64,000 nucleotides of DNA from IMG/VR virus record IMGVR_UViG_3300009788_000087. One strand, written 5' to 3'. Below, one piece after another: positions 1-64,000 of this stretch; the first letter of the stretch is position 1; each line of letters starts with the position of its first letter. The DNA is from a virus. The position numbers were made by a program, and so were the translations under genes. The notes under the pieces were generated by a model. It ran no database searches, was not told the origin of the DNA, and saw only the letters and a program-made list of their open reading frames with translations.

Positions 1-205
1 AGATAATGTAGCAAGACACAAGCTTGCCGTCTGAGTCGTATTTTATGAAAGCCTCATGTGTTGTTTTTGCTACACTGTGCAGCTTGACCCCGCCAACGAT
101 AAACATTAGACAGATTCCACCAACAATGACATACATCCACGGAATCTTCTTTATCCACTTTGGAAGAGATCTCTTCTGTTTATGTGCCATCTTCATTGGA
201 TCCAC
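1..205 (-). CDS. hypothetical membrane protein (partial, runs off left edge)
   Basis: Hand-translated MDPMKMAHKQ...WMYVIVGGICLMFIVGGVKL; one hydrophobic helix; open to position 1. Confidence 0.5.
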   Translation of the reverse strand, partial: MDPMKMAHKQKRSLPKWIKKIPWMYVIVGGICLMFIVGGVKLHSVAKTTHEAFIKYDSDGKLVSCYII

Positions 206-234
206 TCTGTAGAATCTTCTATTCTTGTCCGTTG

Positions 235-501
235 TCATTCTTCACCAAAAGATTCACGAAATCTCTTAACGAGCTCTGCAACCACCAGTCTATGTTCGCC
301 TTTTGCAATTCCTCCGAGAGGCTGTCCCAACATGTATCCCAAGTCAGCAAGTTCTTCGTCTGATAAACTGTCGATGTGATCCCTCATTGCTTCGTAGCCA
401 CAGTATCGAATTTCACAAAACGTGGCAGGATCGACCGTTAGACACTTGTGTGGTGGTGACGCAAAGAGAGCACCACAGTCCCGACAATTTCCATCACTCA
501 T
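235..501 (-). CDS. hypothetical protein with N-terminal Cys cluster
   Basis: Likely start MSDGNCRDCG overlaps the upstream stop at 494-496; 3' part of track ORF 235..714. Confidence 0.55.
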   Translation of the reverse strand: MSDGNCRDCGALFASPPHKCLTVDPATFCEIRYCGYEAMRDHIDSLSDEELADLGYMLGQPLGGIAKGEHRLVVAELVKRFRESFGEE

Positions 502-1087
502 ATGCTTCCACCGATGCAAGATTGCCATGTGGATCAAATCCAAATTCTGACAAAAATCCTGCATATCCAGCTTCAACTGAGATATGTGCCGTGCCACGAT
601 TATAACCGATGCCGGCGCGATCAAACATTTCAACCAGCACTTCAATATCAGATTTGCTATGATAAGCTTCCATGTCTTCTGCCATTTCTTTTGTCCACCT
701 TGCTCTGTTGTCACTCGTCACCGGTACCCCGATCCCACAGGTAGGGTCAACCTCTCTATCCAGTATATTGAATCTCGGTTTGGTCTGTGGCGATGCAATA
801 TTCTTCATGATCGGTCCTATGTCGGTAGTTCGAGCCAGCAATTCACGCAGTTCCGAAAGTGTAATCAGCTCTCCTGTGGTCTTTGTCCCGCTGCATACAG
901 GACAGACAGCCACCGAGCCGCACTCGGCGATGCGATTATATGGATCATGTCCAGACCCGGCGCAGTGAGTGCAGGCAACCACGACACGAAATCCGAGCAC
1001 CAGCGCTGGATCAATCGTTATTGTCTCCTGTGCCTGGATGCGTGCATATAGGACAATTGTCCTTCCGTTTCTTCCACGTCCGATCAC
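494..1087 (-). CDS. hypothetical protein with DnaJ-type Zn-finger repeats
   Basis: CTHCAGSG and CPVCSGTK (CxxCxGxG/K); true start uncertain, probably near 1014. Confidence 0.6.
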   Translation of the reverse strand: MIGRGRNGRTIVLYARIQAQETITIDPALVLGFRVVVACTHCAGSGHDPYNRIAECGSVAVCPVCSGTKTTGELITLSELRELLARTTDIGPIMKNIASPQTKPRFNILDREVDPTCGIGVPVTSDNRARWTKEMAEDMEAYHSKSDIEVLVEMFDRAGIGYNRGTAHISVEAGYAGFLSEFGFDPHGNLASVEAYE

Positions 1088-1118
1088 AGTTTGGACACCA
1101 GTGATGTGTGTTCTTCAT
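1011..1118 (-). CDS. 35-aa Zn-ribbon microprotein (leaderless candidate)
   Basis: MKNTHHWCPNCDRTWKKRKDNCPICTHPGTGDNND; ATG lies 8 nt after TATAAT; not in ORF track. Confidence 0.55.
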   Translation of the reverse strand: MKNTHHWCPNCDRTWKKRKDNCPICTHPGTGDNND

Positions 1119-1126
1119 ATAGTCTC

Positions 1127-1156
1127 ATTATACACCCCTGAGTGCTGAGAGTACAT
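1127..1156 (-). promoter_or_regulatory. phage promoter ATGTAC-N18-TATAAT
   Basis: Reverse complement reads ATGTAC tctcagcactcaggggtg TATAAT. Confidence 0.7.
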
Positions 1157-1203
1157 CTTATAATGATATCAATTGGCAATTGTGGTTTTTGGGAGCCCGG
1201 GAC

Positions 1204-1422
1204 TTATTTCTTAATAACCCACATCTTTGGTAATTTTGACTTTGCGAAAACATGTGGTTCTATCGACTCTGCAAGTTTTGGCTCAGGGTTCCCATAAAAT
1301 CCATCTGGTGCACCATCGGTGCCCCTGTAGTCACACGAGAGACTCTTCCGCGGTTCTGTTCCAATATTCATCATCCAAACAATCAAAACCACACTGAATA
1401 TCAGCCCCACAGTGAATGCCAT
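1204..1422 (-). CDS. small membrane-anchored protein
   Basis: MAFTVGLIFSVVLIVWMMN hydrophobic N-terminus; ATG lies 7 nt after TATAAT. Confidence 0.6.
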   Translation of the reverse strand: MAFTVGLIFSVVLIVWMMNIGTEPRKSLSCDYRGTDGAPDGFYGNPEPKLAESIEPHVFAKSKLPKMWVIKK

Positions 1423-1429
1423 AAGTTTC

Positions 1430-1459
1430 ATTATACCACACCGAGTGCTGAGTGTACAC
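1430..1459 (-). promoter_or_regulatory. phage promoter GTGTAC-N18-TATAAT
   Basis: Reverse complement reads GTGTAC actcagcactcggtgtgg TATAAT. Confidence 0.75.
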
Positions 1460-1465
1460 TAGAGA

Positions 1466-1620
1466 ATGGTATCAGCTGTCTGCGGGTCACGAGAACCCGA
1501 GTCTCTACACCGGCTGTGAATCGCAGTATGGTATCAGCGTCAATTGGGCTCCCGAGACCCGGGTCTCTACAGAGCATGGTATCAGCAACAAATCAGCTCA
1601 GGATTCCCGAGTCTCTACAC
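1466..1620. repeat. three bipartite repeats ATGGTATCAGC-N19-CCCGRGTCTCTACA
   Basis: Units start at 1466, 1528 and 1576; internal spacer is exactly 19 nt of variable sequence in all three. Confidence 0.85.
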
Positions 1621-1983
1621 CGAGCGATGACAAAGCCGAGCCCCCGGGGCCTAGTCCGGTGAACCCGGTACCCTGCCATACAGTGTCGGCCACCAGTGCT
1701 GGCTGCTGTACCCTACCTTACAGTCTCCAACTGCTGAGCTGAGATGTGTATGGCAGATACATTGACAAATGGTCATATCCACATTGTCACTCTGTCAATG
1801 GTTGTCTCAATGTCAACTGTATCCCTCCTTACCGTGCAGAAAATATAGTAACATAACTGTGTACATATATTCTTTTCATTTCAGCTCACATTTTCCTTTA
1901 CGTTCTCGACCAATATGATATTATTAGATCATGGTGGCAAGGAAGCCAGCAGGAAAGGAAGGAAAATAAAAAGGAAATAAAGG

Positions 1984-2013
1984 TTGTACATCGAGTTCGA
2001 TTTTTGATATACT
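1984..2013 (+). promoter_or_regulatory. phage promoter TTGTAC-N18-TATACT
   Basis: TTGTAC atcgagttcgatttttga TATACT, upstream of SD GGAG and ATG 2047. Confidence 0.7.
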
Positions 2014-2046
2014 GTTTATATGGTAACCAACCAAGGAGAGAGAAAC

Positions 2047-2472
2047 ATGACCACGATTAACACCGACGACGTCATCGCCCGCTGCCTGGACCTCGGTCTC
2101 ATCCTGGACACCTCCGTCAAAACCTTCCACAAGATCACCGCGCCGACCGCCAACAAGAAATGCCTGTACTTGGCCAAGACCAAGTCCCTCACCAGGATCG
2201 ATATCAGCGGGTTCGAGCCGGCCACGGATCCCGCGGTGGTGAGCCTGACGCAGGAGGCTGCCAAGAAGCTGAGGCTCGGTGCGGTCCGCGGACAGATTTT
2301 CCCCAAGAAGGCGCCCGAGGGATCCGAGCCCCTGTTGGCCCTGCTGGCCGCCATGCTCCGGGTCATGGACGAGGAGGTTGGATTCAAGGCTGGCCGCCGG
2401 TCGACCTCGGACCCCTACGCCCAGGACGTGGCCGACGCGGACGAAGAAGCGTCCCAGGATCTCGCGGCCTAG
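2047..2472 (+). CDS. uncharacterised paralogue family, copy 1
   Basis: FHKI...LYLAKTK..RIDISGF...LTQEAAKKLRLGAVRGQ shared with 5004, 30968 and 32916; GC about 65% in counted lines. Confidence 0.85.
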   Translation: MTTINTDDVIARCLDLGLILDTSVKTFHKITAPTANKKCLYLAKTKSLTRIDISGFEPATDPAVVSLTQEAAKKLRLGAVRGQIFPKKAPEGSEPLLALLAAMLRVMDEEVGFKAGRRSTSDPYAQDVADADEEASQDLAA

Positions 2473-2475
2473 GGT

Positions 2476-2534
2476 AGAGGCAATAAAGAGGGATTCTGCG
2501 GACTGTTGACTGTAGGATCCCTCTATTATCTCCT
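2476..2534 (+). terminator. long stem-loop directly after the copy-1 stop
   Basis: AGAGGGATTC (2487-2496) pairs with GGATCCCTCT (2515-2524), with extendable flanks. Confidence 0.5.
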
Positions 2535-2575
2535 CTTCCACTGACAGTTCATTCCTCTTCACAGATCGGAGAACT

Positions 2576-2740
2576 ATGACCAAGAAAGATAAGCTACTGC
2601 ACGACATGTACATCTTCCTCGAGGCGGTTGTCGAGGACTGCGGGTACTCCGGCGGGCTGAAGATCGATGTTGGCACTACCAAAGAAGCCGACGTTGTCAC
2701 GCTCGAAAGCATCAGGAAACGAGTCGCAGCAGACGTATAA
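2576..2740 (+). CDS. hypothetical protein, 54 aa
   Basis: SD GGAG; MTKKDKLLHDMYIFLEAVVEDCG; hand-translated. Confidence 0.6.
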   Translation: MTKKDKLLHDMYIFLEAVVEDCGYSGGLKIDVGTTKEADVVTLESIRKRVAADV

Positions 2741-2856
2741 CGGGACTTTGTCATTTGTCCCTTGAGCAATTGGATACTTTTCGACGCTCAAATACCATGA
2801 AAGGACAGTAGAGAACAAATCACAGAAGTGACTGTATCCCAAAAGGAGGCCGAAAC

Positions 2857-3042
2857 ATGAAAGAATGCTACTACTGGGAACTGTTCTGGCAGCTGCACGG
2901 TCGATGCTACGAACTTGATCTGCACCCCGACGGAGTCGAAGAGGTCTTCACGGCCCTGCAGGAGGATGAACCACTGTGTGGGGAGTGTGATGAGTGTGTG
3001 GCACAGTTCGCGGCTAGCAATGGAGGTCTTCTACTGAACTAG
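2857..3042 (+). CDS. hypothetical protein
   Basis: SD AGGAGG; ORF track. Confidence 0.65.
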   Translation: MKECYYWELFWQLHGRCYELDLHPDGVEEVFTALQEDEPLCGECDECVAQFAASNGGLLLN

Positions 3043-3083
3043 GACTGATACCACGTTACTCTTAACAGAGCTGAAAGGACCAC

Positions 3084-3341
3084 ATGAAGTGTACTACCAA
3101 GAAGACTGAAGAGACCAAGTTCGCACCAGTCACAGTCGAATTAACCTTTGAGACCCAGCAGGAGCTGGATCGGTGGGCCAGCCTGCTGAACTCGGGTCGA
3201 CTGTCCATCTTCCTATCTGGTAGCGAGCTGCGACAGGTGCTGACAGATGCTGGTGGCGACCAGAGCAGGCACAACTTCAATACACTGTTCAACCTCATGT
3301 ACAATACGAAATACTGGTCGGATGGTGGCCCGATAGTCTGA
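3084..3341 (+). CDS. hypothetical protein
   Basis: SD AAGGA; ORF track. Confidence 0.65.
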   Translation: MKCTTKKTEETKFAPVTVELTFETQQELDRWASLLNSGRLSIFLSGSELRQVLTDAGGDQSRHNFNTLFNLMYNTKYWSDGGPIV

Positions 3342-3595
3342 GCTGATTCTGCTACTCTTTGCTCTGAAGGCCATCACGACTGCTGTCTGGGCCTAGAGTG
3401 GCAGTTCTGAGCTGATACTGGTGTGGTTTAGGGTTGCGCGGTTGTATGGATCTCCTGCCCCCGCGCTGTAGATATCTTGTCTACATTACTTGGATAAGAT
3501 TGCTGTATAGAAAGGAACTGTGTAGAGATGGTAGAAACAGCAAACATCATGTCTCTTGTCAGTCGCTTGTTGTCACTTCAAGAGTCTATCGGTGA

Positions 3596-3817
3596 GTGGA
3601 AAGCAAGAGTCCTGCTGGCATCCTGGACATTGAAACTCTGAAGAAAGGAGACCTTGTGAAGAAGACCTATGAGTTGTCCGACGCTGAGTTTGAAGTCATC
3701 CTCTACTGCATCCACTACACTGTCGAGCGTGATGATGAGGGAGTGCGCTCCTCTGATCCTGTTGCTATCCAGCGCACGAAGCTGATCGACCAGGTCCTCA
3801 ACGCTCTCAGCCACTGA
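3596..3817 (+). CDS. hypothetical protein
   Basis: ORF track; co-oriented with neighbours. Confidence 0.55.
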   Translation: MESKSPAGILDIETLKKGDLVKKTYELSDAEFEVILYCIHYTVERDDEGVRSSDPVAIQRTKLIDQVLNALSH

Positions 3818-3950
3818 AAGGGAAACCGATGCATCTCTTCTTTTACAACCTCGCAGAATGGGCTAGCTGGCATCACCTTGAACTCTACCATTCTCCTCAT
3901 GGCCCTCGTCGTGGATGGTGTTGTGGTATGTGCAAAGGAAGGAATCTGTC

Positions 3951-4115
3951 ATGACTTATACCCTCAAACTGTCGTACGAAGTTCAGGCCAGTTCCGAGCA
4001 GGAAGCAATCACGAAGCTTGGCAAGTGGTCAGCCAGCACCCTTAACCAGTGGGCTCGCAAGGAAATCCTTTCTGGTGTCAAGGAAGTTGACCTTGAGATT
4101 GGAGTTAAGAAATAA
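3951..4115 (+). CDS. hypothetical protein
   Basis: MTYTLKLSYEV start with SD AAGGA; ATGA overlap with a 41-aa ORF at 3829..3954. Confidence 0.6.
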   Translation: MTYTLKLSYEVQASSEQEAITKLGKWSASTLNQWARKEILSGVKEVDLEIGVKK

Positions 4116-4172
4116 AGACCAGACCTCTTAGACCTCTCTTCTTTCTACACACCACGAAAGGCAACCAAGACA

Positions 4173-4478
4173 ATGACGAAATCCATCTACGATTATACAG
4201 ACAGTGAGCTGGCCGTTGCGCTGGAGATCATCACTCGCAGCACGTCCTTCGATGACATCAACATCATTGATGAGGTCTGCTCCCGGTTGCGGAAGACGGA
4301 GGCAACGGAGGAGATAACGTTCGTCGGCGAGCTCAGGAATCTGTTCGAGAAGAGGGGCAAGATCCAGGCCATCAAGCACCACCGGACCATGACCAAGGTT
4401 GGACTGAAAGACTCGAAGGAGGCTGTCGAAAAGCTGGCTGAAGAGGGCGGCTGGGTGCTGCCTCCCTCGCGCTGGTAA
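4173..4478 (+). CDS. protein with ribosomal L7/L12 C-terminal-like domain
   Basis: KIQAIKHHRTMTKVGLKDSKEAVEKL matches the bL12 CTD pattern KIxAIKxxRxxTGxGLKEAKxxVE. Confidence 0.75.
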   Translation: MTKSIYDYTDSELAVALEIITRSTSFDDINIIDEVCSRLRKTEATEEITFVGELRNLFEKRGKIQAIKHHRTMTKVGLKDSKEAVEKLAEEGGWVLPPSRW

Positions 4479-4511
4479 AGAAAGGAAACTGAGTAGGAGA
4501 GTTCTCTTTCT

Positions 4512-4544
4512 AGAGCCCACATTTTCTGCCCCGGTGTGGGCTCT
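4512..4544 (+). terminator. intergenic stem-loop
   Basis: Perfect 10-bp inverted repeat AGAGCCCACA / TGTGGGCTCT. Confidence 0.5.
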
Positions 4545-4662
4545 GCTTAGAGCATTTTCTTCCTAGAATACCCCAAGATTTGGTATCATAGTTAACCCTT
4601 TTCCATACTTTTTACCATCCACAAAGATACTGTTGTATCAAACCATGAAAGGAGACAAGAGC

Positions 4663-4875
4663 ATGGAGGTCTATAGGATCCAATACACGGGGCTCTTCCG
4701 CAATGAGGCCGGCGTCTGCATCGTATTGGCAGAATCGAAGGAAGAAGCTGAACACATGTTCTTTGCCAATCCGGGAACACCGAAGCATGAGAAGGAGAAC
4801 AAGATACTATCCATCGAGTGGCTGTGTGATGCACGACACCGACGAGTGGTCTACAACGACGACGGAAACTACTAG
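4663..4875 (+). CDS. hypothetical protein
   Basis: SD AGGAG; MEVYRIQYTG. Confidence 0.65.
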   Translation: MEVYRIQYTGLFRNEAGVCIVLAESKEEAEHMFFANPGTPKHEKENKILSIEWLCDARHRRVVYNDDGNY

Positions 4876-4914
4876 GAAAGGAACAACAAAGATTCATCCC
4901 GAGTTCATTAAGTT

Positions 4915-4944
4915 GTATACTTCGATTCGACTAAGTGGTATACT
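4915..4944 (+). promoter_or_regulatory. phage promoter GTATAC-N18-TATACT
   Basis: Extended -10 TGGTATACT; upstream of paralogue copy 2. Confidence 0.6.
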
Positions 4945-5003
4945 ATAATTCAAGGTGCCAATAATGACACCAAGAAACTCAAACTCAAGCGAGGAGCTAA
5001 CAA

Positions 5004-5651
5004 GTGTCTGATAACAACACCGAAACCACCACCACGACCACCGAAACCCCAAAGAACGACCCGCGCAAGGTTACCGTCGATGCAGTCCTCGACATGTGCC
5101 GCGAGCTCGGTTGTGAGGTCGTCGAGCTGAAGTCCTTCCACAAGGTCACGGCTCTCAACTACAACAAGAAGAGCCTGTACGTGGGCAAGGCCAAAAAGCA
5201 GATGACCCGCCTGGATGTCAGCGGCTTCGAGCCCGAGGAGCACGAAGCCATCACGTCGATGACCGAGGAAGAGGCCAAAAGCCTGAAGCTCGGTGCAGTG
5301 CGGGCCCAGATCCTTCCCAAGGAAATCCGTGACGAGGACTGTGACGTCCTGGAAGCTGTTCGAACCTGCATCCGTGGTCTGCTCGCCGAGGAGGAGGGCT
5401 TCAAGCTCGGTGCTCGCGGTCAGAAGGACGAGGTAGCTGAGACCACTGATGGTGAGACGGAGCAGCCGGAGGAGGAGACCGAAGAGGTCGAGGCCACTGA
5501 GACCGAGGAGGAGCAGTCGGAAGAGGAGACCGAGGAAGTCGAAGCGCCCGGGCCGTGTGGAACCGCGGTCGAGGCTTCCGATGAGGAGCTTGACGGCGAC
5601 AATTCACTCTACGACCTCGACGATGATGAGCAGGACTACGCCACTGCGTAG
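5004..5651 (+). CDS. uncharacterised paralogue family, copy 2, with acidic C-terminal tail
   Basis: FHKV...LYVGKAK..RLDVSGF...MTEEEAKSLKLGAVRAQ; last about 70 aa are Glu/Asp-rich; SD GAGGAG. Confidence 0.85.
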   Translation: MSDNNTETTTTTTETPKNDPRKVTVDAVLDMCRELGCEVVELKSFHKVTALNYNKKSLYVGKAKKQMTRLDVSGFEPEEHEAITSMTEEEAKSLKLGAVRAQILPKEIRDEDCDVLEAVRTCIRGLLAEEEGFKLGARGQKDEVAETTDGETEQPEEETEEVEATETEEEQSEEETEEVEAPGPCGTAVEASDEELDGDNSLYDLDDDEQDYATA

Positions 5652-5653
5652 CT

Positions 5654-5745
5654 GAAGAGAGGATATCGAGGGAGTCTACGTCACCTGGGATCGAGGGATC
5701 GATTCAAATCAATATGTCGTAGACTCCCTTTCTTATCCCCTTTTC
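5654..5745 (+). terminator. large stem-loop after copy 2
   Basis: Perfect 12-bp inverted repeat AGGGAGTCTACG (5669-5680) / CGTAGACTCCCT (5718-5729) plus an outer imperfect stem. Confidence 0.55.
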
Positions 5746-5775
5746 GAGTTCAACAACAGTGAAAGGAACAAGAGC

Positions 5776-6228
5776 ATGTCAAAGAATCCGATCATTAACA
5801 CGAAGCTTACACGAACAGAGATTATTGATCTTGTTATCCAAGAAACTCTAGATAAAGTAACCGAACGCCTTGACGAGATTGGTAAGCAGACCAAGTCACT
5901 TAAGAGACTTGGTGGTGTTGACTTGGTTCAACTCGCGCAGGCCGGACGAAATGGGTGGGCCGATCCTTCTTGGGATAATAGTAAAGTTACGATCACGTTT
6001 GACGTGAGCCCATCACAGTGGCCCGTATGTAAGGAGCTTAATGAACTAAAAGATGAACAGAACGAGCTTCATCAGGTACAAAGTGCTCTTCATGATCGTC
6101 GGACTGCTAGATTGAAGATTCTGAAGGAGTCACTCGAAAAGACAGAAGATGGACAGGAGCTTCTTGGTCAGCTTAAGACGTTCTCCCTTACAGTTGGCGC
6201 GAAACTGATGTTGGCGGCTGCAAAGTGA
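5776..6228 (+). CDS. hypothetical protein (coiled-coil rich)
   Basis: SD AAGGA; 150 aa. Confidence 0.75.
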   Translation: MSKNPIINTKLTRTEIIDLVIQETLDKVTERLDEIGKQTKSLKRLGGVDLVQLAQAGRNGWADPSWDNSKVTITFDVSPSQWPVCKELNELKDEQNELHQVQSALHDRRTARLKILKESLEKTEDGQELLGQLKTFSLTVGAKLMLAAAK

Positions 6229-6503
6229 AAATAACGATCATTGGTCAGTTACGCGAGCGCTTCGAAAAAAGAACATTCACAGGTGAAGAATTAAGAGATG
6301 CGTACAAAGAATTTGGAGGTGCATGGCATGGTCATCAAACAGTGTATACTATGACGTGGGATTTACCTATGAAGCTGGTCGAAAACCACGCTCCAAGAAA
6401 AAGTCCGTACTCAGAGAAAAACGTATTCAAGCTCGGTCCAATGCCTGAAAAGACTAAGACCGTTCATTCTTCTTGGCACCATCCACTTTGGGATAACTTT
6501 TAA
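6225..6503 (+). CDS. hypothetical protein
   Basis: GTGA overlap with the previous gene. Confidence 0.65.
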   Translation: MKITIIGQLRERFEKRTFTGEELRDAYKEFGGAWHGHQTVYTMTWDLPMKLVENHAPRKSPYSEKNVFKLGPMPEKTKTVHSSWHHPLWDNF

Positions 6504-6796
6504 GGAACTAATCATGATGTCGAAACAAGCTACTTGGACTTTGATTGGCACTGCTGCATACATTCTGGCCACCATCGAATTCGTCATGGTGTTCTGTTCA
6601 TGAGCTCCAAGGCTGCAAGACGACAACGGTCATTCAAGATGAGGGAGGACTATCGCAAGAGGCAAGCAGAAAGAATCGTCTGTAGCTGTGGAAGTGTGTT
6701 ACGAGAAGGTGGACGTGATTGGCCTGGAGCTGTGTCGACCAAGACACAGGTACTCTGCTTTTGCGGCAAGCTCACACTCTTTTAGGAGGAACGAAG

Positions 6797-7084
6797 ATGC
6801 CGGCATGTTCAAAATTCTATGATGCTGATAAGCGAGGAAGGTGCGACTGGTGCGGTTACTCGGACGACGAGCATCCGACCAGAAAGTGGGCCAATCTCTA
6901 CTTGGATCATGACAATTGCCACGTTTTCATGGCCACCGACAACCACACGGAAGGACAAAGTGGCATTACCAGGAATAATGTCGAGCAGCTGGCTCAAGCG
7001 TTGATCGATGAGTATGCATATACTGACGTCAACATCTACGACATCACCCACCGCAAAACCGTAAGGAAAGGACTCAAAACATGA
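6797..7084 (+). CDS. hypothetical protein
   Basis: SD AGGAGG; MPACSKFYDADKRGRCDWCG. Confidence 0.65.
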   Translation: MPACSKFYDADKRGRCDWCGYSDDEHPTRKWANLYLDHDNCHVFMATDNHTEGQSGITRNNVEQLAQALIDEYAYTDVNIYDITHRKTVRKGLKT

Positions 7085-7257
7085 AACCATTCAACAGTCT
7101 CAAGAAACCAACTCGTACCCGCAAGAAGACCAAGGCAAAGTCAGGAGGCGCCGGTCACTGTATCTGCAGCGCATGTGGAGATGAAGCATCTGCCCCTGTT
7201 ACCGCAACTCACCGCCACTGCAAGTCATCGCAGAAGGGAGTCTGGAAAGCAGCGTAA
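7081..7257 (+). CDS. 58-aa basic Zn-ribbon protein
   Basis: MKPFNSLKKPTRTRKK...HCICSACG...HRHCK; ATGA overlap; hand-translated. Confidence 0.6.
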   Translation: MKPFNSLKKPTRTRKKTKAKSGGAGHCICSACGDEASAPVTATHRHCKSSQKGVWKAA

Positions 7258-7258
7258 C

Positions 7259-7319
7259 GCCGAAACCCTCTTTGGAGGGTCCGTTCGGAATGGTTCCCGG
7301 ACGCTGATGATGGCAGACC
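7259..7319 (+). ncRNA. type II hammerhead ribozyme (candidate)
   Basis: gcc-GAAA-ccctc(tttg)gaggg-TC-cgttcgg(aatggttc)ccggacg-CTGATGA-t-ggc; complete core, GUC cleavage triplet ending at 7281, intergenic. Confidence 0.8.
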
Positions 7320-7338
7320 TGGAAAGAAAGGAGCTAGG

Positions 7339-7539
7339 ATGAAGTTCAAACGCAATCAGAAACTGATACTTGTCAGCCCGCTGAGTGCAGGAGAAGAAGT
7401 CAAGTATGTGAAGAAACATCCATCAGCTTGCGGTAATCCGGCGCCTCGACCGTTTTACATCATCGTAAAACAAGCCTGTGGCCATCGCATGCTGATCGAT
7501 TACCGACATACTGAGGAAGGAAGAGGCAATGAAGGTTGA
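7339..7539 (+). CDS. hypothetical protein (SH3-like small beta domain possible)
   Basis: SD AAGGAG; directly downstream of the ribozyme. Confidence 0.65.
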   Translation: MKFKRNQKLILVSPLSAGEEVKYVKKHPSACGNPAPRPFYIIVKQACGHRMLIDYRHTEEGRGNEG

Positions 7540-7762
7540 ACTTGAACCGCTAAGCAAAGAGTCGGCCGAGCAGATCACCGATGTTGGATTCTATTGTCGC
7601 CAGTGTGATGGTGCGGTCATCAAAACTGATGACTACAGCACTGGTCGATTCTTCATCGCTGCTGGTCATGTCGTCGTGCCAAGACAAGATGACTATGTCG
7701 GTATACTCTTTGCAGTCTGCTGTGACTGCCTGAAAGGATCCAATGAAGACACGCAAGTTTGA
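7529..7762 (+). CDS. hypothetical Cys-containing protein
   Basis: CRQC...CCDC; overlaps neighbours. Confidence 0.6.
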   Translation: MKVELEPLSKESAEQITDVGFYCRQCDGAVIKTDDYSTGRFFIAAGHVVVPRQDDYVGILFAVCCDCLKGSNEDTQV

Positions 7763-7979
7763 GTCGAAGGCTGATTGGACATGCCCCGTCCACGGTATTG
7801 AGGTCAGTCACAAGATTCGCACTCGGTTGGACGACCATGGCAAGTATAAGTATGCTGGTGACTACTACGGATGTCCTAGCTACAGTGAGTGTGGGTACTA
7901 CATCACCCCGAGTGGACGCGTGAAAGTGATCGAGGACTCCGAGATCGCTTCCATTCTCTCTTCCCTCAACAAGGAGTAG
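7743..7979 (+). CDS. Zn-ribbon protein (topoisomerase-type C4 motif)
   Basis: CPVH...YYGCPSYSECGY. Confidence 0.6.
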   Translation: MKTRKFESKADWTCPVHGIEVSHKIRTRLDDHGKYKYAGDYYGCPSYSECGYYITPSGRVKVIEDSEIASILSSLNKE

Positions 7980-8134
7980 GACATGAGGTTGCTGTTCCTA
8001 ATCATTCTCTTTGCCCTCAGTGGCTGCAAGGACAACAGACGAAACCACTGCAAAGAGAACAAGCTGGACAACAATCGCGGTAGGAATGCTTCCCATCACC
8101 ACGACTCAAAACACGACTAAAAAAGGACAAGATC

Positions 8135-8404
8135 ATGCAAGAGATTCCGTATGGAGACCAAGCTGCTGCTGTCGACGAAGCCATTGCCACCTTCCCCAAG
8201 ATCTTTGGACTTCGCAAGTTTCCAGGCATGAAGTTCCACATTGTCAGGAGCCAGTCATTCTATTCTCCTGGTTATAGCCATGACGGTGGTTCTGCTCCTC
8301 CCTCCATTCAGCTGTATACCTTCATCGTCGATGAGGATGGCAAGGACCAGGCTTTCGCTCGAGGCTCTGTCGAGGAGCTGCGTGGACAGGTGGTGGAGCT
8401 GTGA
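8135..8404 (+). CDS. hypothetical protein
   Basis: ORF track; SD AAGGA. Confidence 0.6.
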   Translation: MQEIPYGDQAAAVDEAIATFPKIFGLRKFPGMKFHIVRSQSFYSPGYSHDGGSAPPSIQLYTFIVDEDGKDQAFARGSVEELRGQVVEL

Positions 8405-8685
8405 AGCTAACTACCAAAGACATTCATGCGTTGATCGAGTTTGCTGATGAAGGCGACTATCACGACGGTTGCACGGCTTGGGGTCCGAAGTTCGATGCAA
8501 TCATGCAAGTAGCAAGAAGAGTTCGTGAAGATGCTCGCAAGGAGCTTCGTGAATCGTACGATGACTGTGTAGTATGTCTTGGGACACGAGGTGGTGTCAA
8601 GGGCAATGAGAATGTTATCAATGATGTCATCATGTGTGACCACTGCACGGTAGATCAGATTAAGAACCTGAAAGGAGATGACTAA
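8401..8685 (+). CDS. hypothetical protein with C-terminal Cys pairs
   Basis: CVVC...CDHC; GTGA overlap. Confidence 0.6.
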   Translation: MKLTTKDIHALIEFADEGDYHDGCTAWGPKFDAIMQVARRVREDARKELRESYDDCVVCLGTRGGVKGNENVINDVIMCDHCTVDQIKNLKGDD

Positions 8686-8688
8686 GAA

Positions 8689-8880
8689 ATGAAGTTTACT
8701 CGACACGTCACACTCGTTGCGTTGTATGTGGAAGCCTGTGCTGCTGGCAAGATTCTTAGTGCTGGTGGTTGGAGCAGCATGAGTAAGGAATGTAAAGCAA
8801 TAAAGTTAGAATTGACAAATCTTCTACATCGCTACGAAAAACAACTGCTTGTCGATATCGACTCAGAAGAGCCCAAATGA
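8689..8880 (+). CDS. hypothetical protein
   Basis: ORF track; tightly packed. Confidence 0.55.
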   Translation: MKFTRHVTLVALYVEACAAGKILSAGGWSSMSKECKAIKLELTNLLHRYEKQLLVDIDSEEPK

Positions 8881-9194
8881 AAACACAGCAGTACTTCGTT
8901 ACCATCGCACGACTGCGAGACGATCATCCAGACGGGCGCTGGCTCTGTCGCGGACCGTTCGGTGAGGATGACACATTCGGAGAGTATTTACATACATCCG
9001 AGGATCCTAAGGAGGATAATCCCATCTTTCTTGGTGGCGTCGAGGATGTAGTCAGAGCAATCGACAGCATACCAGGTGGTGCCAATGACAGTTCAGACGT
9101 TGTAAGAACTGAGTGGACTGTGGACTCAACTGAACTGCCTGATGCATGGATTGCACACGTCACTTACTTCATCAAAGAACCGGAGACGGACTAG
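8877..9194 (+). CDS. hypothetical protein
   Basis: ATGA overlap. Confidence 0.65.
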   Translation: MKTQQYFVTIARLRDDHPDGRWLCRGPFGEDDTFGEYLHTSEDPKEDNPIFLGGVEDVVRAIDSIPGGANDSSDVVRTEWTVDSTELPDAWIAHVTYFIKEPETD

Positions 9195-9418
9195 TGATCA
9201 CATACAAGATTCGAATCAGTGGAAGCAATGACTTCGTTTGTGACATCTATGCGGATGACGAGACCTGTGATCCACCAGGAAGCGTCTCAATTGTGGAAGG
9301 GTGGGATAATCCTGCCGCACTCATATTCCTTTCGAAGGAGGGAGCAGAAGCTGCAGCAGAAGAGGTCCAAGACATCGAAGGTTTCCACTGTGTGGTGGAA
9401 GAGGTAACATTGATCTGA
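9194..9418 (+). CDS. hypothetical acidic protein
   Basis: GTG start overlaps the previous TAG; SD GGAG. Confidence 0.6.
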   Translation: MITYKIRISGSNDFVCDIYADDETCDPPGSVSIVEGWDNPAALIFLSKEGAEAAAEEVQDIEGFHCVVEEVTLI

Positions 9419-9660
9419 TGACTTGCTTCATTGTCATGATGAGAGATTTCGATGGTCCACCCTATATTTATGCAGTTATCCTCGAACGAGATCGCATGGA
9501 AGCATGGGTTCGAGAATACGAATCAAAATGGATTGACGAGGACTTTTGGGTTGAAGAACACCACGTCATTTTTCCATCGCTAGGAGCATAGCTTCGAATA
9601 GAGCCTGCCCTCCTGGAGGGCAGCATCCCAGACTCCTTTCCATTGTATATTCCATAAAAG

Positions 9661-9690
9661 TTGTACAAATGGAAAGGGGTGTGGTATGCT
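9661..9690 (+). promoter_or_regulatory. phage promoter TTGTAC-N18-TATGCT
   Basis: Extended -10 TGG; a 10-bp inverted repeat (9635-9644 / 9668-9677) brackets the -35 element. Confidence 0.7.
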
Positions 9691-9741
9691 AATAATATAC
9701 GGTGATTTGCGCCCTCACAGTTCTTGGAAAGGCAGGTGTCC

Positions 9742-10038
9742 ATGTACGCAGTAACCTTTGTTTATGAAGGCGGTGTCTGCACGACGCTGTACGAGAAACT
9801 CGAGGACATGAAAGTCGAGGATATCTCATTCGGTCATTGGATGGACAGGTTGTACAACGTCTCAGGTCCAGATGGCGGGTATGGTGATTGGCACAAGGAG
9901 CTCAGTCTTCGCGAAGCCTTTGATGCACTCTTCGATGGAGAGGTCGAAGGTTTCTGTGCAGAAGAAGTTAACAAAGATGCCAGCTGCTACGTTGTGAAAG
10001 TGCATGACGAATACCTACCGCTGCAAGGAGAAAACTGA
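9742..10038 (+). CDS. hypothetical protein
   Basis: MYAVTFVYEGG; first gene after the promoter. Confidence 0.65.
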   Translation: MYAVTFVYEGGVCTTLYEKLEDMKVEDISFGHWMDRLYNVSGPDGGYGDWHKELSLREAFDALFDGEVEGFCAEEVNKDASCYVVKVHDEYLPLQGEN

Positions 10039-10268
10039 TGTCTAAGACATACCCCGATGATGAGTGTCATGTGCATGGAAATGGTGATGACTGTCATCCT
10101 GCACTCTTCCCAATCCTAGACAAATATGTCTGCTTCGATTGCATCTTTGAAGGAATGGTTGAGATTGTGGGTATGGACTACGATTACGCTGAAGATCCAG
10201 ATGAATTCTGGTCCACATTCCGCAAAGGTGTAGAGTCAGCTATCGAGGAGGAAAAGAAGAATGACTGA
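10038..10268 (+). CDS. hypothetical acidic protein
   Basis: TGATG overlap; SD AGGAG. Confidence 0.6.
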   Translation: MSKTYPDDECHVHGNGDDCHPALFPILDKYVCFDCIFEGMVEIVGMDYDYAEDPDEFWSTFRKGVESAIEEEKKND

Positions 10269-10418
10269 ATTCACTGAATTAGAGCGTGTCTCTTTCAATC
10301 TCACTGATATCCTTGAGACTAAGCTGACGGACAACCAGCGTCATGTCATTCAGGAGGCAATCGAAGCCATTGATGAGGTAACTCAGTCGTGTCCTCCTCC
10401 GATGCCGGAAGGTTGTGG

Positions 10419-10691
10419 ATGAAACACTTTACCAAAGACCAAGTCGCCACAGTCAGTGGCATACTACGTGAACAGGCTGACCGCAGACGTCGAGGTCTCG
10501 TAGGTGCAGGAACAGGTGCGATGGTATGTGGCTGTCGCAAGGAAGGATCCTGCTCACTCTGTCGCCCAATCGAAGAGCTGGAAGAGATCATCGAGCTATG
10601 TGATGACAGGCTGTGGGAGATGGACAAGCATGGCATCTTCAGAGCATGGCGCAAGATCGGAAAACAACATCCGCTAGATAAAGGAAAGTGA
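10419..10691 (+). CDS. hypothetical protein
   Basis: MKHFTKDQ; CGC...CSLC. Confidence 0.55.
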   Translation: MKHFTKDQVATVSGILREQADRRRRGLVGAGTGAMVCGCRKEGSCSLCRPIEELEEIIELCDDRLWEMDKHGIFRAWRKIGKQHPLDKGK

Positions 10692-10694
10692 TCT

Positions 10695-11015
10695 ATGAAC
10701 TATCCACTGAAACTCAATGAAGTCAAGTTCGAAGCAGGCGGCGCCGTATGGCGAGCTCGTCTCATGGCAGAGATGCTTGACGAAAAAGACTGGTGTCAGT
10801 ATTCTGACGACAACGGAAAAACGTGGATGACGAGCGGACCGGAGTATGCGGGTGAGGTGAAGATCGACGCAGACTTCGGTGATGGCTGGGAAGAAGAGTT
10901 CTGGACATGTGAGCACAACTATGGATTCGATGACGATCACGTGCAGAATATCCTCGATGAAGGCATCAAGCAGTTCAAGAAGCATGGGTGTGGATCAGAC
11001 CCGGAGCCGTACTAA
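10695..11015 (+). CDS. hypothetical protein
   Basis: ORF track; SD AAGGA. Confidence 0.65.
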   Translation: MNYPLKLNEVKFEAGGAVWRARLMAEMLDEKDWCQYSDDNGKTWMTSGPEYAGEVKIDADFGDGWEEEFWTCEHNYGFDDDHVQNILDEGIKQFKKHGCGSDPEPY

Positions 11016-11028
11016 AGGAAGGAGAAAC

Positions 11029-11241
11029 ATGAATATCTACAAGTATCTCGAAGGTTGCATTGTTAACTGGGTTAGTCATGAACTATTGCTCTTCGAGTAT
11101 ACGAACAAACAGATTGAAGAAGCTGAAGAGGCGGGCTGGCTCATTCGTCTAGATGATGACGGAACTCTTGGTGTGGCACTCGGTGAAAACATCTACTACA
11201 TTCGCACAGCGCATGAGAGGCAGGTGTTGTGTAGTGGCTGA
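11029..11241 (+). CDS. hypothetical protein
   Basis: SD AAGGAG; MNIYKYLEG. Confidence 0.6.
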   Translation: MNIYKYLEGCIVNWVSHELLLFEYTNKQIEEAEEAGWLIRLDDDGTLGVALGENIYYIRTAHERQVLCSG

Positions 11242-11506
11242 CGAAATGTACCTGATAACTATCGAAGCATTCAACATAGACACACGTGACCCGTGGACAT
11301 ATGACGAATATCTCTTCAAACACCCTCGAGATGTCTGTAGGTTCCTCTACGCTCGCAAGTATAGACACTCGGAGCATGTGGTAGAAGACATGGTCGAGGA
11401 GCTAATGGAAGAAGGAGAATCACACGTACAGTGTAAGCTCAATGAAGGTGGCCCATTCTGTACCATTAGTCTCAACTTTCGTGGCATCGATTTCGAGGTG
11501 GTATAG
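11153..11506 (+). CDS. hypothetical protein (true start likely near 11234-11246)
   Basis: ORF track; overlaps the previous gene. Confidence 0.55.
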   Translation: MMTELLVWHSVKTSTTFAQRMRGRCCVVADEMYLITIEAFNIDTRDPWTYDEYLFKHPRDVCRFLYARKYRHSEHVVEDMVEELMEEGESHVQCKLNEGGPFCTISLNFRGIDFEVV

Positions 11507-11886
11507 TGGATAACTGTACCAAGTGTGGCCAGCCAAAGAACTATGTGGTTGGAGCATTCTACCTCTGTGGCTGTGATCCAAAGACAGAGACCACGAGTGC
11601 GCTCACTGGTCAGTGGTGGGAGGGCAAGCAATATGTCTTTGACGGTTGGCAAGACATATCAAGCAGGTATAAGCTACGTAATAACTTCGATGCTTATTTC
11701 AAGCTTCCGTCATGTGCGCTCACAGACAATCTATATTGGTTCGCGTTTCATCTCACTGCTGAGTGGGAGATTATTGATGTTAACGCGTATTCCATTGGCA
11801 CCGTAAAACATCCTGATTTTGTTGAACTTGAGCCAATCGGTCCACTCACCGACGACGAGATTCGTGGGTTTATGGAGCACAAATAA
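11506..11886 (+). CDS. hypothetical protein
   Basis: TAGTG overlap; N-terminal CxxC. Confidence 0.6.
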   Translation: MDNCTKCGQPKNYVVGAFYLCGCDPKTETTSALTGQWWEGKQYVFDGWQDISSRYKLRNNFDAYFKLPSCALTDNLYWFAFHLTAEWEIIDVNAYSIGTVKHPDFVELEPIGPLTDDEIRGFMEHK

Positions 11887-11941
11887 TGGACTTTGCATAC
11901 TTCTACTTTTTCTTCAACCACAGGAATAGGAACTATAACAA

Positions 11942-12118
11942 ATGATTACAGCGCTCTTCGTAATCGCAATCATTATTCTCTTCTTTTTCATAGCTGGTGT
12001 GGTAATAGCAGGTATCGCTGATGAAAGTGATCCCCTCGTGTTCGGCATCGCTGGTGCTGCGCTCTTTGGAATAGTCGAAGCAATCCTCTGCATCGTGCAC
12101 TTCGCGCTATCACTGTAG
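11942..12118 (+). CDS. small two-helix membrane protein
   Basis: MITALFVIAIIILFFFIAGVVIAG...; SD AGGA; hand-translated. Confidence 0.55.
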   Translation: MITALFVIAIIILFFFIAGVVIAGIADESDPLVFGIAGAALFGIVEAILCIVHFALSL

Positions 12119-12127
12119 CCATCATAG

Positions 12128-12157
12128 TTGTACACTTGGTAAAAAGTGTGATATAGT
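12128..12157 (+). promoter_or_regulatory. phage promoter TTGTAC-N18-TATAGT
   Basis: TTGTAC acttggtaaaaagtgtga TATAGT. Confidence 0.7.
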
Positions 12158-12181
12158 GAAACTATAATGGAAGGAGAATTT

Positions 12182-12406
12182 ATGGATGAACTCAGTTTCC
12201 TGACCATGGAAGAGAAACAACAGGTTAGAAACTACATTGAAGGTGATCCAGAGTCAATCACTTTCGAAGACGGTCCTATTTGGGAGAAACTCTACAATCA
12301 CTACGTGTTCAAGACAGGTGAGATGCCTCATGGCACTGCCAAAGCACGAACCGGTGACCCACATGAGTGGATCTTTGATCGTCTCGAACAAATTCTGGAG
12401 GCATAA
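12182..12406 (+). CDS. hypothetical protein
   Basis: SD AAGGAG; MDELSFLT. Confidence 0.65.
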   Translation: MDELSFLTMEEKQQVRNYIEGDPESITFEDGPIWEKLYNHYVFKTGEMPHGTAKARTGDPHEWIFDRLEQILEA

Positions 12407-12498
12407 GTGAAGACCAAGGAGATTCCACCCGTTCCTCGTTGCAAGGACTGTGGCGAGACTGTCATTTTCTTTCATAACTGCCCGAAGAAAGGAAAGAA

Positions 12499-13122
12499 AT
12501 GAGGATCATCGCAGGCAAAGTGGACTGGTACCAAGAGTATGCAAACCGTCCGCAGCTTAGACTATTTGTTGATGAAATCCCCAACCGTGATGACATGGTC
12601 TACACGAAGAAGGATGGACTATATTTCAGTGAGCTCGACGGACTAGTCAGTTTCTTCAGCTATGACCGACCAGGTCAGGGTTTCAGTGGCAGTGGTTATA
12701 CATTGGATATGGATGATGGAACGATTGTGGTACTGTCGGGTCCGTGGTCGTCACGTGCTGGCTGCATGAATGGCGCTGGGTTCACTCCCTGTCTCGACGT
12801 GTCCCTCACTGACGACGAGAGGGCCTGGGCAAAGGGCTATACCTTCCTCTCTTCCACTGTGACAAAGGAGCTTGTCGACGAGGCTCGTGACAGGATAGAG
12901 ATTGGTGAATACTTCGTTCGCAGTTGGAATGGGAAAGAGAGAGGCGACAGATTTTACTTCCCACCTGGCTCAAAGTTCACGCTTGTGAGTCGAAACCGCA
13001 AGTCTAGAGGCACCGACATGTCTGCACAGCAGAGCAACAGCATGCCATCGTCAGGTGATGAGGAAACTGTCTATGAGCCAGCAGTCGAGCTTTACGGTGG
13101 AGAGATCTGGACAAAGGAGTAG
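12499..13122 (+). CDS. hypothetical phage protein
   Basis: 207 aa; SD AAGGA. Confidence 0.75.
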   Translation: MRIIAGKVDWYQEYANRPQLRLFVDEIPNRDDMVYTKKDGLYFSELDGLVSFFSYDRPGQGFSGSGYTLDMDDGTIVVLSGPWSSRAGCMNGAGFTPCLDVSLTDDERAWAKGYTFLSSTVTKELVDEARDRIEIGEYFVRSWNGKERGDRFYFPPGSKFTLVSRNRKSRGTDMSAQQSNSMPSSGDEETVYEPAVELYGGEIWTKE

Positions 13123-13127
13123 CAAAC

Positions 13128-13334
13128 GTGGCTAAAGAAAAGAAACTGCTGTGGGCATTCAATTGGAAGGGCGGTGGCTACAACCAAGTCTATGCTTACA
13201 CTCATAAAAAAGCATTGGAAGAGATTGACCGTCTCTTCAAGAAACCAGATTCATCGCTCGATAGCACTCGGATTACCAATTTTCGTATTGTCGATGAAGA
13301 GAAATACTGGAACAGTCTCCCACTCTTTGACTAG
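13128..13334 (+). CDS. hypothetical protein
   Basis: SD AAGGAG. Confidence 0.65.
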   Translation: MAKEKKLLWAFNWKGGGYNQVYAYTHKKALEEIDRLFKKPDSSLDSTRITNFRIVDEEKYWNSLPLFD

Positions 13335-13346
13335 GAGAATGCTTTA

Positions 13347-13613
13347 ATGGCACGTGAATACCCTGATTGGTACCCGGAAGATCTCGTGGCGGAGGAAGAC
13401 AGGCGTCGTGCAGATTGGGATGAAGGTGAGGAAATTGGACGAGAGTATGTCCGCAATCGCTTCCACTGTTGTCTTGAAGAAGACCTAGAAGAGTTTGATG
13501 GGCAAACGGAAGCTGTTGATATTGCTCGATCTAATGATGGAGACATGTTGCGTGCAAATGCGATCTACGAAGGCATGATAAAAGAAGTTGAGAAACTACT
13601 GAAAGGATTTTAA
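13347..13613 (+). CDS. hypothetical acidic protein
   Basis: SD AGGAG. Confidence 0.65.
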   Translation: MAREYPDWYPEDLVAEEDRRRADWDEGEEIGREYVRNRFHCCLEEDLEEFDGQTEAVDIARSNDGDMLRANAIYEGMIKEVEKLLKGF

Positions 13614-13614
13614 C

Positions 13615-13818
13615 ATGACTGATGCAGAAGGAGTTGCTGCGTGTTGGGGAGCTGCCTCACAGACTCTGCCCGAAGGTAAGTCAATGTGGTGGGTGGATGA
13701 CCATCAAGGTGGAGGGTTTGTGGAATATGTCACAGACATTGAGTACGCTAGGCGTATGAAGATTCTCGATACCATCGATGAAGATGGTAACGGTGAGGAA
13801 AGGATTGACTGGGAATGA
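13615..13818 (+). CDS. hypothetical protein
   Basis: ORF track. Confidence 0.6.
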   Translation: MTDAEGVAACWGAASQTLPEGKSMWWVDDHQGGGFVEYVTDIEYARRMKILDTIDEDGNGEERIDWE

Positions 13819-13927
13819 CTGAGACAGGTTTCTGGTTCTGGGAGCACTGCACTCCTCAGGTGGTGAAAGGCCTGTTCTGGCTCAACATCATTGCAGCATT
13901 TTTCTTTGAAGGGAAAGGATACACACC

Positions 13928-14446
13928 ATGATCATCAGCAAAAAGGGCATCAGTTTCGAGGGAATAAAAGTGCAGCTTCCAATTCCTCCATTCTACGGTT
14001 ACAAACGTGTGCGCTGCAGGAATACAAAGTACCATACTTTATACCCCAACACGTACGCCATCCTCAAGCTGTTCATCCCTGAAGATGCGACAATTGTCTG
14101 CGTACATAGCTTGAGTGGTGGCGACGATGGTTCAAAACCAGAACTAACGAATCTAGCTGACGGTGCATGGCAAATCATTACTCCAAGGATAAAAAATACT
14201 GTCATCACTTTCGATAGTAAAGTGAAGATGCGTAGCGATAAAGTGGAGGTAGTTGCTGCCTTTCCAGGATATAATGGAAAGTCATCTCGGATTAAGAATC
14301 CCGAAGACTACGTATTCTACAGCAAATATGATCGCAACTTCAACTATGTCGTTGGAAAGACAAAGACTGCAAAGCTTAACAAGACGAATGAACAGTGTGA
14401 GAGTGGCATCCACTTCTATCTCCACCGAAAGACACTAGACCTCTAG
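13928..14446 (+). CDS. DUF5758-like protein
   Basis: GYK..ILKLFIPEDA..KMRSDK..SKYDRNFNY..CESGIHF pattern recalled for DUF5758. Confidence 0.55.
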   Translation: MIISKKGISFEGIKVQLPIPPFYGYKRVRCRNTKYHTLYPNTYAILKLFIPEDATIVCVHSLSGGDDGSKPELTNLADGAWQIITPRIKNTVITFDSKVKMRSDKVEVVAAFPGYNGKSSRIKNPEDYVFYSKYDRNFNYVVGKTKTAKLNKTNEQCESGIHFYLHRKTLDL

Positions 14447-14464
14447 AATCTGGAGGTCTCTACA

Positions 14465-14497
14465 GAGGGCATTTCGGTGCCCTCGATAGAGGTTTTT
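14465..14497 (+). terminator. intrinsic terminator candidate
   Basis: GAGGGCA-tttcgg-TGCCCTC followed by GATAGAGGTTTTT. Confidence 0.55.
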
Positions 14498-14523
14498 AGA
14501 AATAAACAACACAGGAGAAGATC

Positions 14524-14772
14524 ATGCCAAAGAGCAATAACAGCATTCAGCGTATCGTTGATCGTACATTCTCTGATACAGCAAGTGATCTATACAATGC
14601 ATGTGTGGATTGTGGTGAGGAGCCACGTATCCATGTGGATGATTTCCTTGATATGCTGTGTGGCTCCGGTGAATTCGGCACATGGGAAGAGTGGGGTAAA
14701 GTGGAAGACGAGGTCAAAGCTGAAGTCGTTCGTCGGTGCTGTCCGGACAAGAAAGGATACATCTCACTATGA
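14524..14772 (+). CDS. hypothetical protein
   Basis: SD AGGAG. Confidence 0.65.
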   Translation: MPKSNNSIQRIVDRTFSDTASDLYNACVDCGEEPRIHVDDFLDMLCGSGEFGTWEEWGKVEDEVKAEVVRRCCPDKKGYISL

Positions 14773-15350
14773 TACCCGAAGTATATGGTAGACTCGTTGG
14801 TGAGGCGCGTAGTGGAAGAATGAAGAAAGGTGAAGCCATTCTTCGATATATCCATGCGTCAGTCGGTGGTGCGCGGTTCACTGATATCCAGCGATTCATT
14901 TGTGATGTCAATGAGTATGAGTTCGATGACTATCGAGAAGATATCTGGACTAAAGACAAATTCGTTTGGACTACAGAACTTGGTGAGTTCACGAATAGAT
15001 ATAGCCGTCGACCGGTCGGTGAACGATTCTATATCTATCACCTAACAGAGATCAATGGCTATCTCTTTAGCATAAGAAAACATCTTCGAAAGTGGGATAG
15101 TATAGCGGGAGTAGCAGAATATAATCACACTGCTATGGCGTATGGTAGAATTCTAAAAACACGTGCACTCAAACCGATCACTCGACGTGCATCTCGCGGC
15201 TACTACTGCACATATCTGTACGGCAGTTGTTTCAGGAAAGGAATCCTCGATAATTGTACTAAGGACGAGAATCGTCGATACTATGTCAAGACCGAAGTAG
15301 TAAGAAAGAACTTCCAAGTACCAATGGCGCCGGACAGGAATAGCAAATGA
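14769..15350 (+). CDS. hypothetical basic protein (possible winged-helix)
   Basis: ATGA overlap; MIPEVYGRL. Confidence 0.65.
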   Translation: MIPEVYGRLVGEARSGRMKKGEAILRYIHASVGGARFTDIQRFICDVNEYEFDDYREDIWTKDKFVWTTELGEFTNRYSRRPVGERFYIYHLTEINGYLFSIRKHLRKWDSIAGVAEYNHTAMAYGRILKTRALKPITRRASRGYYCTYLYGSCFRKGILDNCTKDENRRYYVKTEVVRKNFQVPMAPDRNSK

Positions 15351-15577
15351 AGAGACTCGTTAAAGGATGTCGCGTATTCTATCTTGAAGTAGAGCGTGGT
15401 GCGAGTTATCACTGGGAAGATGAGAAAGTCCTGTTCGAAGGAGAGGATGCAAATTGGCTCTATTTCTATCGTGTAGATGATGATAGAATCCTTGCATTGT
15501 GTAGGCGTAATCTCGTCGAGATTGAAAGTGACTACAAGGAGAATGCTGATGAAATCGGAACCACACAGCGATTCTAA
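15347..15577 (+). CDS. hypothetical protein
   Basis: ATGA overlap. Confidence 0.6.
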   Translation: MKRLVKGCRVFYLEVERGASYHWEDEKVLFEGEDANWLYFYRVDDDRILALCRRNLVEIESDYKENADEIGTTQRF

Positions 15578-15758
15578 CAAATGCTCAGTATGCAGCTCTC
15601 CCTTTCACCCAGCATCGGGCCACGCGCACAGTGAGAAGACCCGACTGTGTGGTCCGTGCGCTAAACACATGCTCAAGTGGTGGAAGCGGCAGATGTCTCG
15701 AAGATCTGGTAAAGTGAAGTTTTACAACTACGTTGAAAACTCAGCGAGGGTATCATGA
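15543..15758 (+). CDS. Zn-finger hypothetical protein
   Basis: SD AAGGAG; CSVC..FHPASGH..LCGPC. Confidence 0.6.
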   Translation: MLMKSEPHSDSNKCSVCSSPFHPASGHAHSEKTRLCGPCAKHMLKWWKRQMSRRSGKVKFYNYVENSARVS

Positions 15759-16213
15759 GCCTGAAAGAATATGAATTCTTCTTAAGCAAAACGAGCAAAG
15801 CGGTCACGTCGATATTTGTTGTCGCGGAAGATCTTGAAACTGCAAAAGAAAGACTGTGGCGTATCGTTGCGAATGATTTGTCCAGTACTTCCATGCATGA
15901 ACCGTTCGATGTTGAAGATCGATGGGACCATGTAGACTCAGGAGAACCAACAATCGATGAATATGTTGCTTATGATGACATACCGGTAACATGTGATACG
16001 TGCCATAGTGATCTTGATATCGCTGATGTTTCATACGACTTTGAGTTACACTCTTTCACATGTGAGGAGTGTTTAAAGGCACCAAAAGAAAATGATCCAC
16101 TAATCGATTTCCTCTACGCAAACCTATCGTACATAGACAAGGAAGATGCAAAGCGAATCGTCAAGCTGGTCGAGCAGTTTAATAAGAAACCCGTAGCACT
16201 GGAGGTAAAATGA
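15755..16213 (+). CDS. hypothetical protein with Zn-finger
   Basis: CDTC...CEEC; ATGA overlap. Confidence 0.65.
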   Translation: MSLKEYEFFLSKTSKAVTSIFVVAEDLETAKERLWRIVANDLSSTSMHEPFDVEDRWDHVDSGEPTIDEYVAYDDIPVTCDTCHSDLDIADVSYDFELHSFTCEECLKAPKENDPLIDFLYANLSYIDKEDAKRIVKLVEQFNKKPVALEVK

Positions 16214-16599
16214 CACTCAAGTTTCCAGAGATCACAGTAAATGCACGGATCACAATTGATGGCGATATTCTTATGGGTCTCGTCACACACATCTTCGAGC
16301 ACGACGACTATGGTTCCTTCAGAATTGCGAGCTATGAAGGCGATGTACCGAAAGATGCTGAGTGGCCGAGATATGTTGTTGCAGCAGTGACTACTGGTTG
16401 TGCTGTTCTTATCAAAGACAAATATGGTGATGAGCCTGATACGACATACTGTATTGATAGTAATTCGCTTGAAGTAGGTCTTCAGATAATGGCAGAAAAA
16501 TATCCAAAACACTTCACAGATGTACTTGAAGATAACTGTGACGTATATACATCTGATGTCCTCGCTCAGTGCATCGCATACGGTCGCCTCGTATATTAA
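16210..16599 (+). CDS. hypothetical phage protein
   Basis: SD GGAGG; ATGA overlap. Confidence 0.7.
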   Translation: MTLKFPEITVNARITIDGDILMGLVTHIFEHDDYGSFRIASYEGDVPKDAEWPRYVVAAVTTGCAVLIKDKYGDEPDTTYCIDSNSLEVGLQIMAEKYPKHFTDVLEDNCDVYTSDVLAQCIAYGRLVY

Positions 16600-16664
16600 C
16601 AATTCTACGATACCTTCACATTCACTCTTCGGTATGATACACTGGAGAATGGAGGGAGAATTCA

Positions 16665-16946
16665 ATGACACTTCAGGACATTAAATCTGCAGTTCGTAAA
16701 CTCAATCGTAATGACATGGTTGCACTGCGTAGTTTTGTCAATACTGTTGCCAGCTCGTCGAGTGATCTACGACGTGGTATGAAGGTTCACTTCACCCACT
16801 CGAAGACAGGCGCAATAATCGAAGGAATGATTAAGAAAGTCAATCGCAAGACGATCCGTATTGACTCGAAGCAGGATGAATGGGGTAAAGACCGCGGATA
16901 TTTCGCCGAGTGGATCGTACCCCCGAGCATGGTCGAGGTGGCATAG
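16665..16946 (+). CDS. hypothetical protein (helix plus SH3-like beta barrel)
   Basis: SD GGAGGGAG; upstream TGGTATGAT-like -10 element (GGTATGAT at 16631-16638). Confidence 0.7.
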   Translation: MTLQDIKSAVRKLNRNDMVALRSFVNTVASSSSDLRRGMKVHFTHSKTGAIIEGMIKKVNRKTIRIDSKQDEWGKDRGYFAEWIVPPSMVEVA

Positions 16947-17566
16947 TGAATACTATCACATTCAGGAACGAAGCGCAGGCAACTCTCTTTGAGCATGAAC
17001 TTAAAGGTCAGATCAGTGATGGACACTGGGAGAACTTTGAAGGACCGGAACATCGAGATTATTACAACAAAGACCTTTGTGATTATGGTGATCGAGGTCT
17101 TTGTGTTGACTGTGAAGAAGATGAAAATCCATATTGGGATCATTGGAAACCGTGGTGCGATGCTGATGTTCTCGTTGGTAAGGATGTCGGTCGTGACTTC
17201 GATGCCATCTACGATAGATATGAACTAGGAGATCTAGACCTGCTCAGTGTCGTAGGCGATCGTATGGTCAAATACGTACGGATTGCTAAAATCTACGGCT
17301 TTCACAGTGTCGAGGATTTGCAGTTACTGCTCGATCTTAATGGAAACTTCCGTGATGCACCGAAAGATAAAGGAAAATACTGGGATAAGGTACGTGAAAT
17401 ACATGCATCCGTTGATGAAGACATGTTCAAGTCATACATTGATAGTGAAAAACTCTACTCCTGGAAAGAGCTCGTCATAGACCTTGTAGATATGAAGAAG
17501 ATCATTAGAACTTGCAAAGGAGGTGACACATGCAAGGAACGCGTGACCGTGACCGCTATTGGCTAG
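16946..17566 (+). CDS. hypothetical phage protein (QISDGxWEN motif)
   Basis: TAGTG overlap; SD GAGG. Confidence 0.7.
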   Translation: MNTITFRNEAQATLFEHELKGQISDGHWENFEGPEHRDYYNKDLCDYGDRGLCVDCEEDENPYWDHWKPWCDADVLVGKDVGRDFDAIYDRYELGDLDLLSVVGDRMVKYVRIAKIYGFHSVEDLQLLLDLNGNFRDAPKDKGKYWDKVREIHASVDEDMFKSYIDSEKLYSWKELVIDLVDMKKIIRTCKGGDTCKERVTVTAIG

Positions 17567-17719
17567 GCAAGATCCTCTGGCCCGATGGTATTAGAGTGTG
17601 GTCGACACCAATCAAGCATCATGGGCAGCTGATACAGAATCTGGCTGACACTTGTCTAGACATTCTTGACCTACCCGTCTCGACGTGGGAAGATCCTGGC
17701 ACTGTCAGTGGGGAGATCG

Positions 17720-17977
17720 ATGGCAAAGAGAACTGATTATCCAAATTCGAACTTTTCGTCACTGCTCGAACTCAAAGAAACAAATAGTAGAGAAGTATCT
17801 GCTGAAGTTGACAAATACGGTCAGCTTGAGTTAACGATAGAAGTTACCAGTTATGGCTGTTGTAGTATGGGTACTGAAGATCACTACGTTTTTCTACCTC
17901 GTGATGAAGCCATCGCACTGGCTGAATTTATCTTGGAACAGACAAAAAGAGAAATTGAAATCGATGGCAAAATGTAG
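17720..17977 (+). CDS. hypothetical protein
   Basis: SD GGAG; MAKRTDYPNS. Confidence 0.6.
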   Translation: MAKRTDYPNSNFSSLLELKETNSREVSAEVDKYGQLELTIEVTSYGCCSMGTEDHYVFLPRDEAIALAEFILEQTKREIEIDGKM

Positions 17978-18164
17978 CAACATTATTAAGGTGTTGAATG
18001 TCATTGGTAAATATAAGGACTTAGATCAAGAGTGGCTTGAAGGTCAACATGACATGATCTTGTTTCCACTGATGGAAACCGATGACATTTCTGCTGATGA
18101 TAAGAAAGAACTTGAATCTCTCGGTTGTCATCTTGAAGATGGCGGCTGGATGATGTACACATAA
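17964..18164 (+). CDS. hypothetical protein
   Basis: MAKCSNIIKVL. Confidence 0.6.
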   Translation: MAKCSNIIKVLNVIGKYKDLDQEWLEGQHDMILFPLMETDDISADDKKELESLGCHLEDGGWMMYT

Positions 18165-18175
18165 AGGAGACATAG

Positions 18176-18382
18176 ATGGCATACGAAGACAAGGCACCAG
18201 TTATTCAAAACATGATGCAGCGTCTCGCACCCCACGGCATCGTGCCTGGTAAGTGTTCCCAATGTGGTTCAACGTATGTTCGACACAATGACTTCGATGA
18301 TGATCTAAGTCGTGAAGAATATCGGATCTCACGCATGTGTCAGAACTGTCAGGATGAAACGTTCGGACTAATGGAGAACTGA
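18176..18382 (+). CDS. Zn-finger hypothetical protein
   Basis: CSQC...SRMCQNCQD; SD AGGAG. Confidence 0.65.
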   Translation: MAYEDKAPVIQNMMQRLAPHGIVPGKCSQCGSTYVRHNDFDDDLSREEYRISRMCQNCQDETFGLMEN

Positions 18383-18753
18383 TGTTGGTAGATAAGTGCA
18401 GTATCTGTAGCACGACACTTAAGCCGCTATTCACATCATGGTTCTGTCCTCAATGTGAGAACGATGTTCATTCCTTCACCGGTGAGACATCTTGGTTTTG
18501 TGCGGGGGAGAGTTGGATTAGAAACCACACCCATAATGGAGCATTTAATGGAGTAGGGTGGACGGGCGAAACATATGTCTCTACTACTAAAGCATTGGGT
18601 TTTTGGAAAACTAAAGTAGGTGATCCGCTGGACGGCGATCGAATCGTTGAGATCAATCTACCACCAGGCAGGCACAATACTTCCGATTCTTTTCTAGGAA
18701 AGAAAATAGTAAGCCTCATACATGCGGTAACAGGTGAGGAATTAAACTTATAA
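18382..18753 (+). CDS. hypothetical protein, N-terminal Zn ribbon
   Basis: CSIC...WFCPQCE. Confidence 0.65.
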   Translation: MLVDKCSICSTTLKPLFTSWFCPQCENDVHSFTGETSWFCAGESWIRNHTHNGAFNGVGWTGETYVSTTKALGFWKTKVGDPLDGDRIVEINLPPGRHNTSDSFLGKKIVSLIHAVTGEELNL

Positions 18754-18992
18754 TGACCACATTTAGAGCAAAAGAAAATAATCCTCTCTTCAAGAAACTC
18801 CAACGTGTATTTGAAGTGATGGAAGAGGAAGGGATTTCAATCAGCTTGGTGGCTGGCTCAAGTGTCAAACTTGTGGAAGGTGAACATGAGTACATGATCA
18901 TGGATCTCGAAGGAACAAGTTTCAACAATGAGTGTGTATTCGACTTTCCTCCTGGATGTGAATGGAAACTAACAAGGCACGTATTCCAATGA
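18753..18992 (+). CDS. hypothetical protein
   Basis: TAATG overlap. Confidence 0.65.
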   Translation: MTTFRAKENNPLFKKLQRVFEVMEEEGISISLVAGSSVKLVEGEHEYMIMDLEGTSFNNECVFDFPPGCEWKLTRHVFQ

Positions 18993-19017
18993 TACGATAT
19001 TACGAGATCTTATAATC

Positions 19018-19047
19018 TTGTACTTATGCCGTTCGTTGGCATATAGT
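19018..19047 (+). promoter_or_regulatory. phage promoter TTGTAC-N18-TATAGT driving the NAD operon
   Basis: TTGTAC ttatgccgttcgttggca TATAGT. Confidence 0.7.
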
Positions 19048-19093
19048 ATACTGTAGGCTGGCAGGGAGCTGGCCCAAAACAAGGAGACAAAAG

Positions 19094-20122
19094 ATGTCGA
19101 AAGCAGACTACTGTGTATTCATTGGGAGGTTCCAACCCTTCCACAACGGGCACTTAGAAGTAATAAAGAATGCCCTTAAAGACGAGGCTGAAAAGCTTAT
19201 CATCGTAGTTGGTAGTCATCGTGTACCGCGATCGTTAAAGAATCCGTGGTCATACGAAGAGCGCCGCGTGATGATTGAGCTGGCTCTACCGGCAGACCTG
19301 CTAGGTAGAACTACGATCGTTCCAGCTCGTGACTACATGTATGACAACACAATGTGGTTGACTGGTATTCAGAATGTAGTTACGCAGACAATTAACTGCA
19401 GGTCAGCAACTGTCAAGCTGATCGGTCATTTCAAGGATGACAGCTCTTTTTATCTCAGGCTCTTTCCACAGTGGAAGCTTGTTGCAGAACCGAATCATTT
19501 CGGTATTACTTCAACTATGATCAGGGAAGAAATATTCGAGAACATAGGGTTGTTCGTCACCAACATGCCTGAAAAGGTTTTGAATGAGGTTCTTGCATGG
19601 ACGGGGACTCAATCATGTGAAGAACTACGTCGTGAGTGGAAGTTCCTCAAGGACTACAAGAAGAAGTGGGCGAGTGCTCCCTTTCCTCCTGTTTTTGTTA
19701 CCACCGATGCAGTTATCGTGCAGGCAGGACATGTCCTTCTTGTCCGAAGGGGTTTCAATCCAGGCAAAGGACGGTATGCACTGCCTGGTGGATTCCTCCA
19801 AGGAAACAAACGGATCATTGATTCTTGCCTCGCTGAAGTCAAGGAAGAAACAAATATTCTGTTCCCGAAAGATCAATTAAAGAAGTGTCTGAAAGATATA
19901 CATGTCTTTGACCACCCTCTCAGAGATCAGCGCGGTAGGACCATAACACACGCACACTACTTTGAAATTGATAGACTTGGTCCCCTTCCAGCCGTTGCCG
20001 GAGGAGACGACGCCGCTGAAGCATTGTGGCTTCCGCTCTGTGACCTTGCACTGGTCGAGGAGAACTTCTTCTCAGACCATATTCACATCATCAATTACTT
20101 TATCAATGGAGTCGGACGATGA
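19094..20122 (+). CDS. nadM: bifunctional NMN adenylyltransferase / ADP-ribose pyrophosphatase (NadM-Nudix)
   Basis: [10 protein letters not shown] (HxGH), KNPWSYEER, Nudix box PGG...[21 protein letters not shown]. Confidence 0.95.
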
Positions 20123-20298
20123 ATTACGTAGTCGATATCAATGGCATCAAGTTTCCATACAAAACTCGAGAAGATGGCTTCATCATCCAAATGCCAAGTG
20201 GCAATAAGATGTTCATTAGCTATGAATGCAAGGGAAGCTATGGTATTAGATCATGTCTAATCAATAAGTTTAGAGAAGCACAGCTACGACAATTGTAG
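20119..20298 (+). CDS. hypothetical protein, 59 aa
   Basis: ATGA overlap; [14 protein letters not shown]; hand-translated. Confidence 0.55.
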   Translation: MNYVVDINGIKFPYKTREDGFIIQMPSGNKMFISYECKGSYGIRSCLINKFREAQLRQL

Positions 20299-20328
20299 GT
20301 CGATAGGGAATCGACTGAATAGGAGAAA

Positions 20329-21759
20329 ATGATGGACAACAAGATCATAAGTCTCATTTTAGACACAGACAGTTACAAATTCAGCCACTGGAAACAGTAT
20401 CCACCGAACACCACAGCAATGTACTCCTACCTGGAGAGCCGCGGAGGCAAGTTCGAGAAGACTGTGTTCTTTGGATTGCAGTACTACCTAAAGAAATACC
20501 TATCCACATCGATCAAGATGAGTGATGTATTCGAAGCAAAGAAATTTGCAGACGCGCACGGTGTTCCTTTCAATACGGACGGTTGGAAACACATAGTTCT
20601 TAACCACGACGGCTACCTGCCAGTCCGCATAAAAGCAGTGCCTGAAGGTTCTGTCATCCCGACGAGTAACATTCTCCTCAGTGTGGAGAGCACAGATCCA
20701 AAGTGTTTCTGGGTTGTGTCTTGGATCGAGACTCTGCTTGTCCGACTGTGGTATCCGATCACGGTCGCCACTCTCTCTTACCACTGCAAGCAGGCAATCA
20801 AATATTACCTTGATTTAACAGCAGATGATCCAAATGCTGAGCTTCCATTCAAGCTTCATGACTTTGGCAGTCGTGGTGTCTCTTCACAGGAGTCCGCCAT
20901 GATCGGTGGTGCAGCACACCTCCTCAACTTCATGGGTTCTGATACAGTTGCTGGAATCTGGATGGCCAATGAATACTATGACTGTGACATGGCTGGTTTC
21001 AGTGTTCCAGCAACTGAGCATTCTACCATGACGATGTGGGGCAAAGACCATGAAGTCGATGCTTACCGTAACATGCTCGAGCAGTATAAGGACCAACCGA
21101 TCATGGCTGTCGTGTCTGATAGCTGGGACATTTGGCATGCTGCGAGAGCTCTCTGGGGAGGTGAGCTAAGGAGTAAGGTCATGGAATATGAGGGGACTCT
21201 CGTCGTCAGACCTGACTCTGGAGACCCGCCCAAAGTTGTCGTCAAGTTGATTAAGCTTCTTGCTGCTAGGTTTGGTTCCACGATTAACTCAAAGGGATAT
21301 GCAGTTCTAAACAACAATGTACGTGTCCTTCAAGGAGACGGTATCAATATCGATAGCCTAAAAGATATTCTCTTGGCTGTTGAAGTAGCTGGATATTCTA
21401 CTACGAATATTGCATTTGGTATGGGTGGTGGACTCCTTCAGCAGGTTAACCGTGATACGCAGAAGTTTGCATTCAAGTGCAGCTGGGCTAAAGTGAATGG
21501 TGAGAGTGTCGATGTATACAAGGATCCCGTCACTGATAAGGGCAAGCGCTCCAAACGTGGGCGACTCGACTTGGGAGTTTTTCCTGGATATCCCGAAGAC
21601 GCTGTGAAAACAGTGTTAGAGGGTGGGTGTGAGGTATCACTGCTTCAAACGGTATACGAGGACGGAAAAATTCTCTCGAGCGAAAAGTTCTCTGAAGTAC
21701 GAACGAGAACTGACAGCCCGTACGGTGCTTACAAGGGATGGACTGACAAGAGCGTCTAA
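20329..21759 (+). CDS. nadV: nicotinamide phosphoribosyltransferase (NAMPT)
   Basis: LDTDSYKFSH, LHDFGSRG, PATEHS, VVRPDSGDP, QGDG, FGMGGGLLQ, RDTQKFAFK. Confidence 0.95.
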   Translation: MMDNKIISLILDTDSYKFSHWKQYPPNTTAMYSYLESRGGKFEKTVFFGLQYYLKKYLSTSIKMSDVFEAKKFADAHGVPFNTDGWKHIVLNHDGYLPVRIKAVPEGSVIPTSNILLSVESTDPKCFWVVSWIETLLVRLWYPITVATLSYHCKQAIKYYLDLTADDPNAELPFKLHDFGSRGVSSQESAMIGGAAHLLNFMGSDTVAGIWMANEYYDCDMAGFSVPATEHSTMTMWGKDHEVDAYRNMLEQYKDQPIMAVVSDSWDIWHAARALWGGELRSKVMEYEGTLVVRPDSGDPPKVVVKLIKLLAARFGSTINSKGYAVLNNNVRVLQGDGINIDSLKDILLAVEVAGYSTTNIAFGMGGGLLQQVNRDTQKFAFKCSWAKVNGESVDVYKDPVTDKGKRSKRGRLDLGVFPGYPEDAVKTVLEGGCEVSLLQTVYEDGKILSSEKFSEVRTRTDSPYGAYKGWTDKSV

Positions 21760-21817
21760 TGTAAGACAAGATTTGTCACATAGTCAGCTACTTATCTAAT
21801 AGAGGCAGGATATAGAA

Positions 21818-23296
21818 GTGCATGAGTTAGTAGTCGTTAGTGATTTGCATGTTGGGAGAGGTAGAGACCCAGAAACAGGTAGATACAAACGACTCGAAGC
21901 ATTCTTCTACGACAACGATTTCTATAGATTCTGTAGCTGGCTGTGTGAAGACGCTCTTGAGCGCGGCATAACATTCAAGCTAATCCTCAATGGAGACACC
22001 TTCGATCTACTACGTATAGATTCAGGTGAACCAAACCCGACTAGTCTCGCTGGCATCCCGCTGACTCCAGATGCTGCGTCTAACTCAGTTCGTGAGATGC
22101 TTGAGGGTCATGTTACTTTCGTTGAAGGACTAGCACGTGTTCTTGACTGCGGTCACTCAATCGTATTCATTGCTGGTAACCACGACATCGAGATACAGTG
22201 GCAGGCAGTACAAGACACAATCCGCAATGTCATCACATCATACGTAAAGACAGACATTGAACCCAACATAGAGTTTGCTCCTTGGTTCTACCACGAACCG
22301 AATAGATTGTGGGTAGAACATGGTTGTCAGTATGATGAAGACAATGCATTCGAGTATTTTCTTAGAACACGAACAGAACTAATGTCCGATGAGTTCCATA
22401 AGTCTGAAGTTGGACTACCGATGGGCTCACTGTTTCAGCGATATATCTACAATAATCTAGGTAACATCACATTCATCGTTCCAGGTCGAGGAGCAATGGG
22501 CAGGTATTTCAGGTGGTTGCTCTTCAATAAGCCAAAGCTCGTTGTTAGAACATTTGCAGGTAGACTACCTCTCTTTTTGAAGATGGTATGGAAGAGCAGT
22601 AGAGCACGTCTTCACAAAGACTCGCTAATCCGTCTACATGAATCAAGCTTCGATGCACTTGCTATCACTAGTGGACTCAACGGAAAGTTATACGAAGTTG
22701 CCAAGATGAGTCGATCAAGTAGGTCAGACTCAGTCATTGGCAAGATGGCACTCGGTTTCCTCAAAGGTGCTGGCATTATGTTATTGATTACGATGGTAAT
22801 CCTAGCACTGTGGTTTGCATCTGTTTATGGACTAACAACACTGGCAACGAGTGTCGGACTTCGAGCTATCCTATTCATTGTGTCTAACTTTGGATTTGTC
22901 ATGCTGTTGTTCATCGCTGTTCTATTCATCATCCTTCGAACAGCCAAAGAACCTGAATCGAGTCCGATGAGAACAACTGCTCGCAGAATCGGACGAGTAT
23001 TAGATATACCGATGGTCGTGTTCGGACACAGTCATGATGAAGTAGTGTGGTCACTCTCACGTGGCAAGGGAAAGAAGACAAAGTATTTCAATACTGGTTC
23101 ATGGGCTTCAGTCTTTACACGTGATCAGCTTGTACCACGTGAACGAGTGCAGTATACATTCTTGCATATCGTCGAAGACAATGGAACACTATTGCAGTGG
23201 AGTCCAGGAAGAGATAAACCCATGCCTGTTATTCTCCTTGATGATGGTCATCCATCTGATGAACCAACTCGCCCAACGGACGCTGTCGCTTCTTAG
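21818..23296 (+). CDS. calcineurin-like metallophosphoesterase (LpxH-like) with a transmembrane hairpin insertion
   Basis: SDLH, GDTFD, GNHD, EHG, FGHSH, YFNTGSW; two hydrophobic helices before GHSH. Confidence 0.85.
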   Translation: MHELVVVSDLHVGRGRDPETGRYKRLEAFFYDNDFYRFCSWLCEDALERGITFKLILNGDTFDLLRIDSGEPNPTSLAGIPLTPDAASNSVREMLEGHVTFVEGLARVLDCGHSIVFIAGNHDIEIQWQAVQDTIRNVITSYVKTDIEPNIEFAPWFYHEPNRLWVEHGCQYDEDNAFEYFLRTRTELMSDEFHKSEVGLPMGSLFQRYIYNNLGNITFIVPGRGAMGRYFRWLLFNKPKLVVRTFAGRLPLFLKMVWKSSRARLHKDSLIRLHESSFDALAITSGLNGKLYEVAKMSRSSRSDSVIGKMALGFLKGAGIMLLITMVILALWFASVYGLTTLATSVGLRAILFIVSNFGFVMLLFIAVLFIILRTAKEPESSPMRTTARRIGRVLDIPMVVFGHSHDEVVWSLSRGKGKKTKYFNTGSWASVFTRDQLVPRERVQYTFLHIVEDNGTLLQWSPGRDKPMPVILLDDGHPSDEPTRPTDAVAS

Positions 23297-24012
23297 ATAT
23301 TATTCAATATCTGTTTTACAGTAACGTTATCTTTGGGTTTTTCTTCCCATTTCTCATCTGGTTCATTCCACCAAAACCACTGATCGTCATTGGTCTTAAC
23401 ATATACTTGCCCCTTGTTCTGTGGTACGGTTCCAGTATCCTTAGCAGCACCTACACCAGCCCAAAAATCATCGATATTATAGAGAATACCGGGAAGAAAG
23501 AAAATCTTTGCACCAAAAAGCTTGTTTTTTTCAAATCTTGCATATGCGTCTGGAAAACTAGATTTTAGATTGTTACTATTAATCAAATCAACATTTAATG
23601 GTCTAACATCTGGTGTTCCATGAATGAATTTGAATCCGTTATGTGACAACCACCACGGTTTGTTATCCCAGTCGTCCAAATCAATTCCAAGATTAGGACC
23701 TGGGATAAAGATTAAATCAAGTTGATTACCAACGTGCTGGTCAATGTCTTTTTCGACGCGTCTTACTATAAATTTATTTGGTCGTGCGATATATGTAGCC
23801 ACAGGAAGTTCATCGTCAACCTCAAAAAATTCCCACTTATCAAGTGGAATGAACTTTTCAAAGCCCGCGCCGCCGAAGGTCGTTCCATGACCACCGGCGC
23901 GACTTTTTCCTGAAATCACGATTTTGAATGTTTCTTTCGCAATTTGTGGTAAGCTTTCAAAATTTTTGGCCGCGGCTTCGCGAAGCAAATAGATATCAAT
24001 CAACTTCATCAT
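23293..24012 (-). CDS. AT-rich inverted orphan gene
   Basis: Only long minus-strand gene inside the plus block; likely start MMKLIDIYLLREA. Confidence 0.7.
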   Translation of the reverse strand: MMKLIDIYLLREAAAKNFESLPQIAKETFKIVISGKSRAGGHGTTFGGAGFEKFIPLDKWEFFEVDDELPVATYIARPNKFIVRRVEKDIDQHVGNQLDLIFIPGPNLGIDLDDWDNKPWWLSHNGFKFIHGTPDVRPLNVDLINSNNLKSSFPDAYARFEKNKLFGAKIFFLPGILYNIDDFWAGVGAAKDTGTVPQNKGQVYVKTNDDQWFWWNEPDEKWEEKPKDNVTVKQILNNI

Positions 24013-24162
24013 TATTAAATATGAATAAGATTTCAAATTCACAATATTGTTAAATTGATTTAATGCACTTCTTAGTTTTATTAACTTCGCCACTTCAGTG
24101 TGGTATAATACACTATAGAAAGGACCACCGATGAGCATATCAAAACTAAAGGAGAACGTATA

Positions 24163-24354
24163 GTGTCTACTGACAGGCGTATATTTCTTTGTGGCGGTCT
24201 GGTTTATGCTGCATTAACTAGTCTAATTCAAGATTACTACGGAAAAGAAGATTACATTAGATCTATCGAAGAATACTGGGTTGATCCAGTAATCACAGTG
24301 CCTGGAGCAATCATATTGCTTGTCGTCGGATTATATTTTGGAAGGAAAAATTGA
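24163..24354 (+). CDS. small membrane protein
   Basis: Two hydrophobic segments; SD AAGGAG; upstream TGGTATAAT at 24101-24109. Confidence 0.6.
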   Translation: MSTDRRIFLCGGLVYAALTSLIQDYYGKEDYIRSIEEYWVDPVITVPGAIILLVVGLYFGRKN

Positions 24355-24548
24355 TTGAAGAACTGCTTAAACTATTAGGTAAAGATGATGATTGGGAAGG
24401 CGACCATGATGATCTATGTTCTTTAGCGAGCGAGCGTATCAAAGAACTAGAAACCATTATAGACGATGCACTCATTGCATCAGAAGACGGTTGCATTAAA
24501 GACGCTCTGTATCTCGTGATCGATACATTGAATACTTACAAGAAGTAA
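24351..24548 (+). CDS. hypothetical protein
   Basis: TTGA overlap. Confidence 0.55.
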   Translation: MIEELLKLLGKDDDWEGDHDDLCSLASERIKELETIIDDALIASEDGCIKDALYLVIDTLNTYKK

Positions 24549-24566
24549 GAAGACTAAAGGAAAGAC

Positions 24567-25772
24567 ATGACGATATCATATCTCAAAACAAAAGACGGCT
24601 CAACGATTAAAGAGATTCCACTATGGACTGATGTCAAGACCGTTGAGTCTCAAGCACTGGACCAGCTACGAAACATCGCTAGCCTTCCACGTGTAGTGCG
24701 TATGGCAGTCATGCCTGACGTGCACTTAGGAAAGGGCGCAACTGTAGGTAGTGTTATCGCCACTCGAGGTGCCATCTCTCCCGCTGCAGTGGGAGTTGAC
24801 ATTGGTTGTGGAATGGGTGCAGTTAAGACCAACCTTGATGTCGACAAGGTCACGCGTCATGCGTCTACACTGCGATCTGAGATGGAGTCCGCCATTCCGG
24901 TCGGTTTCAACTCACATGATACGTGCGTCATCAACTCTCTCCCCGATGGAGAGATCAAGAAGACTGCACTCGAGCTGCTGGAGGAGTTTTACACTCTCTC
25001 AAAGTCAGTACAAGGCAGCCTCTCCCGTGCTGCGAACCAGCTTGGCACGCTCGGGGGTGGTAACCACTTTATCGAATGCAATGTGGACACCGACGGAGCT
25101 GTGTGGCTCATGCTCCACAGTGGCAGCCGTTGGATTGGAAATGCTCTCGCACAGGAGCACATGAAGACCGCCATGAAGCTTGAACACAATGTCGGGATTG
25201 TTGATAAGGCACTCTCTTCATTCCTTGCCGGCACTCCTGAAATGGCTGCTTACCGTCGTGACCTGTATTGGGCACAGCGATTTGCTATGATTAACCGATG
25301 GATCATGATGCACCTCTACCAAGAGTCAGTTCGCAAGTTCTTCCCAGGCATGAAGGTCGTGGAAGAGCCGGTGTGGTGTCATCACAACTACGTAGCAGAG
25401 GAGACACACTATGGAGAGAAACTCTTTGTCACCCGAAAAGGAGCTATTAACGCAGAGGTGGGAAAAATGGGGATTATTCCTGGAGCTATGGGACGATGCT
25501 CGTACATCGTGCGTGGGAAGGGCTGTGAAGAAGCTCTTAACTCCGCTCCTCATGGTGCTGGCCGTAGGATGTCGAGGTCGAAAGCGAAAAAACAATTCAC
25601 AGTCAAAGACTTGATCGAACAGACTTCAGGCACTGAGTGTCGCAAAGACAAGGGCGTCATCGATGAGATTCCTTCTTCATACAAGAACATTAAAGACGTC
25701 ATCCACTACAGTGCTGACCTCGTCGAGGTGATTGCTGAACTGCAGCCTGCTATTATCTGCGTGAAAGGATAG
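24567..25772 (+). CDS. rtcB: RtcB-family RNA ligase
   Basis: MPDVHLGKG, VGVDIGCG, LGTLGGGNHFIE, HSGSR, HHN, RKGA, HGAGR. Confidence 0.95.
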   Translation: MTISYLKTKDGSTIKEIPLWTDVKTVESQALDQLRNIASLPRVVRMAVMPDVHLGKGATVGSVIATRGAISPAAVGVDIGCGMGAVKTNLDVDKVTRHASTLRSEMESAIPVGFNSHDTCVINSLPDGEIKKTALELLEEFYTLSKSVQGSLSRAANQLGTLGGGNHFIECNVDTDGAVWLMLHSGSRWIGNALAQEHMKTAMKLEHNVGIVDKALSSFLAGTPEMAAYRRDLYWAQRFAMINRWIMMHLYQESVRKFFPGMKVVEEPVWCHHNYVAEETHYGEKLFVTRKGAINAEVGKMGIIPGAMGRCSYIVRGKGCEEALNSAPHGAGRRMSRSKAKKQFTVKDLIEQTSGTECRKDKGVIDEIPSSYKNIKDVIHYSADLVEVIAELQPAIICVKG

Positions 25773-25773
25773 A

Positions 25774-26073
25774 ATGATCAAGATATCGTTCAGACATATG
25801 ATCGTCGCGATCCCTGTAGTTATTTTCCTAGCTTCATGCGTCTGGTCGTGGTCATCCCCCACGTATGATGGTACACTATTGGGTGATGAACCATCACTAC
25901 GAGGTCTAGTAAGAGTACTTCAACTTGGGATTGGTATAATTGCAGGTATAACAGCATTGTTTATCGGTATTCTCACTTCAGGTTTGAAGCTTTGGGACAA
26001 AAATCCGACCTTGACCATTGGCCGCAAGAAGACGAACCTCACGAAAGCTCGTACTGTTGAGAGGAAAGGGTAA
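25774..26073 (+). CDS. membrane protein
   Basis: Two hydrophobic helices. Confidence 0.6.
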   Translation: MIKISFRHMIVAIPVVIFLASCVWSWSSPTYDGTLLGDEPSLRGLVRVLQLGIGIIAGITALFIGILTSGLKLWDKNPTLTIGRKKTNLTKARTVERKG

Positions 26074-26076
26074 AAC

Positions 26077-27225
26077 GTGCCACTACATAAGAAACTATTC
26101 AAACTCAACAGTGATGGTAAGACCATCCAAATGTGGGAGATCTACTACGCTGTCGACAATAAATCTTACTGGACTGTGTCAGGCCAGCTCAAAGGAAAGA
26201 AGACCACATCATCTCCGACTGCTGTCAAGGCGAAGGTTAACCGCACACAGCTCGAGCAGGTTGTCCTTGAGATGGATGCGAAGGCGACCCTGAAAGAGCG
26301 AACGAGGTATGTCACTGACATTAAGCATGTCGGTGCCAAAGCAGAAGCTGCCCTTCCTGGTTACTCCGCAATGCTCGCCAAGAAATGGGAGAATCAGAAG
26401 AAGAAGATCAAGTTTCCATGTATTGTACAACCAAAGCTTGATGGTGTCCGCTGCCTAGCAACCAAGGACGGGCTCTTCACACGTGGGCGCAAACCGATCG
26501 AGGCATGCCAACACGTCCGCGATGAGCTTAAGCCATTCTTTGACGCACATCCCGAAGCGATGTTGGACGGTGAGCTCTACACTCATGAGTTCAAGGACGA
26601 TTTCGAGACCATCATCAAGGCGGTCAGGAAGTCTGGCAAGCATGCAACTGAGAAGGATTTCAAGCTACAGCGTAAAGTGCAGTACCACGTGTATGACTCA
26701 CCTCGAATTGATGGAATGACAGCGTCACAACCATTTGTTAATCGGTTCGCAAAAGTCACATCCCTATTACGCGGAATGCCCGACTGTATCCGAGTCGTTG
26801 AAACTATCCCTATTGACGACGAGTTTGCCTTGAGTGAGTGGCATGCTGAGTTCCTCATCAAGGGATATGAAGGTACGATGGTCCGTAATAGGGACATGCC
26901 ATATGAAGGAAAACGTAGCAACAATCTCCTCAAGATGAAGGAGTTTGATGATGACGAGTTTGAGATCGTTGATGTCCTCGAAGGCAGAGGAAAGCTTGTC
27001 GGACATGCTGCGAAGTTTGTGCTAAAGAATGCTGAAGGCACTGAATTTCGTGCCAAGCTTGAAGGATCACATGACAGGTTGAAATGGATCTATGAGAACC
27101 CGAGCTCAGTGATCGGAATGCTTTGTACTGTCATGTATCAAGGTTTGACAAACAAAGAGAATGTACCACGATTTCCCGTCGCGAAGAGCGTGCGTGGACT
27201 CAAGGACAGGAGCGATTGGTTGTGA
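26077..27225 (+). CDS. ATP-dependent DNA ligase
   Basis: QPKLDGVR, LDGELY, YHVYD, GYEGTMVR, LLKMKEF, C-terminal OB-fold PRFP. Confidence 0.93.
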   Translation: MPLHKKLFKLNSDGKTIQMWEIYYAVDNKSYWTVSGQLKGKKTTSSPTAVKAKVNRTQLEQVVLEMDAKATLKERTRYVTDIKHVGAKAEAALPGYSAMLAKKWENQKKKIKFPCIVQPKLDGVRCLATKDGLFTRGRKPIEACQHVRDELKPFFDAHPEAMLDGELYTHEFKDDFETIIKAVRKSGKHATEKDFKLQRKVQYHVYDSPRIDGMTASQPFVNRFAKVTSLLRGMPDCIRVVETIPIDDEFALSEWHAEFLIKGYEGTMVRNRDMPYEGKRSNNLLKMKEFDDDEFEIVDVLEGRGKLVGHAAKFVLKNAEGTEFRAKLEGSHDRLKWIYENPSSVIGMLCTVMYQGLTNKENVPRFPVAKSVRGLKDRSDWL

Positions 27226-27479
27226 CAGTAAATGAACTGATTGAGACACTCAAGGTCGCTGTCAGCGATGATTCAACAGTCGGCGATAGACTAATCGTAT
27301 TATCTTCAGATGCAGAAGGAAATAGATACTCTCGATTAGATGCATGTGCTGAGGTCTTTTACGTAGAAGAAGGTCATGATGGCTATGTCATCGATGAAGA
27401 AGACATTGGGGAATCTATCCAAGATGGGATGATTGAATCAAAAGAAAAACTCATTCCATGTTTCTGTTTCTGGCCATAA
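27222..27479 (+). CDS. hypothetical protein
   Basis: GTGA overlap; IVLSSDAEGNRYS. Confidence 0.65.
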   Translation: MTVNELIETLKVAVSDDSTVGDRLIVLSSDAEGNRYSRLDACAEVFYVEEGHDGYVIDEEDIGESIQDGMIESKEKLIPCFCFWP

Positions 27480-27492
27480 GATAGGAAGAACT

Positions 27493-27726
27493 ATGAAATT
27501 CACAATCACGTTTAAAGATCCAGACGGAGTATATGACTCCATTCGTAATGCAGCTAGCTGTAGTGCTGATGATATAGATGGTATTAGTGATGAAGAGCGT
27601 GACAAAATTCGTGAACTTCGTGAAGAAAAGATGACTGAGTTCATCAAGCGCTGGGTGGAATGTGAAGAATACGTTAGAGTTGAGTTCGATACTGAAGCTA
27701 GCACTGCGATGGTTCGTGAGGTATGA
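27493..27726 (+). CDS. hypothetical protein
   Basis: MKFTITFKDPDG. Confidence 0.65.
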   Translation: MKFTITFKDPDGVYDSIRNAASCSADDIDGISDEERDKIRELREEKMTEFIKRWVECEEYVRVEFDTEASTAMVREV

Positions 27727-28145
27727 AAAGACTACCAATTCTACTGCTACTGCTATCCGGATGTGCAGCGGACACCATGCTCTTCTCTCTCATCGATGTC
27801 AGTGATACAGATACTGAGACATGGGAGAAGGTGGAAGCTGGTGCACGAGAGTGGGAGGTGCTAGACATGTACATGGATCCTGAAGGTGAGCCTGTCTACA
27901 TTAGAGTGGAACCCTCACTTGACGGACCTGCTGGTCTTGCGTATCCCAGTGATAGGAAGATCTTCATCAACTCTCTATTTCCCATTAGAATGAAAGGAAC
28001 TGTGACCCATGAACTTGGACATGTGCTCCTTGATCTCGGTCACCTCCCTCCAAAGCTTGGAGTTATGTCGACACCACACCATTCAGACGTGTTGACAGTA
28101 TATGATCTCGAATTTGCATGTGAAGAAGCAGAAAGGTGTTACTAA
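27723..28145 (+). CDS. lipoprotein Zn-metallopeptidase (matrixin-like)
   Basis: Lipobox LSGC; HELGHVLLDLGH; downstream Met-turn-like GVMS. Confidence 0.7.
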   Translation: MKRLPILLLLLSGCAADTMLFSLIDVSDTDTETWEKVEAGAREWEVLDMYMDPEGEPVYIRVEPSLDGPAGLAYPSDRKIFINSLFPIRMKGTVTHELGHVLLDLGHLPPKLGVMSTPHHSDVLTVYDLEFACEEAERCY

Positions 28146-28148
28146 ATA

Positions 28149-29138
28149 ATGGAATTTAAGAAGTGGGTCAAGATCCACCAGTTTCACAATACTCGCAAGG
28201 AGATAAAGCGGAAGATAGACTACCAATTCAGTGTTGGTAATGTTGTACCCTTCCCCAAGGTGACATACCGTGCCAAGGTGAAGCTAGATGGAACCAATGC
28301 TGCAATCCGTATCAAGGATGGAGAGGTCAAGGTCCAATCTCGTAGTCGCTTCATCACACCTGAAGATGACAACTACGGATTCGCCACATGGGTGTACAAG
28401 AACATGGGCTTCTTCACATCGATCCCTGTTCCGTCGAATGTGGATTTCTGCGTGTATGGTGAATGGGCTGGGAAAGGTGTACAAAGGCGAACGTCAGTCT
28501 CAAAAGTAGATCGCAAGTTCTTTCCATTTGCCATCGTCCAGGAGGCTTTAATCTTCACAAACCCTGATAATATTCATGATGCTCTTGGAGATCATGATGA
28601 CATCTTCTCCATTCCGTATCTCGATGGCACCTATACGGTAGACTACGGTTCAGCTGAGTCTCTTTCTCTCTTCCTCGAACGAGTGAATGCTCTATGCGAT
28701 CAGGTGGAGAAGTGTGATCCATTCATTAGAGACCTGTATAATATCGAGGGTCTAGGTGAAGGTGTCGTCATGTATCCCGAGACTCCTATCATGGGACTCG
28801 AGGAATGTTCGTCTCTCATGTTTAAGGTGAAAGGTGAGGAGCATGAGACTGTACGACAGAAACGACCTGCTATCCTTGATCCTGAAGTGGTCAACTCGAT
28901 CTCTGCCTTCACACAAAAGTTCGTGACACCTGCACGCTTGGAGCAGGCAGTAAGAGAGGGATGCAATGGTGAGATTGATGTTAAGAAGACTGGCGACTTC
29001 CTAAAATGGATCGGCAACGATGTCAAGTTAGAATCAGAAGATGAGCTCGAAGTTGCCGGCCTTGAGTGGAAGCATGTTGCCAAGAAGGTGAGCCACACAG
29101 CACGTGAGTGGTGGATTAAGGAGTGTCAGAAGATTTAG
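28149..29138 (+). CDS. Rnl2-family RNA ligase
   Basis: KVKLDGTNAA, QSR, DNYGFA, YGEW, EGVV, FKVK. Confidence 0.85.
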   Translation: MEFKKWVKIHQFHNTRKEIKRKIDYQFSVGNVVPFPKVTYRAKVKLDGTNAAIRIKDGEVKVQSRSRFITPEDDNYGFATWVYKNMGFFTSIPVPSNVDFCVYGEWAGKGVQRRTSVSKVDRKFFPFAIVQEALIFTNPDNIHDALGDHDDIFSIPYLDGTYTVDYGSAESLSLFLERVNALCDQVEKCDPFIRDLYNIEGLGEGVVMYPETPIMGLEECSSLMFKVKGEEHETVRQKRPAILDPEVVNSISAFTQKFVTPARLEQAVREGCNGEIDVKKTGDFLKWIGNDVKLESEDELEVAGLEWKHVAKKVSHTAREWWIKECQKI

Positions 29139-29161
29139 TCCTACTAATCTACACGCACAGC

Positions 29162-29197
29162 AAAGGGCAGGTTCTTATGAGCCTGCCCTTTCTTTTA
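29162..29197 (+). terminator. intrinsic terminator at the convergence of the two transcription blocks
   Basis: AAAGGGCAGG-ttcttatgag-CCTGCCCTTT followed by CTTTT. Confidence 0.75.
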
Positions 29198-29313
29198 TGC
29201 TGCACTCTCCAGTCCACTCTCAAACTCTCATGCGCGCCCCTTAATACTCCATAGCCAACACCACTCATGCTCTCTCGTCGCCTCTCAGGAGTTCGAGCGC
29301 CTATACCGAAGTG

Positions 29314-29580
29314 CTATGGTGTGGCGCCGAGTGGGCCATCTCTATCTTCCGGGAATGTAAGCCACACTGGTTCATAACAAGCTAGACAAACACGGCCGTG
29401 GTCTGTTCCTAGAAGTGCGGTCGAGACGTGTTCATTAACACAGCGCCAATGTGTTTTAGGTTCCCACCAACGAGTGGGTTTGGTTCCAAAGACACCACCA
29501 CTCTCCTTCGGTCCGTCTTCTGCGTCTGCTATCGATTGAAGTTGGTCAACCAACAATGTCTGCGCGTAGTCGTCATACAT
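29314..29580 (-). CDS. hypothetical protein with Zn-binding motif
   Basis: WRCVNEH...CLAC. Confidence 0.6.
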   Translation of the reverse strand: MYDDYAQTLLVDQLQSIADAEDGPKESGGVFGTKPTRWWEPKTHWRCVNEHVSTALLGTDHGRVCLACYEPVWLTFPEDRDGPLGATP

Positions 29581-30052
29581 GATATCACTCTCTCTATCTC
29601 AAAACATGTGGCGAATTTTCTCTCGAGAGGAATGGCCGTGTAGGTCGTGCTTCGATACGACGACATTGCCACGTCCGTACCTGTCTCGCTGTTCCAGAGG
29701 CAAGGTGGTGTGGCTTACCTTTCCTTGCTTGGCCCGACCCAATCGCGGTTAATAATTCCACAGCCACTCCTCTCGAGAGATATTAAAATTTGAAATCAAG
29801 TTGAGATCTCAAACGCTGAAAGAACAGACGAGCATTCTCCTTGAATTTCTTGCTGAATTTGTCATGCTTGTCCATCTTCTTCTCGAGTTTCTTTATCCTA
29901 GACTCGAGTCTGTTTATCTGTGATTCATCACTCATTCATCTATCTCCTCAAAGCATCTTTGACACACGAACCAGTCCCACGCTCGGTAGGACTGGTTCCA
30001 TAGTTGTGGTTTATTACACCACCAGCATATGTATGTCTCACTCTCACATGTG

Positions 30053-30436
30053 TCAGACATCTCGCCATCGTCTACCGTCGAGGTGGTCAGGTCCAAAATA
30101 ATATCCTTTGTACCACCATGCTATATCTATCCACTCCCAAACTGCAAACGCCAAGAGCGGCCACCATAGTTGACCGATGAAAGCCCAAGCTAGACATAGA
30201 CACAGCGCTTTCCAGTATGGCGCAGCATAGAATAGACCAGCACTGAATGTCTCATCGTCTTTCTTGATCACGATACGTCCGAAGTACCAACGCTCTTCAA
30301 CTTTATGTGGCCATAGTTTAAACAATACGACCTCAGCGCCTGCTGCCCATGCTACTATAGCATGTGACAGCTCATGCAGAATGAGTGTCAGCGGTGCACC
30401 AATGATTAGGAAGCAAACAAAGTAAAGCCAATCCAT
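30053..30436 (-). CDS. membrane HExxH protein (M50-like peptidase)
   Basis: TLILHELSHAIVA within a hydrophobic helix; FYAAP. Confidence 0.65.
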   Translation of the reverse strand: MDWLYFVCFLIIGAPLTLILHELSHAIVAWAAGAEVVLFKLWPHKVEERWYFGRIVIKKDDETFSAGLFYAAPYWKALCLCLAWAFIGQLWWPLLAFAVWEWIDIAWWYKGYYFGPDHLDGRRWRDV

Positions 30437-30691
30437 TTAGATTATTCCACATTCAGTTACTGAAGTTATGTTGGCAAGATTGCCATACTTCCGTACTACT
30501 TCATATGCCTTAGTACAAATCCTTATGTCATCGTAACACGCTCGACCTAACCGCTCATTCGATTCTCCCTTTAGCATGAACCTGACATCAAAGCAGTATG
30601 ACAAAGGCGTGTCTGATAGACTAACACTGGTGACTGGTACGCTCTTGGCACAGCTCACTATGAATAGAGTTATGAGAATCCATCGAATCAA
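30437..30691 (-). CDS. small lipoprotein
   Basis: MIRWILITLFIVSC lipobox-like. Confidence 0.6.
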   Translation of the reverse strand: MIRWILITLFIVSCAKSVPVTSVSLSDTPLSYCFDVRFMLKGESNERLGRACYDDIRICTKAYEVVRKYGNLANITSVTECGII

Positions 30692-30954
30692 TTGCTACCT
30701 GATTCTTGATCCGAATCACCGACAGCAACTTCATTAACACTTCCACCCTGGTTCAGGACTACCTCCTGCACATGCCGTGCAAAGGTCAAACACGCAGATG
30801 AGAGGATAGTGATTGCTTGTATATGCAAGTCACCCTCAAAACCCTCAGCTTCAAGTTCTACCACTAAGTCCGCAATTCCCTCATTGCGAAAGTGGTCAAC
30901 GAGGTCACGGATCTTATCGATAGTCTTATCTGTTGATACACTAATCTTTGACAT
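30688..30954 (-). CDS. hypothetical protein
   Basis: ORF track. Confidence 0.6.
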   Translation of the reverse strand: MSKISVSTDKTIDKIRDLVDHFRNEGIADLVVELEAEGFEGDLHIQAITILSSACLTFARHVQEVVLNQGGSVNEVAVGDSDQESGSN

Positions 30955-30967
30955 GAATTATAACCTT

Positions 30968-31423
30968 TTATAGTGTTGCCCAACCATCGTGGATTTCAGT
31001 GGCTACTATTTCTTCACGCTCGACCACTTCGATCTTATCTTCAGTCGGCACGTCGGGTCCAACCGTGACAGGACCAGCAGCAACATTCATTTTATTCACA
31101 GCTTTAACTGCATTACATGACTTGGTAAGTGCTTCAAGCACAAGCTCATTGGATTGACTGAAGTCTAGTTCTCCGCGGACCGTGCCCATGCGCAGGTCCT
31201 TTGCTTCATTAGCAGTAATCTGTGTTACACCTGGACGATTGAGTGTAAAGCCCGCAAGGTGCACGCGTGAGACCTTCTTCGTCTTGGCCACGTAGATTCG
31301 TGCTGGACCTGGACCGTCAGAACACTTAAAAAATGCTGCCATCTCTTCAACCTCAAGACCAGCATCTCTAATAACATCCAACAGTGTTTCACGTTCAATT
31401 TTATTCAGTGTTTTATTCGACAT
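30968..31423 (-). CDS. uncharacterised paralogue family, copy 3
   Basis: FFKC...IYVAKTKKVSRVHLAGF...ITANEAKDLRMGTVRGEL; SD AGGAG; TGGTATAAT at 31444-31452. Confidence 0.8.
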   Translation of the reverse strand: MSNKTLNKIERETLLDVIRDAGLEVEEMAAFFKCSDGPGPARIYVAKTKKVSRVHLAGFTLNRPGVTQITANEAKDLRMGTVRGELDFSQSNELVLEALTKSCNAVKAVNKMNVAAGPVTVGPDVPTEDKIEVVEREEIVATEIHDGWATL

Positions 31424-31461
31424 AATTCTCCTATAGCAAATCAATTATACCATACATGGCG

Positions 31462-31989
31462 TTAACTGACAGGAGAAAAGGAAACATCTGCCAGCTCTAG
31501 GTCGGGTTCCCATGGATCATCGAGTATCTTCAGTGCTTGCTCCACGTGTTTATCAAGCAGACCATCGTTAAAGCCAGTCAATACGAGTCGATGTATTAAT
31601 GTTCCCATATCATCGCCGTCGTCAAGGATTACGAAACTCTCTATCGGATGACGATACAATCTCCATGTCTTGACGGTCCATGAAATTTCATCGCCACGTT
31701 CTTGTTGAGCTTGACCTGCTGTAGCTAGACTAGGTGTCGATCCTATAATACGATGACGTGGAACACCGTGATGACCAAGAATATCCTGAAGCTCAGGCAA
31801 CATGCATACTTTTCTCCATGAAGAAGACACTATGATGTATGCGTCAGTCGCATTAACGATATCCATGAGTCTTGCTACAGCAACTGGATCTATATCAGTA
31901 TGTGTACATATGCTCGTTTGTGGATCTTGTGTACGCATCCACTTCAAGCTATTCAGTACGCCATCGAAGTCAAGAAAGATTAGCTTCAT
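31462..31989 (-). CDS. HAD phosphatase, Swiss-army-knife RNA-repair type
   Basis: IFLDFDGVLN, IVSSSWR, FVILDD. Confidence 0.8.
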   Translation of the reverse strand: MKLIFLDFDGVLNSLKWMRTQDPQTSICTHTDIDPVAVARLMDIVNATDAYIIVSSSWRKVCMLPELQDILGHHGVPRHRIIGSTPSLATAGQAQQERGDEISWTVKTWRLYRHPIESFVILDDGDDMGTLIHRLVLTGFNDGLLDKHVEQALKILDDPWEPDLELADVSFSPVS

Positions 31990-32176
31990 TTTCTTTCTTC
32001 CTTAGTTTGAACCAATAGTATACAGTGAACGGTGTGCCCAACACCAAGAACGTTCCTGTGTATCCGACAGTATCATATCGACTTGTCATGAAACCGATCA
32101 CAACGAGCCATAGATTAAGAATAGACATGGACAGCCATATCCAGAACTTAAACTCTGTCCCGTCATACCACTTCAC
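31970..32176 (-). CDS. small membrane protein
   Basis: Two hydrophobic helices. Confidence 0.55.
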   Translation of the reverse strand: MKWYDGTEFKFWIWLSMSILNLWLVVIGFMTSRYDTVGYTGTFLVLGTPFTVYYWFKLRKKENEANLS

Positions 32177-32737
32177 TTAATTTAAAGTCCTCATTCTTTT
32201 TGCATCGAAGATTTCTTCTGAAAGTTTGATAGTTAGATCATCAAGCTTACGTTCTTCAAGTTTCACAAACACGTCATCACAACCATCATTAACTGTAGTT
32301 TCAAACACGTCAAGTTGCTCTTTCCACTCAGCAAGACTATTAAACTCATGCCTATAGAAATATCCTTCAGCGATGCCTTCCTCAATGCTGATCTCATTCT
32401 TTCTATTTACTTCGATAATCTCCTCAACGGTCATCTTCGGATAAGTTGTTGCCGGTGCAACACTCGTTTCCATTCGATCCATAACGAGCTTACATGTAGT
32501 TGCTGCAATCTCAATGTCATACACAACTAGACGTGAGATTGCATCGATCTCTTCGATTGGAGTATCTGGATCTTCTAACTTCACATCGAGAATATCAAGA
32601 GACTGATGCACGTTGTTACTTGCTTCCTCCATTGCGGGATTGTCATTTCTTGGTATTTGTTTGACGATAGCTTTCTGTTGATCAACCATTGCACGCATTG
32701 ATTCTCTAAACTTTTCTGGGTCGACTATTTTTGTCAT
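32177..32737 (-). CDS. hypothetical helical protein
   Basis: 186 aa; SD AAGGA. Confidence 0.7.
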   Translation of the reverse strand: MTKIVDPEKFRESMRAMVDQQKAIVKQIPRNDNPAMEEASNNVHQSLDILDVKLEDPDTPIEEIDAISRLVVYDIEIAATTCKLVMDRMETSVAPATTYPKMTVEEIIEVNRKNEISIEEGIAEGYFYRHEFNSLAEWKEQLDVFETTVNDGCDDVFVKLEERKLDDLTIKLSEEIFDAKRMRTLN

Positions 32738-32915
32738 GTTTACTTTCCTTTTAATTGATCTCTGATGCGTGTAAAGTATCCTGCCAAGAAACCAAAGGCA
32801 GAAGCTACAGCAACACTCGTCATATCATTATTTACGTAGATTGCAATACCTGCGCCGGCAGCTACAGTCACCATACGCAGTAATCCTATCTTTACAGCTA
32901 TGTCCATACGGATAA

Positions 32916-33638
32916 TTATCCGCTCAGGACAACCAAGGCACACCGATACGCTTCCATCGCCAGTGCATCTCCCTTATCAAAATTAAGCTGACCGCGCACT
33001 TTTCCAAGATGGCGGCGGCGCGCCTCTTCCTCAGTGAGTGAGATGACAGCTTCATGCTCGATGCAGAACCCACTGAGATCTACGCGTCCACCCTTTATTG
33101 CGATGTACACAGTCTTTCCCTTCACAGAGCCTGTGATCTTGTAGAAGCTAGACTTTTCATCAACTGTCAGGTCTTTTGCTGCAGCAAGCATGTCATCCAA
33201 GAGGTGTGAACCCTTGACCTGACGCTGACGTCGCTCTTTACGTTGGCGTTCTACTTTTTTACCAGCAGCTACGAGTCTCTTGCTAAACTCAGCATTCTGC
33301 TCGTTAATATATTCTATGTCTTTTTCATTCACAGGCTTGCACTCTCTTCCCGTATACTTAATGAATTCACTGCTATTGAGCCAAACCCATACAGCACGTT
33401 CGTAAACACCATCAACCTCAGCAATTGCATAGTCAGCGACTATACCTGTACAGCAGCCAGGCCAAACGATAACTGTCTCTCCAATTCGAGGTAGCTTAAA
33501 GTCACCAGTCCACAGTTTCTTTTCTTGGCCAGATCGCTGACATGCTGCATCCATTCGTGCCCAATCACAACCTTGCTTGATCTCGCTTTCGTAGTCAACA
33601 AGTTGATCACGCAAATCTCTCTCATCTTGGGTAATCAT
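32916..33638 (-). CDS. uncharacterised paralogue family, copy 4 (domain C-terminal, fused to an SH3-like N-terminal part)
   Basis: FYKI...VYIAIKGGRVDLSGF...LTEEEARRRHLGKVRGQL; ATG lies 6 nt after TATAAT. Confidence 0.8.
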   Translation of the reverse strand: MITQDERDLRDQLVDYESEIKQGCDWARMDAACQRSGQEKKLWTGDFKLPRIGETVIVWPGCCTGIVADYAIAEVDGVYERAVWVWLNSSEFIKYTGRECKPVNEKDIEYINEQNAEFSKRLVAAGKKVERQRKERRQRQVKGSHLLDDMLAAAKDLTVDEKSSFYKITGSVKGKTVYIAIKGGRVDLSGFCIEHEAVISLTEEEARRRHLGKVRGQLNFDKGDALAMEAYRCALVVLSG

Positions 33639-33644
33639 ATTCTC

Positions 33645-33674
33645 ATTATACCACGCGCATGTCTGAGTGTACAA
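33645..33674 (-). promoter_or_regulatory. phage promoter TTGTAC-N18-TATAAT
   Basis: Reverse complement reads TTGTAC actcagacatgcgcgtgg TATAAT. Confidence 0.75.
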
Positions 33675-33692
33675 TCATATTAGAATTTATTG

Positions 33693-34049
33693 TTAGCCGC
33701 ATTTCCTCTTCATATCTTCCATCATCATTAGATATCTTTTATCCGTTCGCTCATCGTAGATATCCCCCTCTCGAGAGAGTGTCAACATGTTTGACTTCGG
33801 CATGTTTGGCCATAGAATATTGATGACAGCTGGATATTCATCGATACTTTCCGTACGTGCGATATTACCTCGACTGATAGAGATATCGATAGTGAATTCG
33901 GAACCATCCTCTGTCTTGCCTGAGGCTAAGAACTTTACTCGACCATCGACTCGGCACCACTCAGGAATGTAGTAATCAAGTACATCGCTGACAGTGGTGC
34001 CGTCAAAGTCTTTCTGATGCCTATCGAAATGAAAAGTGCCTGTACTCAT
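33693..34049 (-). CDS. hypothetical protein
   Basis: ORF track. Confidence 0.6.
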   Translation of the reverse strand: MSTGTFHFDRHQKDFDGTTVSDVLDYYIPEWCRVDGRVKFLASGKTEDGSEFTIDISISRGNIARTESIDEYPAVINILWPNMPKSNMLTLSREGDIYDERTDKRYLMMMEDMKRKCG

Positions 34050-34168
34050 AATCCCTCAGAAAATGGGGACCACCAGAATTCTCGGTGACATGAGGAGGAA
34101 GGACTGGTTATCCAGCCCGGATCGAGAGAGAGTGCCACTGATCGTCTCTGGTGGTCCCGTATAGTGTG

Positions 34169-34354
34169 TTAGCTTGTCTTCGCGTCCTGGTCCCTAACCT
34201 TCTCGTCGAGCGTCGACTTAAGGAGATTGACAGCAATCTTCTTGCGGGGCTGCCATGAACACAAACCCTTGTAATCGCCCTTCGCAACTCGGGCAACCCA
34301 GTACTTCTTATCGTTGAAGTATGTGGTGATGACGTGATTTCTATAGACTTCCAT
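34169..34354 (-). CDS. hypothetical protein (HicB-like size and pattern, weak)
   Basis: SD AGGAG; YWVARV..GLCSW. Confidence 0.5.
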   Translation of the reverse strand: MEVYRNHVITTYFNDKKYWVARVAKGDYKGLCSWQPRKKIAVNLLKSTLDEKVRDQDAKTS

Positions 34355-34541
34355 TATCTGCTCCTACAACCACGGGATTCCATTCTCGTCCAGCTCTTCC
34401 TTCTTCTCATCCTTGTCTTTATCTTTGTCCTTATCATCTTGTGCTAGTGGACCGCCTTTCGCATAGGGACCATAATTATACTTTGCAGCAAGTTTCATCC
34501 ACGGTGATCCACCGAACATATCTTCTACTTGTTGTGTAACT

Positions 34542-34778
34542 TTATTGCTCATTGTTTCTCTCCTCTGTGATTGATGTTCGTCGTCCAACTTCAAAAGTCT
34601 TTGTGTTATTACGCGTCTCATCTTCATAACACACGTATTCAATATTCACAGACCCACATTTACTACACCACTGTATACGGTCTTCATAAATACCAAACAT
34701 ACAAACGAAAGCATACACTTCAATAAAGTCATGCTTATGTGGATTTACTTCTGGCACGTGAACACTCCTTGCAAACAT
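34542..34778 (-). CDS. hypothetical Zn-ribbon protein
   Basis: WCSKCGS. Confidence 0.55.
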   Translation of the reverse strand: MFARSVHVPEVNPHKHDFIEVYAFVCMFGIYEDRIQWCSKCGSVNIEYVCYEDETRNNTKTFEVGRRTSITEERNNEQ

Positions 34779-35094
34779 TAAACTCGAAACTAACAGCTGT
34801 CGAGCGCCATGCTTTGATTGAGTACGGTATGACAGACACTAAAGCCCAACACATAAACAGTGACACAAGCCAGTGCTCGTCCATGAATTCCCAGATATTC
34901 ATAACTTAATCTCTCATAAATAACCAAAACATAAATGCTAAAAATGACAATGACAATAATAATGCTAATACTTCTGCTGTGTTATCATCCATCGATCAGC
35001 CTATTCGAATCAGGACCATGACGCCATTCATCATATTTCTTGCGTGCTTTCCAGCCTCCGTATAGTCCTACTACAATGAGTATCGTTGTAATCA

Positions 35095-36087
35095 TTAGTT
35101 ACATTCGACATATACATGTCGCCTTCTGTTGAGAGTCTCGAACCCGACAATCACATTGTTCTTCTTTAGGTCAGCCTCGGCACGACTGAGTACATCACGC
35201 CAGAAGTTACCGCTGCAGTTTCCACTCCACTCAGACGTGATCCATTCCACGACACCGTTATGTTCGTTGTAGGAGTAACCACTCAGTTTCTCACCTTGGA
35301 GTAGAAGCTCCTTCGCTTTCTCAACGAAGTCATCCTTCTTCCTGGCAGAACTGATTCGACTGACTGCTTCCTCTGCGTTTTCAATTAGGCGGAAGTCTAT
35401 TCCGTGTGCTGTCATTGGAAACTCGTACGGCATGTTTCCAGGACCGAATCGATTCTTGGTCAGCTCAAAGACACGGTTGCCCGTGTCTCTATTGATGTCA
35501 AGGCGTGCGTGTACATCGACAGCATGCTTCAGCACCATGGGACCAGCGAATGTGCCGCCCTTCGTGATGTGTCCGACAAGGACGATGGTGATGCCATGAT
35601 CATTAGCGAATCGTACCATCCTATTTCCAACGTCACGAATAAGACCTTGTCCATTTCGATCACCATATGTCAGCGTCTGAATGGAGTCTTGGAATAAGAT
35701 ATCTGTTCCGCTCTCAAGAACATGTGCTAGTAGATCATCAAGCTCTGAGAATTGAGAGATGTTGAAGTCTGCCTGAAGCTCAAGACGATTGGCACGCATC
35801 TTCACCATGTACTCATTCTCCTCTCCAACATTGAAGAGAATCTTGTGACCTGTGTGTCGGCTCATTAGATCAGCCAACTGCAGTGACATAGTGCTCTTGC
35901 CTGCACCTGGAAATCCAGTAAACAGAACTGTTGCACCAGGAAGAATCCCTGGCATGTCCTGTCCACCAAAGATCTCATCCAGGAGTGGGACACCCGTTGT
36001 AATCCTGTTGTAGTATTTCTCAGGAACCTCTACATCCCTGAGTTTATGTACGTTGCCGCTCACATACCCGAGCTTCATCGCTGTCAT
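35095..36087 (-). CDS. radA: RadA/Sms-like RecA-fold ATPase (core only)
   Basis: GFPGAGKST, GEE, DSIQT, VGHITKGGTFAGPMVLKHAVD, KNRFG. Confidence 0.85.
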   Translation of the reverse strand: MTAMKLGYVSGNVHKLRDVEVPEKYYNRITTGVPLLDEIFGGQDMPGILPGATVLFTGFPGAGKSTMSLQLADLMSRHTGHKILFNVGEENEYMVKMRANRLELQADFNISQFSELDDLLAHVLESGTDILFQDSIQTLTYGDRNGQGLIRDVGNRMVRFANDHGITIVLVGHITKGGTFAGPMVLKHAVDVHARLDINRDTGNRVFELTKNRFGPGNMPYEFPMTAHGIDFRLIENAEEAVSRISSARKKDDFVEKAKELLLQGEKLSGYSYNEHNGVVEWITSEWSGNCSGNFWRDVLSRAEADLKKNNVIVGFETLNRRRHVYVECN

Positions 36088-36126
36088 TCGCTCTCTCCTC
36101 CTTGTGGCTTTATTGATTGAGAGTCT

Positions 36127-36156
36127 AATATATCACAAGTGTGAGGGAGAGTAAAG
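36127..36156 (-). promoter_or_regulatory. promoter CTTTAC-N18-TATATT for radA
   Basis: Same TAC-N18-TAnnnT geometry. Confidence 0.5.
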
Positions 36157-36161
36157 GTGTT

Positions 36162-36449
36162 TTAGTTTAGTCCTTCTCTTCCACCGCCTGGTTTTCCTGG
36201 GTTCGTGTCAGTGGATACCTCGACGAAATAGGACTCGTCATCATCGATCAGATCACCAGGTTCGATGTCATGCTCACACTCACACACGCCACACGCCACA
36301 CACTCATCACTGGTATCATCTAAGTCAGCGAAAATATCAGCAAGCATTTTCTTTCGAAACTGACGGTCACCCCATTTCATTCCACAAAGGAAGATTAAAG
36401 CCACAGCAATAAGAACAAGAAGCACAACAATCAAATTACTCACGATCAT
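36162..36449 (-). CDS. membrane-anchored hypothetical protein
   Basis: N-terminal TM helix; CVACGVC. Confidence 0.6.
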   Translation of the reverse strand: MIVSNLIVVLLVLIAVALIFLCGMKWGDRQFRKKMLADIFADLDDTSDECVACGVCECEHDIEPGDLIDDDESYFVEVSTDTNPGKPGGGREGLN

Positions 36450-37065
36450 ATCTCCACCCAGTTTCTTGTTTTATCCACGTCAATCTCTCTGATGTCATGC
36501 ATTGTGTTTGCAATCTATAGTCTTCATCATTTTTATATCTTTCAATAAAATGTAAGAAGTCAAACCAGGATTCTACATGCACGTCAGCGCACTGCTCGCC
36601 CCTATTCCATGGTCTGTCTAGACAGACTGACGTGCCACGGAAATCACGTAGATTATGTGCTCCATCATCAAACAACATATCTCCATTGATTAGTTCCTTA
36701 CGATGGCAGACAATGAAATTACTAAGCTTGAACCACGGCATGTAATCACGAAGCCAGTCTTTCTTCTCTTCCACTGCAGTACTTGATCTAATCGGCGAAG
36801 CTGTAGCAATTACTATATCATTGCCATAAGATAATTTAACGGCTCCATCGAGGGCGCCGTCAACGGGTTCCATGTTGAAATAGAATCCAGGTTTACTGAG
36901 ATAATCATAGATTTTCATTCCACACTCAGGCTTTACCCAATAGTGTATGTTCCATCCTCTTATATCCTCGAGCGTGCGGTCATCATCATAGTCGATGTTG
37001 TATGCATCGAGCCACGCTTGATTTGTTTGAACGAGGATGTCATCCATGTCGAGGACGATTAGCAT
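36436..37065 (-). CDS. 5'(3')-deoxyribonucleotidase (HAD, NT5C family)
   Basis: VLDMDDIL, IATAS, EKKDWL, KELINGDMLFDD, DRPWN. Confidence 0.88.
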   Translation of the reverse strand: MLIVLDMDDILVQTNQAWLDAYNIDYDDDRTLEDIRGWNIHYWVKPECGMKIYDYLSKPGFYFNMEPVDGALDGAVKLSYGNDIVIATASPIRSSTAVEEKKDWLRDYMPWFKLSNFIVCHRKELINGDMLFDDGAHNLRDFRGTSVCLDRPWNRGEQCADVHVESWFDFLHFIERYKNDEDYRLQTQCMTSERLTWIKQETGWRYDRE

Positions 37066-37499
37066 TAACGAGTACCATGTTTCCATGCATCACGTTCAGA
37101 TATATCAAACTCATCTTTAGCAAGTGCAATATCTAGATTGACTTCGTTATCTAGAGTCGGACGCTGCAGTTTCTCACAATTCCGCCTCTCTTCCTTGGCA
37201 ATCTTATATGCAAGTAGAGAATACACGAGGTTGTCAAGCAGCTTCTCTTCAATGGGCTCACCTTTCAACGTTTCACCTCGCACCCACTTCTTAATAGACC
37301 TGAGGTGCTTATTCAGTCCGACACCGAGAGCCTGACGCATCGTAATCCCTAAGTCCTTAGCTGTCTCACGGAATTCAGCAAGTCTATCACCTTCTTCAGC
37401 GTAGTCGATTGACTTGGTCTTTAGAATACGAAGAGCCTTGTCGATTAACTCGTCAAAGTCTTCGTCATTAGTATATTTGCTGTGTCCTTTATCACTCAT
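37065..37499 (-). CDS. nucleotide-modification-associated all-alpha protein (DUF1599 / dNTP pyrophosphohydrolase-like)
   Basis: KSIDYA..DRLAEF..KH..EPIEEKLLDNLVY. Confidence 0.55.
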   Translation of the reverse strand: MSDKGHSKYTNDEDFDELIDKALRILKTKSIDYAEEGDRLAEFRETAKDLGITMRQALGVGLNKHLRSIKKWVRGETLKGEPIEEKLLDNLVYSLLAYKIAKEERRNCEKLQRPTLDNEVNLDIALAKDEFDISERDAWKHGTR

Positions 37500-38140
37500 A
37501 TCGTCACTTTCTTATAGAGCATCCCATGTTCTTTCATAGCATCATAGATCTGACGCTCGTACTCATTGATTGGTCCCCATACTTGAGCACGAAAAACTGC
37601 AGCCTCTAATCTATCTCTTATGTATTCCTTAAATGGCCACATGAAATAGTAGTTTAGGCCGGTAAAGTTACTCACATAGTAATCGTAATGCTTGTCTTCG
37701 ACCTTACCATATCTCCATTGTCTAAGGACTACTGAAAGCTGGTATGCTTCAAGCTCCTTCATCATCCTGAAGTATGCTGGAATCGGTAGAGCAAAGAGCA
37801 AGAATAATAGGAACCATGAGTTCCACAGTATTAGAGGTAGCACAATCCCCAACACTCCTAGAATTTGTGGCATCACATATAAGAGTGAGTGTATTATCCT
37901 CGTCTGTCTCTTAGCCTGAAGAATGTGTACGCCTTCATGTGCTAGCACGTTCCAGTTTGGAACGTGCTTTCTGGCTATAGCAATTGTCCATCCAATTGTA
38001 GTGGAGAAATCCATATACTTTGGAAAGATCTTGCCAAGCAATCTATGTTGCCACATCTTATTCTTTGATTTAAGTGTAGCCTTTGGCTGAAATCTCTTGA
38101 TTATTACCAAGACTTTGGTAAAGAAATCGAGGTCGTTCAT
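37496..38140 (-). CDS. membrane protein with HExxH motif
   Basis: LAHEGVHILQ, TM hairpin, ELEAY. Confidence 0.65.
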   Translation of the reverse strand: MNDLDFFTKVLVIIKRFQPKATLKSKNKMWQHRLLGKIFPKYMDFSTTIGWTIAIARKHVPNWNVLAHEGVHILQAKRQTRIIHSLLYVMPQILGVLGIVLPLILWNSWFLLFLLFALPIPAYFRMMKELEAYQLSVVLRQWRYGKVEDKHYDYYVSNFTGLNYYFMWPFKEYIRDRLEAAVFRAQVWGPINEYERQIYDAMKEHGMLYKKVTI

Positions 38141-38892
38141 GATATATCCAACTCTATAATCTGCTTACCACATGCTGCATTCGAAAAGATCGTCGTACCG
38201 CCATCAGTTTCAAAACGACCACGTCCACCGTGTGCATGTCCGTAACAGAACAAGCGTGGCATACGTTTATCATCATCATACAGCCGTTCATTGATCCACT
38301 TAGTAAACTCGTGTGATCCAATATGTTTACTGTATCCCATGTCTAAAATACCATGTGGAGGCGAATGAGATATCACCACATCGAGATCGTCAGGCATCAT
38401 TTCGATGTCCATCCCAATACGTTCAGGATCCCGTTCTCCCCACCATTCATCGCTAAACCTATTCACGCCTCTGAATCCTCCGAATCGTAGTCCACAATAA
38501 TCTTGAAACCGTGTGGAATCGTCAGAGACTTCAAAGTGTTTGCCTCCAAACATTGGACCAAGGTCTGTAAAGTCATGGTTTCCCCGTACGATGACGACTG
38601 GGTTGTGTTTGCAGTTTTTAGGGAAGAAATGTCTGAGCCCGAGTGGTTTCTTCTTGTCTGTAAACTTCCGCTTGAACCAATCAAGCTGTAATCGTTCTTC
38701 TCTTTCATGAACTATCTCGCGCTGGACACAGAAAGGATCATACGGGATCCACCCTCCTTGCCGAGACCGTCGTGGTGACATGTCGACAATCGGATAGTTG
38801 TCTAACATATCTCCTGTTATGACATAAACATCAGCCTCAGGAAATTGACTCCATTGATTGTGCCAGTCTGATACATGTGCTAGCCGCACCAT
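38137..38892 (-). CDS. metallophosphoesterase
   Basis: SDWH, TGD, RGNHD, SHSPPHG, YGHAH. Confidence 0.88.
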   Translation of the reverse strand: MVRLAHVSDWHNQWSQFPEADVYVITGDMLDNYPIVDMSPRRSRQGGWIPYDPFCVQREIVHEREERLQLDWFKRKFTDKKKPLGLRHFFPKNCKHNPVVIVRGNHDFTDLGPMFGGKHFEVSDDSTRFQDYCGLRFGGFRGVNRFSDEWWGERDPERIGMDIEMMPDDLDVVISHSPPHGILDMGYSKHIGSHEFTKWINERLYDDDKRMPRLFCYGHAHGGRGRFETDGGTTIFSNAACGKQIIELDIS

Positions 38893-38900
38893 TGTAATTG

Positions 38901-38930
38901 ATTATACACCATTATCCGCTGAGTGTACAC
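38901..38930 (-). promoter_or_regulatory. phage promoter GTGTAC-N18-TATAAT
   Basis: Reverse complement reads GTGTAC actcagcggataatggtg TATAAT; ATG follows after 8 nt. Confidence 0.75.
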
Positions 38931-39015
38931 CTTTTCAGGTTGACTGTTAGACGCTGGATTCGCCGTCTCCATCTTCTTGCGGATACGGCGCTTCTCTTTC
39001 TTTGTCTTACGGCGC

Positions 39016-39240
39016 CTAGTCTCGTCTGTCGTAGCACTCTCTGAGGGCTTCGTTAATGTCTTGTTGCGATTCACTTTGAGCTTCAGTCTTTTCCCTAACT
39101 TCAATCGTGTTATCCTCCATGATATGTTCAACAAGTTTCTTGGTAGCTTCGTACCACCTGCAGTTCATCACATCGATATACACTTCATGAATGAAGTCCT
39201 CCAGCTTATCACAATCTTTGCATTTAACTCTACTCATCAT
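39016..39240 (-). CDS. hypothetical protein
   Basis: MMSRVKCKDC. Confidence 0.55.
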   Translation of the reverse strand: MMSRVKCKDCDKLEDFIHEVYIDVMNCRWYEATKKLVEHIMEDNTIEVREKTEAQSESQQDINEALRECYDRRD

Positions 39241-39526
39241 CCCAACTGAGGTCTTCAATATGCTCTTGAACCTGCTCAGGTGTTGCATCCTTCGCTTGCG
39301 TTGTCGTCTTGCACGCTTCCCACCATTCATTGAATGTGGGTCTGCGGCCGAGGATTGGTTTGCCACGTTCGCTATAACGTGCACGTCTACGTTCATTTAT
39401 CCTGAATCTGTTGCTTTGGTTGTCGAGCTCGTTCTGCTCTACTATAGTATTAGTCCAATTCTTACAGAATTCTTTGTACAGCTTTTTAGCTGCATCTCTC
39501 TTTATCTTCCTTAGATTACTAGCCAT
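39230..39526 (-). CDS. hypothetical basic protein
   Basis: TAATG overlap. Confidence 0.65.
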   Translation of the reverse strand: MASNLRKIKRDAAKKLYKEFCKNWTNTIVEQNELDNQSNRFRINERRRARYSERGKPILGRRPTFNEWWEACKTTTQAKDATPEQVQEHIEDLSWDDE

Positions 39527-39783
39527 TACTGCACGAACAACTTAACAAAAGCAAGACAACCGAGACCAGTTACAAGGTAAAGGAATAAAGCTATAGCTAA
39601 CTTCGCTACTTTTAATCCTAATGGTTTATCTTCATCATCTTCAAGTTCTTCTTGTTTTTCATCAATAAGAATGAAGGTCTTTTCAAGAACAGTACAAAAG
39701 AAAAAACCCATTGCGATTGCGAGTATAATAATCATATAATCTTTCCTAACGAGGTTCTTCGACTGGAACCGCTGTCGGTCCAT
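39526..39783 (-). CDS. membrane protein
   Basis: Two hydrophobic helices flanking an acidic loop. Confidence 0.6.
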   Translation of the reverse strand: MDRQRFQSKNLVRKDYMIIILAIAMGFFFCTVLEKTFILIDEKQEELEDDEDKPLGLKVAKLAIALFLYLVTGLGCLAFVKLFVQ

Positions 39784-40381
39784 AGTGTCGCTTGAACTCC
39801 TTTATTTCTACATCACACAGACTCTTCAATCCACCTTTGGAATTCATGAACCTATGCATAAGACAATCTTTATATGGAATATGGTGTAGACCTAATGCGT
39901 GTCCAACTTCATGTCTCGCAACGCTAAGCCTGAAATTCTTTCCGTCTATAAACCAGTGTTTCCAGAATCTAATCTTAACTGATCTCATGTGACGATCATC
40001 GATCGAGATGATGTCACGGTATGCTGTTCCTCGTACTGAGACACGATCCCCATCAGCATTTTTCTTTGACCAGGTTACTACAATCATTTGTTTTTCTGGC
40101 CAGACATCCTCAGTTTTCACACATTTTCTTTCATGGAAGAGATCTATATTCGTCATGTCATCCCACCACTGAAAGGAATCACGAACGTCTTGCTTAAACT
40201 TTTCAGGAAAATCACATGTAAATCCCCAAACAACGGGAACTTCAGTGATGTGCCAACTCCACGTTTCGAGCTGCATCGTCTCATTCTCATATTGAAGAAG
40301 ACGTCGTTTACCAACAAAACTACAGCTCATTAAAGCTACAGCAAATAGTATTAAAAGTGCACTTCGAAGTCTACATCGCAT
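39746..40381 (-). CDS. matrixin-family (metzincin) lipoprotein peptidase
   Basis: Lipobox-like LMSC; HEVGHALGLHH; Met-turn CLMH. Confidence 0.85.
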   Translation of the reverse strand: MRCRLRSALLILFAVALMSCSFVGKRRLLQYENETMQLETWSWHITEVPVVWGFTCDFPEKFKQDVRDSFQWWDDMTNIDLFHERKCVKTEDVWPEKQMIVVTWSKKNADGDRVSVRGTAYRDIISIDDRHMRSVKIRFWKHWFIDGKNFRLSVARHEVGHALGLHHIPYKDCLMHRFMNSKGGLKSLCDVEIKEFKRHYGPTAVPVEEPR

Positions 40382-40505
40382 TCCTTCTCTTCCTCGACAT
40401 GCTCAGGCTCAACAAGTGGCAGTCGTAGTTCACGTTGGTGTTCGGCTTCACGTTGGCGTCTAAGCTTTTCGAGTTCCTCCATAATTGGAAGGATGTTTGG
40501 TGTTG

Positions 40506-40802
40506 TCATTCATCATTTCCCTTTTCAACTACACTCTCAATCTCGTCAAGTATGTGTCCTTGCTCACGCCGAGACCAGCTTGCTTTCTTCTTATTGACAG
40601 TATTCATATCTTTGTGTGTTCTGGCAATCTTTCTGATATGATCATCACCATCTAAGTAGGCAAGGATGCATGCCTCCACCAATGTCTGAATCTTAATTCC
40701 CTCAAGCGCCGCCTTTGATTTCAGTGCTTTATGGTCATTCATGTGTAGACGGAAGGGTATCTGCTGTATATTCCGTTGTTTCTCAGTTAGTTTAATAGCC
40801 AT
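40506..40802 (-). CDS. ribbon-helix-helix-like DNA-binding protein
   Basis: QQIPFRLHMNDHKALKSKAALEGIKIQTLV. Confidence 0.55.
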   Translation of the reverse strand: MAIKLTEKQRNIQQIPFRLHMNDHKALKSKAALEGIKIQTLVEACILAYLDGDDHIRKIARTHKDMNTVNKKKASWSRREQGHILDEIESVVEKGNDE

Positions 40803-41019
40803 CGATTTCTAATCTTTCTTTTATTTCTTCGAGAGTATACCAATATTCCATCTTGCTTTGTGCCATACCAACACAGATACTCCAAACTACATCAAATGAT
40901 TCATTCGACTTAATCCAGAAACTAATAGATGCGAATGGAACAGGAACATAATATCTCATGCGCCATAGTTTTACGTACCACGATTGGTTCTGATACCTGT
41001 CTTCTAGATCACTGGACAT
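40792..41019 (-). CDS. hypothetical protein
   Basis: ORF track. Confidence 0.6.
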   Translation of the reverse strand: MSSDLEDRYQNQSWYVKLWRMRYYVPVPFASISFWIKSNESFDVVWSICVGMAQSKMEYWYTLEEIKERLEIDGY

Positions 41020-41505
41020 CTATGACACGCATCGTGATGAATGATCTAGGATACACTCGTACGACACCATCCCACTCGAAGGTAATCCAGCTGTACCGTG
41101 CTCATCGACAGGAGTAGATAGCTGTAATGTATCATTCGTCAAGGGCACAAGAGTACCATCACATGTGAGTGTGGGTTCAGTCTGGCTAATATAAATCGTG
41201 TGATCCCATTGTGGTGCTGTGTTCGGAGTGCTCACGGTCGGAGCTGTTCCCCACCAATATTGTGGATAAGACGGAGGATAGACTGGCCAAGTCTGTTGTG
41301 GCCATGCATGTGGCTGCGTACGCTCATGGTTAGTGAGAGCGTCCTGAATCATGCGAGTGACACTCTCCTCGTTTAGAATCCGCTTACCAGTCTTGCTCGA
41401 CTCATTCTTCTTGTCGCCACTGGGCTTCTCGAGTTGAGCCAGTTCCTCAGCTGTGCCTTCAAATTCAATGACAGTGCCGTCAGGCTGTGTTATCTTCTTC
41501 TTCAT
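41020..41505 (-). CDS. hypothetical protein, Pro/Gln/Thr-rich tail
   Basis: MKKKITQPDGTVIEFEGTAEE. Confidence 0.65.
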   Translation of the reverse strand: MKKKITQPDGTVIEFEGTAEELAQLEKPSGDKKNESSKTGKRILNEESVTRMIQDALTNHERTQPHAWPQQTWPVYPPSYPQYWWGTAPTVSTPNTAPQWDHTIYISQTEPTLTCDGTLVPLTNDTLQLSTPVDEHGTAGLPSSGMVSYECILDHSSRCVS

Positions 41506-42016
41506 TATCTGTAATCTCCATCTTCCATTGTGAACCACGACCGAAATCTTTAAGATCCACGCCGTCTATATAGATATCATTCTGACATATAACTTCTACA
41601 GAATTATTCATCAGGAGCTCGATGCCTTCTGTATTCCTGTATAGTTCCGTGTACACGACTTGTTCAATTCCAGCATTTATGATTCGCTTAGAACACATCT
41701 TGCAGGGTGATGTCGTGGTATACAAGCGTTTAAATGAAGGATCATTGAAGTCTAACTTGATGATAGCATTCTCTTCCGCGTGCAAGCATCCACATTTTCC
41801 TGGTTCTTTCGAATCACAACCGTGTGGCCCGCCCTTGTAATTTCCATTGTAGCCGATGGCAAGAACACGATTGTAGTCCCACGATGTGATGACACATCCA
41901 ACTGAGGCTCGCAAACACATACTTCTCTTACTGAGAATATACGCGAATGTCAGATATACGTCAGCCCAGCGAGGACGTGAGACAATCGTTGAGCTCTCCT
42001 CGTATACGTAGCTCAC
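41480..42016 (-). CDS. dCMP deaminase
   Basis: SKRSMC..VGCVI..GYNG, HAEENAI, PCKMC. Confidence 0.92.
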   Translation of the reverse strand: MSYVYEESSTIVSRPRWADVYLTFAYILSKRSMCLRASVGCVITSWDYNRVLAIGYNGNYKGGPHGCDSKEPGKCGCLHAEENAIIKLDFNDPSFKRLYTTTSPCKMCSKRIINAGIEQVVYTELYRNTEGIELLMNNSVEVICQNDIYIDGVDLKDFGRGSQWKMEITDNEEEDNTA

Positions 42017-42351
42017 ACTATCGTGAATACATCTTGATTAGATGTCAGTGCTACAACCACAGCGACAGTGCTACCACGATCGATGGGGATTGAGGCAGCT
42101 AAACACTTCACGTGTGCTTCAACCTCTTGTCCTGGAAGAACGAGTGTTGCTTTGTTGACTAGCTCTAACCCCTGACTGCGTGCATAGTCGCACTCTAACA
42201 ATAATACTGGTACGTTAAAGGTAACACCAAGCGGAACACGTTTAACTTCATCTTCTGCAAGATTAAAATCAAGTGGTGCGCCCAACCTAAGAACTGGTAG
42301 TTCTCCTTTTGGTGTTGTTCCATCGCCTAATTGACATTCTACTATAGCCAT
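42013..42351 (-). CDS. degenerate dUTPase-like beta-fold protein
   Basis: LGAPLDFNLAEDEVKRVPLGV resembles the dUTPase N-terminus; RSG, GxIDxDY and P-loop motifs are absent. Confidence 0.5.
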   Translation of the reverse strand: MAIVECQLGDGTTPKGELPVLRLGAPLDFNLAEDEVKRVPLGVTFNVPVLLLECDYARSQGLELVNKATLVLPGQEVEAHVKCLAASIPIDRGSTVAVVVALTSNQDVFTIV

Positions 42352-42362
42352 AATCTTTCCCT

Positions 42363-43490
42363 TTATCTATTCACTACGTTTTCAATCTTATCCACGAAAT
42401 TGGATACATCCATAAATCTTAGCTTCTCTATGTTCTTTGACCTGATGTCATCACGTTCTTTTACACTGATAGTTGCGAGGTTTTCAACGATGAAACACAG
42501 CTCATTAGGATCATCAGCTATGAACTCCACATAGTCTTCGATACCTAAGTGTGGTTTCAGGCCGACAGGTATCGTACCAAATAACAGCGCTTCCCATGGT
42601 CGAGGAGTAATGAACCCGCTCTCAAGGTATGACTGCTTACCAAGCAATGGACACGCAGCTGCAGTACCATACACACGTCTGAAATCTGATATCGTTATAC
42701 GTTCGTTATACAAGACATACGGCCATTTCAATCTGCATTCAGTAAGGTTCGGTTCGCGTGTCCAGTTGCCCCAAAACTCTACTTCAAACCTAAATGCCTC
42801 GCTGACAGGTGCTATCCACTTATCGATGACATCATCTCTTTCGTACCTTGATCCAATGTAAACGAGCTTTCTACTCTTACTAACGGGGAGTGTTGGGAAC
42901 TGGTATAGATCATCTACTACGATTGGCGGCTCCACTCTTGTTCTATAAAATCCGTAGTCCAACGGTTTGACTGACGTCTCAAAGATTGCATCGGGTGCCC
43001 ACTTCACCTCATCCTCTAGCGTTAGTTTATGATCTAGATCCCACAGTATAATCTTGGTGCTCTTACCTTTGAAGTATTCAAGTATCTGCGTCTGTCTATC
43101 AAGGTCTGACTGATAGCCCACATCATTAATATCTATGTCAATGTTCCTACCTGGAATTGGGAAGCGCCATTCAATGAGAAGCACGTCAAGTTCGGGTAGT
43201 TCATCCAATTCAGTCAATGAAATGTCTGCTGTTGTTAACGTCTTGAACGATCTACGCCATGCATTATATCGTTTTTCAGTAGAGAATGAAGAGAATGCAT
43301 TATGAAACTTACCACTCACATATTCAAAGTCACGATCACGTTGAAGTAAATACGTCTCCCATCCTCGCTTCTGTGCTTCATGAAGAATGGACCATGAGTA
43401 CGCTGCATTACCATCAGGGGTGGAAACTTCCTTGCCGAACTCGAATTTACGATCAGCGATGAATCCCCAGTATGCGTAACCTAATCTCAC
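42363..43490 (-). CDS. GT-B fold glycosyltransferase (putative DNA/nucleotide glycosyltransferase)
   Basis: MRLGYAYWGF..TPDG, WDLDHKL, LVYIGSRYERD, GFITPRPWEALLFGTIPV (C-terminal GT-B pattern); gene context. Confidence 0.65.
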   Translation of the reverse strand: MRLGYAYWGFIADRKFEFGKEVSTPDGNAAYSWSILHEAQKRGWETYLLQRDRDFEYVSGKFHNAFSSFSTEKRYNAWRRSFKTLTTADISLTELDELPELDVLLIEWRFPIPGRNIDIDINDVGYQSDLDRQTQILEYFKGKSTKIILWDLDHKLTLEDEVKWAPDAIFETSVKPLDYGFYRTRVEPPIVVDDLYQFPTLPVSKSRKLVYIGSRYERDDVIDKWIAPVSEAFRFEVEFWGNWTREPNLTECRLKWPYVLYNERITISDFRRVYGTAAACPLLGKQSYLESGFITPRPWEALLFGTIPVGLKPHLGIEDYVEFIADDPNELCFIVENLATISVKERDDIRSKNIEKLRFMDVSNFVDKIENVVNR

Positions 43491-43759
43491 TTAGTTTGCT
43501 TGTGGGGATATGATGGAGAAGATGGGCGCCCACTTGGGTGAATGTCATATTCGATACTGCCATGTTTACTCGGGTGATATGCATCAGAAGCATTCGCTTG
43601 AGTTGCATATGGTATTAGCTTCTTAAATCTTTCAAGTTGTGTAACTTTAATTATAAGCTCGTTAATCTGTGCTTCACGTGTCTTACTTGGAACAACAGGA
43701 AGTAACCAAATCGAGAACCTAAAGAACTTTATCGATAGCCATTTTCTAAATCTTCTCAT
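43487..43759 (-). CDS. hypothetical protein
   Basis: Overlaps both neighbours by 4 nt. Confidence 0.55.
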   Translation of the reverse strand: MRRFRKWLSIKFFRFSIWLLPVVPSKTREAQINELIIKVTQLERFKKLIPYATQANASDAYHPSKHGSIEYDIHPSGRPSSPSYPHKQTK

Positions 43760-44301
43760 AACTCTACCTTTACACCGCTATCTGAATTTAGACTGCGTAT
43801 TAGGTTAATCTTTTCCGTGAGTTGCGGCAACTGTCGTTCAATGTCATCATCGTAGTCATCAACAAAGATCTTAATAACATGACAATTCGTCTGATGATAG
43901 AATCTCGTATATCTATTATGTAGTGCTTCTAATTTGTGTGATTCTACGAGCTCATCATTTACTACAGAATAATCATGACGCAGACACATTACGACAATAG
44001 CACCCATCTCGCTCCACTCACTATCAATTCGATTCAGTGGTTCAGAAAGTGTTGAGCGTCCATACACGTCTGAATACACGATCTCTGATATGTAGCATCT
44101 ATCTGACACAAACGCAGTGTCTGTCTGTCTCACAAACTCAGGTAACAGTATATCAAATGGAATAGAGCTTGTAAAACAATCATTGATCCAGTTTGATTTT
44201 TCAGTTGTTACCTTGAAATATGGGATCCCATAGTGATTAGAGAGAGCGTGGGAAATATGAGTTTTGCCGCATCCGTCTGGACCTTCTACAAAGATGATCA
44301 T
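43756..44301 (-). CDS. dNMP kinase (thymidylate-kinase-like)
   Basis: IFVEGPDGCGKT P-loop; SDRCYISEIVYS. Confidence 0.85.
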   Translation of the reverse strand: MIIFVEGPDGCGKTHISHALSNHYGIPYFKVTTEKSNWINDCFTSSIPFDILLPEFVRQTDTAFVSDRCYISEIVYSDVYGRSTLSEPLNRIDSEWSEMGAIVVMCLRHDYSVVNDELVESHKLEALHNRYTRFYHQTNCHVIKIFVDDYDDDIERQLPQLTEKINLIRSLNSDSGVKVEL

Positions 44302-44996
44302 GGTTTTCTTACACACCAATAATCTGAGGGTGCTTGCCCTTCTTCGTTCGACCATCTTTCGTGCTCTATTGGAAGATCGTGTAGAGGACTATAAAACATA
44401 TCACCTACTGCAGCCATCACACCTTTCCAATATTCGCAGTAATCATCACCGAACATAATGCCACCAGCACGAAGTAGTGGCCAGTATGCTTCGAGATCTG
44501 CTAAGACATCTTCATACTCATGGCTACCATCAATGTAGATGAGGTCTGCTTGCACGTCTTTCTTTCGCAATAGACGAGCAGCATTTGTTGATGTCTGTGG
44601 AAATGGTGTGATTCGACCTTGGTTCCCAGTTATAATTACATTTGCAAGAAACTGATAGTATACTTGTGGATAACCATTACACAACTCGAGAGACTTGTAT
44701 CTCTTCTCGTCCTTGTGGTCCTCCCAAAATTCTGTCGCACCAAGCCATGTATCAACACATGTAATCTCAGTCTTACCTCTTAACTCTGGATCTGCGCCGC
44801 ATATATCTGCCATCGTGATCGCAGACTTACCTTTCCATGTACCAACCTCAATGATAAGTTCAGGTTTTACTTCATCGATCTTCTTCTTGAAATATTCATA
44901 ATGTCCGCCCCAACCTTGAGCATCGAATGAATATGCTACTAAAGGAAAATCCTTGTAGATGTCATGGTCGTAAAGAATATCATAGATTCTACTCAC
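44298..44996 (-). CDS. class I SAM methyltransferase (Methyltransf_24-like)
   Basis: IEVGTWKGKSA, CVDTW, LIYIDGSHEYEDV, GGIMFGDDY. Confidence 0.85.
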   Translation of the reverse strand: MSRIYDILYDHDIYKDFPLVAYSFDAQGWGGHYEYFKKKIDEVKPELIIEVGTWKGKSAITMADICGADPELRGKTEITCVDTWLGATEFWEDHKDEKRYKSLELCNGYPQVYYQFLANVIITGNQGRITPFPQTSTNAARLLRKKDVQADLIYIDGSHEYEDVLADLEAYWPLLRAGGIMFGDDYCEYWKGVMAAVGDMFYSPLHDLPIEHERWSNEEGQAPSDYWCVRKP

Positions 44997-46077
44997 TGCC
45001 AACCCCTTTGAATAATCCTGCCCAGATCTGCATGGCTTTGCCGAGCTTCTTGAAGTAGTCCGTATATTCGGGGAATTCATCATACTTGGTGATGTGTTTT
45101 CCGAGATGCATGTATATCGTATTAGCTTCTATATAACCTTCAACTATTCCAGGATGATCGAATGAGTCTACATACTCCCACAGCTTCTCATTCACCTCGA
45201 GACCATTTGCTTCCTTCTTTAGGTTGGTGAATGGATTGGATGCACGCTCGTGCCTGATGTATGGAATCCCGGTGCTGACAGTTTTACCTAGAATATCTGC
45301 GCACTTCTTCATAAAGATGCCGCACCATATGTCACCGAAGCGATCGAATGGAAGTTTTTTCAAAGTTGTATATGGTTTCAATTCAAAGTCTTCTGGCGTA
45401 ACTTTAGGTTTCAACTGTTGCCCCATCAGTAAGTGATACATCAGTACCGTGTACTCTGCTTTCCACATCACGTTCATCCCACACATGGGGAAGTATGAAC
45501 CATGGGGCACGATCTTATTGTCATAGGCAAACTTCTCTTCTACGGGATTGACGAGCTGAGTGGGCGCATCATAGTCTATTACATTCGTCCACAGCCCGTG
45601 ATTTACAATCGTATCGTTCCGTTCACCAAGATTGTAGAACGGTATTCCACGAGGTTTCACACAGTCGAGAGTATTGAACCATCTTGTGCGGCCACCATTG
45701 AGATATTTCTTGTGTTGCTCGACGAATCCTTTGCCATCATATATGTGATCCATCGGATAGCAGTCATCATCGAGTGTCATGATGTACCTATAGCCACATG
45801 AATGCGCATACCAATATGCAAAACTTCTGACAGTATCAGATCTTCGTGGGATTATCCACTCATCCTCACCAAGTCCATCCCGGATATTTTTCCAACACAA
45901 ATGTACGATATTATTTTTGGAACCATCAAAAACTTTGAATGTCTTTGTTGGATTGTCTTCCATAACAAACAGGTCTACATGATCGAATAGACCGATATCA
46001 TTCCACCTCTTATAAAAATCAGTGAAGCAATTCTCACGAATCGTAGGAACTATTAATGCGATTTCTTTAGCGATCAT
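44989..46077 (-). CDS. RGP / UDP-arabinopyranose mutase family protein (GT-A fold)
   Basis: IVPTIR, TLDDDC, WFNTL, PRGIPF, NHGLW..DYDAPTQL, FPMCGMN, RFGDIWCG, HERASNPFTNLKKE. Confidence 0.88.
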   Translation of the reverse strand: MIAKEIALIVPTIRENCFTDFYKRWNDIGLFDHVDLFVMEDNPTKTFKVFDGSKNNIVHLCWKNIRDGLGEDEWIIPRRSDTVRSFAYWYAHSCGYRYIMTLDDDCYPMDHIYDGKGFVEQHKKYLNGGRTRWFNTLDCVKPRGIPFYNLGERNDTIVNHGLWTNVIDYDAPTQLVNPVEEKFAYDNKIVPHGSYFPMCGMNVMWKAEYTVLMYHLLMGQQLKPKVTPEDFELKPYTTLKKLPFDRFGDIWCGIFMKKCADILGKTVSTGIPYIRHERASNPFTNLKKEANGLEVNEKLWEYVDSFDHPGIVEGYIEANTIYMHLGKHITKYDEFPEYTDYFKKLGKAMQIWAGLFKGVGSE

Positions 46078-46080
46078 CTT

Positions 46081-49000
46081 TTATCCCTCTACCTCATCCA
46101 CATTAATTAATGCACCATCTGCACTGTATTCACTGTGTGCCCATCCCGGTTTGCCAAGCACGAGATTCTGTGGTTCATCCAGCTTTCTATTGAAGGTGGC
46201 AAAGAATACATTACCCTTCACTGCTTTCTTCGCAATGTACCGCCAGATTGTTGCGAAGCACGGTGCGTCAAACTCAGTCCCATTTCTGTCACCGAACTTA
46301 ATGAATGCCATCATGCCACCACGAGACTGAGCACGTTCACGGACATCTTTAATGATTACAGGGATGACACCGATTTTATCCTCTGACTTCACAAACTCTT
46401 CAAAGTCTTGAACCATGCCTTCCTTAGCAAGTATCTCTATCTTCTTATCCCTATCGAATAGTTTGAATGGTGTACCAATAAGATTGAATCCAAGCAACTC
46501 ATTCTCATACTCTACAAGCTTAGCGATTGGATGCGGTTCACACTCAAGAGCAAAGTACTGCTCTTCAAATTCAGCTTTCTTTTTCTTGACGCGAAGCTTT
46601 GGATTGTCCTGCCACAATTCATACCTCAACTCAGTCAGCGCCATGTTCTCTTCCAATGAAGTAAACGCACCGACCTTGATAAGGGGAACCGTTGCAGTCT
46701 TACCACCGCCTGTCTTATAGAGATAATCACGTAGACTCTCATACGGTTGGCTCTTCTCAATCTTCTTAACAGCTGCGTCACCGACACCCAACGCAGAACC
46801 AAGTGCTAACCTGATCGCAACACCCTCAATCTTGTGAAAAGCACTCGATTTATTGATATCTACCGGCAGAATCTTAAATCCCTGACGCTTGATGTCGTCC
46901 ACATAAGATTGAAGATCATCTGCTTTACCATGAATTAGAAGTGCTGTAAAGAATTCAAGTGGATAGTATGTTCGAAGGAATGCAGTCTGCATGGAGATCA
47001 TAGCATAGCACTTGGCATGACTGGCATTGAAACCATATCCACCAAAGTGCTCGAACATATTCCATAGTTCAAGACCCTGCTTCTCAGTCAATCCATTCTC
47101 TACACATCCCTTAACGAATGGTTCTCTTAGCTCCTTCTTCTCGTTCTGAAGGAAGTCATCCTTCTTTGACTTGTCTTTCTTTAGGAACAGCTTCCTAAGT
47201 CTGTTGACATGTGTCATCGGTAGCTTACCGAGGTGGTGACCGATGTTTAACATCTGTTCCTGATATACAAGACAACCGTAAGTCTCCTTCATGATCTCTT
47301 CCATCATGGGATGCACATATTTGATCTTGTCAGGGTTGTGTTTGTTCTCAGCGTATAGCTTATGCATGCCTGAACCAAGTGGTCCCGGTCTATAGATCGC
47401 ACCGATCGCTGACACGTCATTGAAGCAGTCAGGTTTAATCCGTTGAGCTACTTTCCTGATACCTTTGTTTGTAAACTGAAATATGCCCGTGAAATTCCCG
47501 TCGATGAAGACTGTCTTGATTACTTTCTGATCATCGATGTCCATGTACGTTGGATCGACCATCTTATATGCTTCATCATAATTCATGTCATGTCGTTTAG
47601 ATATTAGCCTAAGTGCACGGTCGATGACCGATAGAGTTGAAAGCGACAGTATGTCAAACTTGACAAATCCCATCGCTGAACATTGCTTGTTAACAATCCC
47701 GTCAGTGAACGATGTTTGTAGAACTCCTTTATTCTGGAATAGAGCCATCTCTCGAGGTAGGTTGTCTCCGATAACGAGGCCACAAGCATGACGTCCCACG
47801 TGACGATTCTTCCCATACAACTTAGTGATATTTTCACCGATGACGGGATACTTCTCGACGAGAGCTCTGTAAGTAGGAGAGACTCTAACGACATCTTCGT
47901 ACTTGATGTCGATGGTGGACTTGTCTTGGCCTTTACCTCGCAAGACTCGAAGCTCGCCCTCGATTTTCTTGTTTGCCTTGTTGATCTCTCGATGGTCGAT
48001 ATCATAGACACGTGCTATATCCTTGAGTAGTCCCTTAATTTGGAATGTACCGTATGTGCTGATGCAAGCGACGTTGTCGTGACCGAACATCTCACGGAGC
48101 ATTTCGCGCGCTTGCTCGCTATCTTGAAAATCAGTATCAATGTCAGGAAGCTCGACACGGGAAGGGTTAATAAATCGCTCGAATAGAAGATTATGTTTAA
48201 TGGGATCGAGATCTGTGAGACCACTGAGGTAACAAACAAGAGAACCAGCAGCACTACCACGTCCCGGTCCCACGAGCATTTGCTCTTTGGCTTTGGTAAT
48301 GATGTCACGCATAATGAGGAAGTATGAGGCAAAACCCTTCTCCTTAATCAGCTTCATTTCATGCATGAAGCGTTTACGATACTGCTCATCATCAGTGAGG
48401 TTCAGCTCTTTCATCCTCGCAATGGCCACCTCACCCAGTTTCTTGAATGGATGCTCGAACCTACACGTTGGAAGCCTCTCTTCCGTATTAGGTTCATAGT
48501 CTTCAACCATCGAGTCAATGAGCAGTGTATTTTCAAATGCCTCACGAACAAGATTTGCATCTGCATCGCCACCAAAGCGCTCGAATGTTTCCCACATCTC
48601 TTGAGGTGACTTAATGTAGAGCTGCTTGATATTAAAATCCCAGTCATCTCCTCTTGTCGACATCGTCTTCTGACTGCGAAGCATGTAAAGAATTTCCTGC
48701 GCAGCCCACTCGTCTGAGTTCACGTAGTGTGAATCGCATGTTACATTGAGCGGGATTCCAGTCTCATGATGCACTTTGATAATAGACTCGTTGATAAATC
48801 GCTGAGAATCAGACTCGTTGAACTGCAGCTCAAGGAAGAATCTGTCACCGAAGATCTCCTTATATTCTTCAGCTTCACGAACGACATCACTCCACTCAGC
48901 GTCACCGTTCTTCCATGCCCAGCACCTATTAGCAATGACTCCGCCCATGCACGCTGAAGACGCGATGACTCCGTTACCGAAATCATTCATCATCCTCTTA

Positions 49001-49464
49001 TCGATCCTCGGCTTCATGTACATGCCCTCCTTGTGCGCAAGGTGTGTGAGGTTGTACAAGTTATCGAGACCCGCCTGATTCTGTGCTATGAGAACAAGGT
49101 GACCTTTCCTATAGAGAGACTTCTGTCTACTCTTCATATCGAGATTGGTAGCATCTTCATCTACCGCCTCAGACTTCTTTAGCTTCTTCAGTGACTCCTT
49201 GTCGGACTCTAACTTTGCTTTCTCTTCTGACCACTTCTTTAGATCATCAATCGCATATGCTTCAACACCGTAGATTGTGCGGACTCCATGTTTCTTTCCA
49301 TGCAGATAAAAATCTGCAATACCATGCATATGCCCATGATCAGTTAGTGCAATAGAGCAAAGACCTTTCTCCTTCGCTTTAAGGACCATGTCTTCAGGTC
49401 GAGACAGACCATCCATGAAACTGAAGTGGGAGTGATTGTGCAGACTAGCAAAATCTTTTATCAT
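46081..49464 (-). CDS. dnaE: DNA polymerase III alpha subunit (family C, DnaE-type)
   Basis: PHP domain HNHSHFS..ALTDHG, GRGSAAGS, PDIDTDF, GRHACG, KFDIL, YQEQ, YGFNASHA. Confidence 0.96.
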   Translation of the reverse strand: MIKDFASLHNHSHFSFMDGLSRPEDMVLKAKEKGLCSIALTDHGHMHGIADFYLHGKKHGVRTIYGVEAYAIDDLKKWSEEKAKLESDKESLKKLKKSEAVDEDATNLDMKSRQKSLYRKGHLVLIAQNQAGLDNLYNLTHLAHKEGMYMKPRIDKRMMNDFGNGVIASSACMGGVIANRCWAWKNGDAEWSDVVREAEEYKEIFGDRFFLELQFNESDSQRFINESIIKVHHETGIPLNVTCDSHYVNSDEWAAQEILYMLRSQKTMSTRGDDWDFNIKQLYIKSPQEMWETFERFGGDADANLVREAFENTLLIDSMVEDYEPNTEERLPTCRFEHPFKKLGEVAIARMKELNLTDDEQYRKRFMHEMKLIKEKGFASYFLIMRDIITKAKEQMLVGPGRGSAAGSLVCYLSGLTDLDPIKHNLLFERFINPSRVELPDIDTDFQDSEQAREMLREMFGHDNVACISTYGTFQIKGLLKDIARVYDIDHREINKANKKIEGELRVLRGKGQDKSTIDIKYEDVVRVSPTYRALVEKYPVIGENITKLYGKNRHVGRHACGLVIGDNLPREMALFQNKGVLQTSFTDGIVNKQCSAMGFVKFDILSLSTLSVIDRALRLISKRHDMNYDEAYKMVDPTYMDIDDQKVIKTVFIDGNFTGIFQFTNKGIRKVAQRIKPDCFNDVSAIGAIYRPGPLGSGMHKLYAENKHNPDKIKYVHPMMEEIMKETYGCLVYQEQMLNIGHHLGKLPMTHVNRLRKLFLKKDKSKKDDFLQNEKKELREPFVKGCVENGLTEKQGLELWNMFEHFGGYGFNASHAKCYAMISMQTAFLRTYYPLEFFTALLIHGKADDLQSYVDDIKRQGFKILPVDINKSSAFHKIEGVAIRLALGSALGVGDAAVKKIEKSQPYESLRDYLYKTGGGKTATVPLIKVGAFTSLEENMALTELRYELWQDNPKLRVKKKKAEFEEQYFALECEPHPIAKLVEYENELLGFNLIGTPFKLFDRDKKIEILAKEGMVQDFEEFVKSEDKIGVIPVIIKDVRERAQSRGGMMAFIKFGDRNGTEFDAPCFATIWRYIAKKAVKGNVFFATFNRKLDEPQNLVLGKPGWAHSEYSADGALINVDEVEG

Positions 49465-49474
49465 ATTCCGTATT

Positions 49475-49786
49475 CTAACTGATCGATTTCTTAGAAGACT
49501 TACTAATAGGTATTTCAGCGAGATATCCGCTTAAGACACTATCTCTAAGTCGTTCGTCAACGTAGGCTCTTTTTGCTTCTTCAAATGAACAACGACTCCA
49601 TCGTTCATTTCCAAGAGAATCTTTACTAAGAGACTCTGTAACGACATAAATCTCATATTGCTTGCCATTAATCCCTACATTTAGAAGATGATAAGGATCG
49701 TCTGCTCTCTCGGATGCAATGAAACGATAGTCCTTACATGATAACACAACTCTCGGTAGTTTTAGATTTTTAGTAACCACTTTCAA
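49475..49786 (-). CDS. hypothetical protein
   Basis: ORF track. Confidence 0.6.
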   Translation of the reverse strand: MKVVTKNLKLPRVVLSCKDYRFIASERADDPYHLLNVGINGKQYEIYVVTESLSKDSLGNERWSRCSFEEAKRAYVDERLRDSVLSGYLAEIPISKSSKKSIS

Positions 49787-50150
49787 ACCTTTCTTTTACA
49801 ACTCGGTTCTTACGACAGAACTCATTGTACATCTCTTGTGGTGAGATGCCGGACAGTATACAGATCTCCATGAAATACGCCAATGTATCTCCTAGCTCTT
49901 CAACATAGTGTGAACGATCGAATTCCCTATCATCAGTCACTTTATGTATCTTGTTCTTCAGAGTATACGTTGCCTCCCACAGTTCATTGTGACAGTCACT
50001 AACGATCTCCTTGATCATACGTTGACCCTGTTTAGTTGTCAAATCAATCGGCCAAGGAGGTAGGACATCACGTTCTTCCAATATCTGCATGTTCCCCTCT
50101 TGGCGATAGAACATGTCTTTCCATAAGTCAGTTGAAAGTGACATCGTCAC
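49770..50150 (-). CDS. MazG-like all-alpha dNTP pyrophosphohydrolase (putative dCTPase/dUTPase)
   Basis: NELWEA...VEELGDTLAYF acidic ExxE/EExxD helices. Confidence 0.75.
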   Translation of the reverse strand: MTMSLSTDLWKDMFYRQEGNMQILEERDVLPPWPIDLTTKQGQRMIKEIVSDCHNELWEATYTLKNKIHKVTDDREFDRSHYVEELGDTLAYFMEICILSGISPQEMYNEFCRKNRVVKERFESGY

Positions 50151-50550
50151 TCCTTACCTTATAAGTCTGCGGACCGGACGCATCAGTTATCAGGCACTTA
50201 CCAACGTTAGACACGAGATCCCACGCGCATGATGGGTGCCAATAACTTTCAAGCAAACCCTGCACCTTTGATCGCATAAAATCATTCTCACTGAATAAGA
50301 TGATTGTCCCTACATTTATACAACATAGATGCCCGATGAGTTCGTCGGTCAACTCGACACCCCTTACAAAGATCTTATCGTAGACCTTCGAGTAGTTGAG
50401 ATCAGATACGTCTTCTACATGATCCAATTCAGCTACATACTTCTTCATGAACGACATTGGATCTGCACCAAGGAACAGCATCCTATCAGAAGACCTAACT
50501 CCTGTCACGTCAGAGACGTCATCACATTTGCTATACGGATTCTTTGTCAC
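50128..50550 (-). CDS. hypothetical protein
   Basis: Between the TS-like and MazG-like genes. Confidence 0.6.
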   Translation of the reverse strand: MTKNPYSKCDDVSDVTGVRSSDRMLFLGADPMSFMKKYVAELDHVEDVSDLNYSKVYDKIFVRGVELTDELIGHLCCINVGTIILFSENDFMRSKVQGLLESYWHPSCAWDLVSNVGKCLITDASGPQTYKVRSDDVTFN

Positions 50551-51511
50551 GTTTTTCCTTATGCTCCACTAGTTGTTGAAACATCCACAATAGAGTTTCA
50601 TTCTGTACTGGCAATGATTTTGGTAGTAGTGCACCAGTTCGAAGGCATTCCTCTGCCGTTATTAGAATATCTAGCTCCTCAAGATTACTCAGCGGTGCCA
50701 TCGGTTCAGTGAATTTACCTCGTTTTGGACTAGAATCTTTTATCCACTTCGCATACCTTTGCCTATGTTCATTCAACATCTTCTCTGATAATTCGTAGTG
50801 TCGATCATAGACATGGAGTGAACCAGTTGTGTGATAATACAGACCAAGCTCTAAGTCTGGATAGTGTTTCTTTAGCTCTAATAACATGCACTCTTGAAAG
50901 AGAGTGAACGAGAATAAATCATACGTCAGTCCCCAGTGTACATCATTTGAGCGCATATTGACATGGAGATGTAGCTTATTCTCTCGAATAAAGAATTGAA
51001 GAGAAAGCGTGCACGGTACATCTTTGGATCCTTCAGTATCTGCATTAAACTGATGTACTGGTTGGTGGATTTGCAACACTGCTCTTCTGCTATCTTTGTC
51101 AGATTTAAGCGTGTTAATACAGATTTTCCACTGGTCAACTTTTGCTGCTTTATCTGGTCCTGTTGGTGCCATCCCATGAATGATATGACCATACGCAGAT
51201 ACTACAGTCTTTCCGTCATCTGAAAACTGCGGCATCCTCTTGTTGTAGTACGTCATCTCCTCAAGAGAGTTCGAGCCGCGCCAATACCAAAGGAACTCAC
51301 CGACTGCAAACGCATATTTAGACTTACGGACTTTAGATGATAGTAGTCTGTTACGAGGATCACTGAGGATCAAGCGAGGTACTAAGACTTCTCTTACTTC
51401 AGTGCCACGTGGTTTGCAAACATAGTCAGGGAAAGACATCTCCATGAGGACATCGTACATCAACTCATCGAAGCTATCCTTGACAAACCTATATCCCACC
51501 ATTGGCTTCAT
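50531..51511 (-). CDS. thymidylate-synthase-fold enzyme, dCMP hydroxymethylase-like
   Basis: EFLWYWRG, AYG, DSRRA, DVPCT, MRSNDVHWGLTYD (Asp where TS has Asn), SLHVY. Confidence 0.85.
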   Translation of the reverse strand: MKPMVGYRFVKDSFDELMYDVLMEMSFPDYVCKPRGTEVREVLVPRLILSDPRNRLLSSKVRKSKYAFAVGEFLWYWRGSNSLEEMTYYNKRMPQFSDDGKTVVSAYGHIIHGMAPTGPDKAAKVDQWKICINTLKSDKDSRRAVLQIHQPVHQFNADTEGSKDVPCTLSLQFFIRENKLHLHVNMRSNDVHWGLTYDLFSFTLFQECMLLELKKHYPDLELGLYYHTTGSLHVYDRHYELSEKMLNEHRQRYAKWIKDSSPKRGKFTEPMAPLSNLEELDILITAEECLRTGALLPKSLPVQNETLLWMFQQLVEHKEKRDKESV

Positions 51512-52416
51512 GGGTGTATGACCTCAAGCAATTCTTCGATAGTCTTCCTATCAATCGGGTGTCCTGCGGCTCTAGCATGTCCGCCGCCTCCAAACTGTTT
51601 CGCTATCTCTGTTGCGTCCACTTTTTCTGTGCTCCTAATGCTCGCGACACCACCAAAGCTATTCAACTTAATTCCAATCGCCACATCACAATCATGTCGT
51701 TCCATGACACGCTGTAGAAGTTGTGATTGGTGATCGCTACAGAAAACATAGGCACACTTCACACCATCTAACTCTTTAAAGAATGGTTTCTCTGAGTGTT
51801 TCTCAATGTATTTATCTCTCTTGGATTCGAGGACCTTCACGACATTCAAGTCTGCGTCTGTCATTAGTGGATAACATTTCCTAATCCTGTATGTCATCAT
51901 GTCCACGAACTTTTCTTGACCGAAGAAGTTAGCAAAAAGACTGAGCTGATCAGATTTTGGATCCTTTCGTATCCACATGTCACGATCATTGATCATTTCA
52001 GCGAAGTTCCAAACTGCACCCCAATGATCATCAGGTTCACCATTTTCAAACAGATAGTCGTAGAGTAAGAATGTGCCACACTTCTCCATGTTGATGTGAC
52101 ACCAATCTCTGTCTTTAAGATCGAGTGCAGTCTTGTGGTGATCGATGATTGTTATGTCACCGTGGTACAGCTTCTCAAATAGATCAGCTGTCTCAGTATC
52201 ACATGCAACATCAGCTATGATTACACGATCATGTGTCTCAAATACGTCTTGGTTCTTCTTATAGAAATCTCTAACACCATTTCCCGCAGGAACGTAGTGG
52301 ATATTCTCTTTCTTGCCGCCAGCGAGGAGGAACACGACTGCACAACCTGAACCGTCGCTACAACCTTTATGAGTTATTAGTACTGAATTCTTTAGTTCAT
52401 CAGGTTTATATTTCAC
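51508..52416 (-). CDS. DHH/DHHA1 phosphoesterase
   Basis: ITHKGCSDG, IADV, IDHHKT, GGGHARAAG. Confidence 0.88.
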   Translation of the reverse strand: MKYKPDELKNSVLITHKGCSDGSGCAVVFLLAGGKKENIHYVPAGNGVRDFYKKNQDVFETHDRVIIADVACDTETADLFEKLYHGDITIIDHHKTALDLKDRDWCHINMEKCGTFLLYDYLFENGEPDDHWGAVWNFAEMINDRDMWIRKDPKSDQLSLFANFFGQEKFVDMMTYRIRKCYPLMTDADLNVVKVLESKRDKYIEKHSEKPFFKELDGVKCAYVFCSDHQSQLLQRVMERHDCDVAIGIKLNSFGGVASIRSTEKVDATEIAKQFGGGGHARAAGHPIDRKTIEELLEVIHP

Positions 52417-54164
52417 AAATCACACGTGCCATTCTTGCATGAGTCGATTGCAGTGGCTTCTTCCTTTGCAGTCTGTGCATGCTCTACAGCCTTTTCAAGT
52501 GGGATGGGAGTGAGTGGCTGGTCCTCGCGACTCCCATCTGGATATACTGTCATGCCTTTTAATTCAGGCAGAAACTCCATATAAAGATCTGATAACTCCT
52601 CAGCAGATGTATCTGACATTAAGTTGATTGTCTTGCTAACCGCGTTGTCGACGTGTTGTTGGCATGCACGCTGCATTTCAAGATGATCCCGAATTGAGAG
52701 ATCATGCGCACCTTGGAAGTGTGAGACGTCCCTGCCCTCATCGAGGAATCTCTTAAGGAGAGGATGGACAACCACCTCAGTGTCATATTGATTTCCCTCG
52801 TCGACTCTGAAGCGTCTCTCGTATGCAGGGGCAAACATCGGCTCAATGCCAGACGTGACTCCACATACCATAGAAGTTGTGCCTGTCGGTGCGATCGTCA
52901 AGAGTGCAGCATTTCTAATTCCATGTTCTTTAATCTTCCTTCTAATCGTCGGTTTAAGAGTCTTAACAAAATTGGACTTCAAGAATAAGTCTGCTTTAAA
53001 AACTGGAAAACAACCCTTCTCTTTTGCCAACTCCACTGATGCTTCGTATGCATAATTCTTTATAGTCTTCATGAGCTTATCAACAAGCTCCAAACCCTCA
53101 GGACTATTATAACACAAGTCATTCATTAATAACACATCATGTAGTCCCATAATGCCAAGCCCTATCCTTCTAACTTTCTTACATGTTTCAGCAATTTCCG
53201 ATAGTGGATAGTTGTTTACGCTAAGGACGTTGTCAAGAAACCGGACGGCTTTAGATACTGTGTATTTTAAGAGTTTCCAATCTATTCCACCCGTGTCTTT
53301 TACAAAATTGGGTAAAACAAGTGATCCCAAATCACATGCGCCGTACTTAGAAAGCCAGAGCTCGCCGCAAGGATTCGTACTAATGAGTGGTTTCCAGTAC
53401 CAGATGTTGCTCATCCTATTTGCATACCATCCATTAAGAATGCCGGGCTCACCACTCTTCAATGCATTCTTAATGATACGATCCCACAGTTCACGTGCTG
53501 GGATAACGCCGATAGCTTTATCACGATGTTTAAACTCAAATGTGCCACCGTCTCGAACGAGCTTAAAGAAGTCTTCCGGATTCTGGTCAAACACGACTGA
53601 CACATTTGCATTCGTTAATTGATTAAGATCAAGTTTCTTATCAAGAAACTCAAGTAGATCACCGTGTCTAAGATTAAGACAGAGCATAAGCGCTGTTCGA
53701 CGGCCACCACCTGCTTTGATTACATTACCTGCTGCATCGACGATTTCCATAAGAGAAACTGCACCAGTCGCTTTACCACCTGATCCATTAATATCTGTGC
53801 CACGTGGTCTAATAGGCGAGCAGTTCATTCCTACGCCGCCGCCAACGCCTGAGATCACAATCATGTCACTGACAGTCTTTCCCCAGCCTTCGCGACTATC
53901 TTCTGTGGGTATTACAAAACAATTTAACAACTGTCCTTTAGCTCGACCAGATCCTGCCCAAATTCTACCGCCAGGCATGAATAAGTTCTTACTAAGAATA
54001 TCATATGAGTCATCTCTAAATTTTAGAATGTCATCACCCTTCTCAGCCATTGAGACATGAGTGGCAACTCGCATGCATGCATCATTCCATGACTCATCAT
54101 CATGAATCGTATATCTTAAGTTGAATATTTCTTTGGCAAGACCAGTAGGTTGGTAACATTCCAT
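52413..54164 (-). CDS. nrdJ: ribonucleotide reductase, probably class II (B12-dependent)
   Basis: PGGR, LLNCFV, GGGVG, TNPCGE, RRIGLG, IAPTGT, SKTIN; no beta subunit nearby. Confidence 0.85.
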   Translation of the reverse strand: MECYQPTGLAKEIFNLRYTIHDDESWNDACMRVATHVSMAEKGDDILKFRDDSYDILSKNLFMPGGRIWAGSGRAKGQLLNCFVIPTEDSREGWGKTVSDMIVISGVGGGVGMNCSPIRPRGTDINGSGGKATGAVSLMEIVDAAGNVIKAGGGRRTALMLCLNLRHGDLLEFLDKKLDLNQLTNANVSVVFDQNPEDFFKLVRDGGTFEFKHRDKAIGVIPARELWDRIIKNALKSGEPGILNGWYANRMSNIWYWKPLISTNPCGELWLSKYGACDLGSLVLPNFVKDTGGIDWKLLKYTVSKAVRFLDNVLSVNNYPLSEIAETCKKVRRIGLGIMGLHDVLLMNDLCYNSPEGLELVDKLMKTIKNYAYEASVELAKEKGCFPVFKADLFLKSNFVKTLKPTIRRKIKEHGIRNAALLTIAPTGTTSMVCGVTSGIEPMFAPAYERRFRVDEGNQYDTEVVVHPLLKRFLDEGRDVSHFQGAHDLSIRDHLEMQRACQQHVDNAVSKTINLMSDTSAEELSDLYMEFLPELKGMTVYPDGSREDQPLTPIPLEKAVEHAQTAKEEATAIDSCKNGTCDL

Positions 54165-54188
54165 CTTCTCATCCTCCTTAACGGACTG

Positions 54189-55553
54189 TTACTTAGTATG
54201 TCCTGTTAACTGCTCGAATCTTCCTCTCAACATGCTTGCAACTTGATCTTGCGATGGAGGAAATGCTTCTTCAGGTAGTTCATGCTCAGCCAGAATCCTG
54301 ACCTTTACCGTCGCTGGATCCATTATGAATGGGAATACCATGCCATCAGGACCAAGCCTTGATTTCGCAACAAACAATCTACCAGTATTGTGTCTCTTAT
54401 CCTCTAACTTTCTGCTTACAGTCATGATGAGATCACAGACTGTAGCTTTTGCATACGATTCAGCAATCGCATCGAGTGTAACGATCTCTAAATTGAGACC
54501 ACTGCGATTCGTCTGGTCTGCAGTAACTACAACAATGTTTAATTCCTGTGCAAGACCACGAAGCTCCTCGTATACACCTTCAAGCTCATGTCTCTTTTCA
54601 CCGTAACTCTTACTTGGCTTAAGCAGATCCGCATAATCAATGACAAGCACATCAGGAGCAAAATTATGGAGTGTCTTCAGTCTATTCAGATAACTCCTAA
54701 TCGTCTGAACAGATGCCATCTTCGTTGGGAACTCCTTGATGAAGAGCCTGCCTTTGACAACTGTTCTGGCTTCTTTCTCAACGCGCTGCATCTCGTCAGG
54801 TACGTCATTGATCTTAACACCAGAGAAATACGCGTCATGTCGTAGTCCGACTTTGTAGTCAGCAATCTCCATAGAAACGTAGCATGCGTTGTAACCCTCA
54901 ATGATCGCGCCGGCTGTTACGTTACACAAGAAGTGCGTCTTACCAGCACCAGTAGGTGCGATGAACGTGCTAAGTGTCTTACGCTCCCAGCCTCCACCGA
55001 GAATACTGTTAAGAACAGGCCACGGCGTAGCAAGAGGTACTCGTACACTCTTCTCTGATCTATCCTTAAATCCATCCATGTACTCGTGACCAACGTCACG
55101 TGTAGTTCCTCTACTTGCAGCGTCTGTTATTGTCTTCCACACGCTATCAAACGTACCGGTCTCGATGTGTTCTAATGCTTTGTTAATCCCTTCCAACATC
55201 GCTTGACGTCTACAGAAATCAATTGACGTATCCTGAATGTAGCTCATGTCTCCATTCAAGGGTCTGTCTTTTACATTTTTTAAGAACAATCGAATCTGTG
55301 TTTGAATTACATCGCCAATATCATCATCTTTCTTGATGATGTCAAACAACACTTCATTAGATGGAAACGCGTTATACTTCTGTTTGTATCCAAATAGTAT
55401 GTTAACGATCTCACTAAGATGTTTGTTCTCCTTAAACATCTCAGGTTTAAGGATGTCACCTATCTGCTCAGCATAAAGGTGGTCCTGCATGAGAGCTTGG
55501 ACCACCTTCTCTTGATATCTTTGATCGCCAATTCCATGACGCTCTTCGCTCAT
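54189..55553 (-). CDS. dnaB: replicative DNA helicase (DnaB/gp41 family)
   Basis: APTGAGKT, SME, IDYADL, TADQTNR, KSRLG. Confidence 0.9.
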   Translation of the reverse strand: MSEERHGIGDQRYQEKVVQALMQDHLYAEQIGDILKPEMFKENKHLSEIVNILFGYKQKYNAFPSNEVLFDIIKKDDDIGDVIQTQIRLFLKNVKDRPLNGDMSYIQDTSIDFCRRQAMLEGINKALEHIETGTFDSVWKTITDAASRGTTRDVGHEYMDGFKDRSEKSVRVPLATPWPVLNSILGGGWERKTLSTFIAPTGAGKTHFLCNVTAGAIIEGYNACYVSMEIADYKVGLRHDAYFSGVKINDVPDEMQRVEKEARTVVKGRLFIKEFPTKMASVQTIRSYLNRLKTLHNFAPDVLVIDYADLLKPSKSYGEKRHELEGVYEELRGLAQELNIVVVTADQTNRSGLNLEIVTLDAIAESYAKATVCDLIMTVSRKLEDKRHNTGRLFVAKSRLGPDGMVFPFIMDPATVKVRILAEHELPEEAFPPSQDQVASMLRGRFEQLTGHTK

Positions 55554-55562
55554 CGCATTACC

Positions 55563-56522
55563 TCAGCTTTTGCTTCTTGCACGAAAATATTGCTCCTTGA
55601 ACATGATAAAAAAATCAGTAGGTTTAAGCTGCAGTTGGTCTTTGAATAGCTGCAGCTTCATGTCCGTTGGTCTGTAGCTGTTTGTCGATTCATCTAATTT
55701 ATATCTTATCGACTTCGCTGCCATCGGATCCATCAGTGGACTTGATAGTTGCATCAAGCGCACATTATTCATAACTATCTCCCGATCTGCAAGGATGCGG
55801 TTGTATTTTGAATTCGCGTCTTTATTCTCCTCGGCGTGATCGAAGATATCATTTGTACATGCAAATCGCTCGGACAGAAATGGGAACAATTTCGTGACAG
55901 ATTTCGGCCCGATGCCTCTGATGCCATCGATATTATCACTCTTGTCTCCCATGAGTGCTTTCATTAGAATATAGTTCTCAGGCAGGATATCGAGTGTTTC
56001 TCTCAGATCACTGGAAGAGAAATATTTCTTCTTGGTAGGTACATAGATTACAGTTTTAGTATCCAACAACTGATAGAAATCCTTGTCACTGGACACGATT
56101 ACTTTCTGGTCATTCTTATCCAATAAGAAGCCCCAAAGATATGCAATCACGTCATCAGCTTCGACTCCCTTAATACGTATACTCGTCAGTGGCAAGAACT
56201 CGAGGTACTTATCAAGCATCTCAAGCTGTCTACGAAAGCTCTCCATCTGCTGATTGGGATCTTCAAAGCTATACTGTCTGTTTACTTTCGGTTTCCTGCC
56301 AGCTTTGTAATCCTTGAAGATTGAACGTCTCTTCAGTGAACCACCTTCTCCGTCCCACACGACGATGATGTGTGTTGGTCTCTGTTCACGTACAAGCTTG
56401 TTCAACCCGATGAGGAAACCTATTGTCCCACCGACATGCTCACCATTCATATCCATTGTAGGGTTAACAGTGAAAGAACGGATGAAAAAATTCAGTCCGT
56501 CTATTAATAGATAACGTCTCAC
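55563..56522 (-). CDS. 5'-3' exonuclease / flap endonuclease (T4 RNase H-like)
   Basis: IDGLN, WDG, YKAGR, EADDVI, SSDKDF, GDKSDNIDGIRGIGPK. Confidence 0.92.
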   Translation of the reverse strand: MRRYLLIDGLNFFIRSFTVNPTMDMNGEHVGGTIGFLIGLNKLVREQRPTHIIVVWDGEGGSLKRRSIFKDYKAGRKPKVNRQYSFEDPNQQMESFRRQLEMLDKYLEFLPLTSIRIKGVEADDVIAYLWGFLLDKNDQKVIVSSDKDFYQLLDTKTVIYVPTKKKYFSSSDLRETLDILPENYILMKALMGDKSDNIDGIRGIGPKSVTKLFPFLSERFACTNDIFDHAEENKDANSKYNRILADREIVMNNVRLMQLSSPLMDPMAAKSIRYKLDESTNSYRPTDMKLQLFKDQLQLKPTDFFIMFKEQYFRARSKS

Positions 56523-56524
56523 AT

Positions 56525-56953
56525 CTAACTCCCAAATAGTGGTTTAGTGCCAGTAGAGAACACAGATGAGATCTTCTTGATGTCTATCCTCTGCACACCA
56601 CTCATTTTTCGTGAAAAGTATGTCCTATACACGTCTTTGTTCCTAATGAAAGGTTTCACAAACTGGATATAGAACTGAACTGGTTCGAGAATGAGAGTGG
56701 GAGGGTCCATCCGCGTTAGGATATCTGTAACCAGCGGAAATCTATGACCCTTTCCCTTTGATTCCGGATCCATAACAACCTTGATTGTTTCACGTTCTGC
56801 GGCTGTCAATCTCTTTAGATCAATAGCATGAACCTTGCCACCCCAATTTGTATGAAGGACAAGTATTTCTTTGTAGATCGATGTTGAACCAGCCCTTGAA
56901 GCAGAACCCATGTAAGTAAATCGTATTACGTCACCAATCTCAAATAGTGCCAT
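56525..56953 (-). CDS. hypothetical protein
   Basis: 142 aa. Confidence 0.65.
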   Translation of the reverse strand: MALFEIGDVIRFTYMGSASRAGSTSIYKEILVLHTNWGGKVHAIDLKRLTAAERETIKVVMDPESKGKGHRFPLVTDILTRMDPPTLILEPVQFYIQFVKPFIRNKDVYRTYFSRKMSGVQRIDIKKISSVFSTGTKPLFGS

Positions 56954-56957
56954 GATA

Positions 56958-57521
56958 TTATCCTGTTAGTTCAAGATCACACTCGACCTCATTGCCCCAT
57001 GAATCCCAACCGTCTGTTTTCTCTCGTGCAAACAGCTCGATGCGCGGTACATAGCTGACAATCTCTATCATCTCTCGCATCTCATCAGGTTTCTGCGAAT
57101 GTCTCTGACGTGGTGCTATGATCGCAGTTCTACCTTGCAGACGACCACCTTCTTCATTTCTTCGATAGGGTAGTCGACCCATGACACCGAACAGACATGA
57201 TTCAGACGCTCCTCTGAAATACTGTCCTAGCCCACACTGCAGTTTCTTGTTAACCTTGACCCAGTCTATCTTCGTAACATACCTGAATCCCCAAGACTGC
57301 ATAATCCTAAGACCGTGTGGCAAGAAGTTATTCGTCACCCACATGTAAAGATGAGAACCTTGTTCATCAGCTATATCACGAACAGGGAGTGCCTCGATCT
57401 CAGCAAGAGACATGACTGGATAGTGTCTATCAGAACCCCAACTTCTTCCTGTCTTATCTTTACCACCAACTTCTTTCCACGGAGGATCAACTAGTATTGT
57501 TCTATATCTCTGATCAGTCAT
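56958..57521 (-). CDS. MT-A70 family N6-adenine methyltransferase
   Basis: ILVDPPW, HYPVM, LYMWVTN, SWGF, HSQKP, IELFARE, WGNE. Confidence 0.9.
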   Translation of the reverse strand: MTDQRYRTILVDPPWKEVGGKDKTGRSWGSDRHYPVMSLAEIEALPVRDIADEQGSHLYMWVTNNFLPHGLRIMQSWGFRYVTKIDWVKVNKKLQCGLGQYFRGASESCLFGVMGRLPYRRNEEGGRLQGRTAIIAPRQRHSQKPDEMREMIEIVSYVPRIELFAREKTDGWDSWGNEVECDLELTG

Positions 57522-57745
57522 ACAACCTCCGATGGTTTCTTAGGTCTATCTTCGCAGTAACCACAATACTGATCAGAACATTGTTTCTCACGCCATTCAT
57601 CACAGTCTTTGCAGAAATATGCATCATATCGTTCATGACGTATAAGCTTACCATGTTTTTCACACACTTGCTTCTTAAGCGTCAAGCGATTCCATTTCCA
57701 ATGCTGAGTCAGTGTCAATCTCCACTTCAGGAATATCCTGATCAT
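57518..57745 (-). CDS. small Cys-rich protein (true start likely near 57668)
   Basis: CEKH..YDAYFCKDCDEW..C....C.YC..RP. Confidence 0.55.
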   Translation of the reverse strand: MIRIFLKWRLTLTQHWKWNRLTLKKQVCEKHGKLIRHERYDAYFCKDCDEWREKQCSDQYCGYCEDRPKKPSEVV

Positions 57746-58841
57746 CGTATTTAATTACCAACAGCTCTTCAAGTTTGCTGTCAATGAATTTCTTAAACTC
57801 TCGATCTCTTAACATCTTGGCCCATTTAGCAGCCCTGAATTTTAATTCACCACTGATGATGCCCTCGTCGGGACCTTTCATGATCATGCAGCCATTTACT
57901 TTTTCAATGACACCGCGCTGCCATAAAAAGTCACGAATGCTATTAGCGTCATCAACACCTGAAGCAAAGAGAATATCGAACTCACACTTTCTCATGGGTG
58001 GACCGAGTCTATTCTTGAAGACCTTCGCATATGTATGGAAACCGAGAGTCTCCTTCAATGCTTTCGCGCCCTCTGCAATCTCCTTAGACTTTGTCAATCT
58101 AATCCTTACGTCGGCATGGTACGGGATCGCCTTGCCGCCAGGAGTTCCCATAGGATCACCAAACATCACACCGATCTTCACCTTGAGCTGGTTCGTAAAA
58201 ACCAGAGTGACCTTGTCATTCCCAATCATTCTCTGAATCTTACGTAGTCCTTTAGCATGTGCCTTGGCTGCGAGTCCAATTCGAGAGTTTGGGTCATAGT
58301 CACCATCAAGTTCTGCTTGAGGTGGTGTCGCAGCAATGGAGTCCCACACGATGCAAACAGGACACTCAACATTTCGTGTCTTTGCCATGAGTATAGTCTT
58401 CTCAATTGCTGCATAACAATCTTCAATAGAACCAGGGTTCATGTAGACAAGCTTATCAATGTCGATGCCCAGTCTTTTCATAAAGTCCGGGCTTGCTGCA
58501 TATTCAGTATCCATATAGATCGCTATGCCGCCTGCTTTCTGTGCATTGGCAAGAATCTGTGTAGCAAGAAGTGATTTACCTGATGCTTCTTCTCCTACGA
58601 TCTCTGTTAACTTGCCTTGCGGAATCCCAACATTTCCTGACTTGTTGGCTATCATCATATCAAGAACTGTAGAACCAGTTGAAATATAGTCCTTTACTTC
58701 TGTCGGGTTCGGATCATTCAGGCTCCACGCGATCGGAAGATCTTCTCCATTGTTCATCTGTTTGATGAGGAACTTCGTTATTGCTCTTTGGTCTTCCTTA
58801 GCTACTGTTACTTCAACAACTTCTTTCTTCTTACGTGCCAT
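57675..58841 (-). CDS. recA: RecA/UvsX recombinase
   Basis: ISTGS, GEEASGKS, DTEYA, WDSIAA, FTNQL, PGGKA, KNRLGPP. Confidence 0.92.
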   Translation of the reverse strand: MARKKKEVVEVTVAKEDQRAITKFLIKQMNNGEDLPIAWSLNDPNPTEVKDYISTGSTVLDMMIANKSGNVGIPQGKLTEIVGEEASGKSLLATQILANAQKAGGIAIYMDTEYAASPDFMKRLGIDIDKLVYMNPGSIEDCYAAIEKTILMAKTRNVECPVCIVWDSIAATPPQAELDGDYDPNSRIGLAAKAHAKGLRKIQRMIGNDKVTLVFTNQLKVKIGVMFGDPMGTPGGKAIPYHADVRIRLTKSKEIAEGAKALKETLGFHTYAKVFKNRLGPPMRKCEFDILFASGVDDANSIRDFLWQRGVIEKVNGCMIMKGPDEGIISGELKFRAAKWAKMLRDREFKKFIDSKLEELLVIKYDDQDIPEVEIDTDSALEMESLDA

Positions 58842-59348
58842 CTATTCATTCACCACCTTGATCTCTCTTGCTTCCAAGTCCTGAAGATCAAATATAAGGT
58901 TGTCCCAGTCATATGCAATTAACCCAACACTAAGGAAATGCTGGACCGCTGCAGCTCGTTCTAATCCCATGAAGTTATGTGAATACAACAATAAATCTTC
59001 TTGTCTGACATTGATCGTCAAGGCATTCTCATATGCAGACCATCTCACGTCCAACTCGCCATTCGTGACATTACCTGATCTTAAGAAAACACCGAACGGG
59101 TTGTCTGTAAGTTGATCGTCATCATGTTCTTCAAACGGAATGAGACATGAAGCTTTTATGTAAAGACACTCGTCTTCAATTGGAAGTGAAAATGAACTAA
59201 ATAATGCATGATCACTCTGTACTCTACAAACAGATATTAATGTTCTACTTCCATCATCTAAGTCTTCGATTTCGCTACCCTTAGTGTCATCAAAATAAAC
59301 AACGAGTCCATCAAATGGCTTACCAAGATTCTTAATTATAAACTTCTT
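58842..59348 (-). CDS. hypothetical protein
   Basis: Likely start MKKFIIKNL. Confidence 0.6.
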   Translation of the reverse strand, partial: KKFIIKNLGKPFDGLVVYFDDTKGSEIEDLDDGSRTLISVCRVQSDHALFSSFSLPIEDECLYIKASCLIPFEEHDDDQLTDNPFGVFLRSGNVTNGELDVRWSAYENALTINVRQEDLLLYSHNFMGLERAAAVQHFLSVGLIAYDWDNLIFDLQDLEAREIKVVNE

Positions 59349-59436
59349 CATGTGTTCCTCACGCAACTCAGGTCTAGAGTGACCACTACATCACTAGGCT
59401 GTAGACTTACGCCACCCTAGACCTGAATATACTTTC

Positions 59437-60276
59437 TTAGCCGGCAGCTAAATCTTTGAACGCGTCATCAATGGATTGCCCACCTTCGACTGGCTTCTCA
59501 GCCGTGTTCGCTTTATACTCAGTACCGCTGTCTTCTACCTTCACATCAGTACCACCGCCACTGATGAAGTCCATGAAGATCTTGTTGACTTCTTCAGTCG
59601 AAACTTCCGGATACACCTCTGACATGTTTGGTACTTTGGCGATCAGTTCTTCTACTTCCTTCTTGCTCTTGGCGAGCTTAGATGGACGCATTTTATTTTC
59701 AACGACCGTGACAGGGAAAGTCTTGGTATTACCCTTCTTGTCTTCGTTCATCGCCTTCTTGAAATCGACAGTAAGATCAAAAGCACTATCGACGTCAGTA
59801 AGAACATCGGTACCTTCCTTCTTTGCGATCTCATTCATCTCTTCATTGAGACACATGTTCAACAGGCGCTCATAGATGGTCTTGCCAAACGCATAGAACT
59901 TAGGCGTCGGGTTATCGTCTTCCCTATCGATCATCGGAATATACCAACGCTCCCTGACCTGAATCTTCTTGAAGAGCTCGAAGTCTGCCTTACGAACTTC
60001 CTCTGGTTTATCGGCTCCCGACTCATCATTCCAGCTACGAAGCTTATCTGCTAGATTGCAGACTGCACATTCATTGCCAAAGTTGTGCTTCGGGCAGAGA
60101 AGGGACCTGACTGCTCCTAGTTCGTAGTGAAATCCAAGCTCAAGGATTGGCTCATCTCCGTGTGGGTAGGGAAGACAACGGATAACATGCTTATCCTTTG
60201 GTTTCCACATGTCGCGACGCTTCTGTGTCTTATTGGCTAGGCCTGCAAGTCGGTCGCGAATCTGCTTTAAATTCAT
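59437..60276 (-). CDS. single-stranded DNA-binding protein (T4 gp32-like)
   Basis: IRCLPY..HY..LCPK..ECAVC, FGKTIY, acidic C-terminus; SD AGGGAG. Confidence 0.8.
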   Translation of the reverse strand: MNLKQIRDRLAGLANKTQKRRDMWKPKDKHVIRCLPYPHGDEPILELGFHYELGAVRSLLCPKHNFGNECAVCNLADKLRSWNDESGADKPEEVRKADFELFKKIQVRERWYIPMIDREDDNPTPKFYAFGKTIYERLLNMCLNEEMNEIAKKEGTDVLTDVDSAFDLTVDFKKAMNEDKKGNTKTFPVTVVENKMRPSKLAKSKKEVEELIAKVPNMSEVYPEVSTEEVNKIFMDFISGGGTDVKVEDSGTEYKANTAEKPVEGGQSIDDAFKDLAAG

Positions 60277-60366
60277 ACTGTAATACTCCCTTTATTAGTG
60301 ATAGTGGTTAATCCACACCTCACCAATAAATAGGCTCCACGGCGGCACTAGACCAATCAATCGTCT

Positions 60367-60885
60367 TTATCTGTTAGTCTTTTTGTGGTGTAGTCTGTCT
60401 ATACAGGTCCATAGAAATGGGTGTGATTCGGACGTCATGTCGTTCCCTGTATAGTACTTCTCGAAACCTATTGCCCAGTACTCTGCAACATCGCTTTTGA
60501 TGCGTGCGTGTACCATAGATCCTGAGAGCATGACCCACTCTCCCACGAGTAGAGGGTCTCCCGAAAACCAGTCGGTTTCCTCATCCACGTGGTGTCCAAC
60601 CTCATGTATAAAAATCTGATCCAGTCGGTCACAATATTCTTTGTTGCAACCTACTCGGATCTTGCCATCACAATAGTCACCTTCAAGTTTTGACTTTAGG
60701 TATGTGAAGTAAATCTCTTTTAGGCCTGAGGTGTGTGAGAGCGGAAATTGAATCTCCTCCATCTTCGACATTAATACTGTCAGCAGGCCTTTAGGCACTT
60801 GTTTGTGGAACTTTATCAGCGTGTCCGACTTGTTTAAGAGAGTGAACGTCCCGTTCTTGTTCTCCACTGCGTTCCACGATTCCAT
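60367..60885 (-). CDS. Zn-dependent metallopeptidase-like protein (HExxH...E)
   Basis: IHEVGHHVD...AEYWAIGFEKYY. Confidence 0.65.
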   Translation of the reverse strand: MESWNAVENKNGTFTLLNKSDTLIKFHKQVPKGLLTVLMSKMEEIQFPLSHTSGLKEIYFTYLKSKLEGDYCDGKIRVGCNKEYCDRLDQIFIHEVGHHVDEETDWFSGDPLLVGEWVMLSGSMVHARIKSDVAEYWAIGFEKYYTGNDMTSESHPFLWTCIDRLHHKKTNR

Positions 60886-61714
60886 TAGATCCCTTTTTTA
60901 GAATAGGATCGACCCTAAACTGTACATCTCCTTTGAATGTTCCAATGAATTTAACGAGTCTATCGATGACCTCACGATCCATGACATAATATCCAAGCTC
61001 TTCATGCACGAATATGACAGAATCTGCCTTCTCAAATAAAATCTCTGATGGTTTGATTGAGTTCCATAGATTATCAAAAATGTCTGAATCGATGAATTCG
61101 TCATCAATCCTAGATAGAATATCATCAACAGAAGAGAACTTGATCCCTGGATCAATTCCCGCGACACGTGCAATCTTAATGAATTTCCTCAGCGGAAGTG
61201 CTACAACTTCGTTGCCAATCAACGCATCAATATTTGTCTCCCGGTCTGCCTTATTACGAAGCTCACTAAGGATTTGTTTCAATCCAAGGATTGGATCTCG
61301 CTTCTTCTTAAAAGTGCGCCCCAAGACAGAACCACGACCAATACCTTTCTCAGTCGCTTCAGCAATATCATTGACTCTATGACAAAGTTCCCAAATACCC
61401 TGCTCTTTAAGGTCCGAGATTAATTCAGAATTAAATGCATCTCTCAATTGTTGAGACACACGACAGATTTTTTCACGGAAGTTCGAAGAAAAAGTCCAAG
61501 GCTCAATGGTTGACCTGAATGCTCCAAGCTGCTTGACCTCAATCTTCTCGCCATCTGGACCGAGCACGTCGAAATCTTGTTTTTCAGCTACAGTTCCACC
61601 AATCTGATGTGCAAGCTTATGCTCACCATTACCTGTTTGTTTGCAGCTCACACCCATCGCAGCGGATGCATCGAACGGTATATCGTTAAGTTTATTCCAC
61701 TTGTGCCAATTCAT
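60791..61714 (-). CDS. PD-(D/E)xK-type nuclease candidate
   Basis: GE..DFDV..KIEVKQ catalytic-like pattern; relatively AT-rich. Confidence 0.5.
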   Translation of the reverse strand: MNWHKWNKLNDIPFDASAAMGVSCKQTGNGEHKLAHQIGGTVAEKQDFDVLGPDGEKIEVKQLGAFRSTIEPWTFSSNFREKICRVSQQLRDAFNSELISDLKEQGIWELCHRVNDIAEATEKGIGRGSVLGRTFKKKRDPILGLKQILSELRNKADRETNIDALIGNEVVALPLRKFIKIARVAGIDPGIKFSSVDDILSRIDDEFIDSDIFDNLWNSIKPSEILFEKADSVIFVHEELGYYVMDREVIDRLVKFIGTFKGDVQFRVDPILKKGSNGIVERSGEQERDVHSLKQVGHADKVPQTSA

Positions 61715-61764
61715 GCATATAAATATTTTCTCTCATACACACGATTGTAAGTAAAAAGAAAAGC

Positions 61765-64000
61765 TTATTTCTCTTCCTCATCCTCTGGCGGAATCTCTTT
61801 ATTATTGACACGATTAAACTGAGCAGTCGACCAAGGAGAAGACTGCGCGCCGCGGCCAGCAGCATAGTGACCCATGCCCGACATCGACATGCTAGTGCCT
61901 GGAGGGGCGCCAAGCTCAGCAATGAATCGTTCAGCGAGCTTTCTTGATGCATGCTCCAACACATCGGGCTCTGCACCAGGTGAATTAGATTTACCTAGAT
62001 CATTGATTATATAATGAGAACCCCGCTTCATCACATTACCACTGTGATAATCAGCGAATTCGATATTGTGTTGTCTCAATTCAGCATGCATTTCAGGAAT
62101 GTTGTATTTCTTTAAGAGATTTATATTGAACCCATACTGTCTCGTTGTAGCCTTTCTAATCTTATTTGCACCCTTGGGATCATTTGGATCTACACCAAGT
62201 TCTTTTGCAGCTTCCTCTTTATATTTTTCATAGAGAGCATTTTCAAACTCTTCCCATGATTTTGTTGCAACAATCTCGATAAGATCATCATGCTCTCCCA
62301 TAAAATCAGTTGCTCTATCAACATCACGTTTTTCAGTAGCGCTAAGTTCTGTCAACTTCTCTGTTACAATACCGTAGATTAATGGCTCCTCTCCAGGAAA
62401 TCTGAATACATCAAAGATCTTTACGACGTGTTGTAAAGCTGTTTTTCCTTTGAGCGAATTGCTGGTCACTGCTTCTCGTGCATCTGTCGTGACTTTAAGA
62501 ACTTTTCCTCCGCCTGCATCAAATGCAATACCCATCGCTCCATGACCAAGATATCCGAGTGATGACGCATTAATACCAGTTCTCTCTTTTAGTTTATCAG
62601 CGTTCACTATCACGATCTTTTCAAGATTATCAATGCCCACTGACTCTAGATCTGGGGATTTTTCTACTTCTGCTTCAGTGATTGCTTCCTGGATAGAGAT
62701 AACATCTTTCATCTCTTCACGCATGTCATCATAGATGTTATCAAACCCCTGTGGATCTGAGATAACGTGTGCGTCGAGCATCTTCTCAACGGTGTTCCTG
62801 TCATTCTTGGCAAGTGCGTCGCGAATTGCAGTGGATGATATTCTTTCCATGTCATCCATGTCATTCTTCACACCAGGAAGTTTCGTGACATTAACGAGTG
62901 CTGGATCGAAGTTGGGTAGATTCTCCCTGTTTGCAGCTGCATGCTGCATCTGTTTCTTCATGCTCTCGAATCTATCGGGACCGACAAGCACGTTGATAGC
63001 AATTTCGGGTTCAATGGATGAATTGTGATCGTTGATAATGTCAGACAACACGCCTGGAATGTAGCCGCTGGCTTTACCTTCCCACTCAGCCACATACACT
63101 TCAACCTTCGGCATGACATCAGGTAGAGATCTTTGCATCATCTCTACTCTTGTCTCGTATGACCACGGATTCTTCTTGTCTCTCTTGTTTCCTGCTACAA
63201 TGACCACGACCTTTGTGAACTTTGATGCTAGGTCACGGATGATCGCTGCATGTCCTTTATGGAAAGGCTGGAAGCGACCGATAGTCACGCCGATAGTGTC
63301 TGCTGGGTTGTAGTTTGGTTCTTCAAACATGCTCTTCACAACTTCAGACACTATGTTATCAACGGTATTCATTGATTCTGAAACTTGAACGCCTGGAACA
63401 TATTCCTTTACCCAATTCGCTGCCCCACGTGAACCGAAATCGTCGTTATCAGCATCCCAATCTTCGAAGTCATGAGAAAGAATCTTCGCATTCGGGGCAG
63501 CTTTCCTAAAGAAATCGACGAGCGCATTCCAATGTATATGAGACAAACCACCACTTTCCAGATCAGAAATATTATGCACTTCTTTCATGTCAGGTGTAAT
63601 TGTTACCATCGCTCCACGATTTTTTAAAACTGGATTATCTCCCTTGTGTAAGACCCATAAGTCTGCACGTTTTGCCAGCATGTCGGGATCATGACCCGTA
63701 TTGCGCCACTCATATCCACCATCTATTTTTACAGCGCTTCTTGAATCACCTCCAGTGATGAATCCAACAAATTTTTCATTTTCCTTAGAACGAAGAAGTT
63801 CCTCATCATTAAGTTCTGATTTTGTTTTGTTGAAGAACTCTTTCACATACTTCCAATATTTTTGATCAGGAGCTCTATTCTCTTTTCCTTTTATCTGAAG
63901 AACTGTTTTATTTGCTTCATTCCACGTCATCGTCACGTGTGGTTTATTGCTTGGATCACGAAGCGAAATTAAATTGCCACGTTCATCTTCACCACAGTGT
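61765..64000 (-). CDS. multidomain protein (partial): PcfJ-like + HxGH nucleotidyltransferase + protein-kinase-like domain
   Basis: Frame open to the edge (HCGEDERGNLISLRDPSNKPHVT..QIKGKEN); GRFQPFHKGH; GHGAMG..VLKVT..DYHSGNVM..NDLG. Confidence 0.8.
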   Translation of the reverse strand, partial: HCGEDERGNLISLRDPSNKPHVTMTWNEANKTVLQIKGKENRAPDQKYWKYVKEFFNKTKSELNDEELLRSKENEKFVGFITGGDSRSAVKIDGGYEWRNTGHDPDMLAKRADLWVLHKGDNPVLKNRGAMVTITPDMKEVHNISDLESGGLSHIHWNALVDFFRKAAPNAKILSHDFEDWDADNDDFGSRGAANWVKEYVPGVQVSESMNTVDNIVSEVVKSMFEEPNYNPADTIGVTIGRFQPFHKGHAAIIRDLASKFTKVVVIVAGNKRDKKNPWSYETRVEMMQRSLPDVMPKVEVYVAEWEGKASGYIPGVLSDIINDHNSSIEPEIAINVLVGPDRFESMKKQMQHAAANRENLPNFDPALVNVTKLPGVKNDMDDMERISSTAIRDALAKNDRNTVEKMLDAHVISDPQGFDNIYDDMREEMKDVISIQEAITEAEVEKSPDLESVGIDNLEKIVIVNADKLKERTGINASSLGYLGHGAMGIAFDAGGGKVLKVTTDAREAVTSNSLKGKTALQHVVKIFDVFRFPGEEPLIYGIVTEKLTELSATEKRDVDRATDFMGEHDDLIEIVATKSWEEFENALYEKYKEEAAKELGVDPNDPKGANKIRKATTRQYGFNINLLKKYNIPEMHAELRQHNIEFADYHSGNVMKRGSHYIINDLGKSNSPGAEPDVLEHASRKLAERFIAELGAPPGTSMSMSGMGHYAAGRGAQSSPWSTAQFNRVNNKEIPPEDEEEK

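Follow-up and report, generated by a model that had tools for sequence, protein, structure and literature searches.

A predicted type II hammerhead ribozyme between a stop codon and a Shine-Dalgarno sequence in a metagenomic jumbo phage

Type II hammerhead ribozymes have been known in phages since 2011, when they were described from bacteria and (pro)phages (Rfam family RF02276, Hammerhead_II; Perreault et al. 2011, PMC3088659). These RNAs cleave themselves by transesterification, which yields a 2',3'-cyclic phosphate and a 5'-OH, and fast cleavage needs a pseudoknot; when the pseudoknot was cut from 6 to 4 bp, cleavage became about 20-fold slower (PMC3088659). For the ribozyme HHphage of the haloviruses HF1 and HF2, a 5' end was mapped no more than 3 nt from the cleavage site (PMC3088659). 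Processing of polycistronic RNA has been suggested as a role of hammerheads, and proof of it is awaited (PMC6765202). With the engineered insulator RiboJ, the amount of transcript was about 2-fold higher and that of protein 2-10-fold higher (Clifton et al. 2018, PMC6206723).

The window analyzed here is a stretch of 64,000 nt (64 kb) from the IMG/VR virus record IMGVR_UViG_3300009788_000087, and all positions given without a contig name are counted from its first nucleotide. An earlier note, made from the letters of the sequence, had pointed to an intergenic type II hammerhead in this stretch and had proposed a search with the Rfam hammerhead models. When the whole window was compared by cmscan with all 4227 Rfam families, RF02276 matched positions 7258-7322 (+) with 54.5 bits (gathering score, 37; E, 1.8e-8) in an alignment spanning the full model (positions 1-66), and the proposed hammerhead was thereby recovered. 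This was the sole Rfam match above the gathering score within the 64 kb. No second ribozyme turned up in the window in a permissive Rfam scan (E up to 1), in which a sub-threshold match to mir-1 was dismissed as noise. Both sequence and structure establish the element as a member of the family, of which it is an additional high-scoring example. We consider it very likely, judging from the sequence, that positions 7259-7319 (+) encode a genuine type II hammerhead that would cleave itself after C7281 and separate two cistrons of a polycistronic mRNA.

The elements follow one another on the plus strand in the order stem II strand, GAAA, stem III hairpin, GUC, stem I hairpin, CUGAUGA and stem II strand; stems I and III are capped by loops and stem II is open to the flanks, which is the type II permutation. 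The first strand of stem II (GCC, 7259-7261, hammerhead positions 11.3-11.1) pairs with the second (GGC, 7312-7314, positions 10.1-10.3) through G7259-C7314, C7260-G7313 and C7261-G7312, as read from the sequence and the fold. It is followed by the core nucleotides G12, A13 and A14 (7262-7264; sequence and Rfam alignment) and by the stem III hairpin (7265-7280), which has a UUUG loop and consists of A7265-U7280 plus CCCUC (7266-7270) paired with GAGGG (7275-7279). The two strands of stem III, CCCTC and GAGGG in the DNA, had been correctly recognized in the earlier note, and only its count of 5 bp is to be corrected, to 6 bp, when the pair A15.1-U16.1 is included. The GUC triplet occupies 7279-7281, so that the scissile bond falls between C7281 and C7282; this predicted cleavage site (7281-7282), between C17 and N1.1, follows from the position in the Rfam alignment and established hammerhead chemistry. 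The stem I hairpin (7282-7303) has the loop AAUGGUUC and 7 bp including one G-U, formed by 7282-7288 with 7297-7303. Both hairpins are supported by the sequence, the Rfam alignment and the fold, and by covariation in the class of ribozymes described below.

Downstream of stem I, the core segment C3 U4 G5 A6 U7 G8 A9 (CUGAUGA, 7304-7310; sequence and Rfam) is separated from G10.1 by an extra U (7311) after A9 (A7310), which is plain in the sequence and treated by Rfam as an insert. The GAAA, GUC and CUGAUGA segments, the extra U, the 3-bp GCC/GGC stem II and the 7-bp stem I had all been located in the same places in the earlier note. The invariant hammerhead core is complete (CUGAUGA at 7304-7310, GAA at 7262-7264, the pair A7265-U7280, and C7281 as the required non-G), and the helix pairs adjacent to the core are intact, namely C7282-G7303 (1.1-2.1), G7312-C7261 (10.1-11.1) and A7265-U7280 (15.1-16.1), with U7311 bulged. 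The tertiary contact of type II ribozymes, a pseudoknot between loop I and the 3' tail, is also present. It is formed by GGUU in loop I (7292-7295) and GACC in the tail (7316-7319), the latter lying past one linker A (7315) after stem II, with the pairs G7292-C7319, G7293-C7318, U7294-A7317 and U7295-G7316. This pseudoknot, which had been suggested on complementarity, is borne out by the fold and by the class alignment, in which columns 55-58 covary with columns 83-80.

The design GCC-GAAAC / GUC / CUGAUGA-U-GGC was found in at least 113 IMG/VR contigs, for which the chance estimate is about 2. Among the matches listed, both free stems form at least 4 bp in 107 of 116 distinct copies, and in nearly all copies 4 or more consecutive bases of loop I are complementary to the tail, the tail segment setting in 0-1 nt past GGC. 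The RF02276 cut-off was reached in 37 of 40 source contigs versus 0 of 14 control genomes, and the number of copies per contig was mostly one or two in these 40, again among the matches listed. Sampled members of the class scored 38-67 bits with Rfam, and the score of the window ribozyme falls in the upper half of the class. With stem III and the core fixed as the query, 25 viral contigs were retrieved, all of them carrying unmistakable type II hammerheads that differed in stem I, stem II and pseudoknot; the CUGAUGA-U-GG form was present in 3 of the 25. Since at least 113 contigs carry the extra U, it is to be regarded as a common natural variant and not as a defect of the window copy. As far as their sequences tell, these elements constitute an abundant phage subclass of predicted hammerheads: stem II is a 3-bp GCC/GGC helix, a U is bulged out behind A9, a linker A is present, and loop I and the tail join in a pseudoknot of 4-6 bp.

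Denser arrangements were observed in other contigs. Five Hammerhead_II matches form a dense array in the 5.2-kb contig L105 (IMGVR_UViG_3300046452_000028), and three lie inside 0.9 kb of contig L010 (3416-4312), compared with the single copy in the window. A 60-kb viral contig (L051) with two type II hammerheads also contains a ROOL RNA (RF03087, 382 bits; 9696-10279 (+)) directly past a run of tRNA genes. A metagenome scan for an identical loop I and pseudoknot retrieved three ribozymes with unrelated stems in unrelated contigs, and these were accordingly rejected as orthologues.

For the analysis of covariation, 103 ribozymes of the shared design, with the window sequence first, were aligned from among the matches listed (alignment A1). 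A sequence was admitted if stems I and III had 5 or more pairs close to the core, and pairing in these two stems is therefore partly due to selection; GCC of stem II is invariant by construction, and the pseudoknot was not a criterion. RNAalifold recovered stems I, II and III from A1, and 10 of the 13 pairs showed compensatory changes. When the hammerhead structure with its pseudoknot was supplied, 91.1% of the cells were paired versus 69.8% in shuffles, and the covariation score was 0.544 versus 0.156 in shuffles, a value reached by 0 of 500 shuffles; controls with slid partners gave scores of 0.06-0.11. Compensatory changes on both sides were found in 7/7 stem I pairs and 5/5 pseudoknot pairs, and the pseudoknot columns were paired in 82.8% of the cells, though unselected. 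In the window copy, pairs are formed at four of the five pseudoknot positions of the class, including one G-U, and the fifth (columns 54-84) is a U-U mismatch. The covariation of the helices is supported on a design subclass, not on orthologues. The intergenic type II hammerhead originally put forward is thus backed by a score well over the gathering value and by covarying helices in over 100 ribozymes that share its exact design.

The window comes from a metagenomic jumbo phage of about 196 kb, the longest contig with the same protein being 196,492 nt. Its large ORFs are of phage type and include a DnaE-like polymerase, a DnaB-like helicase, ribonucleotide reductase, NAMPT, a NadR-like adenylyltransferase, RtcB and DNA ligase. 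The NadR-like adenylyltransferase/Nudix protein adjoins NAMPT (phrog_448, E 1e-161) at 19094-21759 (+), a NAD salvage pair as in some large phages. RtcB (24567-25772 (+)), an ATP-dependent DNA ligase (26077-27225 (+)) and an RNA-ligase-family protein (28149-29138 (+)) are encoded close together and resemble an RNA repair or end-joining set. No nucleotide match of the ribozyme region to GenBank phages was obtained with megablast or blastn, and the closest DnaE of a GenBank phage was only 33% identical (tblastn). Searches of IMG/VR for related loci with both flanking ORFs and DnaE returned the query itself only, and so did a search of 5.8 billion proteins for homologues of the 150-aa and 66-aa neighbours of the ribozyme. 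The 95-aa upstream neighbour, subjected to an exhaustive HMMER search, matched itself and, weakly and partially, two far longer proteins (E 5e-5 and 1e-4), and no homologue was found among them. The other contig with the locus, from an ENA metagenome, is base-for-base identical over 6.4 kb.

The nested hammerhead fold has a free energy of -22.7 kcal/mol, compared with a minimum free energy (MFE) of -23.6 kcal/mol for 7258-7326, the contribution of the pseudoknot being uncounted; it is less than 1 kcal/mol from the MFE even without the pseudoknot or the tertiary core. The z-score of the MFE of this region is -0.99, which is unremarkable, and the case therefore rests on the covariance-model match and not on folding energy. 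In the MFE structure of a longer transcript, a rival helix was found between 7240-7245 and 7297-7302, in which GUCUGG, from the last part of the upstream ORF, pairs with CCGGAC in the 3' strand of stem I. Because one strand of this competitor lies inside the upstream ORF, ribosomes translating that ORF would clear the helix.

An extra nucleotide between A9 and the first stem II pair is reportedly tolerated by a natural and active ribozyme, the (+) hammerhead of Chrysanthemum chlorotic mottle viroid (CChMVd). The viroid study concerned, De la Pena and Flores 2001, is cited in PMC2632901. That the extra U and the minimal 4-bp pseudoknot make the window element too slow, leaving a catalytically crippled, hammerhead-shaped relic that serves as a neutral spacer or a pair of hairpins, seems very unlikely to us: more than 100 natural ribozymes that vary independently and keep covarying helices invariably have the extra U, and the window copy combines intact invariant core bases with a score in the upper half of its class. 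What the relic reading can draw on is the pseudoknot, which with 4 bp, one wobble and the mismatched class position 54-84 stands at the short end of the range, the roughly 20-fold loss of rate upon pseudoknot shortening (PMC3088659), and the occurrence of a single ribozyme copy in 64 kb without an orthologue showing purifying selection. An active hammerhead thus remains the preferred reading of the element.

The position of the ribozyme relative to its neighbours is compact. Upstream lies a 58-aa orphan ORF (7081-7257 (+)), which is in the ORF list, is called as a gene in the database copy and has no Pfam match; its TAA (7255-7257) ends one base before stem II. Downstream, a Shine-Dalgarno sequence (AAGGAG, 7328-7333 (+)) precedes a 66-aa orphan ORF (7339-7539 (+)), likewise listed and called as a gene in the database copy, for which the protein collection held its own sequence only. 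The ATG of this ORF, at 7339, is 24 nt past stem II. The sequence thus agrees with the location first described, between the TAA of 7081-7257 and the Shine-Dalgarno sequence of the 7339 gene. The ribozyme is surrounded by a same-strand series of small, mostly overlapping orphan ORFs without Pfam matches, and in a scan of 2500-12500 for sigma-70 promoters and terminators, sites were no more frequent than in shuffles; an early operon, as the earlier note had called it, is a plausible setting.

A similar placement was common in the class, with a stop codon next to stem II on the upstream side and a Shine-Dalgarno sequence and start codon 15-40 nt downstream. When ORFs of at least 40 codons were considered, about 88 of 104 class members among the matches listed had an upstream stop codon at a distance of -1 to +5 nt from the G that opens stem II. 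In 81 of 107 class members, also among the matches listed, an ORF of 40 codons or more began no more than 40 nt past the 3' strand of stem II with a start codon preceded by a Shine-Dalgarno sequence, compared with 11.6% at random positions of the same contigs. As a null explanation, the flush fit between stop codon and Shine-Dalgarno sequence would reflect genome compaction in phages.

The element is flanked on the plus strand by an 8-nt direct repeat, CTGGAAAG, one copy of which lies within the end of the upstream ORF (7242-7249) and the other at 7319-7326. The repeat had been noticed before and is indeed there, and no meaning could be demonstrated for it. An exact word of at least 8 nt is common to the 30-nt flanks at 100 of 9120 window positions (1.1%), and a flanking repeat of at least 8 nt was found, among the matches listed, in 6 of 123 class members versus 1.9% in mismatched controls. 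This is a weak excess at best, so the repeat is no class feature, and flanking direct repeats were rejected as such.

These observations bear on a reading in which the ribozyme is mainly the payload of a small mobile cassette (about 77 nt) whose insertion between two translationally coupled genes duplicated 8 nt of the target, with mRNA processing as a side effect or a means of toleration. The flanking CTGGAAAG, an event of about 1% per site, would fit such an insertion, as would the slight enrichment of flanking repeats of at least 8 nt in the class and the recurrence of the design between unrelated genes of many unrelated phages. Moreover, if 7250-7326 (77 nt, one repeat plus the ribozyme) is removed, the upstream ORF ends with TAG one base before the ATG and has the Shine-Dalgarno sequence inside its 3' end, and this predicted empty-site junction (...CTGGAAAGAAAGGAGCTAGGATG) resembles the tight neighbouring junctions of the operon. 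We nevertheless hold this reading to be very unlikely, as 117 of the 123 class members among the matches listed have no repeat of at least 8 nt, and an in-frame stop codon in the 13 nt before the ATG would arise by chance in about 1 in 5 cases (estimate). We also know of no transposition mechanism for lone hammerheads in phages. On the same grounds it is unlikely that the unit of about 77 nt, ribozyme and one CTGGAAAG, is a mobile intercistronic cassette that entered a formerly overlapping stop/Shine-Dalgarno/start junction with an 8-nt target duplication, and that hammerheads of the uniform design have spread horizontally among gene junctions and are not inherited regulatory elements.

In four other contigs (L130, L092, L019 and L105), direct repeats of 8-10 nt flank hammerheads and copy the Shine-Dalgarno or start region (e.g., GGAGGAAAAT in L130). 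Such repeats in a few class members hint at occasional insertion with duplication.

If the element is the active type II hammerhead that we favour, the transcribed RNA would fold and be cut between C7281 and C7282 by internal transesterification, as expected from the chemistry of the family. The 5' product would extend to 24 nt past the stop codon, with the stem III hairpin at its end and a 2',3'-cyclic phosphate as its terminal group. The 3' product would carry a 5'-OH directly where the stem I hairpin starts, and the Shine-Dalgarno sequence and the 66-aa gene would lie behind this hairpin. Since the ribozyme is placed flush between the stop codon and the ribosome-binding site, cleavage would leave a hairpin at both new RNA ends. 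A 5'-OH is a poor entry point for RNases that depend on a 5'-monophosphate. The two cistrons would become separate mRNAs with hairpin-protected ends, and their stability and translation would be uncoupled, as with the engineered RiboJ insulator; uncoupling of the two cistrons is the likely outcome of cleavage. To our knowledge, a benefit of cleavage is unproven in any phage hammerhead. Splitting of the polycistronic mRNA together with a stabilized 5'-OH product, as the earlier note had envisaged, would agree with the standard hypothesis in the literature (PMC3088659; PMC6765202).

The ligase RtcB joins 2',3'-cyclic phosphate and 5'-OH ends, and its substrates include hammerhead products. It is hardly credible that the ribozyme acts with the RtcB of the phage (24567-25772) in such a way that its products are rejoined, spliced or circularized and not merely separated: a full-length RtcB (PF01139, 379.8 bits) and an RNA-ligase-family protein are encoded 17-21 kb downstream on the same strand, but RtcB is encoded in only 3 of 40 ribozyme-class contigs (2 of the 20 contigs with a completeness of 90% or more) among the matches listed, the window contains only one ribozyme and so offers no second cut site for splicing or circularizing, and spliced or circular products were undetected by Perreault et al. 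(PMC3088659). RtcB was rejected as an obligatory or general partner of the class on the same count of contigs.

The separation of two cistrons by an active type II hammerhead is therefore retained as the preferred reading of the locus. A clean, high-scoring type II hammerhead is added for a very divergent jumbo phage, and more than 100 phage hammerheads with an extra U after A9, lying flush between a stop codon and a ribosome-binding site, are now quantified. Knowledge of the family itself is unchanged; the geometry of the class gives a concrete form to the long-standing and unproven idea that phage hammerheads uncouple adjacent cistrons.

Among known systems, the CChMVd hammerhead mentioned above differs from the window ribozyme in being of type III, in having a loop-loop contact and an extra A instead of a U, and in serving rolling-circle replication. 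The type II hammerheads of bacteria and (pro)phages (RF02276; PMC3088659) have the same core, permutation, short stem II and pseudoknot between loop I and the 3' tail, and they are likewise intergenic, between same-strand phage genes. The window copy departs from the RF02276 model by the U inserted between A9 and G10.1, a variant that is frequent in viral contigs, and from the arrays stressed in 2011 (PMC3088659) by being single in 64 kb and by its host, an orphan jumbo phage. It resembles HHphage of HF1 and HF2 in that a hammerhead is located a few nt before a start codon, in the case of HHphage in an early polycistronic transcript; HHphage has insertions near C3 and in the vicinity of stem I, is salt-dependent and belongs to an archaeal virus (PMC3088659). 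RiboJ, an engineered satellite-RNA hammerhead with an added hairpin, likewise stands immediately before the ribosome-binding site, and its cleavage strips off the preceding sequence context, so that the mRNA starts with a structured leader bearing a 5'-OH (PMC6206723); this likeness is a functional analogy only, with no bearing on family membership, which for the window ribozyme is given by its shared features with the type II hammerheads of phages.

Follow-up and report, generated by a model that had tools for sequence, protein, structure and literature searches.

A phage gene cluster combining predicted T4-like cytosine hydroxymethylation and glycosylation enzymes with a GT75-family sugar mutase

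Results

The window analyzed here is a stretch of 64,000 nucleotides from an uncultured phage of about 196 kb (IMG/VR record IMGVR_UViG_3300009788_000087). A gene cluster with a predicted role in cytosine glycosylation occupies positions 41480-52416 on the minus strand. A preliminary description of this DNA had pointed to a tightly overlapping run of six genes around that of a DnaE-type polymerase, coding for a TS homolog, a MazG-like pyrophosphatase, an RGP/UAM-family protein, a SAM methyltransferase, a dNMP kinase and a GT-B glycosyltransferase. All six were found, all on the minus strand and within the cluster, with adjacent genes overlapping by at most 59 nt or separated by at most 24 nt. 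All the cluster genes sit in the replication and nucleotide module of the window.

Read along the minus strand, a DHH/DHHA1 phosphoesterase (51508-52416; PF02272, E = 6e-7) lies directly upstream of the TS homolog (50531-51511; PF00303, E = 1.2e-24), which is followed by a conserved protein of 140 residues, u140 (50128-50550), the MazG-like nucleoside triphosphate pyrophosphohydrolase (49770-50150; phrog_12184, E = 3.4e-15), a 103-residue ORF (49475-49786) and the DnaE-type replicative DNA polymerase (46081-49464), with PHP, DNA_pol3_alpha, finger and HHH_6 domains. Then come the RGP homolog, of family GT75 (44989-46077; PF03214 over the full length, E = 4.1e-39), the methyltransferase (44298-44996; PF13578, E = 1e-20; PF04989, E = 4.6e-8), a P-loop dNMP kinase of the thymidylate type (43756-44355; phrog_761, E = 2.4e-13, with AAA_28 and dNK matches), a basic ORF of 90 residues (43487-43759; pI 10.3), the 375-residue glycosyltransferase GT375 (42363-43490), an acidic ORF of 112 residues (42013-42351) and a dCMP deaminase (41480-42016; PF00383, E = 2.5e-17). 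Family searches returned no match for the 103-, 90- and 112-residue ORFs; tblastn found nothing like the first in related loci, and the last was not detected in the relatives. Family searches also gave no match for u140, the AlphaFold2 model of which (pLDDT 91.9) has a small Rossmann, methyltransferase-like fold, with weak Foldseek matches to class I methyltransferases (E about 5e-4, TM about 0.5).

Conserved synteny was assessed in eight relatives, namely seven IMG/VR loci (L001-L007) and one NCBI contig. The TS, MazG, DnaE, RGP, kinase, GT and dCMP deaminase genes form a syntenic core in the seven IMG/VR loci, with amino-acid identities of 35-60%. These loci share the order RNR-DHH-TS-u140-MazG-DnaE-RGP-kinase-GT-deaminase, with the phosphoesterase syntenic in L006 and L007, u140 in L001-L005, and the deaminase downstream of the GT in 7/7; in the NCBI contig the part from DnaE through GT is conserved. 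Because it recurs in this way, the arrangement is not due to chance. All eight relatives have the RGP, kinase and GT genes next to one another in the interval bounded by DnaE and the dCMP deaminase. Identities are 52-55% for the MazG-like protein (in all seven IMG/VR loci covering its position), 45-56% for DnaE and 45-53% for GT375, which is found in every relative. At least 18 contigs of 20 kb or more were common to the RGP and GT match lists and at least 15 to the RGP and TS lists, contigs being equated across lists by exactly equal nucleotide size. The gene set is carried by hundreds of metagenomic relatives of the phage; we found no cultured ones. One locus, L005, has a second, GT4-like glycosyltransferase within the block, as expected for a diversifying DNA glycan.

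The TS homolog, the only one in the window, had been singled out for an Asp motif like that of T4 gp42. The motif, MRSNDVHWGLTYD, is present, and the T4 gp42 and E. coli ThyA motifs quoted alongside it match the real sequences. Although the best PDB match is the CMP hydroxymethylase MilA (6e-32), the protein agrees with T4 gp42 at all ten diagnostic positions (in ThyA numbering E58, R126, R127, C146, R166, S167, D169, N177D, H207 and Y209) and, like gp42, has an Asp three residues ahead of the catalytic Cys. The ten residues and this Asp are invariant in 120/120 clade homologs. By residue rules drawn from two studies (PMC13326640; PMC5175136), the protein has neither the Asp169-to-Asn change of 5-hydroxy-dCMP synthases nor the Ala/Lys pair of the CMP-specific MilA. 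The TS homolog is thus predicted to be a folate-dependent dCMP hydroxymethylase making 5-hm-dCMP, in line with the choice of dCMP that the preliminary description had read from the Asp.

Profile comparisons matched the RGP homolog to the mutases UAM (8cid; 2e-25) and MtdL (1e-20). Eight catalytic or binding positions could be placed against MtdL, and invariance was counted over 34 relatives: S80-D81, DDD103-105, R143, R246, D249, H276 and R278 are invariant and align with D87, DDD109-111, R159, R257, D260, H287 and R289 of MtdL. Identity to any cellular homolog found is about 40% or less, and in a tree a branch with an SH-aLRT of 95 separates the 34 phage RGPs from the cellular copies. The RGP homolog of the window combines the MtdL-like Ser-Asp pair with PMCGMN and H-x-R-ASNPF-x-NLKKE motifs that we take to be plant-like. 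Judged by its sequence, the RGP homolog is a GT75 NDP-pyranose mutase of a bacterial/phage subfamily, not a specifically plant-type enzyme as had been proposed; the family and the catalytic residues bear out the RGP/UAM assignment, but UDP as the carrier and arabinose as the sugar are not established. To our knowledge, GT75 enzymes act only on L-arabino-configured sugars (L-Ara, L-Fuc, L-Gal). The window codes for no enzyme that would supply the mutase with an NDP-pyranose.

A Pfam search with GT375 gave no match. Its AlphaFold2 model (pLDDT 91.6), however, has a GT-B fold, in line with the original assignment, and the top five Foldseek matches are T4 alpha-glucosyltransferase (AGT)-DNA complexes (6e-11), with T4 beta-glucosyltransferase (BGT) also listed. 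In profile comparisons (hhalign) GT375 aligned with T4 BGT over 239 columns (E = 1.9e-5), whereas comparison with T4 AGT gave no sequence signal. The catalytic acid of BGT, D100, corresponds to an invariant E107; S189 and R195 correspond to S214 and R218, R191 only approximately to R215, and R269/E272 to R297/E300, the donor-phosphate-binding residues of BGT being kept. Both the sequence and the model suggest that GT375 is a DNA 5hmC glycosyltransferase related to T4 BGT.

By analogy with T4, the MazG-like protein is a candidate dCTPase, equivalent to gp56, and the kinase (phrog_761 is a thymidylate kinase family), syntenic in 8/8 relatives, is predicted to act on 5-hm-dCMP. The methyltransferase ORF spans 44298-45083, and gene calls on identical contigs place the start at 44996, giving 232 residues. 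It is of the CmcI/rhamnosyl-O-methyltransferase type, a family that adjoins cellular RGP genes in two loci (L036 and L037), and is a candidate sugar O-methyltransferase. An O-methylated sugar had been considered possible; the enzyme is there, but since it occurs only in the window and L006, and is absent from 7/8 relatives, O-methylation would be at most an accessory decoration.

Discussion

The cluster most likely serves to replace cytosine with hydroxymethylcytosine and then to attach a five-membered-ring (furanose) sugar. We put at about 55% the probability that 5hmC enters the DNA by a T4-like route and then receives a furanose from a donor made by the GT75 mutase. The analysis itself shows which genes are present, their active-site signatures, their folds and the synteny; the substrates, the DNA target, the sugar and its nucleotide carrier are what we infer. 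Prior to replication, the MazG-like protein would drain dCTP to dCMP, which the TS homolog would convert to 5-hydroxymethyl-dCMP with methylene-tetrahydrofolate. The phage dNMP kinase and the host NDP kinase would raise this to the triphosphate, for the phage DnaE polymerase to insert 5hmC in place of C, and the dCMP deaminase would supply dUMP and so sustain dTTP synthesis. Once the DNA has been replicated, metal-dependent catalysis by the GT75 enzyme, via the conserved Arg143, would turn an NDP-pyranose into the corresponding furanose, and GT375, with Glu107 as catalytic base, would move the furanose to the 5-hydroxymethyl group of the DNA cytosines. The CmcI-like methyltransferase, present here and in a minority of relatives, may then O-methylate the sugar.

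Alternatively, the cluster may house two unrelated functions. The TS homolog, MazG-like protein and kinase would lead to plain 5hmC DNA or altered nucleotide pools, and GT75, GT375 and the methyltransferase would glycosylate another target, for example a protein of the virion or a part of the host envelope. Cellular RGP homologs do occur in loci for polysaccharides that also contain GT2, epimerase, DegT and Wzx genes, and in the huge phage LR756511 an RGP lies among sulfotransferases and a carbohydrate-binding protein, so that a glycan role is possible for a phage RGP. We nevertheless consider this split unlikely: every relative keeps RGP, kinase and GT enclosed by DnaE and the deaminase, the homology of GT375 to BGT extends to the catalytic residues and its closest structural matches are DNA glucosyltransferases, no cluster gene matches a glycan-export family, and the window has no surface-glycan flippase or polymerase. 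The probability is lower still that GT75 is itself a glycosyltransferase adding the first or second sugar to DNA or protein, with GT375 using a host pyranose donor such as UDP-glucose and no furanose being made. GT75 proteins have a GT-A domain and glycosylate themselves on a conserved Arg, but this is the only sugar transfer known for them (PMC9937993). T-even phages and RB69 use at least two DNA glycosyltransferases (PMC13326640); on the other hand, no member of the phage clade departs from the mutase-specific residues of MtdL (D87, R159, R257, D260 and H287).

It seems very improbable that the TS homolog makes another C5 group, in which case the acceptor chemistry would not be that of 5hmC. 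The TS-family enzyme of phage XP12 makes 5-methyl-dCMP; other conceivable products are 5-hydroxy-dCMP, which RB69 makes, and 5-hm-CMP destined for a non-DNA product, as with MilA. MilA is after all the best PDB sequence match, and one TS-family enzyme, RB69 gp48, has already turned out to have an unexpected product specificity (PMC13326640). However, the TS homolog retains Asp169, a position at which every 5hodCMP synthase tested has Asn (PMC13326640), as well as E58 and Y209, both Phe in RB69 gp48. Moreover, an acid at the L143 position accompanies hydroxymethyl and not methyl products (PMC13326640), and Ser167 and Arg126 mark deoxyribo substrates, MilA having Ala and Lys (PMC5175136).

Of the hypermodification reading first proposed, every step open to an in silico test was borne out, namely the TS signature, the GT75 residues, the BGT-like glycosyltransferase and the synteny; the plant-type label does not hold, UDP and arabinose are not established, and methylation is at most accessory. 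The suggestion that an RGP-based route to a phage DNA glycan may be undescribed also stands, as the searchable literature yielded no publication that connects GT75 with the DNA of phages. If the furanose route is correct, the sugar donor is made by a metal-dependent mutase family not tied to DNA modification in that literature.

The general scheme is not new: T4, RB69/DLP3, RL38J1 and metavirome surveys have already provided examples of a TS homolog with a GT-B DNA glycosyltransferase and sugar-nucleotide enzymes. In T4, the gp56 dCTPase, gp42 dCMP hydroxymethylase, gp1 dNMP kinase, alpha- and beta-glucosyltransferases and Cd deaminase make up the route. The present cluster has the same logic and enzyme classes, with gp42 residues in the TS homolog, a BGT homolog, a MazG-type pyrophosphatase, a kinase and a dCMP deaminase. 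It differs in that T4 draws its donor straight from the host UDP-glucose pool, whereas here a GT75 mutase is inserted, implying a furanose; in having a DnaE-type instead of a family B polymerase and an optional methyltransferase; and in its unrelated lineage (no DNA match; best DnaE identity 33%). BGT-like GT-B enzymes beside TS homologs and sugar-nucleotide enzymes are a recognized class in metavirome 5mYOX/TET- or ThyS-associated clusters, but the words mutase, furanose, arabinose and pentose each occur zero times in that survey (bioRxiv 10.1101/2023.12.21.572611).

The arabinofuranosyl-5-hydroxycytosine system of RB69/DLP3 likewise has a TS homolog, a kinase, DNA glycosyltransferases, a furanose on a C5-substituted cytosine and a phage-encoded donor supply. 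Its base, however, is 5-hydroxy-C, from a flavin-dependent TS homolog with the Asp169-to-Asn change, and its NDP-Araf derives from ribulose-5-phosphate via arabinose-5-phosphate isomerase, a kinase/pyrophosphorylase and a phosphatase (Lee et al., NAR 2026, PMC13326640); here the TS residues are of the hydroxymethylase type, and the furanose would arise by ring contraction of an NDP-pyranose. In Rhizobium phage RL38J1 (Pootjesviridae), which has galactosyl/glucosyl-5-hydroxycytosine, a phage-encoded pyranose/furanose mutase, a UDP-galactopyranose mutase, has also been proposed to feed a DNA glycosyltransferase (PMC13326640). That mutase is of the flavin-dependent Glf/UGM type, unrelated to GT75 in fold and mechanism, and the base is again 5-hydroxy-C and not 5hmC. 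Known roles of GT75 are in cell-wall and antibiotic sugars, not nucleic acids (PMC9937993). Over its full length the phage enzyme matches the family of plant UDP-arabinopyranose mutase (RGP) and actinomycete MtdL/Hyg20 (PMC9937993), whose DDD metal site, glycosylated Arg and catalytic Asp and His residues it has kept, and it stands apart from the cellular mutases by its low identity while retaining a Ser-Asp pair like that of MtdL.

Organization of the gene cluster

An uninterrupted run of minus-strand genes spans positions 41480-52416, with neighbors overlapping by no more than 59 nt or separated by gaps of no more than 24 nt. Scans of the cluster for promoters and terminators gave results indistinguishable from those obtained with shuffled sequences, so it is the close packing of the genes that suggests their co-transcription. 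All on the minus strand, the run includes a TS homolog (50531-51511; PF00303, E 1.2e-24), a MazG-like pyrophosphohydrolase (49770-50150), DnaE (46081-49464), an RGP-family protein (44989-46077; PF03214, E 4.1e-39, full length, residues 4-360 of 362), a Methyltransf_24/CmcI-like methyltransferase (44298-45083; gene calls on identical contigs place the start at 44996, giving 232 residues), a thymidylate-kinase-like P-loop kinase (43756-44355) and a glycosyltransferase of 375 residues, referred to here as GT375 (42363-43490); a dCMP deaminase (41480-42016) closes the block. The six genes named in the preliminary description are all present, and family searches back the TS homolog, MazG, RGP, the methyltransferase and the kinase, as well as DnaE, while GT375 has no family match. 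The MazG domain was detected with PHROGs only (phrog_12184, E 3.4e-15), with no match in Pfam or NCBIfam, and the likeness of the kinase to RB69 gp45 is confined to the P-loop. The ORFs at 42013, 43487 and 49475 had no match in Pfam, PHROGs or NCBIfam. Between the TS homolog and MazG lies a conserved protein of 140 residues (u140; 50128-50550, minus strand), also with no family match and with only 26 relatives among 1.84 billion representative proteins. It is confidently predicted to adopt a small Rossmann fold (pLDDT 91.9), with a weak likeness to class I methyltransferases (Foldseek E about 5e-4).

Upstream of the block are genes for RNR, DnaB, a 5'-3' exonuclease, an MT-A70 methylase, RecA and a gp32-like protein. 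Given the MT-A70 family methyltransferase (56958-57521, minus strand) in this replication module, the phage DNA may also carry methylated adenine. Downstream of the cluster, an NT5C-type 5'-deoxynucleotidase (36436-37086) and a calcineurin-like phosphoesterase (38137-38892), both on the minus strand, may also shape the nucleotide pool. Elsewhere, the window encodes an NAD salvage pair (19094-21759, plus strand), formed by a NadM-type NMN adenylyltransferase fused to a Nudix domain and a nicotinamide phosphoribosyltransferase, which is also found in the relative L074. It also encodes a nucleic-acid repair set with an RtcB ligase, an ATP-dependent DNA ligase, an RNA ligase and a HAD_SAK_2 domain protein (24567-29138, plus strand, and 31462-31989, minus strand). 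A protein of at least 723 residues, of which residues 218-373 form a cytidylyltransferase-like nucleotidyltransferase domain, is encoded at 61765-63936 (minus strand) in a frame that exits the end of the window.

The TS homolog has the residue pattern of a dCMP hydroxymethylase

The best solved relative of the TS homolog is the CMP hydroxymethylase MilA (6e-32), and the scores against thymidylate synthases (about 1e-15) and against the T4 dCMP hydroxymethylase (7.5e-15) are far below the MilA score. We aligned the window protein and 119 homologs from its clade with E. coli ThyA, T4 gp42, RB69 gp48 and SPO1 gp29, taken from public records. Residues E58, R126, R127, C146, R166, S167, D169, D177, H207 and Y209 (ThyA numbering) were found in 120 of the 120 aligned sequences; the catalytic Cys146 and the residues of the folate chemistry, E58, R166, H207 and Y209, are therefore kept in the window protein and throughout the clade. 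Without exception, an Asp is found three residues N-terminal of the catalytic Cys, in a DVP-C or DLP-C motif. Published rules link an Asp at the position of ThyA N177 to the selection of cytosine; an acidic residue in place of L143 admits water and accompanies hydroxymethyl rather than methyl products (PMC13326640).

At the diagnostic positions the window protein and its clade are identical to T4 gp42, whereas RB69 gp48 differs from them at three positions (Phe58, Asn169 and Phe209). The flavin-dependent 5-hydroxy-dCMP synthases are recognizable by an Asn in place of ThyA D169 (Lee et al.; PMC13326640); the presence of Asp in all 120 sequences argues against a synthase of the RB69 gp48 type. 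Likewise, Ala at the position of S167 together with Lys at that of R126 marks the ribo-specific MilA (PMC5175136), and the invariant Ser167 and Arg126 argue against a MilA-type CMP hydroxymethylase. The T4 gp42 pattern in every aligned sequence, together with the absence of a second TS homolog from the window, leads us to predict that the product of the enzyme is 5-hydroxymethyl-dCMP, and not dTMP, 5-hydroxy-dCMP or hydroxymethyl-CMP. The earlier suggestion that the TS homolog acts on dCMP is strengthened by this signature, which includes D177, although at the level of sequence.

The RGP homolog is a putative GT75 mutase

Family GT75 consists of metal-dependent NDP-pyranose/furanose mutases that use a glycosylated Arg, and its characterized members are the plant UAMs and the actinomycete enzymes MtdL and Hyg20 only (PMC9937993). 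A profile built from 34 RGP homologs matched the plant UAM structure 8cid (2e-25) and MtdL (1e-20). In the alignment with MtdL, residues D81, DDD103-105, R143, R246, D249, H276 and R278 of the window protein correspond to D87, DDD109-111, R159, R257, D260, H287 and R289 of MtdL, respectively; roles have been described for the DDD metal motif, the glycosylated R159, D87, R257, D260 and H287 of MtdL (PMC9937993). All of these window residues are invariant in the alignment of the 34 homologs. This invariance, together with the profile matches to the UAM and to MtdL, makes the window enzyme look catalytically competent, as judged from its sequence.

The RGP homolog was previously described as plant-type, but it is not specifically so. 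It carries an MtdL-like Ser-Asp pair: at position 86 in MtdL numbering it shares a Ser with the GDP-specific MtdL, whereas plants have Asp, and an S86D substitution in MtdL abolished GDP binding. UDP cannot, then, be assumed to be the nucleotide carrier; the alignment is unreliable over the base-binding residues near the N-terminus. Moreover, its nearest cellular relatives, with at most 42% identity, come from MAGs assigned to Planctomycetota, Chloroflexota, Acidobacteriota, Patescibacteria and further groups. A branch with an SH-aLRT value of 95 had all 34 phage proteins on one side in a quick maximum-likelihood tree. GenBank phages yielded a single matching record, the huge phage LR756511, with 38% identity and an unrelated sulfotransferase context, and this copy was placed apart from the 34 phage sequences. 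In LR756511.1 (595 kb), the RGP homolog is part of an operon (18450-23133) with a methyltransferase, two sulfotransferases and an F5/8 type C carbohydrate-binding protein, and appears to be a separate case of a phage employing GT75 in a glycan-type role. No PF01370 epimerase was found in the two viral fragments examined.

GT375 resembles the T4 β-glucosyltransferase

GT375 was modeled with the two Rossmann domains of a GT-B fold. Added weight for its being a BGT-like enzyme comes from a sequence match, since hhalign aligned the GT375 family profile with the T4 β-glucosyltransferase (BGT) over 239 columns (probability 77.7%, E 1.9e-5); no sequence signal was found against the T4 α-glucosyltransferase (AGT). 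With the BGT numbering checked on the actual sequence, the catalytic base D100 corresponds to E107 of GT375, Glu replacing Asp, and the residues that bind the UDP phosphates, S189, R195, R269 and E272, correspond to S214, R218, R297 and E300. These five GT375 residues are invariant in 36 homologs. BGT R191 corresponds to R215, in an alignment that is only approximate. We considered the isoelectric point as a discriminator for DNA binding, but dropped it: GT375 is acidic (pI 5.1; family median 5.7), T4 BGT is basic (9.05), and T4 AGT is itself acidic (6.1), so that an acidic pI is no argument against binding to DNA. GT375 may be a glycosyltransferase acting on 5hmC in duplex DNA.

An accessory methyltransferase

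The methyltransferase matches PF13578 (Methyltransf_24, E 1e-20) and PF04989 (E 4.6e-8); its match to an NCBIfam rhamnosyl O-methyltransferase is far under the cut-off. The preliminary description had raised O-methylation of the sugar, and there is indeed a candidate gene for it, but one that is accessory: among the relatives (seven IMG/VR loci and one NCBI contig), only L006 has it. In two Patescibacteria MAGs, L036 (9506-9988) and L037, a Methyltransf_24/CmcI-like gene lies directly upstream of the cellular RGP gene, and the same pairing in the window argues that the methyltransferase acts on the furanose sugar.

Conservation and spread of the cluster

The source phage is uncultured (longest contig 196,492 bp), and megablast with the cluster found no near relatives among GenBank phages, nor did tblastn with GT375 find a match there. 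Conserved synteny was found in IMG/VR. The order RNR-DHH-TS-u140-MazG-DnaE-RGP-kinase-GT-dCMP deaminase is conserved in seven loci, with 35-60% amino-acid identity, and in one NCBI contig the stretch between DnaE and the GT, both included, is preserved. The RGP clusters (90% identity) that share 54% or more identity with the query number at least 120, and GT375 has 321 homologs, many on contigs of 190-207 kb. Using identical size in bp as a proxy for the same contig, we found at least 18 contigs of 20 kb or more common to the RGP and GT375 match lists, and at least 15 common to those of RGP and TS; many of the shared contigs are of 190-207 kb. Between MazG and DnaE, locus L005 has a second glycosyltransferase (2083-3123, plus strand; GT4-conflict/Glycos_transf_1, a weak match) and an additional AAA_28 kinase-like gene. 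This points to a DNA glycan that differs between members of the clade, and resembles the T-even and RB69-type phages, which have several transferases.

A possible route to a furanosylated cytosine

From the observed active-site signatures, folds and gene linkage we infer a pathway, including its substrates, sugar, nucleotide carrier, acceptor and DNA target. MazG would deplete dCTP, and the TS homolog would yield 5-hydroxymethyl-dCMP, which the kinase and the host NDK would convert to the triphosphate for incorporation into DNA by DnaE. The GT75 mutase would form an NDP-furanose, the BGT-like enzyme would move the furanose onto the hydroxymethyl group in DNA, and the accessory methyltransferase would O-methylate the sugar. 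The GT75 equilibrium lies toward the pyranose form, so it would make sense for the mutase to be tightly coupled to a transferase specific for furanoses. On this basis we propose, tentatively and with a probability of roughly 0.4, that in a large uncultured clade of phages of about 200 kb, cytosine is replaced by an undescribed 5-(furanosyl-oxymethyl)cytosine, with the sugar O-methylated in some members and its donor supplied by a GT75 mutase that needs a metal but no cofactor. GT75 would thereby gain its first role in nucleic-acid modification, and the furanose would be the first on 5hmC rather than on 5-hydroxycytosine.

The main rival explanation is that the sugar genes of the cluster serve a glycan that is not on DNA. 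Its plausibility comes from the cellular RGP genes, which lie in polysaccharide loci, with GT2 in 33 of about 50 and also with epimerase/dehydratase, DegT and Wzx genes, and from the glycan-type context of RGP in LR756511; none of the approximately 50 cellular loci has the phage cluster genes.

If the furanosylated 5hmC is formed as proposed, the mutase would represent a third mechanistically distinct phage route to a furanose donor, beside the arabinose-5-phosphate isomerase and flavin UGM routes, and furanosylation would be paired with 5hmC instead of 5-hydroxycytosine. Hypermodification protects phage DNA from restriction enzymes and many CRISPR nucleases, and such DNA is what type IV restriction and glycosylase defenses attack; each new DNA sugar alters which defenses work. 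Because the clade is large, the modification could be common in environmental viromes and may bias their sequencing. A BGT-like, furanosyl-transferring enzyme and a simple metal-dependent mutase could also serve in 5hmC labeling.

Comparison with known systems

Literature searches linking RGP, GT75 or UDP-arabinopyranose mutase with phage returned nothing relevant, in keeping with the earlier statement that no RGP-based route to a phage DNA glycan was known to its author. A metavirome survey described BGT-like GT-B enzymes beside TS homologs, and makes no mention of mutase, furanose, arabinose or pentose (bioRxiv 10.1101/2023.12.21.572611). The general scheme of the cluster is that of T4. In RB69 and DLP3 a furanose is also carried on cytosine, but there the base is 5-hydroxycytosine and the donor derives from ribulose-5-phosphate (PMC13326640), whereas we predict 5hmC for the window cluster. 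For RL38J1, a phage-encoded mutase has been proposed to supply a DNA glycosyltransferase (PMC13326640); that mutase is of the flavin UGM type, whereas the one encoded here belongs to the metal-dependent GT75 family.
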